From Wickerhamiella versatilis (taxonomy: Eukaryota): a DNA stretch of 64,000 bases. A model generated the notes under the pieces. That model searched no databases, was not told the DNA's origin, and saw only the letters and a program-made list of their open reading frames with translations. Positions 1 to 64,000 of the stretch are shown in pieces (position 1 is the first letter of the stretch; each line of letters starts with the position of its first letter). The stretch lies in contig JAQOWU010000003.1 of assembly GCA_030867685.1 (NCBI GenBank), forward strand, positions 868,001 to 932,000, given 5' to 3'. The translations under genes and the position numbers were made by a program.

Positions 1-112
1 TGTTGAGAAATATGCCCGGGGATCTAACATCCAAGATAATACCTCTGGTAATGAGTCGGAAATGTCCTCCCTTGAGGATATGAGTGACGATAATCTGGGC
101 ATGTCCGACTAA
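1..112 (+). CDS. 3' end of a CDS entering the window (acidic tail), product unknown
   Basis: The frame starting at base 2 is open (VEKYARGSNIQDNTSGNESEMSSLEDMSDDNLGMSD) up to TAA at 110-112. Confidence 0.5.
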   Translation, partial: VEKYARGSNIQDNTSGNESEMSSLEDMSDDNLGMSD

Positions 113-152
113 ATGGATGTCCCACATGTAACCCTTACCCTTGTATATTGAA

Positions 153-428
153 ATGATCGTAACGACAAATGATTGCACATGGTACACGCCATGGTGCCCA
201 ACGAAGCCACAGAAAGCATATCTACGTCTTTCCAATGAGGCTGAACCTGTTGACTACGCGGAGCCTCGCATGGCACCTTTTCCTCCCCTTCCGGAGCCTG
301 TACTGCCTCAGACTCGCGCACACGTTGATCGCCGCAGACAATACCTCACAACATCTTATAGTCCAAGCTCCAGGACTCACAGATTTGTGCAAGTGGCTGC
401 AGAAAGTCCTGAGGGTGGTTGTTGTTAG
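153..428 (+). CDS. Possible small hypothetical protein (91 aa, ends GGCC)
   Basis: ATG at 153; open to TAG at 426-428, followed by TATATATA and AATAAA 3'-end-like signals. No recognisable domain. Confidence 0.3.
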   Translation: MIVTTNDCTWYTPWCPTKPQKAYLRLSNEAEPVDYAEPRMAPFPPLPEPVLPQTRAHVDRRRQYLTTSYSPSSRTHRFVQVAAESPEGGCC

Positions 429-512
429 GCTATAAATACTTCGAGAGGAATTATATATATACGTATAAAATAAATATAGATGTTGATGCTTCAATGGGTT
501 GGATGAATCAGT

Positions 513-2330
513 CTACCAGTGGCGATAGATAATTAGATGATCCCCGTACCTTTGCAAAAACCGTCTGAGGTCGACTCGGGTGATTCCCTCATGCATTATG
601 ATCTGTTCCAAGCAATCTCGACCATTGAAGTACTTTGAAAGTCTCTGAAACATCTCGGCCCAATCAGGGGATTGTGTGGACGCAATATGACTGATCCACT
701 TCTTTTCCAAAAGCGATGCTCTGATCGGATCGAGTATTATGCTCTCTTGCTGTATGTCAACATGAGTTAATGACCCAGAATTGTTCCGCGATGGTTTGCG
801 ATCGTTATTAGGGCGACGCTTGGCAGTATTATCAGTGGCAGTGTCTGCATGCTGCGGAGATTCTTCTGTTTCCTTCGGTTTCGACTCATCCTCTTGATCA
901 GCGTCTTCTATCATTTGGTGGAGAACGGTCAATTTTACTTTACGAGATGCCAAAATAACACAAAACGTCTGAAGATGAACCACGATATCATGCTGTAAAA
1001 GCCACGCCAATACGCGCATATAAATATCACGATGATCGCGGCTAGGTACGTGCGCAATATATGGCTGTGGCTTCCCTGTACTGAGTCCTGCTAGAAAGCG
1101 TTGAAGCGGAGGCATCGTGGGAAATAAAAGAGCGTATTGATCAACCAGCTTGGTGATATCCTGAATTGGCGCTAATGGGCTTATCCCATACACATGTCTA
1201 TGATGGAGGGGAATGATGATACGAGCACGTCTCCAATAAACTAAGGAATAAGCCAAGTTGACTATTTCCTTGATATCTATAGAGGCCTCGTTAGCTATGG
1301 CAGCCAGCGATGAGGTAGGTTGGATGCTCCGAATCATTGCTGCAACCGGACCTTGCGAATCGACATCGATTTCTTGAACAATAGCCTCAGGATCATCAAG
1401 TAACAAGAGACCGTAGCTCTCCACACATTCAGGCCCTATCTCTTTACCTGGTAGACCTGCAGTACTTAAGTATGATCCACGGTGATACTTCTGAGTGGGA
1501 AGAGGTAGGCGATTAAGCTCAAGCTGAACAGGGATTTCAAGCGCGCGTGCTCGATTGCCCACCTGCAAGCGTGCTATTCCACCGCTAACTATAGCATCAT
1601 ACAAAACGTGGAAGGCTCTAGCAAGTTCCGATTCGGTTTCAATAGCTTTTTGAACAGTATCAGTAGGCTGATCGGCGAGTTCTTCTCGAATCCTCAATAT
1701 TTTGGACGCCTCTTCCCATACGTAATTGCGAGAAGCTTGCTCGTGTCGTAACATTCGTGCAAATGGTGCGACAATAAACAATTGCTGGTTTTTAACAGCC
1801 TCTTTTGCTCGAGTTATGGGCGGATCTATGACTGCGCATACGTGGAACATGGTCATCGGACAATCCTGCTCATTGATATCGATTGGAGTATGGCTCTTCG
1901 AGCGTCGCCAAGACCCATCTTCGTGAACATGTACAGGAATCCCTACAAATATTATATCATCGACAAACAGTTCAAACGGCCTATTACTCAATTGCTTCGG
2001 GGGACAGAGCATTTCAGCCAAGAAGTCACGGTCAAACCCAAAGGCTTTCCGATCATCAACATTTAGAGTGGGTTGAATAGGCTCAGCTTTTTTCTTGTTC
2101 TGAAGTTTGTCAAATATATTCTCTCGAGCAGTGATAGAAACTATACTTTCTTCATCTTCCTCGAAATCACTCCACGCCAGACTGCTGTCACTCTCATTGA
2201 AATCCTCGTGTTTATTCTCTTCGGTTTCCTCTGTATCGGATTTCCTCGAGGGAGGTGTGTAGTGATAAACATATTGAGGTCCAGAATGTGTAGAGAGAAC
2301 AAGAACAAGACCAGACAAGAAGGAGTCCAT
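513..2330 (-). CDS. NPR3: Nitrogen permease regulator 3 (SEACIT/GATOR1 subunit)
   Basis: N-terminal LVLSTHSGPQYVYHYTP; FGFDRDFLAEMLCPP; FELFVDDIIFVGIPVH; LVYWRRARIIIPLH; C-terminal KYFNG...RHW. Confidence 0.9.
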   Translation of the reverse strand: MDSFLSGLVLVLSTHSGPQYVYHYTPPSRKSDTEETEENKHEDFNESDSSLAWSDFEEDEESIVSITARENIFDKLQNKKKAEPIQPTLNVDDRKAFGFDRDFLAEMLCPPKQLSNRPFELFVDDIIFVGIPVHVHEDGSWRRSKSHTPIDINEQDCPMTMFHVCAVIDPPITRAKEAVKNQQLFIVAPFARMLRHEQASRNYVWEEASKILRIREELADQPTDTVQKAIETESELARAFHVLYDAIVSGGIARLQVGNRARALEIPVQLELNRLPLPTQKYHRGSYLSTAGLPGKEIGPECVESYGLLLLDDPEAIVQEIDVDSQGPVAAMIRSIQPTSSLAAIANEASIDIKEIVNLAYSLVYWRRARIIIPLHHRHVYGISPLAPIQDITKLVDQYALLFPTMPPLQRFLAGLSTGKPQPYIAHVPSRDHRDIYMRVLAWLLQHDIVVHLQTFCVILASRKVKLTVLHQMIEDADQEDESKPKETEESPQHADTATDNTAKRRPNNDRKPSRNNSGSLTHVDIQQESIILDPIRASLLEKKWISHIASTQSPDWAEMFQRLSKYFNGRDCLEQIIMHEGITRVDLRRFLQRYGDHLIIYRHW

Positions 2331-2642
2331 CGAGTACTTTGTCAGCTGGGGAATCTCATGGCTTAACTTTCAAGTCAAGCAATTTTTGGATAGCCAAATT
2401 ATTTATATTAGAGTATGTGTATTAAATTACTTGATTATGCTGACCCTAAAGCACCTTAAACTTAACAGAAAATCATCTTTTTAAGCGCTGGGTTACTTGC
2501 ATGATACAACTGCAAGACAGGTTGGACAATGGAATACAGCCTAGCTGGCTTGGCTGGAACTCTCAAATATCAAAATTTGGGTGTTGAATGATGAATTTTA
2601 TACGTTTAGCTGCCATCTAAATTGACCCATTAGATGTCAGTA

Positions 2643-3629
2643 CTACTGTTCACTGATATGCTTTAGATACTCTTCCAATCTTTGGGATACATCACACCCA
2701 TTCCACAAATTATTGGTAGCATCGTATACTGGAAGACCTGTTTGCTCAATGATAAATGAAGAAGCAACACTTGCTTTCGCCATTGCAAGATCCCAGTCTG
2801 TCGGGTTTTCTGCTAGTGCTGCTCCTAAGCCACCTAGAAAAGAATTACCACCTCCAGCAGGATCTTTGACGTTTTCCTGATTACTATGATAAGCAGGGTA
2901 CCATTTAAATTGTCTACTGGGGCTTCTCAGCAGACTGCCTCTCGCTCCACAGCGAAGTACAAGCCAACCCTGAAAGTCATTGTAATGATCCATTAAGAGC
3001 TGTTCTGGATTGCCGCTTTCGAAATTAAGACCAACAAACAATCCAGCTTCCAAAAGATTGGGACTGAATATCTGAACACTATTCCAGACTCTCTTTACGT
3101 GACCCCACTGTTCAGCCTTGCACGAAGTCTCAACTGGTTCCCACACACTGATAGCATCAGCCGAGATATTTTTTGTAAATTCTTCGCATCTATCGGGTGC
3201 ACATATTATATGAAAAACTTTACTTCGAGGCAACTCTTGGGGAGTGACCTGTAATTTTGGTGTAAGATACTCAAAGTAGCGTTCCTGCATCAACCCAAAT
3301 ACATTTAAAGCTCGAGTAGTCTTTCTTTCCGGTGTATCGCGCCATAATATCCCCAAATTATACTGCTTAAGTTGTTGCTCACACTCTACCGGAAAGTCGG
3401 ACCCTTTATCAACAACAAATCCCATTCGTGGTCTTTCCTGTCGAGTTGAGACTAACCCAGCGCCCACAGTAGCGTACGTCCCAGCTCCCCCAATTTTGCC
3501 AGTTTCCCTTCTACCATCTGGATAAATGATATCATCAAGAATAAACATTCCCATCGAGAAAAAAAGCATTGGGGATGGCATATTGTTCGATGAAAGATTT
3601 TTGTTTTCCTGTGTAACCTTCTCACTCAT
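2643..3629 (-). CDS. MAK32: PfkB/ribokinase-like protein, Mak32 family
   Basis: MGMFILDDI, IGGAGTYA, VDKGSDFP, DPAGGGNSFLGG, ASFIIEQTGLP motifs. Confidence 0.8.
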   Translation of the reverse strand: MSEKVTQENKNLSSNNMPSPMLFFSMGMFILDDIIYPDGRRETGKIGGAGTYATVGAGLVSTRQERPRMGFVVDKGSDFPVECEQQLKQYNLGILWRDTPERKTTRALNVFGLMQERYFEYLTPKLQVTPQELPRSKVFHIICAPDRCEEFTKNISADAISVWEPVETSCKAEQWGHVKRVWNSVQIFSPNLLEAGLFVGLNFESGNPEQLLMDHYNDFQGWLVLRCGARGSLLRSPSRQFKWYPAYHSNQENVKDPAGGGNSFLGGLGAALAENPTDWDLAMAKASVASSFIIEQTGLPVYDATNNLWNGCDVSQRLEEYLKHISEQ

Positions 3630-3859
3630 ATTATAAACACAGGACTTATATCAATTCAACCATAAATTGCTCTAAGCGTGACACAAAGCGTCAGCTACAC
3701 AACTTGGATTGTGTAATCAAATGTATCGTCAAGGAATTACCCTAGCCCTGTTGCTAGAAAAGAAGGGGATGATTCATCTTGAAAAAACCAAAATTCTACA
3801 GTATAGCTTTGCAGAAAGGGGACTTACTGCTAGGATATGCTGTAAGTTAGTTACAGGAT

Positions 3860-3977
3860 AGTCTATGATGATTTACTTCGCTGTGCACCAGTCCGAAAGT
3901 CGTGGCGTGTGGGTCTTGGTTTTCCCTTCGCACCTCGACAGGCCTGTGGAAATCTTCACCCTCTTATATCTGAGACT
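3860..3977 (+). ncRNA. snR40: Box C/D snoRNA, snR40-like (18S Gm1271/Gm562 guide)
   Basis: Box C ATGATGA 3865-3871; guide GCTGTGCACCAGT 3880-3892 matches the snR40 guide as I recall it and pairs with 18S UGGUGCAUGGC; D' CCGA 3893-3896; internal hairpin; C'-like TGTGGA 3945-3950; box D CTGA 3970-3973; terminal stem AGTC/GACT. Confidence 0.8.
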
Positions 3978-4145
3978 TCCCTTATAGACATATCGAATTT
4001 AGCATTATATACATATGAAACGAGGGCTTTGAACAACTCATAGTGCGGCAGTACAGTAAAGTAGAGTGAAGCAACTGGAAAGATATCGCAGTAACTTATT
4101 CTAAAATTAAACATATCTTATGATTTTTTACCGCGATTATAACGT

Positions 4146-5249
4146 TCATTTTTTAGCTTTCTTTCCTGAAGGTTGCGATTTCTCGGGGGTCTGGCGTTTA
4201 GTAGGTTTGAAAAAATCGGTAAGCCGCCCTTGAGGAGCCTGAGACGACCCTTTCGATAACTTTGCCGCACCTGCTTTCACACGATCTTCGCTGAAGCCTT
4301 TCTCTTTAACCAAAAAGTCAACAAGACCCTGAATATTCGGTGGTGTCCATTTGAGGTTACAATCGTCTGCTTTAATGACTTCGGGGGTGAAAAACAATAC
4401 ACGAACCTCTTTGTAGGGAAAATCATCTGGTATTTGGAGCTTACCGCCCTTCTTTCGCAATGAACTTTGAATTGCTTCAATAGAATGATGCTCTTTTATT
4501 AAATTCCATGCAGTTCGCGGGCCCATACCTCTAACTGGCTCGCAGTAATCACATCCTAATAAGATGCATAAGTCCACAAACTCGTCATAACTGAGTTCCA
4601 TCTGCTCCAGGGCTTTCGACAGTGTGACCTCCACAATCGGCTGCTTTTTCTGGTCCCCCGCAGTTAGATGCCGAAGCATGTGTGGTGCACCAAATGTCAG
4701 CGTATCCATATCTTCCGAGGCGGCTGCCCATACTTTTCCTTGTTTAGCCAATGCCGCACAAGTAGCCTCTGCTTCACCGGGTGCTTCGATTACAGGAACA
4801 CCCATTAGCTTTAGCAATCTCTTTGCCTCTTCATTTTGCTCTCTGGAAACAGTCACCGTACGACGCTCTAGTTTCTCGATTTCCTCTGTAGTTCCTGTTT
4901 CCTTTATCTCTTCTCTGGCCTTTTCCGCCTTTTCACGTGCGTCAAGACGCTTCTTCAACTCATCGCCCTTGAGCTCTGGAGGCTTTCCGTCAAACACATA
5001 AACTGGCTTGAGACCATTTTCTATTATGCGAATTGTCCTATAGAACATTCCAATGAGATGAGAGGTTGCTTCTCCACTGTCAGATGTTAACTGGAGCCCA
5101 TCATTCTGTCGCACCGCTATCAGGAATTGATAAAGTGACATGGATGCATCTATCGCAACTTTTCTGCCACCGAGCATTTTCCAGTCTGTAATTTTCACGG
5201 CCGCAGGTGCATTATCCGACAATACCTTAAATAGACCTTTAATACCCAT
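4146..5249 (-). CDS. RAD27: Flap endonuclease 1
   Basis: MGIKGL, GRKVAIDASMSLYQFLIAVR, EAEATCA, SEDMDTL, LLGCDY; PIP box QGRLTDFF. Confidence 0.98.
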   Translation of the reverse strand: MGIKGLFKVLSDNAPAAVKITDWKMLGGRKVAIDASMSLYQFLIAVRQNDGLQLTSDSGEATSHLIGMFYRTIRIIENGLKPVYVFDGKPPELKGDELKKRLDAREKAEKAREEIKETGTTEEIEKLERRTVTVSREQNEEAKRLLKLMGVPVIEAPGEAEATCAALAKQGKVWAAASEDMDTLTFGAPHMLRHLTAGDQKKQPIVEVTLSKALEQMELSYDEFVDLCILLGCDYCEPVRGMGPRTAWNLIKEHHSIEAIQSSLRKKGGKLQIPDDFPYKEVRVLFFTPEVIKADDCNLKWTPPNIQGLVDFLVKEKGFSEDRVKAGAAKLSKGSSQAPQGRLTDFFKPTKRQTPEKSQPSGKKAKK

Positions 5250-5256
5250 TTCTTAC

Positions 5257-5270
5257 ACGCGCGACGCGAG
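5257..5270. promoter_or_regulatory. MCB-like (ACGCG/CGCG) elements directly upstream of RAD27
   Basis: ACGCGCGACGCGAG lies 7 bp upstream of the ATG of a G1/S gene. Confidence 0.55.
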
Positions 5271-5311
5271 CCTTAATAATAGAGGGTGATTAAAGTACAC
5301 TCGAGATAGGG

Positions 5312-5881
5312 TCAGTGTAATGTTATAGTTAGGTCTGAGTTGGAACTTGTCGTAATAGTCTCTGAAATGCTCGTCGCTGATGGTCTGGCGCTCATTATTT
5401 CATGATTGGAGCTCCTACTGGAAGTACCTGCATTGTCGACCTTCGGTTCTGTGGTTAAAGAGTCAATTCTCTCCGCGTCGATATCTAATTGATTTGTGTT
5501 GGAATAATTGCCAAACATTTGTGAAATGGTTCGAAGGTTTGACGAGAGAAGCTTCATTTCTGGTGAACTTTCGCCATTACTTGTAACTGAATTTTCTAGG
5601 AGAGCTTGAACACTCCTGTCCACCGAGTCAACAAAAGGTTGCACCTGTAGGCCGGATGTGTCGATATTAGCTGCTTTGCCAAGGCCATCTTCGTCTGGGG
5701 ACATGTATGAAGTCACGGCTTCCAGCTGATTGTTGACTTTCTGAGCAACTAAAACAGCGTCATTCGGCAAGGATTCATCATTGAGGTTCTTTATCACAGT
5801 GGAGAGTTTCTGTTGGAATTCGGACGTTCCCACGGTGATTTTGGCCACTACAGCACCCAGGAGAAAAAAAGTAGTGAGCAT
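5312..5881 (-). CDS. Hypothetical secreted protein with Ser/Thr-rich tail
   Basis: Signal-peptide-like MLTTFFLLGAVVA; 189-aa ORF; S/T-rich C-terminus. Confidence 0.65.
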   Translation of the reverse strand: MLTTFFLLGAVVAKITVGTSEFQQKLSTVIKNLNDESLPNDAVLVAQKVNNQLEAVTSYMSPDEDGLGKAANIDTSGLQVQPFVDSVDRSVQALLENSVTSNGESSPEMKLLSSNLRTISQMFGNYSNTNQLDIDAERIDSLTTEPKVDNAGTSSRSSNHEIMSARPSATSISETITTSSNSDLTITLH

Positions 5882-6142
5882 GGAAATTGTCCCTGTAAAG
5901 GCAAGCAGAGTTTATATCTCCCACAGCATAAAGTTCTGGTTAGGAATACTGGGGTAGCCGACCAAATCCAAACGCGTAAATTTAAAGCTAGAATTGAGAA
6001 CACAAAAGGCTATGTGAAATAGAACTTTCAGAAGGAATCTTGCGCTAAAATATTTAGATAGCTACAATTACATTGCACTAAAGTGCTATAAAGACCAGCG
6101 TCATATCCCTTAAAATCAAAATTGTGTATTGCATAAGCAAGC

Positions 6143-9037
6143 ATGTTTGGGTCGAACAATGCGTTTGGCTCCGGCGGCGCGTTTGGTCAGAGCCAGCCGC
6201 AGCAAAATACATCTCCATTTGGCGGTGGTTTAGGATCTACTTTCGGTGGTGGCTCGACATTTGGCACAACGTCGACCGCCCCAAAATTTGGGACTCAGCC
6301 TACCGGTTCAGTTTTTGGCTCTAATACAGGCTTTGGTTCGACTAATACTGGATTGGGAGGTTCTAATGGCTCCTTGTTCGGGCAAAAACCGGCAGCTCCT
6401 GTTTTCGGCTCTCCAGGAAATGCCGTCTCTGGGTTTGGATCTCAGCAAATTCGAGAAGGAACTGGTCATACGCCGTTCCGCGCTAGAGCCGAAGCTGATG
6501 TCGCGGATTCCTCCAAGACCGACTATTTTCAAAGTATCTCGTGTATGCCAGAGTATTCTCACTGGTGCCATGATGAGCTTCGGTGGCAGGACTATCAAGC
6601 AAACCGTAAAGGCCCGCAGGCGGGTACAGCAGCTACCACTGCCTTTGGTTCGTTTGGAGCCGCCCCCACCAATGCAAGCTCACCTTTCGGTGGTAGCAAG
6701 CCGGCTTTTGGGTCTGGCGCCGGTACCGGCACTTCAGCTTTTGGCCAGTCTAATCTAGGGAACAGCGGGGGCTTATTTGGCTCAAATACGGCAAACAATA
6801 ATACTTCTACATTTGGTAGCCCTTTTGGACAGAAAACTGGTACAGGCTTTGGATTTGGATCCAACAATTCTGGGTCCACATTCGGCTCCAATAACACAGC
6901 GAACAACACTAATACATTTGGCTCATCAACTGGAAGTGTATTCGGACAGCCACAGAATACGGGATTTGGCAGTAATGCTTTTGGTAGCGGTGGAGGCGGT
7001 GCCTTTGGGCAGTCACAAAATCAGAATCAAGGCAGCGGTGTTGGTTTTGGTTTTGGTTCTAATACTGGTGGTTTTGGCCAGCCTTCAGGCACTGGGTCTG
7101 GCTTTGGATCAGCGCAGAATAATAACTCAGTATTTGGAGGCTCTGCATTCGGACAAAATAGTAACCAAAACCAGAATCCGACCCCTGCATTCGGAGCATC
7201 TACGGGGTCTTCTTTGTTTGGCCAAAATCAAAATTCGGGCTCGTCTGGTGGTTTATTTGGCTCAAAACCTGCGAGCAATACTGGTACAGGGCTTTTCGGT
7301 CAAAGCCAACCTCAAAACACTGGTGGTAGTTTATTTGGCCAAACCAGCCAGCCCACTGGCGGCCTCTTCGGTCAGAATCAGACGCCAAATAATACTGGTG
7401 GAGGTCTTTTTGGGCAAAACCAGGGAAACTCTACCACGGGTGGCAGTCTCTTTGGCCAACCCAGCCAGCCCACTGGCGGCCTCTTCGGTCAAAATCAAAA
7501 CAATAACACCAGTGCCCCTTTCGGAGCAAGTAGTGGTACTACCTCTGGCGGATTATTCGGTCAGAATACAAATACTGGTAACACTAACCCAATTGGTGGG
7601 CTCAATGGCCAAACTAACCAAACTAATACGAGTGGCGGAGGTTTGTTTGGTTCGAAGCCCGCTAGTGGATTTGGGCAGACAAATACAGCTACTAACACTG
7701 GTGGGATTTTTGGGCAAAACAATAATAGCACAAATAATAGCGGTTCCGGTCTTTTTGGATCGTCAGCCACGAGCCAGCCAAGTCAGCCAAGTCAGGGAGG
7801 GGGCGGACTGTTTGGCCAAAACCAAAACAACTCTTCTTCTGGTGGACTCTTTGGGGCTAAGCCCGCAGGTGGGGGATTATTTGGCTCTACCACTCCCCAA
7901 CCTAGTCAAAGCAGTGGGGGTCTCTTCGGGTCAAAACCGTCTACAGGTACCGGTGGCCTCTTTGGTTCTGGGTCAAACACCCAGCCAGGTGCCAGTGGTA
8001 TAGGCTCGTTTGGGTCACAACAAAATACAACGCAGACTCCTAGTCTCCAAGGCGGGGGTGGTCTGTTCGGCCAAAAGCCAGCACAACCACAATCCACCTC
8101 CTTGTTCCAGAACTCTGCGCAGCAGCCGACAGGTCCAGCACAAGGAATACAGCAGCAACCAAAATTAGTTGCTTCTATAGATCAAAATCCTTACGGTACA
8201 AACCCGTTGTTCAATATGACACCTCAGTCTCAAGCTAATCAATCACAGGAACCCAAGGCAACTCCAGTTGCACCTGTACCTGAATCACCGCGGACTGGGT
8301 TGCTCCTTGCTTCGACATTAAGGCCGCGGTCTCTTGGAGACCCGAAACCGGCGCGTCGAAGATCTTCGGGTCATGTGAAACAGATTGCGGACTCAAAACC
8401 GGCCCATACGACCCCACAAAGTGCATTATATTCATCTTCGGCGGATGACATGATTTTAAACTCTGATGCTTTCGCCCCGAGGGCTCGCTTAACTGCGCCA
8501 GAGACGCCGCCGCCGGAGCCCGAACCCAAAGCACTGTCTACCCCTACAAAGGAACCTGTGACGAAGCCAAAGGAGAGTGAATTACCTGATAATGAGATTA
8601 TTGACTCAAATGGTTATTGGATGTCACCTGCAGCCTATAGTCTGGAAAGCATGACCGTACACGAGTTAAGACATGTTCGGGGCTTTCGCGTTGGACATCA
8701 TGAATACGGTTTCGTGGAATTTAATGAGCCTGTAGACTTGAGCAATTTCAGTGACATACCAAAGCAAGTGCCTGGACGCATTATTGTATTTGGGGATCGC
8801 GCCTTCACATTGTATCCCAATGAATCTGAAAGACCAGCAAAAGGCATTGGATTTAATATTTCAGGAACTGTCACTCTTTATAATGTCTATGCTCGTAGTC
8901 GTGATACACATGAGCCAGTAAAAGATCCACAGTCACCTATTTGCGCAAAATTTGTTCAGCGCCTTAAAACTAAGGCAAACTTTATATCATGGGACGCCTA
9001 CACTGGAACATTTACTTTTAGCATCACACCCACCTGA
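6143..9037 (+). CDS. NUP116: GLFG nucleoporin, Nup98/Nup116-like
   Basis: FG/GLFG repeats; GLEBS (FQSISCMPEYSHWCHDELRWQDY); linker motif IDQNPYGTNPLF; C-terminal Nup98-type domain (YWMSP...YGFVEFNEPVDL...FISWDAYTGTFTF) without HFS. Confidence 0.85.
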   Translation: MFGSNNAFGSGGAFGQSQPQQNTSPFGGGLGSTFGGGSTFGTTSTAPKFGTQPTGSVFGSNTGFGSTNTGLGGSNGSLFGQKPAAPVFGSPGNAVSGFGSQQIREGTGHTPFRARAEADVADSSKTDYFQSISCMPEYSHWCHDELRWQDYQANRKGPQAGTAATTAFGSFGAAPTNASSPFGGSKPAFGSGAGTGTSAFGQSNLGNSGGLFGSNTANNNTSTFGSPFGQKTGTGFGFGSNNSGSTFGSNNTANNTNTFGSSTGSVFGQPQNTGFGSNAFGSGGGGAFGQSQNQNQGSGVGFGFGSNTGGFGQPSGTGSGFGSAQNNNSVFGGSAFGQNSNQNQNPTPAFGASTGSSLFGQNQNSGSSGGLFGSKPASNTGTGLFGQSQPQNTGGSLFGQTSQPTGGLFGQNQTPNNTGGGLFGQNQGNSTTGGSLFGQPSQPTGGLFGQNQNNNTSAPFGASSGTTSGGLFGQNTNTGNTNPIGGLNGQTNQTNTSGGGLFGSKPASGFGQTNTATNTGGIFGQNNNSTNNSGSGLFGSSATSQPSQPSQGGGGLFGQNQNNSSSGGLFGAKPAGGGLFGSTTPQPSQSSGGLFGSKPSTGTGGLFGSGSNTQPGASGIGSFGSQQNTTQTPSLQGGGGLFGQKPAQPQSTSLFQNSAQQPTGPAQGIQQQPKLVASIDQNPYGTNPLFNMTPQSQANQSQEPKATPVAPVPESPRTGLLLASTLRPRSLGDPKPARRRSSGHVKQIADSKPAHTTPQSALYSSSADDMILNSDAFAPRARLTAPETPPPEPEPKALSTPTKEPVTKPKESELPDNEIIDSNGYWMSPAAYSLESMTVHELRHVRGFRVGHHEYGFVEFNEPVDLSNFSDIPKQVPGRIIVFGDRAFTLYPNESERPAKGIGFNISGTVTLYNVYARSRDTHEPVKDPQSPICAKFVQRLKTKANFISWDAYTGTFTFSITPT
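7334..7497 (+). repeat. 47-bp near-identical direct repeat in the GLFG region
   Basis: 7334-7380 and 7451-7497 differ at 2 of 47 positions and are 117 nt apart (in frame). Confidence 0.9.
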
Positions 9038-9306
9038 TGTAGCATTAGTCCGGTCTATCATGCAAAGGTGAAGCTGATTCCACGTTATAACATTTGGATC
9101 TATTTCTGACAGTACCTGCTAGGCGCCCCTTGCCTTTCTCTCATGGATTTTTCTTGGATTGGAATTCATACAGCAAACTATCTTCTGCTAACCAGAATAT
9201 ATATAGTAAGATATAACTTAGATTAAATGGCTTTTGGTTATTCCTACGACCTATTGTCAATGCATAGGATAATGATGCCACCACCATACTTATTTTTTTA
9301 TGCTAA

Positions 9307-10197
9307 TTAAGACCCAAGATTCACCTTTACCGTGGAAAACTTGCGTAATGCATGCGAAAATACCTGATAAGATACCACACCCCCATTATCCGGCTGATGA
9401 AACAGCTCTGTGACACGAATGTGCCATGGTGGGTATCCTTGAAGATCCAACTCGCTACCAAAAGTAATCAGGAGATCTGGCTCCCCGCCAACACGGGCTT
9501 TAAGCTCCGCATCAACTGTTTTCAACGTAATATCCGAGGGGTTTAAAGCACCCTGTGCCGCAAGCCCAGCATATGTCTTCGCAAGCTCAACAATAGCTGG
9601 TTTTCCATCCTTCTCACTTATGATATCAATGCGAAGCATAGGATCTGAATCACCAACAACCGTGCGTCCTGCGTCAGTAGTCACAGTGAAACGTGGCAAC
9701 CGAATGTCGCCAAAATATTGAGCTAGACGTGAGGCCACTGCTTCTCGAATACGCTCTGCCCCGACTTCCGTCAAAACACCAGAGCGTTCATACAAAGTAA
9801 GTTGTGAAGAGCCGACACCAATACACCAGCTCGCAACCTCTCCACAGTCGAAAAGAAGTCCCTCAACACCTCCACCAGAATAATGTGGACCCCTTATTGT
9901 AAGGATCACTGCGATATGGCAGGGGATCTTATCGAGACGAGAAATATCTTTCCTAATTAGTTGGGGCTCGCAATGATGATAGCGCGTTGCCCTCGCGAGC
10001 GCATAGCATGATTGACGGCACGTTCGGCGAACGTACTTGTAGATTACCAGGATCAGAAAGAAAATTTGTAAAACAAACCATGCTGGCTTGTAACCCTCAT
10101 CTCTACGAGGAAGTAACTCGTAGGCCAGCATCGAAGTCGGTGAGGATTCAGAGTGTGTAAGCTGAGCTCTATGTGTGAAGTTAGTTACATGCACCAT
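9307..10197 (-). CDS. NUS1: Dehydrodolichyl diphosphate synthase subunit Nus1/NgBR
   Basis: LDKIPCHIAVIL, LYERSGVL, DGKPAIVELAK, EPDLLITFG...LQGYPPWHIRVTE, C-terminal VNLGS. The real start may be the second Met. Confidence 0.92.
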   Translation of the reverse strand: MVHVTNFTHRAQLTHSESSPTSMLAYELLPRRDEGYKPAWFVLQIFFLILVIYKYVRRTCRQSCYALARATRYHHCEPQLIRKDISRLDKIPCHIAVILTIRGPHYSGGGVEGLLFDCGEVASWCIGVGSSQLTLYERSGVLTEVGAERIREAVASRLAQYFGDIRLPRFTVTTDAGRTVVGDSDPMLRIDIISEKDGKPAIVELAKTYAGLAAQGALNPSDITLKTVDAELKARVGGEPDLLITFGSELDLQGYPPWHIRVTELFHQPDNGGVVSYQVFSHALRKFSTVKVNLGS

Positions 10198-10342
10198 GAA
10201 TTCACCCTTACCCTATGATCTGTAGGGCTGAATGAGTTCTCTGACAATTTATTTACAATAACAAAATAACACATAGTACTATGCAAATTAAGAAGGTAGA
10301 GAGAGAATAAAGTTGGGAGATGATTTATGTAGTTTTTCCCTT

Positions 10343-12199
10343 TCAACCCAACGCGAGTGACGAACGCGGTGACCCCCCATCCTGAGGAGCTGCTCCCTTT
10401 CCCAGGTCAAAATTCAGGTGTAGTGGAGACGTCGGTCGAGACTGTGGGCGTAAACGGGGGAGACTGAGTGGCATCTGGTCACCAGGAGTCTCTGCACCCT
10501 TTGTAAATTCCCCAGTAACACTACCGGCGCTTTTGCTAACAGTGCGACCCTTGATGCTTTCCAAATGGGCAATTCTAAGCTCCAAGGCTCTGATTTCATG
10601 GTCTTTACGCTCATGCATTGTCCTCAATGCCTCTCGTAAAACTGATCTTTGCTCTTCCAGTGTTCTCACCCGCTCTCCTTGAGAACCACGGTCACTGAGC
10701 TCATCCAGTTGTTTACGCAAACGAGAATTCTCACGCTCTATCGCTTTTATATGTTCTGAGGAGCCGCGTTTCACACTTGACATCTGTGCCTGAACCTGGT
10801 TTTCCCTCAACCTTTCCTTAAGTTCACGGTCCCCTTTCTGCAAGTCAATAAGCTCGGATTGTTGCAGTTCGTATTTGCTTTTCAGGATTTCATATTGCTG
10901 GCTCCGCAGGTCTAGGAGCTGCGTGGCTTCAGAGTAGCGATACTCCAAGTCTGCATAACGACCGATATCGTATGCCGCGCGTGACTGGCCTTCAATTGCT
11001 GCTCGCTTGGCTCTCTCAAGCCCCAGGTTGCGTTCAGCGGTGGCTAGTGCAGATGCATGCTGAGCAAGCTCATTGTGTGGGTTGAGACCAAGCTCACGAC
11101 GAGCAGACTCTCCGAGCTCGATAGAAAGTATCAGTATTTCATGTCTGAGCTTTGCCAGCTCCTCGGGGTCGGGCCTCGACAAAGGACCCGATCCATCACC
11201 GGATGGTTCAGATGTCATATTATGATTAGGCACGTCAAAATCAAAACTATCATGAGAGCGAGCATTTTGCGGCTGTGGACTATAAGGCATTGGTAGAGGC
11301 GCTGGACTTTGTGGCCGAGAATCACTCCTCATGTTGGGCCACGGCGAGGATGGTCCACGAGGAGCTTGGGGATAGAGCTGCTGCTGGTATGATGTTCTTT
11401 GGGGGGGTCTTTGTGGGGAAGGCGGATAGTATCCTTGAGGCGGGTGTAACTGCGGAGTCGACCCGTTCCCATAAGGCATATTCATTGCTGGAGGGCCAAC
11501 TGCTGGAGGCGGCCTAACCGACATAGGCCGAGGCATCGGGTTTCCAGGTGCAGTGGGATACATTCTACCATCCGCGCCCTGGAAATACATTGGTCCATTT
11601 GGAGGCATTGGATTGCCAAAAGCAGGTGGCATCGACTGCATGGATTGCATGGACATGGTACGCGGTGGTCCAGATGTCATACTCATTGCACGCGGTGGTG
11701 CACTGTGTACACCCACTGAGGGCGGCATAGGGGGATAGACACCGCTTTCAGAGGACAGCAGTTGCCGTCGACTTTCCACCATTTTATGTCGGTATTTGTC
11801 CTGCGGCTTGGAAGCTCCTCGATTAGGGCCACTTCCAGGGGCCATGGTTGGTATTATAGGAGTAGTATCCTGGCTTATCATTCCACTCGTAAGACTCTGA
11901 GGGCGACCTCCATGCACAGGTGCGGGATACCTAGCTCTGTCGCGTAACCCACTGATATCATTATAACTTAGATCAGGTCCACCAAAATCCGTGTTGCTTG
12001 GGCCTTCATCCTCATCAGAATCGCCTCCACCAGGAAACCCCCCGCTATAATCACCTTTCCGTCGTAAACGGCTTAAAATATTTCGCGAGGAAGACTGCGA
12101 CGCGCGTCGCCTCGATGGCATTCCGAAATCTTCATCGTCAAAAGGAACCGATAATCCACTGTCTGCTCTTTGTTTCGACTGCCGCCTATTAGAGTACAT
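10343..12199 (-). CDS. Hypothetical protein with Pro/Ser/Met-rich N-half and coiled-coil C-half
   Basis: 618-aa ORF; repeated R(A/T/P)MS motifs; heptad-rich L/E/R region from about aa 345 to 550. Confidence 0.8.
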   Translation of the reverse strand: MYSNRRQSKQRADSGLSVPFDDEDFGMPSRRRASQSSSRNILSRLRRKGDYSGGFPGGGDSDEDEGPSNTDFGGPDLSYNDISGLRDRARYPAPVHGGRPQSLTSGMISQDTTPIIPTMAPGSGPNRGASKPQDKYRHKMVESRRQLLSSESGVYPPMPPSVGVHSAPPRAMSMTSGPPRTMSMQSMQSMPPAFGNPMPPNGPMYFQGADGRMYPTAPGNPMPRPMSVRPPPAVGPPAMNMPYGNGSTPQLHPPQGYYPPSPQRPPQRTSYQQQLYPQAPRGPSSPWPNMRSDSRPQSPAPLPMPYSPQPQNARSHDSFDFDVPNHNMTSEPSGDGSGPLSRPDPEELAKLRHEILILSIELGESARRELGLNPHNELAQHASALATAERNLGLERAKRAAIEGQSRAAYDIGRYADLEYRYSEATQLLDLRSQQYEILKSKYELQQSELIDLQKGDRELKERLRENQVQAQMSSVKRGSSEHIKAIERENSRLRKQLDELSDRGSQGERVRTLEEQRSVLREALRTMHERKDHEIRALELRIAHLESIKGRTVSKSAGSVTGEFTKGAETPGDQMPLSLPRLRPQSRPTSPLHLNFDLGKGAAPQDGGSPRSSLALG

Positions 12200-12204
12200 C
12201 TAAA

Positions 12205-12214
12205 TGACGCGTCA
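12205..12214. promoter_or_regulatory. Palindromic MCB element TGACGCGTCA
   Basis: Perfect 10-bp palindrome containing ACGCGT, 7 bp upstream of the ATG at 12199. Confidence 0.5.
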
Positions 12215-12675
12215 AATAACAAAAGATCTGGCTCGAGCGGAACAGAATGAAACTGTCAGCACGTTTCACGTGACACGCACCGGCCCACTATCTCCGGTCC
12301 TTAAACAAAATAGCCAGCGCTAGCCAGCGCTCGGTCCCACTATATGTGCAATGGTTAATTTTCGTGTGCGAGTATTGCGTCAAATGCTGTGTTCCCCTTT
12401 GGGTTTCCTAAAATAATGCGTATATCGACAAAATTGGAACTTACCTACATATAGCCACCTCAAAGCTTAAATTAAAAATATATTAGAGACTTACTGCTAA
12501 AAGAAGGGCAGCCCAGCTCAATTTCTTTCAGTATGATGTCATATAATTGGATTCGGCAGTATCAGCCATACACTCACCCTTCCTTCTTCTTGGTTTCCAT
12601 TATTCGAATGGATGTGGCATGAAGTGGAGTGGGGCATGGGTAAATCATTAATTAGATACTAACGAAACTAAATAA

Positions 12676-13038
12676 TCATTTCTTCATAATTCGTCCGACA
12701 ATATTGTACCGCAGGCTGAAAAATCTAAACCAGTCATCGAGCACTCGCTTCTCCTTTTCAGACAGATCCTCCCACTGAGGTACAGCGTCAGTCGGGTCTA
12801 GGCTAGATTTTGCCAGAGCCCGCGATGCATCCTTTCCCGCGAAAACATGATATCCTTTGCCTGGACCGTAAGAAGCAGAGTTGCGTGAACAGTCGAACAC
12901 TGTGCCCTTAATGGCAACGTATATCTTATTGGACTTTACACCATCACACAGGGATAATTCAGAAGGCGTTATTGCATCGTCTCTCGGGGGATCAAGTTTC
13001 ACTGCAACCTTAGGGGCAAAGCGGTCACTCTGTGACAT
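12676..13038 (-). CDS. Cytochrome b5-like heme/steroid-binding protein (MAPR family, no TM segment)
   Basis: IYVAIKGTVFD, YGPGKGYHVFAGKDASRALAK, LDDWFRFFSLRYNIVG. Confidence 0.9.
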   Translation of the reverse strand: MSQSDRFAPKVAVKLDPPRDDAITPSELSLCDGVKSNKIYVAIKGTVFDCSRNSASYGPGKGYHVFAGKDASRALAKSSLDPTDAVPQWEDLSEKEKRVLDDWFRFFSLRYNIVGRIMKK

Positions 13039-13097
13039 TTGGCCGAGTTGTGTTATTAGTCAAATAATATGTAATCTATCTTTTTCATATGAGATGT

Positions 13098-14609
13098 TTA
13101 CTGACGTGCTAAATAAATTCCTGCAATCAAAGGTAATAAAAATATAAGCAGCTTCCAGAGACGAGACTTTAGGTTCGATTGCCTCAAAGAGAGTACCGAT
13201 AAATGTCTGTAAAGCAATCTAACGATCGCAACCTTGCTGGATTTATATGGTGGATAGCGAAAGTTGAGTAGCACCTCAGCCCACGAAGGCTGGTTCAACA
13301 CCGGTCTCTCAAATGAAAATTCGTCAAATCCAAACTTTCCGTGATATCTGCCTACTCCAGATGATCCAACGCCACCAAAAGGGAAAGAGCAGGACGCGCC
13401 CTGTATCACGCAATCGTTGACACAAACCGCACCCGACCTGGTCTGGGAAATCAAACGATTGGCTTCTGATGTACTTTTGGTCATAACGTATAAGGCCAAT
13501 GGATGATCATTTCGGCGTACTATGCATGAGCCTTCCTGGAGAACATCCTGAACAATCATCAGGGGAAGTATTGGATTAAATAGCTCATCCTTCATCAGGG
13601 AATCATTAATAGTGACACCCACAGCAAGTGTGGGTGGAAAGAACTTGCTCTCTCTATCTGGTATGCCCAATTGCTCAACCCGTCCGGCGGTATTTCTCAC
13701 CAAATCCATAGCCCTATCAAAATGCCTGGTCGTAACAAGATGTGCATAGTCTGGTGAGTTTGCGTTAAGGTTAGGATAGAGCTGGTGAACAGCAGCGGTA
13801 TATTTTGTAACAAAATTCTCCGCTACTTCCTCATCTATGATAACATAGTCGGGTGCAATACAAGTTTGGCCAGCATTAATCAGTTTACCCCAAGCAACCC
13901 TTCTGGCTACCAGGTCGATATCTGCATTCCTAGTCACAAGAACGGGACTTTTCCCACCAAGTTCCAAGGTAATTGGCGTGAGTTGTTCAGCTGCAGCATG
14001 TGCAACCACTTTCCCCACCCCACATGAGCCTGTTAGCATGATTTTATCCCAATTCATGTTCAGAAGTTTAGTGGAATGCTCAACCCCCCCTACTATACAT
14101 TGGCAGACCTGGGAATTAAGTACACTCAGCACTTTCTTAACAACAGATGTGCTATTCCAGGCGACTTCCGTGGGTTTGACTACCACAGTATTACCAGCAG
14201 CTATTGCAGAGACGAGCGGTACAATTAGGCATAAGTATGGATAATTCCAGGGTCCCTGTATCAGAACTACACCGTAAGGCGTCTTCCGAAGATAAGGTCG
14301 TCCATGGGCAATTGTCAGGTCAAAAGGAAGGGCCTCATCTGCAGCCCATTTGTCGAGGGAATTGATTGCGAGAGAAATCTCCGCTGTAACTGCATTCAGC
14401 TCCAGAATTTCTGATTCAGCGCCACTTCGATGAATGTCATGCCGCAGTGCCTGCTTCAATTCTTCTTCATGGTACTTCACAGAAGCATATAGTTTGCCGA
14501 GTTGTTCCTTTCGAAATTTCACATCCAGGGTTATCCCAGAATTGAAGCCATTGCGTACTGAAGCGACTTTGGAGTCAATTTGTTCGAGCGGGGTATATTC
14601 CAGGGTCAT
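13098..14609 (-). CDS. HFD1: Fatty aldehyde dehydrogenase (ALDH3 type)
   Basis: PWNYP, AAGNTVVVKPTE, catalytic Glu in LELGGKSP and Cys in GQTCIAPDY, PFGGVGSSG, RYPPY, C-terminal TM anchor. Confidence 0.92.
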   Translation of the reverse strand: MTLEYTPLEQIDSKVASVRNGFNSGITLDVKFRKEQLGKLYASVKYHEEELKQALRHDIHRSGAESEILELNAVTAEISLAINSLDKWAADEALPFDLTIAHGRPYLRKTPYGVVLIQGPWNYPYLCLIVPLVSAIAAGNTVVVKPTEVAWNSTSVVKKVLSVLNSQVCQCIVGGVEHSTKLLNMNWDKIMLTGSCGVGKVVAHAAAEQLTPITLELGGKSPVLVTRNADIDLVARRVAWGKLINAGQTCIAPDYVIIDEEVAENFVTKYTAAVHQLYPNLNANSPDYAHLVTTRHFDRAMDLVRNTAGRVEQLGIPDRESKFFPPTLAVGVTINDSLMKDELFNPILPLMIVQDVLQEGSCIVRRNDHPLALYVMTKSTSEANRLISQTRSGAVCVNDCVIQGASCSFPFGGVGSSGVGRYHGKFGFDEFSFERPVLNQPSWAEVLLNFRYPPYKSSKVAIVRLLYRHLSVLSLRQSNLKSRLWKLLIFLLPLIAGIYLARQ

Positions 14610-14843
14610 GTCAGATTAGTAAACAGAAGGTTCATGCATAGAGCTTAAGTGAGGAGGGCCCTGGAAATATGGGCTATAAAATACTCCCACGATTTGCAAA
14701 AGTATTTCTTCCAGCATTTGTTCCGCTAACTCTACAACTTCAACTTGTTTTTACAAGCAGGTAAGCAGGATTTATTGCTAGAATTGATTCCTTTCGATAC
14801 GACAGTTTGTTACATAACTCTAGTTGTGGAATTAGTAACGTAA

Positions 14844-15173
14844 ATGGAATTTATTCAAGGACTGTGGGACGGTATTTTGAACCCTGGTACGACACCAGCG
14901 CTCGTAATAGCTACACATGCTAGCTTCGCATGTCTCGAACTTGTTCTGTTCTTAATGCTTTGGGCTAGTCGCAGCTTGCATTTTGTCGCACTTATAATCC
15001 TGGCTACGTGTTTATGGATGGCAATCACGTGGTTCATAGGTGAAGCTGAGGCTTACAGACAAAAAGAGGGCGAGAAAAGTCCAAAACCTGATCAGCAAAA
15101 TACAAATAATGCAGAAGTTTCGTCCAAAGAACCTTCTTCCACGAGTGTGAAACGCAGAGCTCGCAAAATTTAG
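14844..15173 (+). CDS. PKR1: V-ATPase assembly factor Pkr1
   Basis: LWDGILNPGTTPALVIATHASF, two TM segments, LWMAITWFIGE. Confidence 0.9.
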   Translation: MEFIQGLWDGILNPGTTPALVIATHASFACLELVLFLMLWASRSLHFVALIILATCLWMAITWFIGEAEAYRQKEGEKSPKPDQQNTNNAEVSSKEPSSTSVKRRARKI

Positions 15174-15779
15174 AGAAACTTACTTGTCCTAAGCACATCT
15201 TTGAGCTTATTATTATCTACCACACTCGTGAAAATCTTCATTTCTTAAGGCGTTGCCTCCAGGACTCAAGCCGTAGCAGTGTCTTTGAAGGTCGTCCATG
15301 AACAAAACTTATGACCAACAAAGATAGTTTCTTTTGTTGGAATAGCGCATATAGTTATCATCATAATCCATAGCCCGTCTTAATGTTGCCTCTCTACCAT
15401 TAGAGTCCTCCTAGTGCACCGGAACCCTTATCAAAGCCGGCAATTGCTGCTTCCGCGACTACTGAAGCACACTATTTGAAGTATTGTTCCTCCTAGAGAT
15501 CACTTCGACCTAATTTAAATCAGTAGCGACAAACACCAGAATGTAAGATTTTTTTCACTCTATTCATTTTAATAACTACACATATTACCACCTAGGGGTA
15601 ATGGTTCATATGACAACGCTCTTCCACATGCATGGGGCAAATAGTTTGCACCTTCTATAGCTAATATAATACGGATAAAAGCCAATTGCATGGTGAAAAT
15701 AGGGTAAGACGGACCTCCCTTATAACAACGTTTAAAATTCCAAGCAGAAAGGTGATTGTTGTTACCTAGTGCTTATAAG

Positions 15780-16352
15780 TTAGAAGTCGCCACCATCGAA
15801 GTCGCCGCCACCACCATCGTCTCCTCCATCATCACCATAGTAATTATTCTCAATCACATCATGGCCACCACCATCCATAGCCTCTCCCAACATCATGCCT
15901 CCTAGTAGGCCTGCACCCGTACCGAGAGCCGCACCGCCCCAACCGGGTCCACTTCCTCCAAATCGACTCCCGCGGCCAGCATATGGCTGCTGAACATACT
16001 GCGGCTGGGGAGCGTACTGCGGTTGAGGAGGGTACTGAGGCTGAGGAGGATACTGCGGTCCCCTGCTGTTCTGTCCCTGCATGTATGCCTGGTGCAACAT
16101 TTTTTCATGTCGAAGCTGCTCTAACTCAGCTCGTTCACTTTCTCTTGTACTATCTGCGCTATTGTAGCTCGGGGGTGGACCTGTCGGGGGGCCCGCCGGG
16201 GATGGGGCAGGATGTTCCCATTGCGATTTTCCACTGGAAAGATCAACATAATACCAAGTCTTATAGCGGTCATCGAACTTAGCGAGCCATCCATTGGGCA
16301 CCGCTGGAGCGCTCTGACCCGAGCTTGAGCTTGATTGCTGAACCTTACTCAT
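15780..16352 (-). CDS. WWM1: WW-domain protein Wwm1
   Basis: VPNGWLAKFDDRYKTWYYVDLSSGKSQWEHP, PPPSY, PQY repeats, GAGLLGGMML, C-terminal DFDGGDF. Confidence 0.9.
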   Translation of the reverse strand: MSKVQQSSSSSGQSAPAVPNGWLAKFDDRYKTWYYVDLSSGKSQWEHPAPSPAGPPTGPPPSYNSADSTRESERAELEQLRHEKMLHQAYMQGQNSRGPQYPPQPQYPPQPQYAPQPQYVQQPYAGRGSRFGGSGPGWGGAALGTGAGLLGGMMLGEAMDGGGHDVIENNYYGDDGGDDGGGGDFDGGDF

Positions 16353-16644
16353 AACTTTACAACTCCTTACGCCATCCTACAGCTTATGTTCTCCCTGGGG
16401 AGCTGGTGCCTGTCACCCTAACCCTGATCCTTATTTACCTTCAGAAAACGAACGCTTTTTGTTAAAAATATTTGGGCGCTCTTTACACAGGAAAGAGCTG
16501 GAGGATGTAAATATCAACCTAAGAACCTTTAATTATATGACCGCCCGATCGCACGCCAGCTTACTTACTTATTATATCAAGACTGCATCAAATCGGATCT
16601 GAGTTCAGGTGGCTTGTAGTACTCAAGTGGAACCGATCAATTGT

Positions 16645-18138
16645 ATGGTATGGCAGTCGTTAGTACACCAAGGTCCACCGTTCCCACCTCCTTATGTATC
16701 CCTTCCTCAAGGAGGAGGGGTGCTTTCTCAAGGCTTGGCATGCCAGCTACCCCCTGAGGCTGAAGAAGCCGCTCGACTCTGGGTCGGGAGCGGTATTCGG
16801 GACATCCCTGAAGCAGCCACTACATTTTCAAAACATTTTAATAATATCCAAGATTGTGATCACAGGTTTGAGGATCTGGACCTGTCTAGATTGCCTGCCC
16901 TGAAATACCATGAGGAACTAGTCGAGTGTGACTGCTGGGTTAATGGCATACGAGCAACATATGAATGTCCAAGTTTCCTTCCTGCTATAGATAGCGAAGG
17001 AAACTTTTATCCACGCGTTCGGCCTCAAGATGTTGAAATCAATGTGTCAGAGGGGGTTGTGCTTGCATTGAGCTCTTGGAAGCACGTCTGGTGTATCCCA
17101 CAGGAGGACTGGCTGGCTAGGTGGAGTGGAGGTGTGATTGAAGTACCTAAGTTTGGCCCTCAGCTTTCGTTTGATAAGGCACGGTCGCTCAAATCAATAA
17201 TGTCGCTGCTTCGTCGAGACTACCGTCTTGCCCTTGACAGCCACTTGTGGCAGGAGCGTCAGTGGGCAACCACTCTCTACTTTGTTGATGCACTTACGCT
17301 CCCATCAGCCCTACCAAGTCGGCCAGGTAAAAATGATGGTCTTCGTTGCAGTGAGGTACAGCTGGTAGAGCCTAATTTAATAAAGACCCGTCTGGGACAA
17401 TACTTTGTGCATCGAAGAGTATTTCTCAATCTTGCATTGTTCATACGTGACCTAAACTCGGACCAGCCGATTCTTATGAGTTACAGCAGTCTTAATATGC
17501 TACTAAAGCTGGAATACGGTGACGCGTGCACTCATCTTGCTATTGTTAGGTATAATGCCACAGCATTGTGCGTCTCGCGATTGGAAAAGTTGCAGTACAG
17601 TACGGACCTGCAGCTACGTCGCATATTTGCCATCATATGGAATATGCTACATGAACCAAGAGAACTTAGTACTGAGTCGGTTGACAAAATTGAGCACCTA
17701 CGTGCTGAAATTGTCAGGCGAAAACTTCAGATGTGGGACAAGCATAGATCACAATGCCGCCAAAGGCTACCGAGAGCTTTTTTCAAGGGGATAACGAGTC
17801 TCAATAAGGAACGTTATTTGTCTAAACTAGCAAAAGCCTCTGGTCGCAGTCGTAAAAGTCCGGCTGAAACGCGGCAAATGTGGTCGAATGAATTGGAAAA
17901 GGGTGAATGGAAACGACCAAAAGCATTTTTAAAGTTGTTGCAAGAAATTGAATTTATGGAGAGTGAAATCGCCAGCGAGCATATGCGAGCAGTCTGGGCT
18001 CCTAATAATGTTGATCCCCGAGTCATCGTGGCGTATGCAAAAAAGCAGGGTATTCAACCGGCTACGCTATTTGGCGGAATGCACCGAAAAAAAACGTTCG
18101 AGTGGGCTCTTGGTACCCCCGCGAAGTGGGACTGGTGA
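16645..18138 (+). CDS. Divergent DNA topoisomerase IB (Top1)-like protein, predicted catalytically inactive
   Basis: Colinear Top1 motifs: WQSLVHQGPPFPPPY, PEAEEAA, RVRPQDVEIN, WLARW, FDKARSLK...RRDY, ERQWATTLYFVD, VFLNLALF, RYNAT, NNVDPRVIVAYAKK...FEWAL...WDW. First in-frame ATG is at 16645; the track start at 16609 is GTG. Confidence 0.85.
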   Translation: MVWQSLVHQGPPFPPPYVSLPQGGGVLSQGLACQLPPEAEEAARLWVGSGIRDIPEAATTFSKHFNNIQDCDHRFEDLDLSRLPALKYHEELVECDCWVNGIRATYECPSFLPAIDSEGNFYPRVRPQDVEINVSEGVVLALSSWKHVWCIPQEDWLARWSGGVIEVPKFGPQLSFDKARSLKSIMSLLRRDYRLALDSHLWQERQWATTLYFVDALTLPSALPSRPGKNDGLRCSEVQLVEPNLIKTRLGQYFVHRRVFLNLALFIRDLNSDQPILMSYSSLNMLLKLEYGDACTHLAIVRYNATALCVSRLEKLQYSTDLQLRRIFAIIWNMLHEPRELSTESVDKIEHLRAEIVRRKLQMWDKHRSQCRQRLPRAFFKGITSLNKERYLSKLAKASGRSRKSPAETRQMWSNELEKGEWKRPKAFLKLLQEIEFMESEIASEHMRAVWAPNNVDPRVIVAYAKKQGIQPATLFGGMHRKKTFEWALGTPAKWDW

Positions 18139-18718
18139 TTGTAGCTCGTAGAAGCTATGAAAGTACTTTAGAATCTGACGCCAGTAAGATGCTTCCATTG
18201 TATATATAGATTCTTGCTTAGAGTACTCTCGCAGATCCTTGTGACAAGAACAGATGTATAATACATAGCAATTAAACTTCTTTAATTCTCATTAACAGAA
18301 CCCATCCAGGGTGGTAAAATGCTAACAGTATATACAGCGCTAGCTTGGCAGCCTTCTTAATACCTGAGACTGTTACAGATTGGCCGAAAACCGTAATTTG
18401 AAGATTACAACTATATTATTTTGTTACATAGCAACAAATACTTGTTTTAAAGGGTAGTTTCTTATTACTTTTCCACGTTCAAAAGCTCATACAACGATGC
18501 ATACCGAGCTTGGATCGGCTGAGCAGCTGCCATGCATACATACACAAAGCGGCAAACCTGGCGCACCACTGGCTAGCAAGAGAGGCGCCATAATTTGAGG
18601 TTAAAACAGCATAAATACACGAGATTGAGTCTAAATAAAAAATATACCTTCCAAAAATTTTAAATTTTACTTGATGAACTCGCCAAGTCAAATAGTCTAC
18701 GTTTGTTAGTAATCAGAT

Positions 18719-19096
18719 ATGGATCTTTTGGACCGGCCTCGTAATGAGCTAAATGAGGTTGACCTCACACGGCTTGAGGAATACGAGACTAGACATGGCC
18801 CATTGTCAGTACTAAGAAGAGCTATGAATGATGGTACGCCGGTACTCATCTCGTGCCGAAATAATCACAAGCTTTTGGGCCGCGTACGAGCGTTCGACCG
18901 CCATTCCAATATGGTGCTGGAGAACGTAAAAGAACTCTGGACAGAAACCCCACGAAACTCCAAAGGTAAAAAAGGAAAATCTGTTAATCGTGATAGATTT
19001 ATCTCTAAGATGTTCTTACGTGGTGACGGTGTTGTACTTGTGTTAAGAGCTGCCCCAAAAAAGGTAGAAACCTCGGAGGAGGCACCCACCGATTGA
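18719..19096 (+). CDS. SMD2: Sm D2 snRNP core protein
   Basis: [54 protein letters not shown]. Confidence 0.97.
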
Positions 19097-19231
19097 CATC
19101 TGAGGAATGTGATACTTTGTAATGATATTTAAGCTCGTCTCGTTATCAGACTGGTCGCCGAACAACGAATTAATGCAATATACATACATATGCATACATA
19201 GATGACATTCTATTTACATTGAGGCTTTCTT

Positions 19232-19624
19232 CTAATCCACATCAAGATCTAGCTCCTTTTCCAAATTATCCTTCGCCTCCGACTTCAGAAGCTTGCCGAG
19301 GGTAACCGAAGGGTCCCTATAGTAAATCCATTTACCGTCGTCAGAGAAATCAAAACGTTTAGGGCCGGACACTGGAGAAGACAGCCAGATTTGCTTGCTG
19401 GGGGGCTGCTTGTTCACAACATACGTACCAACAGGGGGGAGCTGGATTGTAAGTACGCCTTGCGACAAGTCCACATCAATGTCAGGATTGTCTTCAATGA
19501 GGCCCTCGTAACTACCTAAGATACGGTCGAGCGTTTCATCACTCAATTCGTGATACCTTTGGGTTGATATAAGTCGTCTAGCTCCCCATGCGGTTGATAA
19601 ACGTCGGGGCAAAAAGCGAAACAT
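19232..19624 (-). CDS. YFH1: Frataxin, mitochondrial
   Basis: Arg-rich presequence; GVLTIQLPPVGTYVVNKQPPSKQIWLSSPVSGPKRFD. Confidence 0.96.
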   Translation of the reverse strand: MFRFLPRRLSTAWGARRLISTQRYHELSDETLDRILGSYEGLIEDNPDIDVDLSQGVLTIQLPPVGTYVVNKQPPSKQIWLSSPVSGPKRFDFSDDGKWIYYRDPSVTLGKLLKSEAKDNLEKELDLDVD

Positions 19625-19985
19625 GGAACAATTAGCTGCTTACTTACATATGGCATGTCCCCCTAAACCTTGAAATTCACGGTCCAGAGGAAAGGTGATA
19701 GGTTATTCAAGTAACGAAAAACTCTATTTCACTTGATGAGCATGTTCTAGGTAGGCTTTATTTTGCATTTTATCAATGACATGAATTTCCGACATGAAGT
19801 AAGTAGAGTAATTGAGACCTTAAACAACAATTTTCCAGTTCATGGAAATGCTATTGGTTAAAAACTCTGTATTATTTAACTTTGTCGACGGTTTACGATA
19901 GCTGTCTGTGGGGGGGCTCCAAAACAGCTCGGGTAATCTGAGTCATCACTATTTATACTCCGCTGCGCGGCGCACGCTACATCTA

Positions 19986-22019
19986 ATGCCTTCCTCCGAG
20001 GCTGTCGGAGAAGGTAGCTGTCCACTAGCACGCATCAAGACCCCTAGTTATTTACAGAGATACACCTATGAAGGCGTAGGAGACGGTCAGAAGTATGTTT
20101 TCGACGAGGATTCTATCAGCGCTACACAGCGCCACCTCGACGACATCGAGTTGCAAATCTCTAAGAGAGGGATAACTCAAACAGAGTTGACTGGACCTCC
20201 ACCTAAGCGCCTTGCCACTGATAATGGCCCCACTGCCCTTGCAGAGCATGCACTCGCTGTTGCCGCTGAGCAACAAGCAATTTCTGTTCCGTCTTCTGAT
20301 GAACATTTAGATTTGAGTTTACTTAGTCCAACAGCGAGTCCACGTCCTGAAACAGTTGAACCACGCGCTCATGAAAAGGACCTTGTGGTTACTTCCCAAT
20401 CAACTCTCCAAAAGATGGCTATGGTGAGCCGCTCATTTCGTGAACTTCCGAGTGGGCTACATCGTTTTCAGCTCTTCGATCTATTCAAAGCATGCGACCG
20501 ATCAACACTCAGTGCAATGTTCCAGGAGCTTGAACCGGCTTTGCGCTGTGATATTCTGTCGCGCCTACCAGCCGAGATTGCAGGAATTGTGTTGAGTCAC
20601 CTCGATTACAAGGATCTGTGCGCCTCAGCACAGGTATGTAAAAGCTGGAGCCATTTATTGAGGACTAATGACCAAGTTTGGCGGAACCTACTTGAGGCAG
20701 ATGGATACCAGATAACCCCAAGCGATGTTTCATTACTTGAGGGTAACTCAGACAAATACAGAGGAAACAAAACCTCAGCGGAAACCCAGAATGGTGTGCC
20801 AGGTTCCTCCGATAATCATAATGAAAAAAGCTATAAGGCTCTTTACAGCCGACGAATGGTACGAAAGAATAATTGGTTCAATCCTCGGGCGCAGCCTCGC
20901 CGCATTCAGATACCTTGCCGTGACCAAGAGGTTATTACTTGCCTCGAATTTGATGAGGATAGAATAATTGCTGGAAGTGATGGAAATCAGCAGATTAGTG
21001 TGTACGATACCCGATCTGGTGCATTATTGCACAGTTTCACAGACCACGAGGGTGGTGTATGGGCTTTGAAATGTGTTGGGAAAAACACTTTGGTAAGTGG
21101 ATCTACGGACCATACTGTCAGAGTTTGGAATGTGAACAAGAATAAATGTACACATGTCTTTAGGGGGCATACCGCCACAGTGCGATGCCTTGATGTTATA
21201 ATGCCAGTTCCCATAACCGACTCACTTGGCCAGACGCATCTTGCCCCTGAGCGGCCCATCATAGTCACAGGTTCCCGTGATGCTACGCTACGCATGTGGT
21301 ATTTGCCACAGGAGGACGATCCTGAGTGGTTCAGTGCTGATAATTATGTACATTCTGAAACGGATCCTTATTACATTCGTACCCTCACTGGCCACACTAA
21401 TCCGGTTCGTGCCGTCAGCGGTTACGGGAATACTATTGTGTCGGGTAGTTATGACAAGACGGTACGTGTTTGGGACCTTGACACTGGAAAGTGCCGCTGG
21501 GAATTGTTAGGGCATACGGAGAGAGTTTATGCTGCTGTTATCGACCCTGAGAAAGATCGATGTATCAGTGCATCAATGGATTGGCATGTGAATATCTGGG
21601 ATTTAAAAAATGGGTCCCTCCTGTATTCACTGGCAGGTCATACCTCTCTTGTCGGTCTTCTTGGGTTGTGCTCCTCCACTCTCGTATCTGCAGCTGCGGA
21701 TAAGACTCTGAGAGTATGGAATCCTGAGAACGGCCAACTCCTGCACAAGCTTGTTGGCCATGATAGTGCTATTACCTGTTTCCAGCATGATCGCCACCGC
21801 GTTGTATCAGGTAGTGAGCGACATCTCAAACTCTGGGATATACGAACGGGTAAATTCGTTCGCGACTTACTTACTGGTTTAGACCACATATGGCAAGTGG
21901 GCTTCAATGATAGGTGGTGCGTAGCGGCGGTAAGTCGTGGGCAGACAAGTTATATAGAGGTCTTGGATTTCGACAGCGATACTTCTAGGCCTCCACAGTT
22001 AGACGGCCCATTGCATTGA
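19986..22019 (+). CDS. CDC4: F-box/WD40 protein Cdc4
   Basis: F-box DILSRLPAEIAGIVLSHL; WD40 repeats HEGGVWALK, GHTATVRCL, VTGSRDATL. First ATG at 19986 (track start is GTG). Confidence 0.93.
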   Translation: MPSSEAVGEGSCPLARIKTPSYLQRYTYEGVGDGQKYVFDEDSISATQRHLDDIELQISKRGITQTELTGPPPKRLATDNGPTALAEHALAVAAEQQAISVPSSDEHLDLSLLSPTASPRPETVEPRAHEKDLVVTSQSTLQKMAMVSRSFRELPSGLHRFQLFDLFKACDRSTLSAMFQELEPALRCDILSRLPAEIAGIVLSHLDYKDLCASAQVCKSWSHLLRTNDQVWRNLLEADGYQITPSDVSLLEGNSDKYRGNKTSAETQNGVPGSSDNHNEKSYKALYSRRMVRKNNWFNPRAQPRRIQIPCRDQEVITCLEFDEDRIIAGSDGNQQISVYDTRSGALLHSFTDHEGGVWALKCVGKNTLVSGSTDHTVRVWNVNKNKCTHVFRGHTATVRCLDVIMPVPITDSLGQTHLAPERPIIVTGSRDATLRMWYLPQEDDPEWFSADNYVHSETDPYYIRTLTGHTNPVRAVSGYGNTIVSGSYDKTVRVWDLDTGKCRWELLGHTERVYAAVIDPEKDRCISASMDWHVNIWDLKNGSLLYSLAGHTSLVGLLGLCSSTLVSAAADKTLRVWNPENGQLLHKLVGHDSAITCFQHDRHRVVSGSERHLKLWDIRTGKFVRDLLTGLDHIWQVGFNDRWCVAAVSRGQTSYIEVLDFDSDTSRPPQLDGPLH

Positions 22020-22123
22020 GTGCTTATATATTTATGCCTTACCATGAGACGACCCGAATTCTAAATGAAACCTGATTCTATATGCCGTATTATTTAGTGA
22101 GTGATATAATGCAATAAATAAAC

Positions 22124-22666
22124 TTATACCATGAAAGACTCTCCACACCCGCAAGACCCCTTTGAGTTGGGGTTGTTGAAAACAAACCGCGAACTCAACT
22201 TGTCCGTTACAAAATCCATTTGAGAACCAATGACAGAAAACAGAGCTTTAGCATCAATTAGGACCTTAACACCATCTTGATACACCTCCTCGTCGAATTT
22301 TCCAGGATGCTCGACATATTCCAAATTATATGTCAGGCCAGAGCAACCTCGATTGTTGACGCCGATCCTGATCAGCTTCGGCTCAGGTGAGTCAAGTAAC
22401 ATGCGCAAATGCTCCACTGCCGCTGGAGTAAGAGAAATTGCTGCCTTCAATGGCTTAAGTGGTCGACGTCTCCGTGGTTGAGGAGCTGATGCCTCGCTTT
22501 TAGGTTCAGTTTTTGTGGCTGGCGCCGGGGCTTGCTGTCCAGAGGGTTCCTGCGGCTTCTGGGCTGGTGCAGAGGGTGTGGTGAGTCTGTGAGAGCTCCA
22601 TGGCCTTAATGGTTTCGTATGCAATTGACGAAAAGATCTAAAAGGCACTCGTCGCAACGCTAACAT
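22124..22666 (-). CDS. ISA1: Mitochondrial A-type Fe-S assembly protein Isa1
   Basis: Presequence MLALRRVPFRSFRQLH; RGCSGLTY; NPNSKGSCGCGESFMV. First ATG at 22666. Confidence 0.96.
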   Translation of the reverse strand: MLALRRVPFRSFRQLHTKPLRPWSSHRLTTPSAPAQKPQEPSGQQAPAPATKTEPKSEASAPQPRRRRPLKPLKAAISLTPAAVEHLRMLLDSPEPKLIRIGVNNRGCSGLTYNLEYVEHPGKFDEEVYQDGVKVLIDAKALFSVIGSQMDFVTDKLSSRFVFNNPNSKGSCGCGESFMV

Positions 22667-22839
22667 TCGAGGTGCCGGTAGTGAAACTAGTGTGATTATG
22701 TAACACACCGTTCGGTAAAAGGTAAGCAACTAGGTAATAGCTATGATTTTATTGGCCATTGCGGAACTCGGGTTTGCTAGGTCATATCTTCTCCTTCTAG
22801 GATCAGTGGTACTTCATATTTCTGCTTGTCACCACGAGA

Positions 22840-24651
22840 TCAATTACGGTATTTAATAGGTTCAGTTTGAAAATCCAGCCATTTGCGCTCGGCTTCATCT
22901 AGATCAGGATATAGTACTTCCCGGCATTTGGCATGATAATTATCAATAAACTCAATTTCACTAGGACTGAGAAGCGCAGTATTCAAAAGATTTCTGTCAA
23001 AGGGCACTAATGTCAATGGCTCGAACTTACAGAATTTGCGGTCTAGGAAATTATATGGCGTCTCTGCCCACTCACATAAGATATCATTTTCCACACGCAC
23101 ACCAAATAAACCATCCTCATAGTAACCTGGCTCAATTGTGACATAATTTCCTGGCCTTAAACGTGACTCCGGTCCATAACTCATACCAATGCCTATTGGC
23201 AATTCATGGATTGTGTTGTAGCTTCCGACACCATGACCAGATCCATGACTATAGTCTAGTCCAACTTGCCACAGAAATTGTCTTGCAAGAATATCGAACT
23301 TTCCTCCGCTAGTCTCTTCCGGAAAGGTCGCCATCGTTACTGCAAGGTTTCCACGTAAAACTGCAGTGTACGCAAGTCGCTCCATTTCAGTGGGGGTTCC
23401 GAAATGAACGGTTCTCGTGATGTCAGTAGATCCCTGTAGAAAATGAGAGCCACTGTCTAATAAATATACCTCCTTGTCGGTAATAACATATTTATCATTA
23501 TTCGGATCCGGCGCATAATGCGGAGAACTGGCATTGCCTCCGACACACGATATACTTTCGTACGAGAGTCCTCTGAAATCCGGTAATTGCTGTCGAATCT
23601 CGAGCAACTTCATGGACCCCTGGTATTCCGTGATAGGAATACCTCTTTTAACCTGATCATTGAGCCACGTGAAGTACTTAATATAAGACAAACTACATTT
23701 GCGAGAGGCTTCACGCTCCCCTGCGCATTCAACGGGATTCTTGATGTCGCGCATGGATCGAAGTGGAGACGCCTCTGTCTTGACAGGGCACGCCTCCTCA
23801 GCGAGTGCCCATGACATACCAGCCGGAACCCACCAGCGTGAAGACTCCTTCGAATTTTTCAAATCCGACCAAATTTGATCGTAAGGTCGAAAATCTATGC
23901 CATCATAGAGAGATTTGACTCCCTGTAATTTCTTGGTATCGCCGTATAATCGGACAACATCTCGGGTTACGACCGTAAACGCCTTAAACAGTGGATTATA
24001 CGGTACGTCGCCGCCACGTAAATTGAAAAACCAGGCTATGTCTGGTAGGCTGTATAAGAGCAACGCATCAACATCACCAAGCACATTTCTAACTCTTTCA
24101 ATTTTTGATTTCCATGTCTCACCCGTAAATTTCAGTGGTAATTGCCAAATAGGCTCATCAGGCAACTGAGGGCGGCTGGAACCCCATAATTCGACAATCA
24201 GGTCGGGAACAGGAACCACGTCAATGTCTTTGGCCCTCAAAGACTCAGCCACGTCAAAAGGGGTTGTTTTAGGGTCTATTCCGACTCTTCCTTTTTGTGC
24301 TGCGAGAGCATCTTCCCAGCCAACAATACCAGGATTTCCTAGCTTGCGCACCGTCCAGTCGGAACTTAATTGTCGTTTAGCCTGTAGATGGTAACGTGAG
24401 TCGGTCGCAAGCTCTGCAAAGTCCAAACCAACAATTGCTGTACCTGCGGATCCAGTGAACCCCGTGAAGTAGGCTATTCTCCTGTCAGCCTCCGCTACAT
24501 ACTCACTGGAATGCTCATCACCACTGAGAATCACAAATACACTAATCCTTTCGCGACGCATGAGACCACGCAACTTATCTAGCTTGGTGCTTTTTCGAAA
24601 GCTCATTGGGGGCCAGTGTTTGATGTTTGACCCACTTGATCCTCGTATCAT
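22840..24651 (-). CDS. Xaa-Pro aminopeptidase P (M24B, Fra1-like), tandem copy A
   Basis: TGFTGSAG, TDSRY, LLDSG...TDITRT, HGSGHGVG...HE, EPGYY, VRVEN; all metal ligands present. Confidence 0.93.
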   Translation of the reverse strand: MIRGSSGSNIKHWPPMSFRKSTKLDKLRGLMRRERISVFVILSGDEHSSEYVAEADRRIAYFTGFTGSAGTAIVGLDFAELATDSRYHLQAKRQLSSDWTVRKLGNPGIVGWEDALAAQKGRVGIDPKTTPFDVAESLRAKDIDVVPVPDLIVELWGSSRPQLPDEPIWQLPLKFTGETWKSKIERVRNVLGDVDALLLYSLPDIAWFFNLRGGDVPYNPLFKAFTVVTRDVVRLYGDTKKLQGVKSLYDGIDFRPYDQIWSDLKNSKESSRWWVPAGMSWALAEEACPVKTEASPLRSMRDIKNPVECAGEREASRKCSLSYIKYFTWLNDQVKRGIPITEYQGSMKLLEIRQQLPDFRGLSYESISCVGGNASSPHYAPDPNNDKYVITDKEVYLLDSGSHFLQGSTDITRTVHFGTPTEMERLAYTAVLRGNLAVTMATFPEETSGGKFDILARQFLWQVGLDYSHGSGHGVGSYNTIHELPIGIGMSYGPESRLRPGNYVTIEPGYYEDGLFGVRVENDILCEWAETPYNFLDRKFCKFEPLTLVPFDRNLLNTALLSPSEIEFIDNYHAKCREVLYPDLDEAERKWLDFQTEPIKYRN

Positions 24652-24949
24652 GCTGCGTTATGAGACGGGTAACCAGATGAGATAAGCTCATTCTACCTAT
24701 ATGATAATGCCGTTCTCCGGAGAGGAGTCATTGCCTTATTTTTCGAGCTTATATACAATATTCTAGAAAACTATAAATCGGGGAGAATTTTTGACTAAAG
24801 CATAAGTTATTTTTTCTCGAAATCTTCTAGCCAGGTAGGCATGCTATCGCAGCTTCCCTTTCCCATGATCAACGCGTCCCGTGACTAATAATTACAATCA
24901 GGTTGATATATATGGCGAATTCTCCCTCTTACTTCACAAATTAAAAGTA

Positions 24950-26728
24950 TTACAAGGGTTGTGTGTTTTCGAGAACAAAAGACCTTTCCTTTTCATTCAA
25001 ATAATGGCACAGTGCATCTCGAACACGATCTTGATAATTATTGATCCAAGCAATTTCCTCATCTTGCAGTAGCGTCCGGTCAATTAAACGCCGGCAAAGT
25101 GGAACTAGCGTAATCGTTTCAAATTCAAGGAATTCCTTTGTATCGACATTGGTTTTTGGTGATGCACGGGCAACTAATAAGGACTCAATTCGGACACCAA
25201 AGGCACCATCCTTATAATAGCCAGGTTCATTCGATACCACGTTGCCAGCCTGCAAGGGATACATGTTGGCATTTGCACGTGTAGGGGATATAGCCATTGG
25301 TCCTTCATGAACATTAAGAAAAGAGCCAACCCCATGGCCAGTCCCGTGGTTGTAATCAAGGCCCTCCCGCCATAAAAACTGTCGTGCTAGCGGGTCTAGC
25401 TGGATTCCAGAAGTACCTACTGGAAATACAGCCGTAGCAAGCGCTATATGTCCCTTGAGCACTAAAGTATATGCTTTTTTTTCCTCCGATGTAGGGATTC
25501 CAAAATGGACTGTTCTCGTCGTATCCGTAGTACCATGTGTGAAGTGACACCCTGTATCCAAAAGATATACGTCCTTGTCTGTAATGACACTAGATTTATT
25601 CGGCAAAGGCTTGTAATGAATAATTGAAGCGTTAGGCCCCACACTGGAAATTGTCGCAAACGACTCTCCACGAAATTCTGGCAATTTGGTACGAATATCA
25701 TGAAGTTTGCAGGATCCTTCATACTCTGTGATAGATCCTCCATTTTTGATGAGCTCTTGGAGCCAGCAAAAATAGCGCACAATACTAATCCCGCACTTCA
25801 GTTGAGCTTGACGTGCGCCTGAAAGTTCTGTACCATTTTTTACAGCTTTCAATGATGCAACTATCGAAGGCTGATCAATGAAATTGGGGCCCACAGACTG
25901 GGTAATAGCCCAAGATGCAGAATCTCTGGAGAAGCAAATTTTGGTGCCAGTTCTAGACAGCACCTCTAAATCGCCATATACAGCTTCATACGGCCTCACA
26001 TTAACACAAGCAAGCCGCTCAGAGAGTACTCTTGGGGATGTGAAGAGGGTAACTTTCTCGGTCTCAATAATTAAAAAAGCCTTGAACACTGGGTTATATT
26101 CTATGTCACCCACAACGCGGATATTGAGCAACCAACAAATTTCATCGAGTGCAGTAACTATATAAGCACCAGCACCCACTCTTGCCATCCATTGGCGGAC
26201 ATCAGTTAGTTTTGATGAGTATGTTCTTCCTGTATATTGTTCATGAAGAACTTCAATAGCATTAGTTGGCTCCGGTGGCCGGTCGTCGCCCCATATAAGA
26301 TCTACGAGGTTTGGTTTTACTGCACGAAGTGTAGCACTTGAGCCACGCAACTCTGACATGATGTCGCTAGCACAATTATATGTTATCAGAGATGGATCAA
26401 CACCTATGTCTCTGCCTGTTTGGCGTGCGTGGCTGGCGACTGCTTTCCACCAAGGTGAAACTTTAGGCAATCCCTCTCTTCGTAGTTTCCAAGCTTTAAT
26501 TAATTGTTGCTGTGCCTGGATGAAATACCGCCCATCGGTTGCTAGCTCTGCCCATTCCATTGCAATGATGGCGGTCCCAGCCGAACCCGTAAAACCAGTC
26601 AGGTATTGACGTCGCTCATCGCATGGAGCCACATATTCACTATTGTGGGCATCCTGTGAGAGCACAAGGAAATAACCAAGATTGCGATGGGCCATCTCTT
26701 TTCGAAGAGACGCCAGGCGTTCAAGCAT
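24950..26728 (-). CDS. FRA1: Xaa-Pro aminopeptidase P (M24B, Fra1-like), tandem copy B
   Basis: DAHNSEYVA, TGFTGSAG, TDGRYF, LLDTG...GTTDTTRT, HGTGHGVGSFLNVHEGP, SNEPGYY; closer to the family consensus than copy A. Confidence 0.9.
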   Translation of the reverse strand: MLERLASLRKEMAHRNLGYFLVLSQDAHNSEYVAPCDERRQYLTGFTGSAGTAIIAMEWAELATDGRYFIQAQQQLIKAWKLRREGLPKVSPWWKAVASHARQTGRDIGVDPSLITYNCASDIMSELRGSSATLRAVKPNLVDLIWGDDRPPEPTNAIEVLHEQYTGRTYSSKLTDVRQWMARVGAGAYIVTALDEICWLLNIRVVGDIEYNPVFKAFLIIETEKVTLFTSPRVLSERLACVNVRPYEAVYGDLEVLSRTGTKICFSRDSASWAITQSVGPNFIDQPSIVASLKAVKNGTELSGARQAQLKCGISIVRYFCWLQELIKNGGSITEYEGSCKLHDIRTKLPEFRGESFATISSVGPNASIIHYKPLPNKSSVITDKDVYLLDTGCHFTHGTTDTTRTVHFGIPTSEEKKAYTLVLKGHIALATAVFPVGTSGIQLDPLARQFLWREGLDYNHGTGHGVGSFLNVHEGPMAISPTRANANMYPLQAGNVVSNEPGYYKDGAFGVRIESLLVARASPKTNVDTKEFLEFETITLVPLCRRLIDRTLLQDEEIAWINNYQDRVRDALCHYLNEKERSFVLENTQPL

Positions 26729-26757
26729 TACCGACGAGTGCTTAGTCGTCCACGTTT

Positions 26758-29298
26758 ATGGATTTAGGTCGCGTTGAGCTACTTGTAGGAACTTTATACG
26801 ATCCCAAGGCAACGCCTGAAGAAGTTTTTCAAGCCCAACAGGAAGTGCAGGCACTTCAAAGGAGCCAACTGGGTTGGCAGCTAGGAGTCGCTCTGCTAAA
26901 CTCCCCACACCCCAACGCACAATTTCTGGGCGCCCTTAGCTTCATGGTGAAAGTTACGAATGGGGAGCAGCCTTCAGACTCTTTTCAGCAGCTTCTCAAT
27001 CAACTGGAAGTCGCTAAGCAGCGACAATACGCACCATTCGTTGTACGCAAAATACTGGGGGTTTATGCAGCACTGCTTCTCAGATCACCTGATCCATGGG
27101 ATAAAGCCATCAAGGACATAGCTCTTATTCTTGGTAATGGGGATGCATTGTGTGAGTTTTTACGTATGGTCATCGAAGATGGTCAGGCAGACTCTGTACG
27201 ACTCAGAGCACGCGCAGAACCTGCGGCTCCATTTGTACTACAGATTCTTGACGGACTTCGTACGCCGCAGGCCATTGACTGTTGGGCAGTATGGGCTAAT
27301 GCATTCTTCGACTTGATGCAGCCATTAGTACCACAAATATTGCGAGACCTTGAAGATGCCACTCTATTTGAAAAAGCATGCAATGTCGTGAAAGATATCT
27401 ACGCTTCACACTGGCGTGAGTGGAGTATAGGAGACCGTAGAATCTTGACAGAGACAATCGCAAACATTCTGAATATACCTCTGGAAGATGACAATTTCTT
27501 ATCCTTCGCCAGGCTGGTACTGGAAGTTTCCCTTCAAGACTTCACACAAACTAGGTTTCATCGTTACATCCTTCAACTTTCTGGATCTCATGAACATGTC
27601 ACAGAGGATGAACTGGCATTTGAAGTCCTCGAATTCTGGTCAGAATATGTCGAGCATCTTATATCTGCCGGTTGTCACGCTGATCCTATTATTGAGGACG
27701 TAATTTCAATATATCTTCCTCGCATAAAAATTTGGAATATGTCTACAAGTGAGTTCAATGAATTCAACGAGTTTCGAAGGCAATTTACTGATTTCCTTGA
27801 ACTAGCATACCCACTGGTTGGTGTCAAATTATTTAACAGTCTTACGCAAACGATCCTGGCCAATATTAGTGCGGACTGGATAGCTGTAGAATGTGGATGC
27901 TATGCTTTGACGGGTCTTGCTGAAATTGTTGGGACGCAGACTGATGAATATCAGGCGCTTCTTGCGGTATTTGGTTCTCCACTGTGGGACGAGTTACAGA
28001 AATGCCCTTTATGGAGGCCACGCCAAACAGGAGTCCAGATGATTGGATCATTTGTCGGCTTTTTCTCACAGCCAGAAATGAGGACTTTTCTAGCGCCTAC
28101 TCTCAATTACCTCTTTAATAGTCTACGGTCGAGACCTTTGCAGAACGCTGCTGCACGCTCGATATCCCAGTTATGTGAATCCTGTCGCACTCAACTTTCT
28201 GGTGAATGGCAAACATTTTTAGGTATATACTCCCAAATCTGTGGCTCTCTTGAAGAGACTGCACATTTCCGGACAGTTGCCGGAATCACGTATGTGATAG
28301 AATCGTTGCCAAACCCTGAAGTGCAAGACCAAGCGCTAAACGAGCTCCTTGGCATCACACAAACCTGCGGTGCGTCGCCGCTTACATTTTTAAAGCTTGT
28401 TGCCGAGGTGGCGAAGTCTTTTCGCACTCCTAGTGATATGGTTCCTCCAGATGAACTGGAAAAAGCAAGTAATTACTGGCTATCACATACTGGACTGAGG
28501 GATCAGGTTATTAGCATACTCCAAGCAGCACTTGCTTCAGATGATCCTCTGGTTACAGAGACTTGCTGTCGTCTGATTAAGGCTGGACTTGTAGAAACAA
28601 AAATGAGCCCATTCGTATTTGAGGATAATGTAGTCGTTGACTTTATTAGGGCAAAGTGGGAAAATGGACCAGAATCCAGTCGTCCGGTAGTTGTGGATCT
28701 TGCTGCATTCTTGGTAAGTACAGAAGTCTCCGCAAAACAATTAAAACCTCAGGTTGTGGAAATTTTGTTCTCCATATTCCAAAACATCACCGGAGACTGT
28801 ACTGTGAAGTTCCTTGAACTTCTCATGCATGTTGTTACAGGCTGTCCCCAGGCACTCGAATCTTCTCCATACACGACAGACTTCCTGCAATTAGCACTCC
28901 TATCACTAGGGTCCACTGACAGGTTTGTGCTCAGAGCTGCCACATCCTTTTGGACTTCTTTTCTCAGTCAACCTTTGCTTAATGCCGCATTAAACATAGT
29001 TGGTCCTGATCTGACCAACGTTTTATGCTTGCAGATAAGTGGGTTGGCTTCCCGTAGTGATCTTGATCCTGTCACTGACGTGATAAAGGTATTGATGTCA
29101 AAACATCAACGTGTATGCTCCATCTGGTTCAAAGACCATATATTAGACAATCCTCAACAGCGAAATATCTTCAACCTAGAAAAGCCTAAAAGGGCAGAAT
29201 TTCTAGCTCAGTTGTCTTTGGTGCGAGGATCTCGACAGACTAATGAGGTGGTAAAACGTTTTTGGTTGAGTTGTCGAGGAATACCAGATTATTTATAA
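26758..29298 (+). CDS. KAP122: Importin-beta family karyopherin (Kap122/importin-13-like)
   Basis: N-terminal LQRSQLGWQL...AQFLGALS, HEAT-like helical body, LEFWSEY, SGLASRSDLD, VVKRFWLSCRG. Confidence 0.75.
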   Translation: MDLGRVELLVGTLYDPKATPEEVFQAQQEVQALQRSQLGWQLGVALLNSPHPNAQFLGALSFMVKVTNGEQPSDSFQQLLNQLEVAKQRQYAPFVVRKILGVYAALLLRSPDPWDKAIKDIALILGNGDALCEFLRMVIEDGQADSVRLRARAEPAAPFVLQILDGLRTPQAIDCWAVWANAFFDLMQPLVPQILRDLEDATLFEKACNVVKDIYASHWREWSIGDRRILTETIANILNIPLEDDNFLSFARLVLEVSLQDFTQTRFHRYILQLSGSHEHVTEDELAFEVLEFWSEYVEHLISAGCHADPIIEDVISIYLPRIKIWNMSTSEFNEFNEFRRQFTDFLELAYPLVGVKLFNSLTQTILANISADWIAVECGCYALTGLAEIVGTQTDEYQALLAVFGSPLWDELQKCPLWRPRQTGVQMIGSFVGFFSQPEMRTFLAPTLNYLFNSLRSRPLQNAAARSISQLCESCRTQLSGEWQTFLGIYSQICGSLEETAHFRTVAGITYVIESLPNPEVQDQALNELLGITQTCGASPLTFLKLVAEVAKSFRTPSDMVPPDELEKASNYWLSHTGLRDQVISILQAALASDDPLVTETCCRLIKAGLVETKMSPFVFEDNVVVDFIRAKWENGPESSRPVVVDLAAFLVSTEVSAKQLKPQVVEILFSIFQNITGDCTVKFLELLMHVVTGCPQALESSPYTTDFLQLALLSLGSTDRFVLRAATSFWTSFLSQPLLNAALNIVGPDLTNVLCLQISGLASRSDLDPVTDVIKVLMSKHQRVCSIWFKDHILDNPQQRNIFNLEKPKRAEFLAQLSLVRGSRQTNEVVKRFWLSCRGIPDYL

Positions 29299-29603
29299 AT
29301 TAGTTTACCCAAAAGGTTTTTGTAGTATGCGCGAAATAATTGTTCTATCAATGTCTTTTTTACTGTCACCTATCCGTAACGCTTAAACCCTACACGGATT
29401 TGGTATTTCGCAGAGAAATTGGACTTCGCATACGACCAGTTTATCGCGTACAAAACTTCTTTCAATTTGACACTGTATATATATGAAGCATTTCAATGAG
29501 AATTAGTGGAGTCCCCCTCACGTGCCTTGCTTGTCGTAATATATAGGGTAAGGTAAGTTGAATTTTTCAGTCTGCCGAAAAGCAAGTTTTCTAAAACACT
29601 ACT

Positions 29604-31025
29604 ATGAGCAACTACGTTCTATCCCAAAGCCATAAAGAGCTGATGGACTCAGCCCTTTCTAATTATGACCCAGATGTCGCAGAAATTATTGCGGATGAGA
29701 TCAAGCGTCAACGTGAAAGTGTAGTCCTTATTGCCTCTGAAAACCTGACGAGCCGTGCCGTTCTTGATGCTCTTGGAACCCCAATGAGTAACAAGTACTC
29801 GGAAGGTTATCCCGGTGCTCGTTATTACGGTGGAAATCAGCATATAGATCGTATCGAGTTGCTGTGCCAGCGTAGGGCGCTGGAAGCCTTTGGCCTTGAT
29901 CCTGAACGCTGGGGCGTCAATGTTCAGACACTCAGTGGCTCTCCAGCTAATTTGCAAGTCTACCAGGCTCTGATGCCTGGCACACATGGCCGTTTGATGG
30001 GCCTTGATCTGCCACATGGAGGTCACTTGAGTCACGGCTACCAAACAGACAAGAGAAAGATTAGTGCTGTCTCTATATACTTCGAGACCATGCCTTATCG
30101 AGTTGATCCAGAGACTGGTGTCATCGATTATGAACGTCTTGAGGAAAATGCAGAGCTCTTCCGTCCTAAGGTTCTAGTTGCTGGCACCTCGGCTTATTGC
30201 CGCCTTATCGACTACAAGCGGATGCGTGAAATTGCGGATAAGGTGGGTGCATACCTTGTTGTTGATATGGCTCACATCTCAGGTCTAGTTGCTGCTGGCG
30301 TCATCCCGAGTCCATTCGAATATGCTGATGTTGTTACTACCACCACCCACAAGTCTTTAAGAGGCCCTCGTGGTGCTATGATATTCTACCGCAAGGGTGT
30401 AAAGTCTGTTAATCCTAAGACCGGAAAAGAAGAGTTATATGACCTTGAAGGGCCCATTAATTTCTCTGTATTCCCTGGTCACCAAGGTGGACCTCATAAC
30501 CATACCATCACTGCTTTATCAGTGGCCTTGAAACAAGCAAAGACCCCTGAGTTCCGTCAGTATCAAGAGCAAGTGCTCAAGAATGCTAAAGCTCTTGAGA
30601 ATGAGTTCAGGCGTCTTGGATATCGGCTTGTTAGCGATGGTACTGACTCGCATATGGTTCTGGTGAGTACAAAGAAAGAAAAGGGTGTCGATGGTGCTCG
30701 TGTTGAGCATGTTGCGGAGTTGATTAACCTTGCGCTCAACAAGAACTCTATTCCAGGAGATAAATCCGCGTTGTCGCCTGGCGGTGTTCGTATTGGCGCA
30801 CCTGCCATGACAACTCGTGGACTTGGAGAAAAGGATTTTGAGCGGATTGCTCAGTATGTTGACAAGGCCGTCAATTACTGTCAGAAGCTTCAAGGCAGTC
30901 TACCAGCCGAGGCAAACCGTTTGAAGGACTTCAAGGCGGCCGCGACAGCAGATGAGTCGGGTGAGCTTAAAGGACTGCGTGATGAAGTAGCAGCATGGGC
31001 TTCGTCTTACCCACTACCATATTAA
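29604..31025 (+). CDS. SHM2: Cytosolic serine hydroxymethyltransferase
   Basis: [34 protein letters not shown] (PLP Lys), [11 protein letters not shown]; no presequence. Confidence 0.97.
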
Positions 31026-31398
31026 ATGAAGAGTAACCGACTTTCAACATATCATGACACCATCAACTGGTTTAGAATCGTAAAATCAAGAGTATAACGA
31101 GTAATTTTTTAAGACTGAAACTTGAATAGCAAGCAAATTGCAATTTGAAATAGAAAGTAAGGCATAAAGAGAAGGTATGATGCTGTGTACGTCTTTTACT
31201 AACTATCAATTATCGAGTTAAATAGAACGTTTTGAAAAACACTATATACATTTTACATGCTCTTATAAGACTTAATGAAATTTTAATTTTTTTTTCTCAA
31301 ACTCAACGCATAAGGAAGTGCCTTCTTTCTTGCGTTATGAACAAGTATCGTTTGACACTCATACATAGTAGTAGCCAATGTGCTGATGTAATGAAGTC

Positions 31399-31944
31399 AT
31401 GCTTGTCCTCACAGTAGCTGATGCTCATATCCCAGAAAGGGCCAATGAAATACCGCAGGAATTCCAAAAGCTCCTTATTCCAGGGCGTATCTCTGAAATA
31501 CTTAATGCTGGCAATATATCAGAGCACGTTGTTGACACATATCTGGCACCAGTAACCTCCAAAATTACCTCAGTCCAAGGGGAGTTCGATGCCGAAGGTC
31601 CACTTTGTAAAGTTCTACAAATTGGAGGGCTGCGAATTGGAATTGTCAGCGCTTTCTGTATAGTTCCTAATGATGACCCTGATGCTCTTTTGACTGAGGC
31701 TCGAAGAATTGAGGTTGACATTTTAATATGGGGAGGAAGTCACCACCTTGAAACCTTTGAACTTGGTGGGAAGTTTTTCGTTAATCCTGGATCCATCACT
31801 GGGGCTTTCACGTCTGTGTCAGACACAGTGCTACCCTCATTTTGTCTTCTAGATATCCGTGAGAATGTCTGTGTTATCTACATATACACTCTGCATGATT
31901 CTGGCGTCAAGGTAGAGCGCGTAACGTACCAGCCGGAGCAATGA
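31399..31944 (+). CDS. VPS29: Retromer subunit Vps29
   Basis: MLVLTVADAHIPERA, KLLIPGRI, FFVNPGSITGAF, PSFCLLDI. Confidence 0.95.
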   Translation: MLVLTVADAHIPERANEIPQEFQKLLIPGRISEILNAGNISEHVVDTYLAPVTSKITSVQGEFDAEGPLCKVLQIGGLRIGIVSAFCIVPNDDPDALLTEARRIEVDILIWGGSHHLETFELGGKFFVNPGSITGAFTSVSDTVLPSFCLLDIRENVCVIYIYTLHDSGVKVERVTYQPEQ

Positions 31945-32370
31945 AATCGAGTTCGGCTGGTCACAATTATTGCTGAGAAAGTAGTTTTTCAGCCGGTTTC
32001 CATTTTCCGCATGACCTTGCTCGGCCTCTAGTAGTTGATGTTACCTACACTGAACGAGGTGAAACTTCAATATTATGGGTATAATACCGAGAAATCCCAT
32101 TATAGTTGAATATACCAAATCTTATCTATTTCGTTGCTGGCTACTGTGCACGGCCAAATTGTCTCATTACTATTATTGCTGCAAAATATGTAAAATTAAT
32201 GTCATAGAACAAAAGGCTACGCATACTTACTACACGGAAATGACGTTCAAAACCTACATTTGACTCTGCCTTACCTAAATTCTGTCTACTACTTTAGGGC
32301 TCGGGCGATTTGCTGACACTGAAAAACATTCGCTCTTGTGGTGGATGATGTGTTGAACATAATAGTGACG

Positions 32371-32477
32371 GTAAGTGGATGATGACTTGAGTGCATTTGG
32401 CTCGAGACGTTACGGCGTCGGTGTGGAAAAACCCAAGCTACCTTATATTTTCTGTCTGACAGCACTAACTGATGTAG
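32371..32477 (+). other. Spliceosomal intron of a non-coding snoRNA host transcript
   Basis: 5' splice site GTAAGT 32371-32376, branch point CACTAAC 32463-32469, 3' splice site TAG 32475-32477. The flanks have no meaningful ORF. Confidence 0.65.
32377..32461 (+). ncRNA. snR13: Box C/D snoRNA, snR13-like (25S Am2280/2281 guide)
   Basis: Box C ATGATGA 32379-32385; GAGTGCATTTGGCTCGAG pairs with 25S AGCCAAAUGC; short hairpin GACGT..GGCGTC; CGGTGTGGAAAAACCCAAGCTACCTT; box D CTGA 32456-32459. These blocks match yeast snR13 as I recall it. Confidence 0.9.
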
Positions 32478-32664
32478 GTAGTCTAGGGATGGAGCAATCT
32501 CGATGTATGGCTGGTCAACATATATGGTCAGACTAGAACTTTTAGATTCAAATTAGTTACGTTACATTATATACCGACTTAAATAAAGTGAAGCCACAAT
32601 AAGAACCGAGAAAAAACTTTCACGGGTAATGATGAACAAAAAAGGCTTTGTCTTTCGGGATAAG

Positions 32665-33051
32665 TTATGCCTTGTGAATTTCTGATGTCGCTGAGACAAG
32701 CTCTAAAACCTTGGCACCCCATGGATCGCTATCAGAAGGCGGTTGCGCATTTCCCCATACCACGAGATGTTCAAATCGGTCTAAAGCAGTATGATCTAAT
32801 GACCTAGTATCCTCCTCATCTCGATTGTCAGTTGATTCCAATACCACTCCTGTATAACCAGGAACCTTGTACTGTCGGCCTTCTAAAGGTCGGCCTCTTA
32901 GATCTGCAGATAGAGTACCATTTGCCTCTTCTTTGACATGAAATTTCGATGCATCCACGGTACAGTCGCGTTCTACGTGACAAGGTAGTACATGACAATG
33001 TGATTTTGGTGTCAAAGAAGGAGCAGCCCCTACATGTTCACGTTCGATCAT
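32665..33051 (-). CDS. RNH203: Ribonuclease H2 subunit C
   Basis: HVLPCHV, ADLRGRPLEG, VPGYTGVVL, FEHLVVWG, DPW, terminal IH motifs. Confidence 0.88.
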   Translation of the reverse strand: MIEREHVGAAPSLTPKSHCHVLPCHVERDCTVDASKFHVKEEANGTLSADLRGRPLEGRQYKVPGYTGVVLESTDNRDEEDTRSLDHTALDRFEHLVVWGNAQPPSDSDPWGAKVLELVSATSEIHKA

Positions 33052-33563
33052 TGTAACTCCTCCCTCCTAGTTTGGTTAGTTTGGGTACGGTCGGTCACGT
33101 GCTTTCCGAAAAGAACTGAATTTATTCCTTTCCTCACGATAGTAAGGTCCTTAAGGCGTGGTGTAATTCTAGGAAAGACAACAATAAGTTCATCTGCATC
33201 TTCCAAAATAATTTGAAGGATAAATATCACACTAAACCCATGGAAAATTTCATTAATTACGATGCCCCTCAACTTTGACAAAGGGAAGAAATGTACAGAG
33301 TCTGAAAGCCAAAATATGCGTCCACGTTGTTCCAGCTGGACTCCAATCTTTTCCAGTGCTATCACGCTGTCAGATTGTCTTAATCTTATCATGAGTGCCA
33401 CCACGCCAATCACACAGGCCATTCCATAGCTTCGGTGGAATACTTTCCACAGAGCCACGGCTATAAGAGAAAGCTTTATTACACTTTGCACTGGACCAAC
33501 CGTTTCATACGCTGTGTAACATGCTGAACCTGGACGATGATCATCTACCACAACCTGTGTCAT
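33048..33563 (-). CDS. GPI15: GPI-GlcNAc transferase subunit PIG-H
   Basis: Two TM segments followed by DSVIALEKIGVQL, FFPLSKLRGIVINE, LIVVFPRITPRLKDL. Confidence 0.88.
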   Translation of the reverse strand: MTQVVVDDHRPGSACYTAYETVGPVQSVIKLSLIAVALWKVFHRSYGMACVIGVVALMIRLRQSDSVIALEKIGVQLEQRGRIFWLSDSVHFFPLSKLRGIVINEIFHGFSVIFILQIILEDADELIVVFPRITPRLKDLTIVRKGINSVLFGKHVTDRTQTNQTRREELQ

Positions 33564-33895
33564 CCGTGTCCAGGTCCATCACGAGAACCGCTGTGAGTAA
33601 CAAATCAAATTGCCCTATTAATGAGTTATTTCCTTCTGCCATGAATTATCCAACTAATATGCATTATATATGAACTGTAGAACGTCGCAAAGATTAAAAA
33701 AAGAGCAACAATTAACCAGTGCAATCCAACTTGCAGCAGGATAATTTAAGGATCTACTACGGAAGAAATATCACTTACTACTGATAAAACTTTTTAATTA
33801 GGAGCCTTCGTACGCCCTTTAAGCTCGTTGCAAGTCGCTATGACGATGCTAGCTACCTCTGAAACCTTACAAAGAATAATAACAATTTAGTGGGT

Positions 33896-35488
33896 ATGCT
33901 TACCCGTCAGTATCCGGGGCTACGGGAATTCCCTGGCTTGTACGTTGACGATTTTCGACCATGCCACCCGCTACCCCAGCTCTGTCTGTTGACTCATGCC
34001 CACAGTGACCATTTAATGGGTCTCGAGAGGCAATCCTATCGTGGACCGTTAGTATACTGTACCCATGCCACTAGAGCAATAGTTTTGGGTCTACGGAAAG
34101 ATGGAGGAGCTGGAAAGTTGAAGTTTCAGCATCTCAGGAGGGAACATGGAGGGGTCGATGTTCTTCAACCCTTATCTTTGGAAACGCCCTATGAATTTAC
34201 CTGTGATAATGAACCCCTGCAAGTCACTCTATTAGATGCTAACCACTGTCCTGGATCGTGTATGTTTCTAATACAATCTACACGTAAGGCTGTTTTATTC
34301 ACTGGAGATGTACGTTGCGAGCGATGGCATGTTGACGCTCTGCGGCATAATCCTGCTTTGCTCAATTTCACCCTAGGAAATCGTAAAGCTCTCTCTTTAT
34401 ACATTGATAATACTTTTGAGGAGCACGCTGACCCATTCAAGTCTTATCAAGGCAATTTTGACGGTATAAGTGACTTGTGTAAACTTGCAAGTCGTTATCC
34501 GAAGCACACTCATTTTGCAGCTGTAAGACTTACTCTCGGTTATGAAGAGGTACTCATAGCATTAGCCTCACAACTTCAAACCAGAATACATATGGATCCT
34601 TACTGGTATCATCTGTATTCCTCTGCAGCCCCCTGGTCTCCCGTTGCAAAACTCCTCATCGCAAACAGTACAATGGATATTGATAATTCCCGTTTACATT
34701 GGTGTTGTAAAAACAATCGTTGCGGGGTACGCAATGAGAATACCACTGTTTACTTCAATTCATTCGTAACAATAAACGCGAATGCGGTGGAGGCAAACAA
34801 TGAGGCGCTTAAAGTCAGTGACTTCTTCGCTGTGCCACAGAACACAATTGATAAACAATCACTTGCTGTTCCGGTATTCACAGAACCTCAAACAATGGCA
34901 CGTTACCTGCTTGCTGAAGACTGTGAAACTCTCTTACCAGGACACATTTTATTCTATTTTAGTCGGCATGCCAGCTACCCTGAACTTTGTGATTTCGTCA
35001 GTCTTTTTGACGTACAGAATATATGCTCCATACGGGGCCAGCGTATTGAAAGTATGCAGCGCTTCTGTAAGTTGTCTGAAGAAGCCGCAAGATCAATATC
35101 ATCAGGCGTTCAGAAACGAAAGCGTGCTACTGCCTTGATCTCATCGATTAAAGCATTACCGATTCATAAAAAACAATCTCAACCATCGAAACCTAGCCAT
35201 GATGCGTCCTTACTGTCGTCGAGCGGAAGAGATCATAGCGAAGTCCTTCTGTTCCTCAACCGCCAATGCCATTCTTCTACTAGTGATCATAAGAACACCC
35301 AATATATTCCTGATTGCGATACACAAGAGGATATAGAGCCTCTCCAAGACAACAATTGTGATAATCAGGCTCAATATTCGCTTCCAAGCCCTCCTCCGGA
35401 CTCTATGCCAAGCTTGGAGCAGCGGTTGCGCGAAAATCCTGAATTGTGGTTCGAGCTCACATTCGACTTTAGAGTTAATGAGAATTGA
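33896..35488 (+). CDS. Metallo-beta-lactamase/beta-CASP nuclease, Artemis (DCLRE1C)-like SNM1 family
   Basis: LREFPGLYVDDF, THAHSDHLMGL, LLDANHCPGSCMFL, LFTGDVR, LYIDNTF, LGYEEV, FSRHASYPEL. First ATG at 33896. Confidence 0.85.
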   Translation: MLTRQYPGLREFPGLYVDDFRPCHPLPQLCLLTHAHSDHLMGLERQSYRGPLVYCTHATRAIVLGLRKDGGAGKLKFQHLRREHGGVDVLQPLSLETPYEFTCDNEPLQVTLLDANHCPGSCMFLIQSTRKAVLFTGDVRCERWHVDALRHNPALLNFTLGNRKALSLYIDNTFEEHADPFKSYQGNFDGISDLCKLASRYPKHTHFAAVRLTLGYEEVLIALASQLQTRIHMDPYWYHLYSSAAPWSPVAKLLIANSTMDIDNSRLHWCCKNNRCGVRNENTTVYFNSFVTINANAVEANNEALKVSDFFAVPQNTIDKQSLAVPVFTEPQTMARYLLAEDCETLLPGHILFYFSRHASYPELCDFVSLFDVQNICSIRGQRIESMQRFCKLSEEAARSISSGVQKRKRATALISSIKALPIHKKQSQPSKPSHDASLLSSSGRDHSEVLLFLNRQCHSSTSDHKNTQYIPDCDTQEDIEPLQDNNCDNQAQYSLPSPPPDSMPSLEQRLRENPELWFELTFDFRVNEN

Positions 35489-35607
35489 TGACTTTTATGA
35501 TTTTATGATTATTGACACACAGCAACATAATGATAAAAATTTATTATAAAAAAATAGCGTTTCGTCCACTAAGCGGTATTTAAAAGAATAAATATTGTTT
35601 AATATGA

Positions 35608-37083
35608 TCAATTTGCGATGGTATTGTGAGCCTTAATAGGCTCTATATTTGGTCGACTTTCGTGCTGGCGCTGTTTATCCTCCTGCTGCGCTCTATTTTT
35701 CATTTGCTCCGTTTCTAACAAGTTCCTTTCATGCTCTTCTCTTACGAGTTTCAAGTCTTCTTCAAAGCTACGAATGTCCTGAATTCCCACGCCCGATATT
35801 CTTTCATAATCTTTTGCACTCACCCTCCTACGATGAACGAGATACATTTGAACTAGTGTAGGATTACGGCGTTCCTCGTACTTGAATTTTGTCTTGATTT
35901 GATGCCGAGAGCGATTGGGAAACATATGTGCAATGAGGTTGAAATCGGTACCCCATGCACTCAGAGCTTGATAAAAGATTTCAGTCTCTTCCGCAGACCA
36001 ACGCTCAGGCCTTTCTTTGCTTGAGAAACTATAGGAATTTATAACATTTGCATATTTGCGCAATTCCACCGTTTCCTTGGGGTTTTCTGAATTTGCCATA
36101 TTGTGTTCGTGCCGATTGATTTGCGAAGTCCGTAATTGGATGGTACCATCAGCACCTCTTTCAAGCTGTGGTACTGCCGCATATTGTTGTGATTGGTTTT
36201 CTTGATCCATTGCTTGAAGTTGCTCTTGGGCCTCTTCCTTGACTTTACCGAACCTTTCATCCCTTTCAGAACGCCATCCAAGATAGAGACTCTCAAGTTC
36301 TTCACGCTCCTCTGGTCTTTTTGGATCATACTTGCCACGAAACATCTGCTTGGCTTTCAGTATTCGAGCACGATATCGTTTACGGGACATGCGAGCTTCT
36401 TCATATGCATTGAAATCTTCATTCTGTTCGCCAACAGGAATATCCTGGCACAATTCAGCGAGAGTGAAAGTTTCAACGTTAATTACCCTTTGTACTTTGC
36501 GAGAAATTGGATTACCCTTCTCATCCTTCTCTCCTGTCTCTTCAATTATTTCATGTGGCTGCCTTCGTAGCAGAGGCAGATCTTCGGGCTCAACGATCAA
36601 ATTTTGATCAGAATCTCGGCGCAAAGTTCTGGGTTTCCTCTTAGCATTTTGCGATTTGGCTGAGTCTACCTCAGACGAAGATTTGGTCTTCGTCTCCTCT
36701 GGTTGTCGACTAGCTGGCTCATTTTCATGAGCATTCTTATTCTCAGGCTGTACATTTGTTTCTTGTAATCCACTAGTATCCAATTGGGTGGTACTATGCA
36801 AATGATCACCCGAGCTCACTTCGCTTTCCTCCTCCAAAGTACTGATCCTCCGCCTTTTCGGCTCACTCTTCCCCTTTTCAATAGTAGTATCATCGTTGGA
36901 AGGTTCCTGGGAACTGATTGTCGGTCGCGACGGGATGCTCGAGGATTGCTGATCTTCACCCTGCATTGATGCATTGAAAGTCGACCCTAATGAGGACAAT
37001 CGCCGTGGCTTACCCCTGCCAGGTCCTCTGCCAGCAGCTTTGGGCACGAAGCGCGTAGAGCTTTTGTTAACAACAGAGCTCAT
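35608..37083 (-). CDS. BDP1: TFIIIB subunit B'' (Bdp1)
   Basis: MSSVVNKSSTRFVPK; SANT domain WSAEETEIFYQALSAWGTDFNLIAHMFPNRSRHQIKTKFKYEER. Confidence 0.95.
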   Translation of the reverse strand: MSSVVNKSSTRFVPKAAGRGPGRGKPRRLSSLGSTFNASMQGEDQQSSSIPSRPTISSQEPSNDDTTIEKGKSEPKRRRISTLEEESEVSSGDHLHSTTQLDTSGLQETNVQPENKNAHENEPASRQPEETKTKSSSEVDSAKSQNAKRKPRTLRRDSDQNLIVEPEDLPLLRRQPHEIIEETGEKDEKGNPISRKVQRVINVETFTLAELCQDIPVGEQNEDFNAYEEARMSRKRYRARILKAKQMFRGKYDPKRPEEREELESLYLGWRSERDERFGKVKEEAQEQLQAMDQENQSQQYAAVPQLERGADGTIQLRTSQINRHEHNMANSENPKETVELRKYANVINSYSFSSKERPERWSAEETEIFYQALSAWGTDFNLIAHMFPNRSRHQIKTKFKYEERRNPTLVQMYLVHRRRVSAKDYERISGVGIQDIRSFEEDLKLVREEHERNLLETEQMKNRAQQEDKQRQHESRPNIEPIKAHNTIAN

Positions 37084-37126
37084 ACTTGCCTCAGACAGAA
37101 AAAAATATTATGTAAGAACACCGCTG

Positions 37127-38092
37127 ATGAAGGCTAGCCAGGATATTCTCGTTCGTGAAGGAGAATATATCACTCTTTTGGCCTCATCATCCTTGTTTTT
37201 ATACGGGGTATTGGGTAATGGAGGCCTCTTTTTAACAGACTTTATGCTACAGTCTCACAGTCTCGTATTCAATGGCGATCAGCCAATAATAGGGTTGTCT
37301 ACACTGCCTTCCAGTAATTTTGTCGTATTTGGAGATGTAACTGGTGTGGTAAGGTATGGAGATCCTAGTAGGTGGAATACTTTTACCATTGGGTCACCGC
37401 TATCAAGTCTGAGTTTGGCGCCGGATGGTTACAGATTGGCTGTGGGTACAGAACTTGCAGATGGGGATGCAGGAGTTCAGGTATTCGATCTCAGGAATAC
37501 GAAGGAGCCTCTAGTGAAGTATATGGATAGCCATAATGACGATGTAACGGATGTAAGATTTCATCCGTCGCAACCAAATAAACTGGTCAGTGGGTCTACA
37601 GATGGAATCGTGAATGTATATGATTTAAATATAACTGATGAGAGTGAGGCTGTTACACATGCGTTTAATCATGATGCGTCAATTCATAGATGTGGCTTTT
37701 TGGATGAGCCACGTGTGTTCGCACTCAGTCATATGGAAACGTTAGCAGTTTATGAGGCAACAGACGAAAATACTGAAACAAAGGACTTTGGCGATATTCG
37801 AGAGGCGTGGAACTGCCAGTATGTAGCTGATTATGATGGTGGCTGTTTCCTCGTGGGATCTAACGACAATCAGTGGCTCAAATTGATACCTTTCCAAGAT
37901 GAACAGCCAATGGACCCAATAAATTTGGAAGGAGGGCATGGCGAGGAAGTTGTGAGGGCATTTGCTTTCCACCCGACATCACCTGAACTTGTTTACACGG
38001 CCGGGGAAGATGGACATGTTAAGCTTTGGACCACCCCTATGGCCAAAACAGCCAAAAGTCAGCGACCCCGAAAGAGGCATGTACCCTATTAA
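37127..38092 (+). CDS. WD40 protein, WDR89/YNL035C-like
   Basis: LAVGTEL, DSHNDDVTDVRFHPS, SGSTDGIVNVYD, ALSHMET, GHGEEVVR, YTAGEDGHVKLW. First ATG at 37127. Confidence 0.88.
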   Translation: MKASQDILVREGEYITLLASSSLFLYGVLGNGGLFLTDFMLQSHSLVFNGDQPIIGLSTLPSSNFVVFGDVTGVVRYGDPSRWNTFTIGSPLSSLSLAPDGYRLAVGTELADGDAGVQVFDLRNTKEPLVKYMDSHNDDVTDVRFHPSQPNKLVSGSTDGIVNVYDLNITDESEAVTHAFNHDASIHRCGFLDEPRVFALSHMETLAVYEATDENTETKDFGDIREAWNCQYVADYDGGCFLVGSNDNQWLKLIPFQDEQPMDPINLEGGHGEEVVRAFAFHPTSPELVYTAGEDGHVKLWTTPMAKTAKSQRPRKRHVPY

Positions 38093-38259
38093 CTACTTGT
38101 ACTATAATTGAATATGCAGGATATATTCCAGGAAAGGTAACCTTTTGATAGCGCTTTTGGTCAGATCTAATAATAGAGCATGTAATATCTTTCATCATCT
38201 CACGTAGGTCTTCGATGTCCTGTAAATCTCTAAAATTATTATCCTTTTACGCAAATATT

Positions 38260-39495
38260 TTACACCATATCTTCAATGATTTGTTGTAGTTCATCAAGGG
38301 CATATGGCACAAAAACTATTTCACGACCTTGGCGGTTTTTTAGGCGCTCTGCCATTTTATGTTCAAAGAACTCGGTTAACAAAACTTTGAAATTAAGCTC
38401 GCTAGACACAACAAAGTCGCGGACACATCTTCCATATAGCTCGTCCATAGGGATCCCATGTTGAACAGCGCCAATTGTGTTGGGATCCTCAATTCCCATT
38501 CCCACCATTTTTTCGTATTGCGCAGTCACCAAGTTCTGAAACAGCGCTCGTGCATTGCTGGTCAATGACTGAAGAACGTAACCAACACCACGTGCACCCA
38601 TGGCTGCCTGATTCCTACCCAATCCCAAAACATTTTCATATGCAGTTTCCAGTGTGTATGGGACCAAGGTAGGAGTATGATGCCAGCAAAAGTTCATATG
38701 CGTCCGTTGGCTCTCAGAATAGAGCAACGAAGAGTTGATATGATCAACTGAAGCTATTAAGGTAGCACGAGGGGACTCTGCAATGCGCGAAATAAATGCT
38801 CTTGTCTTGTCATCTCTCAGTGAACGTCCATCGAGATTGTGAATAACCAAAATTAACCGCTGGTTAGTGTTTTCCAACCACTTCAAGAGGAGAGGAATCC
38901 GTTCTGATGGTTGTCGTGGCCACGAAGCTGCTGTTTCCATGTCAACTACCCCAGATGTCGATGCTTGTACAATTTCTTTAAGTGTTGTGGCAGGATTATA
39001 ACCGTTAGCTATAACAACAGTACCATCTGGGTCCCACCATTCCAGGAAATCCATTATGAGTCCTCTTTTTGACCCTACTCCGTAAAACAAATTCGAGAAC
39101 CCAGATTCAAGTTCCAAAGCCCATTGCGCGTAAAATTTAGAGAAGGAGTGCAACATTTGACTTGAGACCTGCTGAACACGCGAGGGCTGGTCCTGAACAA
39201 ATTTAACATATTCGGCATGACTGATTTCCGCAACACGAGTGAATGGGGTACTTACTGTGGAACTCCTCTGCTTATGTTGATCAAAGTAGCCTTCATACCC
39301 ATCGTGAAATAAAGTGTTCTCTTCTGCAGCTCGCATTGGTGGCTGTTTAGCCTTAGCTTTGTTACTTGCTACCCTGGACTTCCGGTCTTTTTTCATTTTT
39401 GGGGTAGAAGTAGGTGATCCCAATGGGGCCTTTTCTTCCTCCGACTGAGATCCTGTACTCAAATCGAACTCTTCATCATCTGGACTTACTCCCAT
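38260..39495 (-). CDS. ORC2: Origin recognition complex subunit 2 (short N-terminus)
   Basis: DGYEGYFDQ, FYGVGSKR, VIANGYNP, LVIHNLDG, LIASVDHIN, YVLQSLTSNAR, LLTEFFEHKM. First ATG at 39495. Confidence 0.95.
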   Translation of the reverse strand: MGVSPDDEEFDLSTGSQSEEEKAPLGSPTSTPKMKKDRKSRVASNKAKAKQPPMRAAEENTLFHDGYEGYFDQHKQRSSTVSTPFTRVAEISHAEYVKFVQDQPSRVQQVSSQMLHSFSKFYAQWALELESGFSNLFYGVGSKRGLIMDFLEWWDPDGTVVIANGYNPATTLKEIVQASTSGVVDMETAASWPRQPSERIPLLLKWLENTNQRLILVIHNLDGRSLRDDKTRAFISRIAESPRATLIASVDHINSSLLYSESQRTHMNFCWHHTPTLVPYTLETAYENVLGLGRNQAAMGARGVGYVLQSLTSNARALFQNLVTAQYEKMVGMGIEDPNTIGAVQHGIPMDELYGRCVRDFVVSSELNFKVLLTEFFEHKMAERLKNRQGREIVFVPYALDELQQIIEDMV

Positions 39496-39511
39496 GACAT
39501 AATCAGAGTGA

Positions 39512-39847
39512 ATGATCACTTTCTGTCCGGCATGCAGTAATATGCTACAGGTCGCCGTGGGACCTTCAGGTAACAGATTTGAGTGTGGAACTTGTGCTTA
39601 TGTCTACCCAATCGAACAAGGTGCTGCAATTTACAATAGAAAGTATATGGAACGTAAGGAAATCGATGATATCCTTGGAGGAGAAGGGTCGTGGGATAAT
39701 GTTGATCAGACGAGCTTTTTATGTCCGCAGAGCGGTTGTGAAGGGGATCGTGCGTACTTTTACCAACTTCAAATAAGATCGGCCGATGAGCCAATGACAA
39801 CATTCTATAAATGCACAAAATGCGGGCATCAATCGAGAGAAAACTGA
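39512..39847 (+). CDS. RPC11: RNA polymerase III subunit C11
   Basis: FCPACSNML, DDILGG, AYFYQLQIRSADEPMTTFYKC. Confidence 0.97.
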   Translation: MITFCPACSNMLQVAVGPSGNRFECGTCAYVYPIEQGAAIYNRKYMERKEIDDILGGEGSWDNVDQTSFLCPQSGCEGDRAYFYQLQIRSADEPMTTFYKCTKCGHQSREN

Positions 39848-39962
39848 TTTCTAGTTAAGACCATGTAAATTCCTGCATTATATACGAGGCAAACGTAAAT
39901 ATTCATGTGTATCCTAAGTAGCATACAAGCGTAAGTGTGTGTAATATCTAGTCACATCGTGA

Positions 39963-41081
39963 TTAACTGGAAACCACGAGTAACAGATTTTTCAAGTTGG
40001 CTAGTGTTTGCTTCAGGTCGACAACCGGAAGCCCTTGAGCAGTCATTAGTTGCTCGATATCTTTATGCAAAAGAAATAATCCATATTCGACTCTATACAA
40101 CAGCGCACCTTTTGTCCATAGTGGAAACGTTCTCGACCCTTTGATTTTTGATATATTATCTACAATGAATGATTGCGACCCAAACGCACGTATTGGATAA
40201 GGCAGAGCAACATCTAAGTAAAAACTGAGGCTGAGCACTACCTGAGCTACCAATCCCAATGCAGCACCAACCTGCACTGGGTCGAATTGACTTATTGCGA
40301 ATACATTTGGCAAGAAGATACCACAAATCGTAAAATGGAAGCTTGAATCGACAGGCTCTATTGGGAAAATTTCCATTATTTGTTTTGCTAGCCGTTGATG
40401 CTCAAAGACAAGGGCCAGTTCGTGTTGTTTTTCCTCAAGAATCTCTGGTTGTACTGGTCCTTTGTCCGCAACGAGTTCTGTGTTGGTATTTTTTTCAAGC
40501 TCAGATCGGATACATTTATTTCTTTCCCTGGTTGTCGTAATTTCATTCCTTATCGCCTTTGTTGACTTTCTTATTTGTTCCGTAGAGCGTGTAGTACGTT
40601 GTAATCTTCTTTGAAGTGAAGTAATGTGGTCCATTAATTCGAGCCTTGACCCAGGCCATAGACGACTTATTTCAGGTTCAAGGCTCGCACGCGTATCGTT
40701 CGCATCATCAAGACTATTTTGAAGTACCCAAATGCTCACCACTGTATCATAGCTTAGACTTGTAACAGGTCTCTGTTGTGCACCATTCATGTTGCTTGGA
40801 CACCCTATTATAACCACCTGCCCTTTTGAAGGATGTCTGAGATCCACTATCTCCTCAAGAATAACCTTTTCACCTTCAAAAACCCTCAATGCAATCTTTG
40901 TTGAACGACCAATTGCTCGTGGTATAGAATCAGGGATACAAGCCTCCAAACACCCATCCTTAGGCTCAATCTCCCCACTTATGAACCACGGTGCATCTTG
41001 GTTCTCACAGTATGCAACCACTCGCTTTTTTCCCGGCTCAAGTCCGTGGATCCTGAGACCTGGCACATTGGCCAGGTGCAT
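39963..41081 (-). CDS. VPS38: PI3K complex II subunit Vps38/UVRAG-like
   Basis: Coiled coil, IFPIEP...FTICG, AALGLVAQVV, LPYPI, RTFPLW, EYGLFLLHKDIEQL. Confidence 0.8.
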   Translation of the reverse strand: MHLANVPGLRIHGLEPGKKRVVAYCENQDAPWFISGEIEPKDGCLEACIPDSIPRAIGRSTKIALRVFEGEKVILEEIVDLRHPSKGQVVIIGCPSNMNGAQQRPVTSLSYDTVVSIWVLQNSLDDANDTRASLEPEISRLWPGSRLELMDHITSLQRRLQRTTRSTEQIRKSTKAIRNEITTTRERNKCIRSELEKNTNTELVADKGPVQPEILEEKQHELALVFEHQRLAKQIMEIFPIEPVDSSFHFTICGIFLPNVFAISQFDPVQVGAALGLVAQVVLSLSFYLDVALPYPIRAFGSQSFIVDNISKIKGSRTFPLWTKGALLYRVEYGLFLLHKDIEQLMTAQGLPVVDLKQTLANLKNLLLVVSS

Positions 41082-41604
41082 TACTAATTTTCTAAGGTAG
41101 AGAATCTGGCATTTATAGTGCGAGAGCGGGCTAGTCTAGTTAATTAAATATATATGTATCGTTAAAAGAATGTTTATATGCGAATTTAACTACATGCCAA
41201 CTCTCGGATTTCTGTATTCATTAGCCAGTGCAAAATTATAATATTTCTGATTGTTAATATCATCAAATAAGTACTAGTTTAATGAGAAGCGATGCTGTCG
41301 CCTTTATCTGCTTAAATTGCGATGTAACTAATGAGTTGCAAATCACTCTCGCTCTATCTATTGACTATGATCCGTGTGCAAAAAAAACATAAAAGATTTG
41401 AGTTCACTGAATTCATTTTTACGATCAGTCGATATGTTTAGTTCTATGTCACTGTATCCTATGATGTCAACTGCCCCGCGTATCTATTTTGTTACCGCCG
41501 CACGAGATTGACACCAGTTAACATGGGAATGAAATGAAAAAAAAATGGTAGCCGGCCCTTAAAGCAAGATAGCCCCTCGATGTTAGTACCATTGGTGTAC
41601 AAAA

Positions 41605-42228
41605 ATGGTATTATTCCGAACAATTGGCTGCATATCATCATCCATTTTTACAACTCTCGAGGTTAGGGTGGTGAGGTCAATGTCGAGACAGGATCCGGAA
41701 TGGGTGGCAATGATCGGTCATTTCTGCGAAATACATGGTCCTGTTACTGTGTTAGCCACGTATAAAAGGGGCACCTTTTCACCACCATCTATAAGAACTG
41801 GTGGTTGTGCTTCGTGTCGTCTTGATAGATCGCCAGTTTTGGGGGAGAAATATATTACGAGTGTTCCTCCTAGTGAACTTATTCCTCAACTGCAGAGATT
41901 GTGTCTTCGGTCATTCGTTTCTTCCGATTCTAGTGATGATGCACCGCTTATGATTGCAGATCCAGAAATGGGTGCTGCGATCATTCAACGCGTCAGACTC
42001 GGTCCCCGTCTATACGTACTCGGGCTCTTGAGCCCAGCGGAGGGTATAGTGATGCGAAGGTGGAGCAAAGCGATAGGCATCTTTTCGTATTTGTCTTCTG
42101 TACTGGATGATATGGCAACGGTGTCTGCTTTTCGAGTCCCTCCTCGTGAACAAAGAAGCCTGGCTGATATTACATCTGCTAATGTGTGGGAAATTATCCA
42201 CAAAGAGCTAGGTAAGCTGGTTGTCTGA
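41605..42228 (+). CDS. LST7: Folliculin/Lst7-like protein (minimal)
   Basis: GHFCEIHGPVTVLAT, CASC, LQRLCLRS, RSLADIT. The real start may be the second Met (MSRQDP). Confidence 0.75.
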   Translation: MVLFRTIGCISSSIFTTLEVRVVRSMSRQDPEWVAMIGHFCEIHGPVTVLATYKRGTFSPPSIRTGGCASCRLDRSPVLGEKYITSVPPSELIPQLQRLCLRSFVSSDSSDDAPLMIADPEMGAAIIQRVRLGPRLYVLGLLSPAEGIVMRRWSKAIGIFSYLSSVLDDMATVSAFRVPPREQRSLADITSANVWEIIHKELGKLVV

Positions 42229-42566
42229 CTGAAGCGTTTATCTCCCATTATTTATTTTACGGGTACTGGTTAGATTGTATCTAGATATTTTAAGTAGCCA
42301 TTTCAACTATTCAGGCTACCTGTCCGTTTGGTGAGTGTTCTTCTGGCTCTTGTCGTCTTTGTGAAAACAATTGCCATTCGACTTTTTTTTAAATGTGAGC
42401 TTTTTTACGATAGTAATTGACGTTAGCCGACCACTTTCAATGAAGTCCCTATAGCCTGTCATTTGGTTGACAAGTTCAGTTATGTGATAGTAGCGATTAA
42501 GTATTCGGAGTCGGTTTTTCATGTCCATATGCGCTGATCGCCTCTGTCTCTTTGCATTTCCCCACC

Positions 42567-42593
42567 TGTTGTTGTTGTTGTTGTTGTTGTTGT
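42567..42593. repeat. (TGT)9 microsatellite
   Basis: Nine perfect trinucleotide units in an intergenic region. Confidence 0.95.
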
Positions 42594-43256
42594 TTTATCT
42601 TAAACGGCTGGGGTTGTCTTCTTGGGTGTATATTTGCTTGTATATAAGGAAATCGTGTATGCTCTAACTGACGTATTTGTGAAAACTTACGCGTGTGATT
42701 ATCAGTTTGTAAGACAAGACATATCATACTACAATGCTAAATCAGAGTTCATAATAAAAAAGCCGCTTACTGGTAGAGTTAGTAACAAGAGGCCATTGTT
42801 TATTCGTGTATGGATATATCTGAAACTATACAGGGAAAAAAACAGAAATAGAATGCCATCATGGACCCACAGAAAGAGGAGATTCAGCTAGATATAACAT
42901 AACCATACATGCAATGTAGGTAGCAATAAGAAAAAAGGTTGACTCAATTGTATAGGAGAGGAGATTGATAGCAAATCTGAGGATGGTACACAGGAATAGA
43001 GCTTAGTCCACAAACAAGTCTCAAGACTAAATGGTGCAACCTAACAAGATTCATCTAAAAGAGTCGTCAATACATACGGGGAAATACTAGCTCTTCACTA
43101 AATACATAGCTAAATTCAAGCTCGTCACCAGAGACACAATTCAATTCAATCCAATCTCACCACAGAACTTAGCAACCGAAAGAACTGGAGTACAATTACG
43201 AAAAAAAAACTGTTTCTAGTCATCCGCGCAATACTATGAACGTCGATGAAAAAAAA

Positions 43257-43637
43257 TCAGAGCTTGGCCTCCACACGAGCAGCTTTGAGAACCTGTTCTA
43301 GAGATGCAGCTTTCATGACATTTCCTCTAACTTTCAACTTGCCACCCAAAAACAGCTTTTGCGCACTGGCCTTGCCATTGACTAGAGCACCAAAGTCTTT
43401 ATCTGACAGAATGAGAGTGACATCGGGTTTTGATGGAGCAGCCCCTTCGCCCACCTCTCCAGCCTTCTTTACATCGAGGTACCATGATTTAGTCTTACCC
43501 GCACTGTTCTTGAGGTCGAACTGAACCAGAATCTTGGATTGCTTTATAAACTTTTGCTTCATCGCCGGGTCACTAAGACCCTGAGAAAGAAGGTCAAATG
43601 CCTGAGAACTAGGGAATTCTTGGTCTGCCAGTGTCAT
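43257..43637 (-). CDS. SCP2: Peroxisomal sterol carrier protein 2 (POX18/SCP2)
   Basis: SWYLDVKK, AQKLFLGGKLKVRGNVMKA, C-terminal PTS1 AKL. Confidence 0.92.
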   Translation of the reverse strand: MTLADQEFPSSQAFDLLSQGLSDPAMKQKFIKQSKILVQFDLKNSAGKTKSWYLDVKKAGEVGEGAAPSKPDVTLILSDKDFGALVNGKASAQKLFLGGKLKVRGNVMKAASLEQVLKAARVEAKL

Positions 43638-44316
43638 TGCGCAAATGCCTTACAGGTCGTGTGGGAGACGATTTATAATATGACGGCTACATAAAGTTGG
43701 GACAAAAATAGCGGGGAAGAGGAGGTCCAATATCAGACCCACTTGTCTGTGTTTTTACAATATCAATAAAATTAAAGATATAGTAGGGTCGTAATAATTA
43801 CAGCGAAAAAGGAACAGTCGGGTTAAGATGGCCGAGGCGACATTCAATTGACGATACTCGGTTAAGTTACGTGCATAGAAGGTTCTGAAAGCTTCCTCAT
43901 AGAGATAAAAAATATACTTGCATGCATACACATACAAAATCGGGAGAAAAACAAAATACTACAAGATGTCTTCAGCAATAGGAATTTTGCGAGATACACA
44001 GAGACGGATTCCACAATCATATTAAAGACTACCAACCTCGAGAGAGCCAGGTCTGCATCTCGTCAGCGTTACATTCAGAACGATTATGACAGCCTCTAAT
44101 TTAAAATTAGAGCTACCTCCTGTCAGCAACGCAGAATAAGAGATGCATATTGCGCCAGACCATTTTTATATTCAAGGAGGTATGTCAATTCAATAGCATG
44201 GCTACCCGAGAGACTAAAAAACCCGGTATCTATCTCCTTGACGAATTAAACTGCATTCCCAGGTGATGCCTCGCCGTATCACGGTATGACTCCTGAGTAA
44301 TCAACCAACCCACTTA

Positions 44317-45411
44317 ATGCGAGTCTACAATCTGGTATCTTTGCTCGCGACCGCAGCTGCGGTACCAATTAGCGAACAAGTTTTGTCTGGACCAAGAATA
44401 CTAGAATTCAGCGATGGCTCCCGTGTACCCGTGACAGATGACGGTGTTCTGGAGCTTCTACGAAATGGGGTTCATTTCATGGATGTGACCAATCATCTAG
44501 ACACCCCACTGACTGTGAACTCTGTGGTAGAATATCCTAAGAAACCCCAATTTCAGTATGTTCTTGATGAGCTTCTAGGTAATCTCTCAAGGAGCAATCT
44601 GGAGACAAGCCTAGAGGAATTTAGCTCGTTCTATACTCGATATGCAAGGAGCGGGTTTGGATATGAAAGTTCAGAATGGCTGTTTGGTCGCATTTTCAAT
44701 GCTTCTTCCTTCAGGCCCGAAGTTACAGTGAAAAGGTTCCACCATGAGTTTCCCCAGAACTCTATAATTGCCACAATCCCAGGTACCAAGCGACCTAATG
44801 ATGTTGTCGTAATTGGAGCACACCAAGACTCAATAAACTTAATAGCACCAAACCTACTGCCAGCACCAGGTGCTGATGATGATGGAAGTGGTTCAATGAC
44901 CATTCTGGAGGCCTTTGCCACCCTTGTCGAAAGTGGATTCGAGCCGGAAAACACGGTAGAATTTCACTGGTATGCAGCCGAAGAGCTAGGTCTTTTGGGA
45001 TCTCAGGACGTCTTTGCTGCATACGATAGGATGGATATAAACGTGAAAGCCATGTTGCAGCAGGATATGACTGGATATAGTGCAGGATCAAAAAAGCATG
45101 GTGACGATAAGCTTGGTGTGATCATTGATTATGTAGACGACGGGTTGACCACATTTATCAAGAAATTGGTGAATACTTACTGTACAATTGGCTACGTAGA
45201 GACGAAATGTGGTTACGCCTGCTCGGACCATGCTTCTGCGTCGAAACATGGATATCCTTCAGCTTTCGTGATTGAAAGTGACTTTGCTGACATCGATTCC
45301 AGCATTCACACAACCGAGGATAAGTTGGAAAAGTTAGACTTCGATCACATGCTAGAGCATGCTAAGCTGACTCTTTCATTCGCTGTAGAGCTCGGGTCAG
45401 CAAAGCTCTAG
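44317..45411 (+). CDS. Secreted/vacuolar leucine aminopeptidase (M28)
   Basis: Signal peptide, GAHQDSIN, APGADDDGSG, YAAEELGLLGS, QQDMTGY, CGYACSDHAS, IHT. Confidence 0.95.
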   Translation: MRVYNLVSLLATAAAVPISEQVLSGPRILEFSDGSRVPVTDDGVLELLRNGVHFMDVTNHLDTPLTVNSVVEYPKKPQFQYVLDELLGNLSRSNLETSLEEFSSFYTRYARSGFGYESSEWLFGRIFNASSFRPEVTVKRFHHEFPQNSIIATIPGTKRPNDVVVIGAHQDSINLIAPNLLPAPGADDDGSGSMTILEAFATLVESGFEPENTVEFHWYAAEELGLLGSQDVFAAYDRMDINVKAMLQQDMTGYSAGSKKHGDDKLGVIIDYVDDGLTTFIKKLVNTYCTIGYVETKCGYACSDHASASKHGYPSAFVIESDFADIDSSIHTTEDKLEKLDFDHMLEHAKLTLSFAVELGSAKL

Positions 45412-46057
45412 AACTAGAGCGGTGGTTTCCTTCGCCAGGCAAAAATTTCAGTAAATTTTATAGTTTGTAGACATGATGCCACGTATGGAAAGCTCTATAA
45501 GTCTTATTAAATGCCACGCTCTTTACTCGCTGATACGACTTACCGCATACGGCAATGCTGTCTTCATAATACTTGGATCTACTGCCATTATAACAATCTT
45601 CTCTATTTCGACTTCTTCTTAAATCTAGAAATGGCAGAGGGACCATCTTTATCAGAACTCGCATTGTTCAACCTTTCTGTTACACATGTCCGCATAGGGA
45701 TCTTATTGTTCTAAGGTGTCTTCTTGACCTTTTGGTCAATGCTCAGCTTCTATATCATAAACTTAGACTTAGTGGTATGCATTCCTGATTCTATCTGTTC
45801 CCATTGTTTACATTCAGTATAAGCCAGAGAAAAAGACTAGCTTCGTAAACCAAAGGGTTAGGGTAATTATATTGAAAAGTGCACATAGAAATGAAGAGTT
45901 TGTGCAATGCTCTAGTTGCAAACAGAATATAAAGAAGCATTACTTGCTACCACGATTCTGAGGCACTCAGATGCGAGCAGAGAGAAAATTCAAAAATTGC
46001 CGCGTAGCAACGCGGGTAAGGGTTAATAAACGCCACTTTGCTGACATTTACGTCAAC

Positions 46058-46071
46058 ACGCGTACTCGCGA
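46058..46071. promoter_or_regulatory. MCB elements upstream of RFA1
   Basis: ACGCGT at 46058-46063 and TCGCGA at 46066-46071, plus further CGCG copies near 46001-46015. Confidence 0.6.
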
Positions 46072-46074
46072 CAT

Positions 46075-47841
46075 ATGTCTAACAACGTGAGGCCATTTTT
46101 TCGGGCAATAGTTCCGTTTGCCCCTCAGAACAAGAGGTTCAGCCAATCTCACTATGTTCAAATTGTGAAGGTACGCCAGAAAAGAGGTGATAGCCATCAC
46201 CTCTCACTGACGGATGGTGAATTCACTCTGCATTCAATGGTACGTGCGGCAAACACCGAATTTGAGGCTGGAGATATATTGGAAATTACTGATTTTGATA
46301 TTGGACAGCAAAAAGCGGCAAATGTACTAGTTGTTATCCTTCGATTGTATTCATTTGAGAAAGTTGGGAAAAATCCGAACATCGTTGGCAATCCGAAAAC
46401 AGTTCAGGACTTGGAATCATTTTACGATGCAGCTGGTATAAGCAAAACGAACAGCTCTGCCTCTGTAACACCACCACCGGAGAAGAAGCCGCGCGTATCG
46501 ACAGCGGCGGATACTCCAATTGAAGGTATCACTCCGTTCATTAACACGTGGAAAGCACGTGTGCGTGCCGGAAACAAAAGTGATATCCGTGAATACCATA
46601 CACAGAGAGGACAAGGAAAACTTTTCAATGTCACGTTTACTGACGTGACTGGTGAAATTCGTGCAACAGCGTTCAATCAACAGGTTGACGAGTTCTATGA
46701 CGAATTGGTGAACGGACAGGCCTACTCCATCGAAGGTTTCCGAGTGCAAGCGGCAAATAAGAAGTTTAGCAACGTCAATAATGACTTTGAGCTCATGTTC
46801 ACGCGAGACACCAAAGTGGTACACGTAAATGATGCTGAAGATATTCCCAAGGTGAAGTTCGCATTTGTCCCTTTTTCACAACTACTCAAGTATGGAAAGG
46901 ATTCCCTTGTTGATGTGATAGGCGCTATACATGCTGTTAGCGAAGTCCAACACATCATAGTACGCACAACTAACAACGCGGTCCCAAAACGCGAGGTAAC
47001 ATTGGTGGACGACTCAGCGATTTCCGTGAGAGTTACACTTTGGGGCGATCAAGCTCAGGATTTTGCTCTAAATGAAGGTGAAATACTAGCCATTAAAGCA
47101 GCCAAGGTTTCAGATTTCGATGGAAGATCCCTCAGCGTTACACGTATGAGCCCATTATTCCCGAATCCTGATGATCCTGAGGCTTTCCGTCTCAAAGGCT
47201 GGTATGACGTCAATGGCCGATCAACCTCGTTTCATAGCTTGCGTGATGCTGCGCGGCAGGAGGACGAAGCCAACGGCGAAAGCTCTGAGACTAAGCCGAA
47301 ACTCGAGCTTAAAACGGTTCAGCAAGTTATGGATGAACATATTGGGCAGTCTGATGATGTTGAATATTTTTCAATTCGTGCTCCAATCCTCATGGCTTTC
47401 AGCAAAAACTTTGCCTATTCAGCGTGTCCCAATGAGGGCTGTAATAAGAAGGTCACAGAAATTGGCTCGGGTGAATGGCGTTGTGAGAAATGTGATGCTA
47501 CCTTTGAATCACCGCATTGGCGCTATATACTCAGCTTGTCCATAGGTGATCCAAGTAACAATGATGGTGGCCTTATGGTGACCGCTTTTGACCGCGAGGC
47601 TTCAGAGATAGTTGGAAAACCAGCTGTTGAAATGATGGAACTTAAGGAAAATGTAGGTATGGATCAGCAGACGAAGCTCTTTAACTTTATAAGGGGAAAC
47701 GAGTATGTCTGGCGAATTAAAGCTCGTCAAGAAACGTTCAATGAGCAAAGGCGTACAAGATTCCAAGCTACATCTGTCCAATCTATTAATGCCGACCCCG
47801 CGAAATTTGCCTCACAAATACTTGATGAGCTACAGTATTAG
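46075..47841 (+). CDS. RFA1: Replication protein A large subunit
   Basis: GKLFNVTFTDVTGEIRATAFN, VTLWG, KVSDFDGRSLS, LKGWY, zinc finger ACPNEGCNKKV...WRCEKC. Confidence 0.97.
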   Translation: MSNNVRPFFRAIVPFAPQNKRFSQSHYVQIVKVRQKRGDSHHLSLTDGEFTLHSMVRAANTEFEAGDILEITDFDIGQQKAANVLVVILRLYSFEKVGKNPNIVGNPKTVQDLESFYDAAGISKTNSSASVTPPPEKKPRVSTAADTPIEGITPFINTWKARVRAGNKSDIREYHTQRGQGKLFNVTFTDVTGEIRATAFNQQVDEFYDELVNGQAYSIEGFRVQAANKKFSNVNNDFELMFTRDTKVVHVNDAEDIPKVKFAFVPFSQLLKYGKDSLVDVIGAIHAVSEVQHIIVRTTNNAVPKREVTLVDDSAISVRVTLWGDQAQDFALNEGEILAIKAAKVSDFDGRSLSVTRMSPLFPNPDDPEAFRLKGWYDVNGRSTSFHSLRDAARQEDEANGESSETKPKLELKTVQQVMDEHIGQSDDVEYFSIRAPILMAFSKNFAYSACPNEGCNKKVTEIGSGEWRCEKCDATFESPHWRYILSLSIGDPSNNDGGLMVTAFDREASEIVGKPAVEMMELKENVGMDQQTKLFNFIRGNEYVWRIKARQETFNEQRRTRFQATSVQSINADPAKFASQILDELQY

Positions 47842-48719
47842 ACTTTACCCCTCCTCTCCTTACGTGTCATGTATTCTTCGTATTAACCAACAAATTCCGG
47901 TTCCTCTAAGACCCAATATACCAACTAGTAAGAATAGCTAAATAGGAAAACCTCTCCTTATATGAAAGATATTAATACAAGATTATATGCAGACAATCTA
48001 TATTTTCTATGCTGTAGACGGCCTCGGTTTCTTGAGGTTGGACTAATAGCAATGTGCCTTTTACTAGGATTATTGGTGGTATATGTAGTAAATAAACATT
48101 AGGAGACAATTGTCCTGCCTCAGTTAATGATCGGAAGAAAGAGATAATCTGTTTTATTTAATTTACTCTGTAATCTGCTTGAAAACTCCAAGATGAAACA
48201 AAAGATTTCGATGACGTGAAGTTACCCCAGAAAAAAAAATTGAGCTTACATTATCCAAAAAACTTAAACATAGCAGATAGGTCGATGTGAACAACTGTAC
48301 TATGGGTGGCAATGGTGAAGCGAAAAGGGCAATATAGGGTTTGGGTCGTGATAGTTATTTAGTTTGATTGTTGAGAAATGCATCAAGTCTACCTGATTCA
48401 TCGCAGAGCTAATCGGAATAGACGTTTAGAGGATATAGTAGTCTTCTCCAGCCTCAATAATAATTAAGAACTAGCAGTATTCTTTTCACCGACTTGAAGG
48501 GAAGAAAACCATCGACATGAATGAATCATTATATTTATAACAAAGAATGACATCACAGCTAATGCCAATGTTATTTTATACTACTGACATATACTTTTTC
48601 TTTCCAGCATCCACTTGGGCACAACCTCCACAATCTCTCAACTCGCTGAGAATACGGGTTAGTCATCAAACCAACCAGCCAGTAAGCGCCTGGGAATCTC
48701 TTACTTCTCATCATCAGCC

Positions 48720-48962
48720 ATGTCCGATCTTCGTGAGAAGTTGCATACCTTTGGGAACGATCCGCGGTTCCCAAACACAAACCAGACGCACAGATGCTTC
48801 CAGAACTACGTTGACTATCAACGTTGCGTGAAGGCGAAAGGTGAGGAATTCGCGCCATGCCAGGAGTTCTACCGGACTTTCCAGGCACTGTGCCCAGTGT
48901 ATTGGACTGAGAAATGGGATGAACAGCTTCAAAATGGTAACTTCCCAGTTATTGATCTCTAG
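48720..48962 (+). CDS. COX12: Cytochrome c oxidase subunit 6B
   Basis: DPRFPNTNQTHRCFQNYVDYQRCVKAKGEEFAPC...LCP..W.EKWDEQ..GNFP. Confidence 0.96.
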   Translation: MSDLREKLHTFGNDPRFPNTNQTHRCFQNYVDYQRCVKAKGEEFAPCQEFYRTFQALCPVYWTEKWDEQLQNGNFPVIDL

Positions 48963-49207
48963 ATTAGTTTTTTACTTAGGTTTGTGGATTTTATCACTAG
49001 TCCGTAGGTCTAGGATTTTACGAGTACTTCAAAGGAGCGGGGGTTGCGACTCTATTAATGGAGAGAGGAAAACAGAACTGTGGCTAGCACTATATATTGT
49101 GCTGGGACCTTTTCAGCCTAGCTCATCAATCGCCTATGATGCCAGGTCCTAGCTTAGTGTCATTTACTTTTCTTTAGGGTGAAAGCCTCTTTTATTTCTA
49201 TTAGATG

Positions 49208-49861
49208 TCACATGAAATCATCTTCCCAGTCCTCACCTCTGTTCTGGTTGCTGGACTGAGCCAGCATTTCATCATTATATAGTTCGTCATATCCGCGGTT
49301 CTGTTCCTCCGCTAGACTTTTGTAGTAGCGCTGCTTCTCTAATTCCTGCTTATGGCGGATACGATACTCGTCCTGGTTACGTCTTCGTACCTGCTTTTCG
49401 TAGTCAATCTTCGCTTGCTCGAGTTCTGCCTGGTCTTGTTTTCGCACCTGCTTTGTCTTGTCCAATCTATTTATAATGTCATTTTTGCGGGTAGAAACTT
49501 GGTGTTTACGGGTAATGTCGGCCTGCTTGAACCCTACCTGACCCGTGGACATATTATTGCTTTTATGTAGATTTGACCAGGGACAATAAATTACAGTGAC
49601 ACGATCTCGCTTATTTCCTGCAATAGAGTTTGCTTTGACCAGTTGAGCACAGTCCTCTAGCACCAATGCAGGTATGGTAGTCCACTCATACCCTTCAGGA
49701 AGTCGCACATAAACATGTGCACTGCTGAGATTATCAACGTGGAACCATACGTCACAGTCCCATCCATTACGGATAAGGAGCTCATTTTCTTCCTTATCGC
49801 TGCCCATATACAATTGAAATATGGGTAGGCCTTGATGCCGAGATTCAAAATAAAATACCAT
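49208..49861 (-). CDS. JLP2: CCDC25/Jlp2 family (NFACT RNA-binding domain)
   Basis: MVFYF, YMGSDKEENELLI, WFHVDNLSSAHVY, CAQLVKANSIAGNK, C-terminal EDDFM. Confidence 0.93.
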   Translation of the reverse strand: MVFYFESRHQGLPIFQLYMGSDKEENELLIRNGWDCDVWFHVDNLSSAHVYVRLPEGYEWTTIPALVLEDCAQLVKANSIAGNKRDRVTVIYCPWSNLHKSNNMSTGQVGFKQADITRKHQVSTRKNDIINRLDKTKQVRKQDQAELEQAKIDYEKQVRRRNQDEYRIRHKQELEKQRYYKSLAEEQNRGYDELYNDEMLAQSSNQNRGEDWEDDFM

Positions 49862-50012
49862 TTTGTATGAGATTAGGTAATAAAAAGTTGAGTTTACGGA
49901 AAGTAGGCGACCAAAAGTGTTTTAATCCACACGGCGTCACCAAAGTAAATTGATCCGTTTTTATATAACACCGAGAGTAACAAATTACATGATTACTAAT
50001 TGACGCGTTGAG

Positions 50013-50708
50013 ATGGACGTGCCACGTGAGTTCGAGGAATTGGATTTATATGCCACTCTGCGTGTATCGAAAGAAGCTGATGCAAAGCTCATTCGTAAAT
50101 CATATCTTAAACGTGCCCTTGAGACTCATCCAGATAAGAATAATGGCGTAGATACTGAATTCCGTGAGGTTGCATTTGCTTATTCTGTTCTGAGTGACGA
50201 TGAAGCTAGAAGTAATTATGATACCACTGGACACGCTAGCCGTTCTCCTACTATAATGGACTTATTTTCGAAACATGTCCGTCCTGAGGTGACGGAAGAA
50301 ATGATAGAGGAACATCGTCAGAAATATCAACATTCTGCCGAAGAACACCAGGACTTGCTAAACGCGTATAAGCGACACGGTGGCGATTTTGATAAAATAT
50401 TTGAGTCAGTTTTGCATGCTGGAATTGAAGACCAGGACCGTCTGCTGTCAGAATTACGTACAGCCATTAAGAATGGCGAGCTCGAAGCGCTTCCCACCTT
50501 TAAGCGTACGACGGCTAAATCGAAGAACAAGAAAAGGGCACAACAGGCAAACAAAGAAAGAGAAGAAGCAAGTCGGGAGGCCCGTAAATTGGGAGTCGAG
50601 ACATCTGATGGTCTTGCTGCTCTAATTCAATCGCGCCAAGCGAATCGGTTTGATGACCTTGTTACGAAGCTAGAGACGAAATATAAGGTACAGAAAAAAA
50701 GAAGATAG
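50013..50708 (+). CDS. J-domain protein, DNAJC9-like histone co-chaperone
   Basis: J domain with HPDK; YQHSAEEHQDLLNAY; C-terminal EREEA...LAALIQSRQANRFDDLVTKLETKY, typical of DNAJC9. Confidence 0.85.
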   Translation: MDVPREFEELDLYATLRVSKEADAKLIRKSYLKRALETHPDKNNGVDTEFREVAFAYSVLSDDEARSNYDTTGHASRSPTIMDLFSKHVRPEVTEEMIEEHRQKYQHSAEEHQDLLNAYKRHGGDFDKIFESVLHAGIEDQDRLLSELRTAIKNGELEALPTFKRTTAKSKNKKRAQQANKEREEASREARKLGVETSDGLAALIQSRQANRFDDLVTKLETKYKVQKKRR

Positions 50709-50714
50709 TTATTT

Positions 50715-51848
50715 TTACAATTTAAGAGTTCCAATGGTGCCTACCAACCTGTCAAGATCATCCCGCTTGGTTACAGAGACACCCATGTGACCTATGCGGA
50801 AAGTTTTCTGGGCAATGGGAGGTAAAATTCCTCCGGCAACCACAAATCCTTTATCAAGGAATTGAGGTAAAACATTTTTCAAAGTCAAAGTGTCTGGGAC
50901 ATAAGCTGCGGTGAGGCCATGGGCTGCTATGTCGCGAGACTCTGGCACCAACTTGATTCCCTTCTTCTCCAAGCTGTCTTTAACTCGATCGCTTTGCTTC
51001 TCATGCTCTGCCCATCGCTCTTTGACAGCATCTGCGTCTGGTGCAATCTGCAAGAGTGTCGTTTTCAGGGCAATCACATTTTGTACAGGTGGAGTTGAGA
51101 AGTAGGCAGGATTTCCACTTTCATAAGCGCGCATAATAGGCAACCAGCGAAGAATATCTGCGTAAAACCCGTTGAAACGGATCGAACGGGACTTAACAGC
51201 CTCTAGAGCCCTCTGCGATGCCACTGAAATAGAAAGTCCAGCAGGCGCACCAATAGCCTTTTGGGACGCCGATAAGACAAAGTCAATACCCCAGGCATCG
51301 AAATAGAATGGTTCACAGCCAATGGAGCATACTCCATCGACAAAGACCAATGCCTCTGGACTAATATCTTTTATAAGTTTTGACAAGGCTTCAACATCAT
51401 TAATTACAGACGTTGACGTATCGACGTGAGTGAAAGCAACTGCCTTAAACTGATCAGATTTCAATGCCTTCTCTATATCTGAGGTTGGTACACGGGCACC
51501 AATAGGAGCTACAAGCTCTGTTACTTCGATACCATAAGCTCGGAAACATTCAGCCCACGAATGCGAGAAAAAACCAGTGTTAACAAGAAGTACTTTCTCT
51601 CCTGGCTGGACAAAGTTGGCACTCAAATCCCATCCCAGGGTTCCACCCCCCGCAATAGCAAAAGCTTGTGCTGCAGGATCTTGGGCAAAAAATAGAGTGC
51701 GCAGTTGCTTCAAAGCGGTTTCAAATATTGTTACAAAAGTAGGCGAGGTATGTGCCATACTTTTGGTAGACATGGCATTTAGAACATCATCATCGAATTC
51801 TATAGGACCGGGTATCATTGTCACCGGGCGATCATCGTGACCAGACAT
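50715..51848 (-). CDS. AGX1: Alanine:glyoxylate aminotransferase
   Basis: MIPGPIEF, GTLGWD, THVDTST, VDGVCS, ASQKAIGAPAGL, YFSTPPV, FRIGHMG. Confidence 0.93.
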   Translation of the reverse strand: MSGHDDRPVTMIPGPIEFDDDVLNAMSTKSMAHTSPTFVTIFETALKQLRTLFFAQDPAAQAFAIAGGGTLGWDLSANFVQPGEKVLLVNTGFFSHSWAECFRAYGIEVTELVAPIGARVPTSDIEKALKSDQFKAVAFTHVDTSTSVINDVEALSKLIKDISPEALVFVDGVCSIGCEPFYFDAWGIDFVLSASQKAIGAPAGLSISVASQRALEAVKSRSIRFNGFYADILRWLPIMRAYESGNPAYFSTPPVQNVIALKTTLLQIAPDADAVKERWAEHEKQSDRVKDSLEKKGIKLVPESRDIAAHGLTAAYVPDTLTLKNVLPQFLDKGFVVAGGILPPIAQKTFRIGHMGVSVTKRDDLDRLVGTIGTLKL

Positions 51849-52055
51849 AGTGATTATTACTAATTTTTCCAGTTCTGCTACATATGTGAGCTTTATATCA
51901 AGTTAGACTGTATAATCTAATATACTCTACTGACTTCAGTTCAGTCCCTAGAAGAAATCATTAGGCTTAGTTTCGCCGTTCAGAGTTAATTGTTCTTGTT
52001 CTCCCACCTTCGTTGTATTTGCAAAGCTTTCTCCTATCTCTAGAGCCAGGCTGAC

Positions 52056-53504
52056 ATGAGCGCTGTCGCTGCTCTTCGGCAAGATGGAAACGTCTCTGTA
52101 TGCTTAGGAGAGGCCACCCTTTGGGGTCTTGGTGAACCACTTGTGCTTGGAGGCCACTATAAGTTACGCGTACTTCGCGGTGGCGTGGAAGTTGGCGGCT
52201 GTCGTCTTGTTGCAGATATAGCACGTTCTTATCATATATCTTGCCCTGTACCACCGTTTTACCAGATAATTCCTGTACATACGCTTTCGAGTGAAAATTT
52301 TTGCACTGAATCAAAGTTGCAGGGCCATTTCACTGTGGTGCATATTGAAGAAGTGAAGGTGCTAAATATAGCGCAGCTGGCACCACCATTCAAATCTATG
52401 AACTCTCCACTCAATATCACAGATGGTCCTTTATGGCAGCTTCCAGCCAGCTGGAAGGATATCGGCTTCCGCTTGTCCCACATGAGACATGCGAGCGTTA
52501 TAGTTCTCGGACCAAAGAATAGCGGTAAGTCTAGTCTATCCCGTTATCTTGTTGGACAGCTTCCTGGTAAAGTACACTATCTTGATCTAGATCCTGGACA
52601 ATGCGAATATTGTGCACCAGGTACACTATCGTTGCTCGAGCTGGAGGGTCCTTTACTCGCCTTGCCCTGGACCCATTCTCATTTCGACCACGTATTGAAA
52701 GCTCATTCTCTTGGATACCCTTCTCCAATAGAGACCCCACAAGCATTTTTAGCAATGTGTCGTGATTTGTTCGATTTTTGGTCTTCACTTACCGATCAGT
52801 TACCTCTGGTAGTAAATACACCAGGTTGGACAAAAGGGCTTGGACTGGAGCTCAATGCCGTGCTTCTAAAAATGATTGATGCTTCCTTAGTAGTCCACAT
52901 GGGGGAGGATGATGCAGTAAATGAGTTACCATGTCCAGTGGAGATAGTCCAACCCACAGAGAGCCTTATAAAGTTTTCAGGAAGTGAGCTGAGAACTCTG
53001 CAGACGCTTTCATACTTTCACCGGTATGATTCCCGACACCTCACTCTTCAGTCTCCGTACGATCTGGAATGGGGAAGGCATATTCAAGCCGTGGCTATAT
53101 GCAATGGAGTCGCACTTGACCCCAGTGACATCATAATGGCACTAGAGGGTACAATTGTATCTATAGTAGCGATAGATCCCAAAAAAAAGCAAGAAATGGA
53201 TCTTATTCCCGGGACTGAGGTTCCATGCTTGGCACCTTACGTTGCCGATAATATTTATACATTGGGGAGCTGCGTGGGATATGCAGTAATACAAAAAATG
53301 TCTCCAAAGGGAGTTCGTCTACTGACGCCATTTAATCCAACGTCGCTTGGAGACCTTTCGGTAGTCCTTTGCCGAGGACGTTTGGCAATGCCCTTGTGGC
53401 TTTTATGGGACCAGAAATCTTTAGAGTGTCCATGGTTGACTCAGAAAATGTCTGGTGTTGGTAGTGTTTATACAAAGTTTCGCCGAAACATTCAGCGTAA
53501 CTAG
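52056..53504 (+). CDS. GRC3: Polynucleotide 5'-kinase Grc3/Nol9
   Basis: P-loop GPKNSGKS, LDLDPGQ, VVNTPGWTKGLG, LRTLQTLSYFH, terminal RRN. Confidence 0.92.
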   Translation: MSAVAALRQDGNVSVCLGEATLWGLGEPLVLGGHYKLRVLRGGVEVGGCRLVADIARSYHISCPVPPFYQIIPVHTLSSENFCTESKLQGHFTVVHIEEVKVLNIAQLAPPFKSMNSPLNITDGPLWQLPASWKDIGFRLSHMRHASVIVLGPKNSGKSSLSRYLVGQLPGKVHYLDLDPGQCEYCAPGTLSLLELEGPLLALPWTHSHFDHVLKAHSLGYPSPIETPQAFLAMCRDLFDFWSSLTDQLPLVVNTPGWTKGLGLELNAVLLKMIDASLVVHMGEDDAVNELPCPVEIVQPTESLIKFSGSELRTLQTLSYFHRYDSRHLTLQSPYDLEWGRHIQAVAICNGVALDPSDIIMALEGTIVSIVAIDPKKKQEMDLIPGTEVPCLAPYVADNIYTLGSCVGYAVIQKMSPKGVRLLTPFNPTSLGDLSVVLCRGRLAMPLWLLWDQKSLECPWLTQKMSGVGSVYTKFRRNIQRN

Positions 53505-53749
53505 TTATGAGTGGACTGTTTCTTGCCCGCCTAAATTTCTGAGCTGAATAGGATACAGTAATAATTTTGAGATTCCGGACTGAATCTTTGCATGTAAATA
53601 TAAAATCTATTCACACAGAAACTAAACAGTCATTATTACCATTATATCAGCAGTTCCGTTCCATTAGAATCTAAGCAGTTAATTGTACATTACGTTCATT
53701 ATTAACAAGATAAAGAGAGCGGTAGAAAGCTCAATTAGTGTCATATAAA

Positions 53750-55825
53750 TCATGAGGCAAGTCGTTCACGCATAGCATAATACCTCTGCCTTTCGGTGTC
53801 TGAAACCGACGGCCGCACCTTGCCAAAAGCTCTCTCAAAATGTAATGGCATCACACGAATTTCAGAGGCATCTCCTTTTAATACATCACGTAGGGCGAGT
53901 ACGGATGCTTCGCGTACAAGGGCAGCAAGATCAGCACCAGAAAAGTTGCGGCAACGCTCGTCCCGGGCAACTGCAGATAGGTCCACTCCATAAAGCGGAG
54001 TACTTTTTGCCACTGTATAAAGAATCTCTGATCTCTCAGATGAATTTGGGAGCTCAACAAACAATTGCTTGTCCAATCTACCTGGTCTTAGCATCGCAGC
54101 ATCGATAATGTCCGGGCGGTTAGTGGCAGCTACAACAAACACACCCTGGCGATCACCTACACCATCAAGCTCCGTTAATAAAGTATTAACCACCCTTGAG
54201 GAGGCTTCAGAGTTGGCATCATCACGACGAGGGACTAAAGCATCCAGCTCATCAAAAAAAATGACGCACGGTACGGAAGCACGAGCGCGTACAAAGACCT
54301 GGCGGACTGCACGTTCGGATTCACCGACATATTTGTTCAATAATTCAGGCCCACGAACTGAAATAAAATTTGCGCGAGATTCATTCGCTACAGCCTTCGC
54401 TAGTAGAGTCTTACCACATCCAGGAGGACCCCATAAAAGTACACCAGAAGGCGCTCCTATTCCTGCTGCTTGATAAATTTCCGGTCTACGAATAGGCTCC
54501 ACGATTGCATATTCAAGCTCTTCTCTAATTGGTTTCATTGCACCAACATTATCCCATGTAACATCAGGTACAGTCGCGAACCCTTCACGCCTGCTAGAAG
54601 GTTGAACATTCGGTATCGCATTGAGAAAATCTTGTTCCTGAATAGATAGAGGTTCAAGCTGTTCAGGGGTAAGCCTCTCTTGATGCTGAGCGAGGAACTG
54701 CGCAATAAGAGAACCCGGCGCTTCTTTTTGGACCACATTCATTTCTCCGAAAATACGTTTGATGGCACCCACCCCGGCGGCGGCTACAAGAGCATTTATA
54801 TCAGCACCAACAAAACCAGCAGTACGTTTCGCAATTTCTTTGAAATTCATAGAGCCCTCTAATCTCAAACGACGAGACATTGTCGCTAATATGCGTTCAC
54901 GTGCGTCCTGGTCGGGTACGCTCATACAAATCTCATGATCGAATCGTCCACCACGTCTCAAAGCGGGATCGAGTGAGTCTGGTCGGTTAGTTGCGCCAAT
55001 GACCATTACAGGCTTACCATCTGTCCGTTCAAGAGAAACATCGTCCATGCAAGTGAGCAGTTGAGCCACAATTCGACGTTCCATTTCCCGCTGAACCGTT
55101 TCCCGCTTAGGCGTGATTGCATCAATTTCATCAATGAATACAAGACAAGGTGCCAATTCTTTTGCCTCAGCAAAAATATCTCGAAGTTTTTTTTCACTTT
55201 CACCGCTCATACCGCTCACTACCGAGGGAGCTGAAATAGAAATAAATGCAACTCCAAGCTCATTCGCTACAGCATTCGCAAGCATTGTTTTACCACATCC
55301 AGGTGGCCCATGAAGGAGAACGCCTCGGGGAATGTCAGACCCCAGTTGCTGGTAAATTTCTGGATGAGAAAGAGGCATGGCAATTAACTCAAGCAGCTGC
55401 TGAATGATACCATCGATACCACCAATGTCATCTAGCGTCACGGTAGACATGGGGCGGCGCTCAGTGCGCCGCTTTTTTCGTTTGGGTTTTTCCTTTTCTT
55501 TTTCCTTTTCCTTTTCCTTCCCCGTAGTCTCATCTTGTGATTGAGGCTCCGCACTAGGGGTCTTCCACATTCCAACTACACTTTGGTTCATAGAATTAGA
55601 TTCTTCCTCAGGGACAACCATCATTGGCTCTTCATCACGTTGCAGTTTGGCAGAAACTTTTAATACAATGTCCGACAACACTCGCCGTTTTTGTCTGCGC
55701 AGACGAGCATCACGAGCCTGACACATATCTACCAAATCCTCCAAGTCTGCCCCAGCTGGAAAATCGCCCTCCTGTTCCACCAGATCATTCAGGATTCGCT
55801 GAACCGATCTTTCAGCGAGTGACAT
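53750..55825 (-). CDS. RIX7: AAA-ATPase Rix7/NVL (60S biogenesis)
   Basis: Two AAA modules GPPGCGKT; SVVSGMSGESEKK; QREMERRIVAQ; ELLNKYVGESE. Confidence 0.96.
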   Translation of the reverse strand: MSLAERSVQRILNDLVEQEGDFPAGADLEDLVDMCQARDARLRRQKRRVLSDIVLKVSAKLQRDEEPMMVVPEEESNSMNQSVVGMWKTPSAEPQSQDETTGKEKEKEKEKEKPKRKKRRTERRPMSTVTLDDIGGIDGIIQQLLELIAMPLSHPEIYQQLGSDIPRGVLLHGPPGCGKTMLANAVANELGVAFISISAPSVVSGMSGESEKKLRDIFAEAKELAPCLVFIDEIDAITPKRETVQREMERRIVAQLLTCMDDVSLERTDGKPVMVIGATNRPDSLDPALRRGGRFDHEICMSVPDQDARERILATMSRRLRLEGSMNFKEIAKRTAGFVGADINALVAAAGVGAIKRIFGEMNVVQKEAPGSLIAQFLAQHQERLTPEQLEPLSIQEQDFLNAIPNVQPSSRREGFATVPDVTWDNVGAMKPIREELEYAIVEPIRRPEIYQAAGIGAPSGVLLWGPPGCGKTLLAKAVANESRANFISVRGPELLNKYVGESERAVRQVFVRARASVPCVIFFDELDALVPRRDDANSEASSRVVNTLLTELDGVGDRQGVFVVAATNRPDIIDAAMLRPGRLDKQLFVELPNSSERSEILYTVAKSTPLYGVDLSAVARDERCRNFSGADLAALVREASVLALRDVLKGDASEIRVMPLHFERAFGKVRPSVSDTERQRYYAMRERLAS

Positions 55826-56156
55826 GCTTACAGAGATTTTTTTGTGTACCTGGATATTAAGCCCTTCATATGTTTATTCTGGCGTCGCGTGACCCGAGAT
55901 CAAGGTATATGTTTCCTTTTATTCCAACATCAATATATCTATCTGTAGCTGTATATATTTCACTAATATTCGCCAAGCATGTCAACCATATGTATACACA
56001 TATGGCTTCGTATCAGCCCAGTGGTAAAACACACTATAATATATCCAGCTAATTTCCAGTAAAAAACAGACGGAATCCAGAGTATCAATCGACTATACTG
56101 TGATCCTCACAGGGTGAAACAAACTACCGGCTACGGTTGACATAATCAAGGCGTGT

Positions 56157-57317
56157 ATGTTGACGACTCTGGCATTTATAGTGGGGAGCTTGGCTGTGAC
56201 TCCACTAAAACTAGAATCTCCTTGGGGAAGTGCCGATGGATGGAGCTTCCAAGGAGATGTTAAGAAGGAGACAAGTCACGTCACACTTGCAGGTCCAAAG
56301 GCGGGCGAGCAAGGTAGCATTTGGACCTCTGAGAAAGTACCATTTGATGAGTGGACACTTGAGGCAACGATAAAAACCCTTGCTGATAAGAATGCACAAC
56401 CTGGTCGTTCAGGCTTGGCCCTTTGGTATACCAACTCGCAATTGCCCTTAGGCTCTGTTCATGGAGGGACTGACCTGTGGGATGGATTGTCTTTGATGCT
56501 GGACTCTTTGGGTACCTCAGCTGAACTCCGTGGGCATCTAAATGATGGGACCTTCAGGGCTGAAGCGTCTTCGAATCTGGAAGATGATGCTTTAAGCCTC
56601 TGCCGGCTGCCTTACCGTGATACAATATCACCTATAACTATACGCATCGGCTATGGCCTAGGCGGCTTTGCGGTGGACGTTAACTCACAGAAGTGTTTTG
56701 TGAGTACTGAAATCTCTTTACCACGAGGATTTTTCGGGATATCTGCGGATTCTGCTGCTTCGAGTGATCAGTTTATAGTCGAGCGCCTTGAAATCACTAA
56801 CGGAATTTCTAGCGACCTTTCCAAATTATTCTTGGATAAGATCAAAAAGCCCTCATCTCAATCACCTGAAACCCAAGGGAATCCACAGGCGGGCTCACAG
56901 GCTGGGGGTGATAAGACTGTGACTGAGATTCATAAGATGGATTCAGATGAGGTCACCAAACCAGTACTTGCAGCTGTCAATGCTTTGAAATCTGATTTAC
57001 AAAAAGATACTGTCGATCTTGTCTCGCGTGTTGATTCGCTACAAAGACAAGTTGTAGCGCTGGAGAATATGGTATCGCAGCTAGGTCAGAGTCTAGGTGA
57101 GAAAATGGGCGATCAAACGCTGGTTGCAGAGATTGCGAAGTTGAGGTCCCACATATCCCAGCAAACAGAGTCGATTCCTAGCCACATATCCGAGCACAGT
57201 GAGAAACTGCCTTCGCTGTGGCAGATTGTTGTCATTGTAGTTATTGCACAGTCGGTCGTATTTTGGGCGTACAACGTATATAACCAGCGAAAAAACAGGC
57301 ATCAAAAATTAATCTAG
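56157..57317 (+). CDS. EMP47: L-type lectin ER-Golgi cargo receptor (Emp47/ERGIC-53-like)
   Basis: Signal peptide, GLALWY, WDGL, LRGHLNDG, FFGISA, coiled coil, TM segment, tail HQKLI. Confidence 0.85.
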   Translation: MLTTLAFIVGSLAVTPLKLESPWGSADGWSFQGDVKKETSHVTLAGPKAGEQGSIWTSEKVPFDEWTLEATIKTLADKNAQPGRSGLALWYTNSQLPLGSVHGGTDLWDGLSLMLDSLGTSAELRGHLNDGTFRAEASSNLEDDALSLCRLPYRDTISPITIRIGYGLGGFAVDVNSQKCFVSTEISLPRGFFGISADSAASSDQFIVERLEITNGISSDLSKLFLDKIKKPSSQSPETQGNPQAGSQAGGDKTVTEIHKMDSDEVTKPVLAAVNALKSDLQKDTVDLVSRVDSLQRQVVALENMVSQLGQSLGEKMGDQTLVAEIAKLRSHISQQTESIPSHISEHSEKLPSLWQIVVIVVIAQSVVFWAYNVYNQRKNRHQKLI

Positions 57318-57358
57318 ATTTAAATTCATAAAGTTCTTATCTGTTATCATAAAGAGGG

Positions 57359-58129
57359 TCATTCATTGACATGGACATTTGGTGGTAGTGCATTTTTTGG
57401 AGGCGTGTGGCCATAACGAGAGTATCTGCGAGTCATTACGCGCCTCTTTTCGGCTTGTTCAGCTAGCAAAGCCTTTGATGGAACTCTCTGTCTGCATTGT
57501 TTATCGTTTGGTGATGATGATGTTCTGATGCTGTCGCTTTCAATGTAGCCGGCAGCTTTCCTTATAGGAGCAGAATGTATTGTGGAGGGTGCTTCATCCT
57601 CATCGTCTGAGTTGACTACTCGCAACTTCGTATGTTCAGAGTAACCATCTAAAGCAAATTGCAGACTTTCAGGGGTCGAAGGCTCTGAGGATGATTCCTT
57701 TGGAGATAGCGTGAAGCCACTCGAATCAGACGCTGATTTGGAACTGGATATTGACTTACGCCTTCCATAACAGCTTTTACGAGTATATATCTCCGTAGTC
57801 ATGGTCTCAACCCCACTCTGTGGTGAAGGAGGTGTATAATTAGGTCTTGGTCTTACCTTTGGGTTGAAAACATTATGGGGGGGAACTGGCGGAGGCACGC
57901 CAGCATCCACTTCAGCATAACATGATCTTCTATCATGGGTTCTCCTCACCACCTTCGGCTTTTCTACCACGGAAGCTGTGAAAATCTTATCATTAGAGTT
58001 TGTACTTGGTGCAAGACTGTCAAGCGTATCATTATCGTTATCATCAGAGTCTGAGAGCATCATCATGTTTGTATTAAGTACGTGCGCATGCCCGACAACT
58101 ATTTTCGGCTTTGACGCCGCAGTCCCCAT
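57359..58129 (-). CDS. Hypothetical disordered protein, predicted N-myristoylated
   Basis: 256-aa ORF starting MGTAASK; PPPVPPH motif; Ser-rich. Confidence 0.7.
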   Translation of the reverse strand: MGTAASKPKIVVGHAHVLNTNMMMLSDSDDNDNDTLDSLAPSTNSNDKIFTASVVEKPKVVRRTHDRRSCYAEVDAGVPPPVPPHNVFNPKVRPRPNYTPPSPQSGVETMTTEIYTRKSCYGRRKSISSSKSASDSSGFTLSPKESSSEPSTPESLQFALDGYSEHTKLRVVNSDDEDEAPSTIHSAPIRKAAGYIESDSIRTSSSPNDKQCRQRVPSKALLAEQAEKRRVMTRRYSRYGHTPPKNALPPNVHVNE

Positions 58130-59054
58130 GCTTTGGATAATAGAATCACTGCAAAACCTTTTTTAAGCAGACACTTGACGTCTCTCAATGTAAGTGGCTG
58201 GGCGTAGGTTAGGGTACCATGTATGTAAATTAGTTTCTAGGGGACTGAGTACCAGTCGATTACACGCTAAATAATACCCCCCATATAATATTATTGATAC
58301 TTCAGAGAATATAAGTCGTATTCACAGAAGGCATTGGATGACACAGTTCGCGATGCAATGTGCCGCAGGCTTAAGATTTCATCCCAACAAAGTCATCTGG
58401 CTGCCGCCATCCGAAATGAAATAAGCTTTATCACGCTAATATGGAAAATTTAGATCTGAAGGAAGGATGCTTTCGCTATTTAGGAGATTCTCTATAGAAA
58501 CTTTATAATCTTAACTTACTGTCGAACTCGACACTCATATTAGAATTACCAAGTAAAAGCGTGCATGGCACATAAAGAGGAAAGTGTGCTCAGAACATGC
58601 TCAATTAGTGTGTAGTTTAGCTTGAGCAGTTGAGTCTTTAACCATAGCGGCCGGTGGCAATCTAGAGTTCAATACAGGCGTTGGATAGGAAAAAGCAAAT
58701 ATAAAATTTCATGTACAGTCACAGCTCTTATAAATTCGAGTATTTATCACCACATTCATTGACTACAGATATCTATTAGTGGTTATAGGGCTAGGATGTC
58801 CCACCAGGGTAACTCTTGCTTAATCTGAAGGCTAAAAGAGCTGATGATAAAAATTTCTCTTCTGGGAGATATTGGGAATTTTGAACTTGAGCTTAAACTT
58901 GTTACTATAAATGGTCGCTTCTATTCTGCCGTTGAAGCGAAACATTACTCGCATAACCTGATTTCGCGCTTATATAATGAATTCGCGGCTGACTATATAT
59001 AATCCCACTCGACCCCTCGCAACCACATTACCCTAGTAGTCGGCTTTTGGGAGG

Positions 59055-59729
59055 ATGCCGGCTGATGGCCCGAATGCGAGCTCTGCAGCAATATTGATGA
59101 AGCAGTATCGTGAGCTCACAAACCCCAAGAAATCTATCCCTAGCTTTCACATCAGTCTTATCGATGACGACATATACCACTGGTCTGTTGGTGTGATGAT
59201 TTTGAGTGAAGACAGTCCTTATCATGGGGGCTATTTCAAAGCCCAGATGGATTTCCCTTTCGATTATCCCTATAGCCCTCCAAAATTCCGGTTCACGCCC
59301 GCAATATTCCATCCTAATGTCTATCGTGATGGAAACACTTGTATCTCTATTCTGCACCGGTCTGGCGACTCTGCAAGTGGGGAGCCGGATGGTGAGACTT
59401 GGAACCCCGTACAAACAGTCGAAAGTGTCCTTATATCCATCGTAAGTCTCCTGACTGACCCAAATATTAATAGCCCAGCTAACGTGGATGCTGCGGTCGC
59501 ATGGCGAAAAAACCGCGAAGCCTACAACCGGCAGGTCCGGGAAGATGTTATTGCATCCCAAAAGAATATACCACCCGGATTTGAGATTCCATCTGCGGCA
59601 CAGGCTGCATATGTGGCAGGACAACAAGACGCTAAAGAGGAGCCAGAAGATGACGACGAATTCTGGTATGAATCAGAGTCCGAAGTTGATGATGGCGAGG
59701 ATTATGCATCTGATGAGAGTCAGGAATAA
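59055..59729 (+). CDS. CDC34: Ubiquitin-conjugating enzyme Cdc34
   Basis: QYRELTNPKKSIPSFHI, HPNVYRDG.CISILH with acidic loop insertion, WNPVQTVESVLISI, acidic tail. Confidence 0.96.
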   Translation: MPADGPNASSAAILMKQYRELTNPKKSIPSFHISLIDDDIYHWSVGVMILSEDSPYHGGYFKAQMDFPFDYPYSPPKFRFTPAIFHPNVYRDGNTCISILHRSGDSASGEPDGETWNPVQTVESVLISIVSLLTDPNINSPANVDAAVAWRKNREAYNRQVREDVIASQKNIPPGFEIPSAAQAAYVAGQQDAKEEPEDDDEFWYESESEVDDGEDYASDESQE

Positions 59730-59829
59730 TTAGCTAGCACCTTAATTTATTTGTCTCTCCATTCTCATGTTATTATTTGCTTACATAACATATTCTTGAC
59801 ATTCGGATAGACACGGCTTGGTCGTGGCC

Positions 59830-60768
59830 ATGTCATGGGACAGTAAACGGCGAAAGTATTCATCCGGATCGCCAGAATACATCGATATTCCAAAGCGCAC
59901 ATTAAATACTGGAGCAGAGATACCGGCCATAGGATATGGAATTGGCGGCCAAGGTCAAGCAACAGAAGAAGAAATGTATAACTGTATACGGGTTGCCCTG
60001 GATTGTGGCTATAGAATGTTTGATTCGAGCTTGATGTATGATAGTGAGGTCATACTGGGAAAAGCTATTGCGGATTCCGGTATCGACAGGAGCGAAATCT
60101 TTTTACAGTCTAAGTTCCCGCCCACATATTCCAGGAACCCCGAAAAGTCTTTGGATATGACTCTCAAAAACTTGGGGACAGATTACTTGGACGCTTTCCT
60201 TGCCCATTGGCCAATTCCCTTGAAACCAGTGGATGACCCATACGAACTCGGCAGTGAGTGGGATTCCACATACAGTTTCTCTCAGACTTACAACTTAATG
60301 CAACAGATACCAAAAGAGAAAGCTCGTGCTATAGGTGTCTGCAGCTTCACAAAGAGTAGACTACGGCTCCTCTTATCTTCTCCGAGTACCAAAATAATAC
60401 CGGCAATCTTACAAGTTGAAGGTCATCCAGAACTACCTCAGCCTGAACTGCTCGATTATGCGAGGGAATTGGGCATTGTTGTGCAATGCTTTAGTCCTCT
60501 TGCTAAAGGACAAGTCGCAAATTCCGTGATTCGGGGAGTCGCCAAGAAACATGGCGTAAATAGTGGGCAAGCAGCACTTTCTTGGGGAATAGCACGTGGA
60601 ACAGTGGTTATTCCTAAATCATTTACACCTGCAAGAATAAAGTCGAATATAGAGATTGTCAAGTTGGACCAGGAAGACCTAGAGACTATAGCAAAGCTAG
60701 GCAAGAATCCTCGTAGACTTGTCAATCCCAAGCTATGGTTCAAGCACGATATATTTTTAGAAGAATGA
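59830..60768 (+). CDS. Aldo/keto reductase
   Basis: LNTGAEIPAIGYG; catalytic D/Y (FDSSLMY), K (QSKF), H (AHWP); VIPKS. First ATG at 59830. Confidence 0.92.
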   Translation: MSWDSKRRKYSSGSPEYIDIPKRTLNTGAEIPAIGYGIGGQGQATEEEMYNCIRVALDCGYRMFDSSLMYDSEVILGKAIADSGIDRSEIFLQSKFPPTYSRNPEKSLDMTLKNLGTDYLDAFLAHWPIPLKPVDDPYELGSEWDSTYSFSQTYNLMQQIPKEKARAIGVCSFTKSRLRLLLSSPSTKIIPAILQVEGHPELPQPELLDYARELGIVVQCFSPLAKGQVANSVIRGVAKKHGVNSGQAALSWGIARGTVVIPKSFTPARIKSNIEIVKLDQEDLETIAKLGKNPRRLVNPKLWFKHDIFLEE

Positions 60769-60876
60769 GATAGATAATAATAATGCCTCAAAAAGTAATT
60801 TTTTTCGTGCGTAATATTGTCCATTCACGGAGGGCAACTTACTTCCTAAAAAGGTAAACCTTTTTTCTCAAACATC

Positions 60877-61431
60877 ATGCCGGAGCCGTGGCTCAAAACA
60901 CTTGATAATGTCCTGTGTATTCCTGAGATAGCCCTAGACTTTCGGCCGCAATCAGTTCACCCGTCCCGTAAGTCGTGGGTTCAAAGGATTGGTAGTTCTA
61001 CGCTGGACGACTTCGATTTCGATGAAGGGACCTCGAGGTACCCGTTAAGAGAACGTAATATGAATTATGGGAGTGAATTCACACCCAGCTCTTCTTCCAA
61101 GGACCCATTTGAGGCATTTGGGGCGCCAAGCGCATATAGTTCGCACGCAAATCCTCAATGGGGGAGTGCGGGCCGTGACAGCTTCAACTTCGATGAGGAA
61201 TGCGAGCAAGTTCCTACACTTCGTGATGTAGTTCTGCCAACGATGAGAGTTCAACGGTATTCTACTTTATCTCCTGATCTGCAATATCGTGACCGTGAAC
61301 CTAGTCCACCTATACCCGTAAAAGCAAAGCATTCAACTACGTCAAACTTCACAAGGCTTAAGGTGAAGGCACGGAGTGTTTGCCAGCTTCGAAATTCAAA
61401 GAGGATACCTGTAATCGCTGATTGGTTTTAA
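60877..61431 (+). CDS. Hypothetical protein
   Basis: 184-aa ATG-initiated ORF that fills the gap between neighbours; no recognised domain. Confidence 0.6.
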   Translation: MPEPWLKTLDNVLCIPEIALDFRPQSVHPSRKSWVQRIGSSTLDDFDFDEGTSRYPLRERNMNYGSEFTPSSSSKDPFEAFGAPSAYSSHANPQWGSAGRDSFNFDEECEQVPTLRDVVLPTMRVQRYSTLSPDLQYRDREPSPPIPVKAKHSTTSNFTRLKVKARSVCQLRNSKRIPVIADWF

Positions 61432-61460
61432 GTATTTTATTTTAAGTAAATTAGCCGAAA

Positions 61461-62651
61461 TTAGTTGATCTTTGTATTCTGGAGTTTGCGAGCCAACTCA
61501 TCAGCTGAATCAGTTCCTTCTTCAGCCGCAGGTTCCGATTCTGCATACTCCGCATCACGGGCTGCTGTGTGCAACGCGCTTTCCGATTCAATCTCGCTTT
61601 CTGAACTTTCGTCCATCTCATCATCAGAGGATGACACTTCCATATCATCGAGTTCGTCCAGCTCTCCAAAGCCCCTGTCCGCAAACACCTTTGCAATGGA
61701 GGCTACGTGCTCGTGCTCGTCACTAAAACAATTTCCATTGAGTTCGAGTAGCTTCAAGTTTTTGAGGTTCTTGTTTACGGCTGATACCAGTGCGCCAAGG
61801 CCCTCCGCATCAATCTCATTATATTGTAACCTAAGAGTTTCAAGATTAGCAGCACTCTTTTCCAATTCTTTGGCTAATCCCAAAGACCCCTCGGCAGACA
61901 ATAGACAGTCGGAAACGCCTAGTTCTTTAATGCTAGGCCAGTTGCATAGCACATCCACCAATGCCTTTGAACCAGTCTCGGTAAAAGTGTTATCTTGCAA
62001 ATCCAGCGTTTGAAGATGGGGGCTGTGAGCAAGTCCTTCACGCATGATTTGATCAATTCCCTCCTGCCGAATACCATTCTGATACAGCTTCAGGGTCTTC
62101 AAGGTACCATGCGATTTAATAAATGCGGCCCATGCCTCCATACTGCCATTTTCAAGACGATTTCTACCGCAAACAACAGTGGTCAGCGGCGGTCCGTTGT
62201 GCTCCTTCTTGAGGACTGCCAATTTCTTTAGCGCCAGGCCAACACGATGACCCGCCTCTGGACCAAAACCATTATTCGCAAGATACAAATGCTCTAGTGG
62301 TACATGATGGGCCAAAAAGCGTTCCAGAGGTGCAATGGTGGCTATTCCAAAAGCATTATCACTCAGATCCACAGTATGCAGGTGTGGCAGCTCAAGCAGA
62401 GCATCGACTAAATATTCCATGCTTTCAGGTATTTCTGAGGCAAGTCGGCCAGTGAACATATCATCCAGTTTGGCCACCTCGAGTGTTTTGACCTCACGCA
62501 ATTTTTCTGCGAGAAGTTTACAAGCTTCAACTCCCCAAGAGTTACCACCAACATTTACCTCCGTAACTCCATCTTTAAGACCTTTCAAGAAAGGCTCTAC
62601 ATCCTCTGCACTGTCGAATTTATGATTTGCACCAACAGAAAAAGTGGACAT
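61461..62651 (-). CDS. RNA1: Ran GTPase-activating protein
   Basis: LRR protein: GGNSWGVEAC, DMFTGRL, LSDNAFG, CGRNRLENGS, QNGIR, LQDNTFT, acidic tail. Confidence 0.96.
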   Translation of the reverse strand: MSTFSVGANHKFDSAEDVEPFLKGLKDGVTEVNVGGNSWGVEACKLLAEKLREVKTLEVAKLDDMFTGRLASEIPESMEYLVDALLELPHLHTVDLSDNAFGIATIAPLERFLAHHVPLEHLYLANNGFGPEAGHRVGLALKKLAVLKKEHNGPPLTTVVCGRNRLENGSMEAWAAFIKSHGTLKTLKLYQNGIRQEGIDQIMREGLAHSPHLQTLDLQDNTFTETGSKALVDVLCNWPSIKELGVSDCLLSAEGSLGLAKELEKSAANLETLRLQYNEIDAEGLGALVSAVNKNLKNLKLLELNGNCFSDEHEHVASIAKVFADRGFGELDELDDMEVSSSDDEMDESSESEIESESALHTAARDAEYAESEPAAEEGTDSADELARKLQNTKIN

Positions 62652-62797
62652 GCTTATGTTATGTTATGCTATTCTGTGCAAGGTGTTATAACTTGTTCCT
62701 ATGTTTAGGTCCTATGAATAGCTTTCGTTCTAGGTGCATCATAATGTCTGTAAGCCAAATCGTATGGTATAAATTCTCACTGATGTTGTGAATACAT

Positions 62798-63274
62798 TTA
62801 TTTCTTCTTGGGTCCACCCAGAGGAGAGCCGATGTCCTTTCCGCGGAGCTTAACTCCGATTTTCCGCTCAATTTTTCCAAGAACCTGCTGATTAGGCACA
62901 GCACGACCTGCTTCGTAGTCGTTGATAACACTTGGCTTCTCGTTAACGGCGGTGGCGAGCTCCTTCTGAGTTAAGCTCTTGGCCTGACGACCCTGCTGCA
63001 TGGCTCGGCCAACATCTGGTGAAATCTTGGGAGGAGGAGCCACATTGTCATCTCTATCGATCTTGGCAAGTCTCTGGCCTTCAGGATTGGCCCGATGGTT
63101 TGCGCCTCCCCATTTCTTCTCTGTTGCTAGAACGTTGCCCATACGGCGAGCAGCATTAATCTCCCCGGAGGAACGAGCGATCCTCTCCCTAGGTCCACTA
63201 CCACCAACTCGTACCCGTGAGCCTACAACTGTGTGACTATCCCAATCTGTATTGCTTTGAGGAACTCTTGACAT
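62798..63274 (-). CDS. MBF1: Multiprotein bridging factor 1
   Basis: DWDSHTVVG, INAARR, HTH TQKELATAVNEKPSVINDYEAGRAVPNQ, VKLRGKDIG. First ATG at 63274. Confidence 0.97.
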   Translation of the reverse strand: MSRVPQSNTDWDSHTVVGSRVRVGGSGPRERIARSSGEINAARRMGNVLATEKKWGGANHRANPEGQRLAKIDRDDNVAPPPKISPDVGRAMQQGRQAKSLTQKELATAVNEKPSVINDYEAGRAVPNQQVLGKIERKIGVKLRGKDIGSPLGGPKKK

Positions 63275-63647
63275 TCTCAATGTAGATGAGTCAGTGGCAA
63301 TTGTGGTCCCATTTGTAGTCTCAGGCTGAATAAGTCGAAATGCTGAGAAGGTTCGATAGACGTGGTCACCCGTTAATTGTAGTTAAGTAGGCGTGCTGCA
63401 CTCAGGAATATCCTCAATGACTAGGACGGTTCAGAAACGACTGCAGTGTTTCCATAGATATTATTTTCGTATCTAGGTTTCCTGCTTGAGCAACTATTTC
63501 TCCATTTCTGGGCTTGAGCTTGATCGGTAGCATGCTTTAGACTATTTTACGACTAGTTACTAAAAGAAATCCAAGATTATTTAGTAGACTACCAAGAATA
63601 ATGCTATTAGCGTTGACCAACGACACTTGTTGTCCTGCGTAATCAAC

Positions 63648-64000
63648 ATGGGTCCTCGGCGACCAGAAATGCGAGAGGTCCCCAGCGATTATGTGTTTGA
63701 CGGACATGGTGGCCGTGGTGCACCGGCCAGTTCATTTTTCCGAAGAATATCCCGCACGCACAATTCTAAGCACGTGTCGGAAGATGCCTCAGAGGACTTT
63801 GAACAGAAACCTTTGGGGGCTGGGTTCAGCCATACTGCCCATGTTAATCTTCAGAAGCCTTCTCATACAAAATCTGGAAAGACCCATCGAAAGCACTCCA
63901 CAAAATCGTATTTTGATTTAGATGACGATTGGGATGCGAACGTTGAGACACTGTCACCGAAAGTGCACCGGGAACCCTCCCCAAAACATACACACGCAGA
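63648..64000 (+). CDS. 5' part of a CDS running off the window, product unknown
   Basis: ATG at 63648; frame open to the window end (MGPRRPEMREVPSDYVFDG...KSYFDLDDDWD...). Confidence 0.6.
   Translation, partial: MGPRRPEMREVPSDYVFDGHGGRGAPASSFFRRISRTHNSKHVSEDASEDFEQKPLGAGFSHTAHVNLQKPSHTKSGKTHRKHSTKSYFDLDDDWDANVETLSPKVHREPSPKHTHA

What the first reader, a model, noticed from the sequence alone, without database searches (positions are those of the whole stretch)
16645..18138. Intact but catalytically disabled topoisomerase IB (Top1) paralog: candidate Top1 pseudoenzyme
Seen: an uninterrupted 497-codon ORF following Top1 from the start of the conserved core (WQSLVHQGPPFPPPY, cf. W..L.HNGV.FPPPY) through a long linker to the C-terminal domain (DPR...FEWAL...WDW). 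Known: type IB catalysis uses Arg488, Lys532, Arg590, His632 and Tyr723 (human numbering). By my manual alignment, LRAG becomes LPSA (CCA 17302), LGKD becomes LGQY (CAA 17398), KVFRTYNA becomes LAIVRYNA (GTT 17545), and NYIDPR becomes NNVDPR (Tyr to Asn, AAT 18007). Only the His (MLHEPR) may survive. The FRGRG loop and the charged N-terminal domain are also absent. Inference: this much divergence without a stop or frameshift points to selection on a non-catalytic role, such as a DNA clamp, scaffold or Top1 competitor. I know of no described dead Top1 paralog in yeasts.
Basis: partly seen in the sequence, partly recalled or inferred. Interest (0 to 1): 0.85.

Follow-up and report, generated by a model that had tools for sequence, protein, structure and literature searches.

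The report
Expressed, conserved, catalytically dead Top1 homolog
A little-known budding yeast carries an intact, transcribed and evolutionarily conserved gene that keeps the whole shape of DNA topoisomerase I but has lost the tyrosine that cuts DNA, so it probably serves some non-enzymatic role.

Summary
The protein is a very divergent eukaryotic type IB topoisomerase. It matches Pfam Topoisom_I_N and Topoisom_I, aligns to a Top1 profile by hhalign (E 7.6e-36), and its AF2 model (pLDDT 83) best matches human Top1.

The nucleophile Tyr is Asn455, and His in the only ortholog. The catalytic Lys is gone. The two Arg and the His are missing from their canonical columns, with like residues 1-6 positions away.

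It is not a decaying pseudogene:
- RNA-seq reads cover exactly this gene at about the depth of the neighbouring Sm-like LSM gene, with no splice joints.
- A sister-species ortholog is 70% identical with no internal gap, while the syntenic Cdc4 neighbour is 73% identical.
- Strain differences are mostly synonymous.

Only two species carry it, after a stem branch of about 5 substitutions per site.

Not tested: whether a canonical TOP1 exists in the same genome (no genome held), any activity, and the function. My verdict is a new, lineage-restricted Top1-derived pseudoenzyme.

The parts
16587..16644 (+). 5' untranslated leader. Read ends cluster at 16587 and 16592. It holds no ATG before 16645 and has an in-frame TGA at 16600.
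   Evidence: (table 6)
16645..18138 (+). Complete intronless coding sequence of the Top1-like protein (497 codons plus TGA).
   Evidence: (no joints inside)
16645..17154 (+). Cap region (residues 1-170; core subdomains I/II). It starts at the conserved W..L.H.GP.FPPPY motif. The nose-cone helices and the FRGRG lip are deleted. It is 64% identical to the ortholog.
17155..17664 (+). Former catalytic core (residues 171-340; subdomain III). It is 75% identical to the ortholog, with two 30-residue windows at 97% (196-225 and 286-315).
17302..17322 (+). P220 to R226. P220 fills the first catalytic Arg column in MAFFT. hhalign instead treats PSALPS as a 6-residue insertion and pairs R226 with that Arg. 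The loop 222-230 has pLDDT below 50.
17398..17400 (+). Q252 in the catalytic Lys column (a gap in hhalign). It is also Q in the ortholog.
17545..17550 (+). V301-R302. V301 fills the second catalytic Arg column and an Arg follows one residue later. Both are identical in the ortholog.
17650..17655 (+). H336-E337. E337 fills the catalytic His column and a His lies one residue earlier. Both are identical in the ortholog.
17665..17994 (+). Helical linker (residues 341-450). pLDDT is 56-81 and identity to the ortholog is 66%.
17995..18135 (+). C-terminal domain (residues 451-497), 79% identical to the ortholog. N454-N455 (18004-18009) replace the canonical Asn-Tyr, so the nucleophile Tyr is Asn here and His in the ortholog.
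18139..18327 (+). 3' untranslated region. RNA depth falls to about 0 by 18320. The transcript-shaped contig of run X20 ends at 18327.
   Evidence: tables 2, 8

Best explanation
The gene encodes a Top1-derived pseudoenzyme. It is a full-length eukaryotic type IB topoisomerase fold (cap, core, linker, C-terminal domain) that has lost the nucleophilic tyrosine and the catalytic lysine. Its other active-site residues have moved out of register. It also lacks the charged N-terminal domain, the nose-cone helices and the FRGRG lip.

Shown here:
- Homology and fold.
- Loss of the catalytic residues in both known orthologs.
- Transcription as an unspliced mRNA.
- Purifying selection since the two species split, after a burst of change on the stem branch.

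Inferred:
- It cannot make the covalent 3'-phosphotyrosyl intermediate, so it cannot relax DNA.
- It arose from the fungal nuclear TOP1 by duplication, and an active TOP1 still exists elsewhere in the genome.
- It works by non-covalent binding through the surface around the former active-site cleft, which is the best conserved part of the protein. The ligand is most likely nucleic acid or chromatin. A Top1 partner protein is the main alternative.
For: Homology and fold:
- Pfam hits to all three Top1 domains.
- hhalign probability 99.9, E 7.6e-36.
- AF2 mean pLDDT 83.3, with 255 of 497 residues at 90 or more.
- All 18 of 18 Foldseek PDB matches with E at or below 0.001 are type IB topoisomerases. 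The best is human Top1 1k4t, E 6.1e-22, TMq 0.61.

Catalytic loss:
- The Tyr column holds N455, and H in P0003. 46 of 50 canonical rows have Y.
- The Lys column holds Q252 in both. 49 of 50 have K.
- The second Arg column holds V301. 50 of 50 have R.
- The His column holds E337. 50 of 50 have H.

Expression:
- RNA raw reads of X23 and X24 give about 25-54 reads per orientation across 16628-18037.
- Depth is 0-3 in the flanking intergenic bins.
- The LSM gene next door is at about 47-62 per orientation.
- There are no joints inside the gene.
- An X20 contig spans 16578-18327.

Selection:
- P0003 is 70% identical over all 497 residues with no internal gap.
- Cdc4, apparently on the same sister-species contig (both list longest contig 117955), is 73% identical with 6 gap columns.
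- Of the 13 ORF differences displayed against X19/X20, 10 are synonymous and 3 are not.
- None of the 11 listed indels falls in the ORF.
- The lost residues are the same in both orthologs at most columns.

Burst then constraint: the stem branch is 5.02 substitutions per site and the tips are 0.36 and 0.19.

Native gene: GC3 and codon use lie within the range of the neighbouring genes.

Fungal affinity: of the ten best canonical hits P0006-P0015, 7 are named fungal Top1s and 3 are unnamed or were not looked up.

Former cleft conserved: windows 196-225 and 286-315 are 97% identical, against 70% overall.

Net charge is positive, pI 8.95.
Against: - No canonical TOP1 could be looked for in this genome, so 'paralog' and 'an active copy exists' are assumptions.
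- Only 9 of 24 basic columns conserved in canonical Top1s stay basic, and only 54 of 117 strongly conserved columns are kept. The lip and nose-cone are gone. Canonical clamping of duplex DNA may therefore be lost.
- The tree does not resolve where the pair attaches, so a fungal origin rests on hit ranking alone.
- Residues of the right kind lie near three catalytic columns: R226, R302 and H336. I had no model coordinates to see where they point.
- The RNA libraries behave as unstranded. The transcript's strand is therefore inferred from its boundaries and the ORF.
- Within-species constraint is moderate, not strong. A strain variant (P0101) differs at 10 of 497 residues. If P0101 is the X20 allele, pN/pS is about 0.2-0.3, not the 0.09 of the displayed subset (my arithmetic).
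- No protein-level evidence exists.
Confidence: 0.65

Rival explanations
1. Same dead protein but a different mode of action. It no longer binds DNA and acts as a protein-binding scaffold or decoy, for instance by competing for partners of the active Top1.
For: 15 of 24 conserved basic columns are lost, and both the clamp lip and the nose-cone are deleted. The fold and long linker helices are retained. Conservation is spread over all four regions at 64-79%.
Against: The most conserved windows lie around the old DNA-facing cleft. Net charge is still positive. No partner is known or suggested by the neighbouring genes. Top1 works as a monomer (recalled).
Confidence: 0.25
2. It is not a paralog. 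It is the lineage's only surviving Top1 gene, so these yeasts have lost type IB relaxation and rely on other topoisomerases.
For: No second Top1 was found in the window and no genome could be searched. TOP1 deletion is tolerated in S. cerevisiae (passage seen in PMC11432948). The very long stem branch would fit release from the ancestral function.
Against: Top1 is described as found in all eukaryotes (abstract of PMC4824112 in the listing). Divergence after duplication is the usual route to a dead enzyme. The locus sits between WW-domain and CDC4 genes, which is not where TOP1 lies in S. cerevisiae (recalled, weak).
Confidence: 0.12
3. It is still an enzyme with a rebuilt active site. The displaced R226, R302 and H336, with another nucleophile (for example the conserved Y253 or Y303), would support DNA or RNA cleavage or another phosphoryl transfer.
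For: Like residues lie 1-6 positions from three catalytic columns and are identical in both orthologs. The old cleft is the most conserved part. The Asn before the Tyr column is kept.
Against: The nucleophile position differs between the two orthologs (N versus H), so it is not under selection for chemistry. No Lys substitute is conserved: K247 and R249 are E and P in the ortholog. The R226 loop is modelled with pLDDT below 50. Single losses of these residues in poxvirus Top1 cut the rate by orders of magnitude (recalled).
Confidence: 0.07
4. It is a decaying pseudogene or a spurious ORF.
For: Extreme divergence from all canonical Top1s (21-28% identity) and loss of catalytic residues.
Against: The 497 codons are open in four strain variants and in a second species, with no internal gap. 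Divergence is like that of Cdc4. Displayed differences are mostly synonymous. Transcription is robust and sharply bounded.
Confidence: 0.03

Closest known systems
Nuclear DNA topoisomerase I of eukaryotes (human TOP1, PDB 1k4t/1a36; fungal Top1 such as Tortispora caseinolytica P0011)
   Same: Same three Pfam domains and the same overall fold: cap, core subdomain III, two-helix linker and C-terminal domain. The start of the core and the C-terminal ...DPR...F.WA...W.[FW] end are recognisable.
   Different: - Only 21-28% identity.
- No charged N-terminal domain, nose-cone helices or FRGRG lip.
- The nucleophile Tyr is replaced by Asn or His, the catalytic Lys is lost, and the two Arg and the His are out of register.
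- 15 of 24 conserved basic columns are lost.
Human Top1 active-site mutants solved with DNA (PDB hits 1r49 'K532R/Y723F', 1lpq non-covalent complex)
   Same: They show that a Top1 fold without the nucleophile can still hold duplex DNA non-covalently. This is the model for the proposed mode of action. Both are among the top Foldseek matches.
   Different: Those are engineered single or double mutants with every DNA contact intact. Here the loss is natural, multiple and accompanied by deletions of DNA-contacting elements.
Vertebrate mitochondrial TOP1MT
   Same: It is the only Top1 paralog pair I found described. Ten papers were returned by the paralog and duplication phrases, and all ten titles concern TOP1MT or mitochondrial DNA topology or maintenance. 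Like this protein it lacks the long charged N-terminal domain (recalled).
   Different: TOP1MT is an active enzyme with the full catalytic set. The abstract of PMC2770673 (listing) states that yeast has a single topoisomerase I gene for both compartments.
Short eukaryote-like TopIB of Thaumarchaeota (Nitrososphaerota)
   Same: Similar length and no N-terminal extension. These were the nearest clusters by language-model features, at 0.90.
   Different: They are functional enzymes (title and abstract of PMC4824112, listing). Feature similarity is not kinship, and the window gene has native yeast composition.
Non-catalytic descendants of topoisomerase/recombinase folds (ALOG domain from tyrosine-recombinase DNA-binding domains; TOPOVIBL)
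   Same: They are precedents for members of DNA-cleaving superfamilies being kept as non-catalytic DNA-binding or partner proteins (abstracts of PMC3537659 and PMC9665070, listing).
   Different: They come from different families and keep only fragments or regulatory subunits. Here the whole type IB enzyme body is retained.

Membership tests
Eukaryotic type IB DNA topoisomerase (Top1) | Sequence homology to Topoisom_I_N, Topoisom_I and Topo_C_assoc | tested here: met
   Scores are 45.8 bits (cut-off 25), 26.5 bits (cut-off 23.7), and 22.9 bits (cut-off 25.1, just below). hhalign gives E 7.6e-36.
Eukaryotic type IB DNA topoisomerase (Top1) | Top1 three-dimensional fold (cap, core, linker, C-terminal domain) | tested here: met
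   AF2 pLDDT is 83.3. All 18 of 18 significant PDB matches are type IB topoisomerases, with human Top1 at E 6.1e-22.
Eukaryotic type IB DNA topoisomerase (Top1) | Nucleophilic tyrosine in the C-terminal ..N-Y-x-D-P-R motif | tested here: not met
   N455 here and H in P0003. Y is present in 46 of 50 canonical rows. phmmer, MAFFT and hhalign give the same result.
Eukaryotic type IB DNA topoisomerase (Top1) | Catalytic lysine (LGK motif) | tested here: not met
   Q252 in both orthologs (MAFFT) or a gap (hhalign). K is present in 49 of 50 canonical rows.
Eukaryotic type IB DNA topoisomerase (Top1) | Two catalytic arginines and the histidine at their canonical positions | tested here: inconclusive
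   The canonical columns hold P220 (or R226 after a 6-residue insertion), V301 and E337. R302 and H336 are adjacent. I had no coordinates to check the geometry.
Eukaryotic type IB DNA topoisomerase (Top1) | Relaxation of supercoiled DNA through a covalent 3'-phosphotyrosyl intermediate | not testable with these tools
   This needs purified protein and a plasmid relaxation or suicide-substrate assay.
Pseudoenzyme (inactive homolog kept by selection) | Homolog of an active enzyme family with essential catalytic residues lost | tested here: met
Pseudoenzyme (inactive homolog kept by selection) | Maintained by purifying selection | tested here: met
   A 70% gapless ortholog against 73% for syntenic Cdc4. 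Displayed strain differences are 10 synonymous to 3 non-synonymous, and no ORF indels were listed. Codon-level dN/dS between the species could not be computed because no DNA is available for P0003.
Pseudoenzyme (inactive homolog kept by selection) | Expressed | tested here: met
   Met at the RNA level. Raw reads of X23 and X24 cover 16590-18200 with sharp edges. Protein was not tested.
Pseudoenzyme (inactive homolog kept by selection) | Active paralog present in the same genome (needed for the word 'paralog') | not testable with these tools
   No genome is held. The window has no other Top1.
Decaying pseudogene | Disabling stops or frameshifts, neutral evolution, no transcript | tested here: not met
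   The frame is open in 4 strain variants and a second species. It is transcribed. Differences are biased to synonymous changes.
TOP1MT-type organellar Top1 paralog | Intact catalytic set | tested here: not met
TOP1MT-type organellar Top1 paralog | N-terminal mitochondrial targeting sequence | not tested
   No targeting predictor was run. The protein begins directly with the conserved core motif.

The most novel reading that the evidence does not exclude
This is the first natural 'dead clamp' of the type IB topoisomerase family. It would be a domesticated Top1 body that still recognises DNA or chromatin at Top1-type sites (supercoiled or crossing duplexes, or sites of Top1 action) without cutting. 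It would thereby tune or shield Top1 activity, for example by limiting Top1 cleavage complexes or buffering against Top1 poisons in its fermentation and sediment habitats.
Probability: 0.2. Interest if true: 0.75.

Novelty: new variant of a known kind. Interest (0 to 1): 0.55.

Why it matters
Type IB topoisomerases are textbook, near-universal eukaryotic enzymes and major drug targets. Across six full-text searches I found only active Top1 paralogs (TOP1 and TOP1MT) described, and no conserved inactive one.

A natural, expressed, selectively maintained Top1 body without the nucleophile would allow three things:
- It is a ready-made separation-of-function variant. It can show what the Top1 scaffold does apart from cutting, such as DNA-topology recognition or partner binding.
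- It is a clear case of burst-then-constraint evolution after loss of catalysis.
- It is a possible modulator of Top1 cleavage-complex toxicity.

Its reach is limited because only two related species carry it and nothing is known about its function.

Tried and rejected
- Own-genome search for a canonical TOP1: no genome is held.
- Two metagenome scans for DNA of the ortholog, one with P0003 and one with the P0001+P0003 alignment. Neither confirmed a relative, so no codon-level dN/dS between the species was possible.
- The run index listed no RNA holder. Only the raw-read runs laid gave expression evidence.
- Earlier findings of this scan, searched by place, sequence and words: nothing.
- ESM Atlas returned only ordinary TopIB clusters, the top two archaeal. 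I read this as a length and feature effect, not evidence of origin.
- Phylogeny to place the origin used 52 rows, 666 columns and the quick method. The pair sits on a 5.02 stem at the drawing root with no resolved sister, so duplication from fungal TOP1 is not shown by the tree.
- The pairwise phmmer alignment to human Top1 placed the second Arg and the His on other residues (LRRIF, DKHRS). I rejected that placement. MAFFT and hhalign agree on the ...VRYNAT... and ...MLHEPR... placement, and the model's helices 280-291, 297-314 and 321-335 fit it.
- A 509-residue database version (P0002) starts at a GTG 36 bases upstream. I rejected it as a bacterial-style gene call, because the transcript's first ATG is 16645.
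- Biosynthetic-cluster self-resistance copy and mobile-element cargo: the neighbours are housekeeping genes and composition is native.
- I ran no further search on a canonical Top1 query. The output cannot be tied to this organism.
- I ran no complex prediction, because no specific partner is claimed.
Full report
**1. What is in the sequence**

Bases 16645-18138 on the + strand are a single open frame of 497 codons ending in TGA.
- An in-frame TGA lies upstream at 16600.
- 16645 is the only ATG between the mapped 5' ends of the RNA (16587/16592) and the ORF.
- A 509-residue database version (P0002) begins at a GTG 36 bases upstream. It looks like a bacterial-style gene call.

**2. It is a Top1 homolog with the Top1 fold**

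- Pfam finds Topoisom_I_N (45.8 bits, cut-off 25) and Topoisom_I (26.5, cut-off 23.7). Topo_C_assoc scores 22.9, just under its 25.1 cut-off.
- phmmer against PDB sequences gives human Top1 at E 4.9e-14.
- A profile of the protein and its ortholog aligns to a 24-sequence Top1 profile with probability 99.9, E 7.6e-36, 447 columns and 26% identity.
- An AlphaFold2 model built on a 52-row alignment has mean pLDDT 83.3 and pTM 0.63. 255 of 497 residues are at 90 or more. The only segments below 50 are 222-230 and 420-423.
- All 18 of 18 Foldseek PDB matches with E at or below 0.001 are type IB topoisomerases. The best is human Top1 1k4t (E 6.1e-22, TMq 0.61). The list also holds the Leishmania enzyme, the yeast N-terminal fragment 1ois and a bacterial TopIB.

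**3. The active site**

I mapped it through motifs. In the 52-row MAFFT alignment, 50 rows are canonical enzymes.

| Catalytic residue | Canonical rows with it | Window protein | Ortholog P0003 |
|---|---|---|---|
| Tyr723 | 46 of 50 | N455 | H |
| Lys532 | 49 of 50 | Q252 | Q |
| Arg488 | 49 of 50 | P220 | P |
| Arg590 | 50 of 50 | V301 | V |
| His632 | 50 of 50 | E337 | E |

- The Asn before the Tyr is kept (N454).
- hhalign agrees on Tyr to N455, Arg590 to V301 with an Arg at +1 (R302), and His632 to E337 with a His at -1 (H336). It aligns the canonical DFLGK segment, which holds Lys532, with a gap in the query.
- hhalign differs for Arg488. It treats PSALPS as a six-residue insertion and pairs R226 with that Arg. 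The motif is RPG here and RAG in the ortholog, which echoes the canonical RAG. That loop is the low-confidence part of the model.
- The pairwise phmmer alignment put the second Arg and the His elsewhere. I set it aside because two multiple and profile methods agree and the model's helices fit them.

The loss of the nucleophile and of the Lys is therefore robust. The other three residues are missing from their canonical columns, with like residues 1-6 positions away. I had no coordinates to judge their geometry.

Beyond the active site:
- The FRGRG lip, the nose-cone helices and any N-terminal charged domain are absent.
- Only 9 of 24 columns that are basic in at least 80% of canonical rows stay basic.
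- 54 of 117 strongly conserved columns keep their residue.

**4. It is transcribed**

I laid two RNA raw-read runs of the same species label (X23 and X24, one sample, about a quarter of each run read) on 15500-19700.
- They give about 25-54 reads per orientation in every bin from 16628 to 18037.
- Depth is 0.6-2.8 in the upstream intergenic bin and 0-0.45 at 18320-18601.
- The neighbouring LSM gene is at about 47-62 per orientation, and the WW-domain gene at about 190-315.
- No joint was reported inside the gene, so it is intronless and has no upstream exon.
- Read ends cluster at 16587 and 16592.
- A 1757-base contig of run X20 spans 16578-18327 with 28 differences and no gap. Its neighbours break at the gene boundaries, as transcripts would.
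- The two orientations are equal, so the libraries behave as unstranded. The strand is inferred.

**5. It is conserved**

Two protein searches found one close relative, P0003. One used a word index over 5.8 billion sequences. The other was an exhaustive phmmer over 1.84 billion representatives.
- P0003 has 503 residues and is 70% identical.
- The phmmer search gave 96 hits at E up to 0.001, 6 at up to 1e-10 and 1 at up to 1e-30.
- The pairwise alignment has no internal gap.
- The neighbouring Cdc4-type F-box/WD40 protein has a best non-self relative, P0104, at 73% identity with 6 gap columns. It lists the same longest contig (117955) as P0003. The two genes are therefore most simply syntenic in a sister species, and the Top1-like protein has diverged about as much as Cdc4.
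- At that distance an unconstrained sequence would not stay open and gapless. As a rough figure of my own, a random 497-codon frame is open with probability about 4e-11.

Within the species:
- Cluster variants differ at 1, 2 and 10 residues and all keep the frame.
- Of the 13 ORF differences displayed against X19/X20, 10 are synonymous and 3 are not. That gives pN/pS of about 0.09 on 335 synonymous and 1156 non-synonymous sites.
- That table showed only 40 of 126 rows. If the 10-difference variant P0101 is the X20 allele, my estimate rises to 0.2-0.3.
- None of the 11 listed indels lies in the ORF.
- Conservation by region is 64% (cap), 75% (core), 66% (linker) and 79% (C-terminal domain). Two windows reach 97% (196-225 and 286-315). 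They flank the former active site.

**6. Origin and distribution**

- Named relatives of the Cdc4 neighbour are budding yeasts at only 42-62% identity: Sugiyamaella, Blastobotrys, Geotrichum reessii, Starmerella, Trichomonascus, Yarrowia and Lipomyces. The host is therefore an isolated Saccharomycotina lineage.
- DNA of the gene occurs in food-fermentation, food and sediment metagenome runs from 11 studies.
- Among the ten best canonical hits (P0006-P0015), 7 are named fungal Top1s: Armillaria, Lentinula, Mycena, Serendipita, Tortispora, Smittium and a chytrid. The other 3 are unnamed or were not looked up.
- A maximum-likelihood tree (52 rows, 666 columns, quick search) joins the two orthologs with full support. 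They sit on a stem of 5.02 substitutions per site with tips of 0.36 and 0.19, and their attachment is not resolved.
- This pattern is a burst of change followed by constraint. The tree does not prove a fungal duplication.
- GC, GC3 and codon use match the neighbouring genes. The neighbours are housekeeping genes: aldehyde dehydrogenase, Pkr1, a WW protein, an LSM/Sm protein, frataxin, Cdc4, two M24 peptidases and an importin.
- No other Top1 lies in the window. The rest of the genome could not be searched.

**7. Interpretation**

Shown: an intact, transcribed, selectively maintained Top1-fold protein lacking the nucleophile and the general-acid Lys in both species that have it.

Inferred:
- It cannot form the covalent intermediate and so cannot relax DNA.
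- It is a duplicate of the fungal nuclear TOP1.
- It acts by non-covalent binding at the conserved former cleft.

I favour nucleic acid or chromatin as the ligand. The whole clamp architecture is kept, the charge is positive (pI 8.95), and engineered Tyr-less human Top1 still holds DNA (PDB titles). The loss of most conserved basic positions and of the lip makes a protein-binding role a serious rival. Less likely are a sole-ortholog scenario, a rebuilt active site and decay.

**8. Known or new**

Six full-text searches returned no inactive Top1 paralog (and term searches within the fungal topoisomerase review PMC11432948).
- The paralog phrases returned ten papers, all on TOP1MT or mitochondrial DNA topology or maintenance.
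- One abstract states that yeast has a single Top1 gene (PMC2770673).
- I read only listings, abstracts and one passage. Supplements were not available.

I rate the gene a new variant of a known kind. It is a Top1-family member by descent and fold, fails the family's catalytic criteria, and meets the tested criteria of a pseudoenzyme.

Noticed in passing
P0005 (database protein, not in the window): The second-best hit (E 1.7e-24, 7 matched stretches) is a 1441-residue 'hypothetical protein' of the firefly Abscondita terminalis. It is made of repeated Top1-like units. In two of them the ..N-Y-x-DPR motif reads ..H-C-L-DPR and ..D-C-L-DPR, so Cys replaces the catalytic Tyr, and the LGK and LRAG motifs are degenerate. 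It may be an independent set of dead Top1 copies or a fused gene model.
   Followed up: partly
window 22840-24651 (-) and 24950-26728 (-): Two adjacent genes on the same strand have the same four-domain aminopeptidase P architecture (Creatinase_N, Creatinase_N_2, Peptidase_M24, Peptidase_M24_C). This is a tandem duplication.
   Followed up: no
window 15780-16352 (-): The WW-domain gene has a proline/glutamine-rich repeat tail. Nine RNA reads show a 'goes back 54' joint (16049 to 15996), and run X20 lacks 15 bases at 15783. This suggests repeat-length variation between strains.
   Followed up: no
window 15780-22019: The WW-domain gene and the CDC4-type gene are divergently oriented, with three genes between them: Top1-like, LSM/Sm and frataxin. 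In S. cerevisiae WWM1 and CDC4 are direct divergent neighbours (recalled, not tested). The three genes may therefore sit inside an old gene pair.
   Followed up: no
window 9307-10197 (-) and 10343-12199 (-): ORFs of 296 and 618 residues have no Pfam family at E up to 1e-5. The second has the highest GC of the ORFs examined, 0.522.
   Followed up: no
window 6143-9037 (+): This 964-residue ORF has the least typical codon use in the window (r 0.47, against 0.60-0.84 for the others). A second 342-residue ORF overlaps it on the same strand at 6975-8003. It may be a repetitive or low-complexity gene.
   Followed up: no
window 16353-16586 and 18328-18718: The intergenic flanks of the gene carry several small indels between strains (16414, 16461, 16522, 18386, 18410, 18573, 18586, 18655), while the ORF carries none of those listed.
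   Followed up: partly
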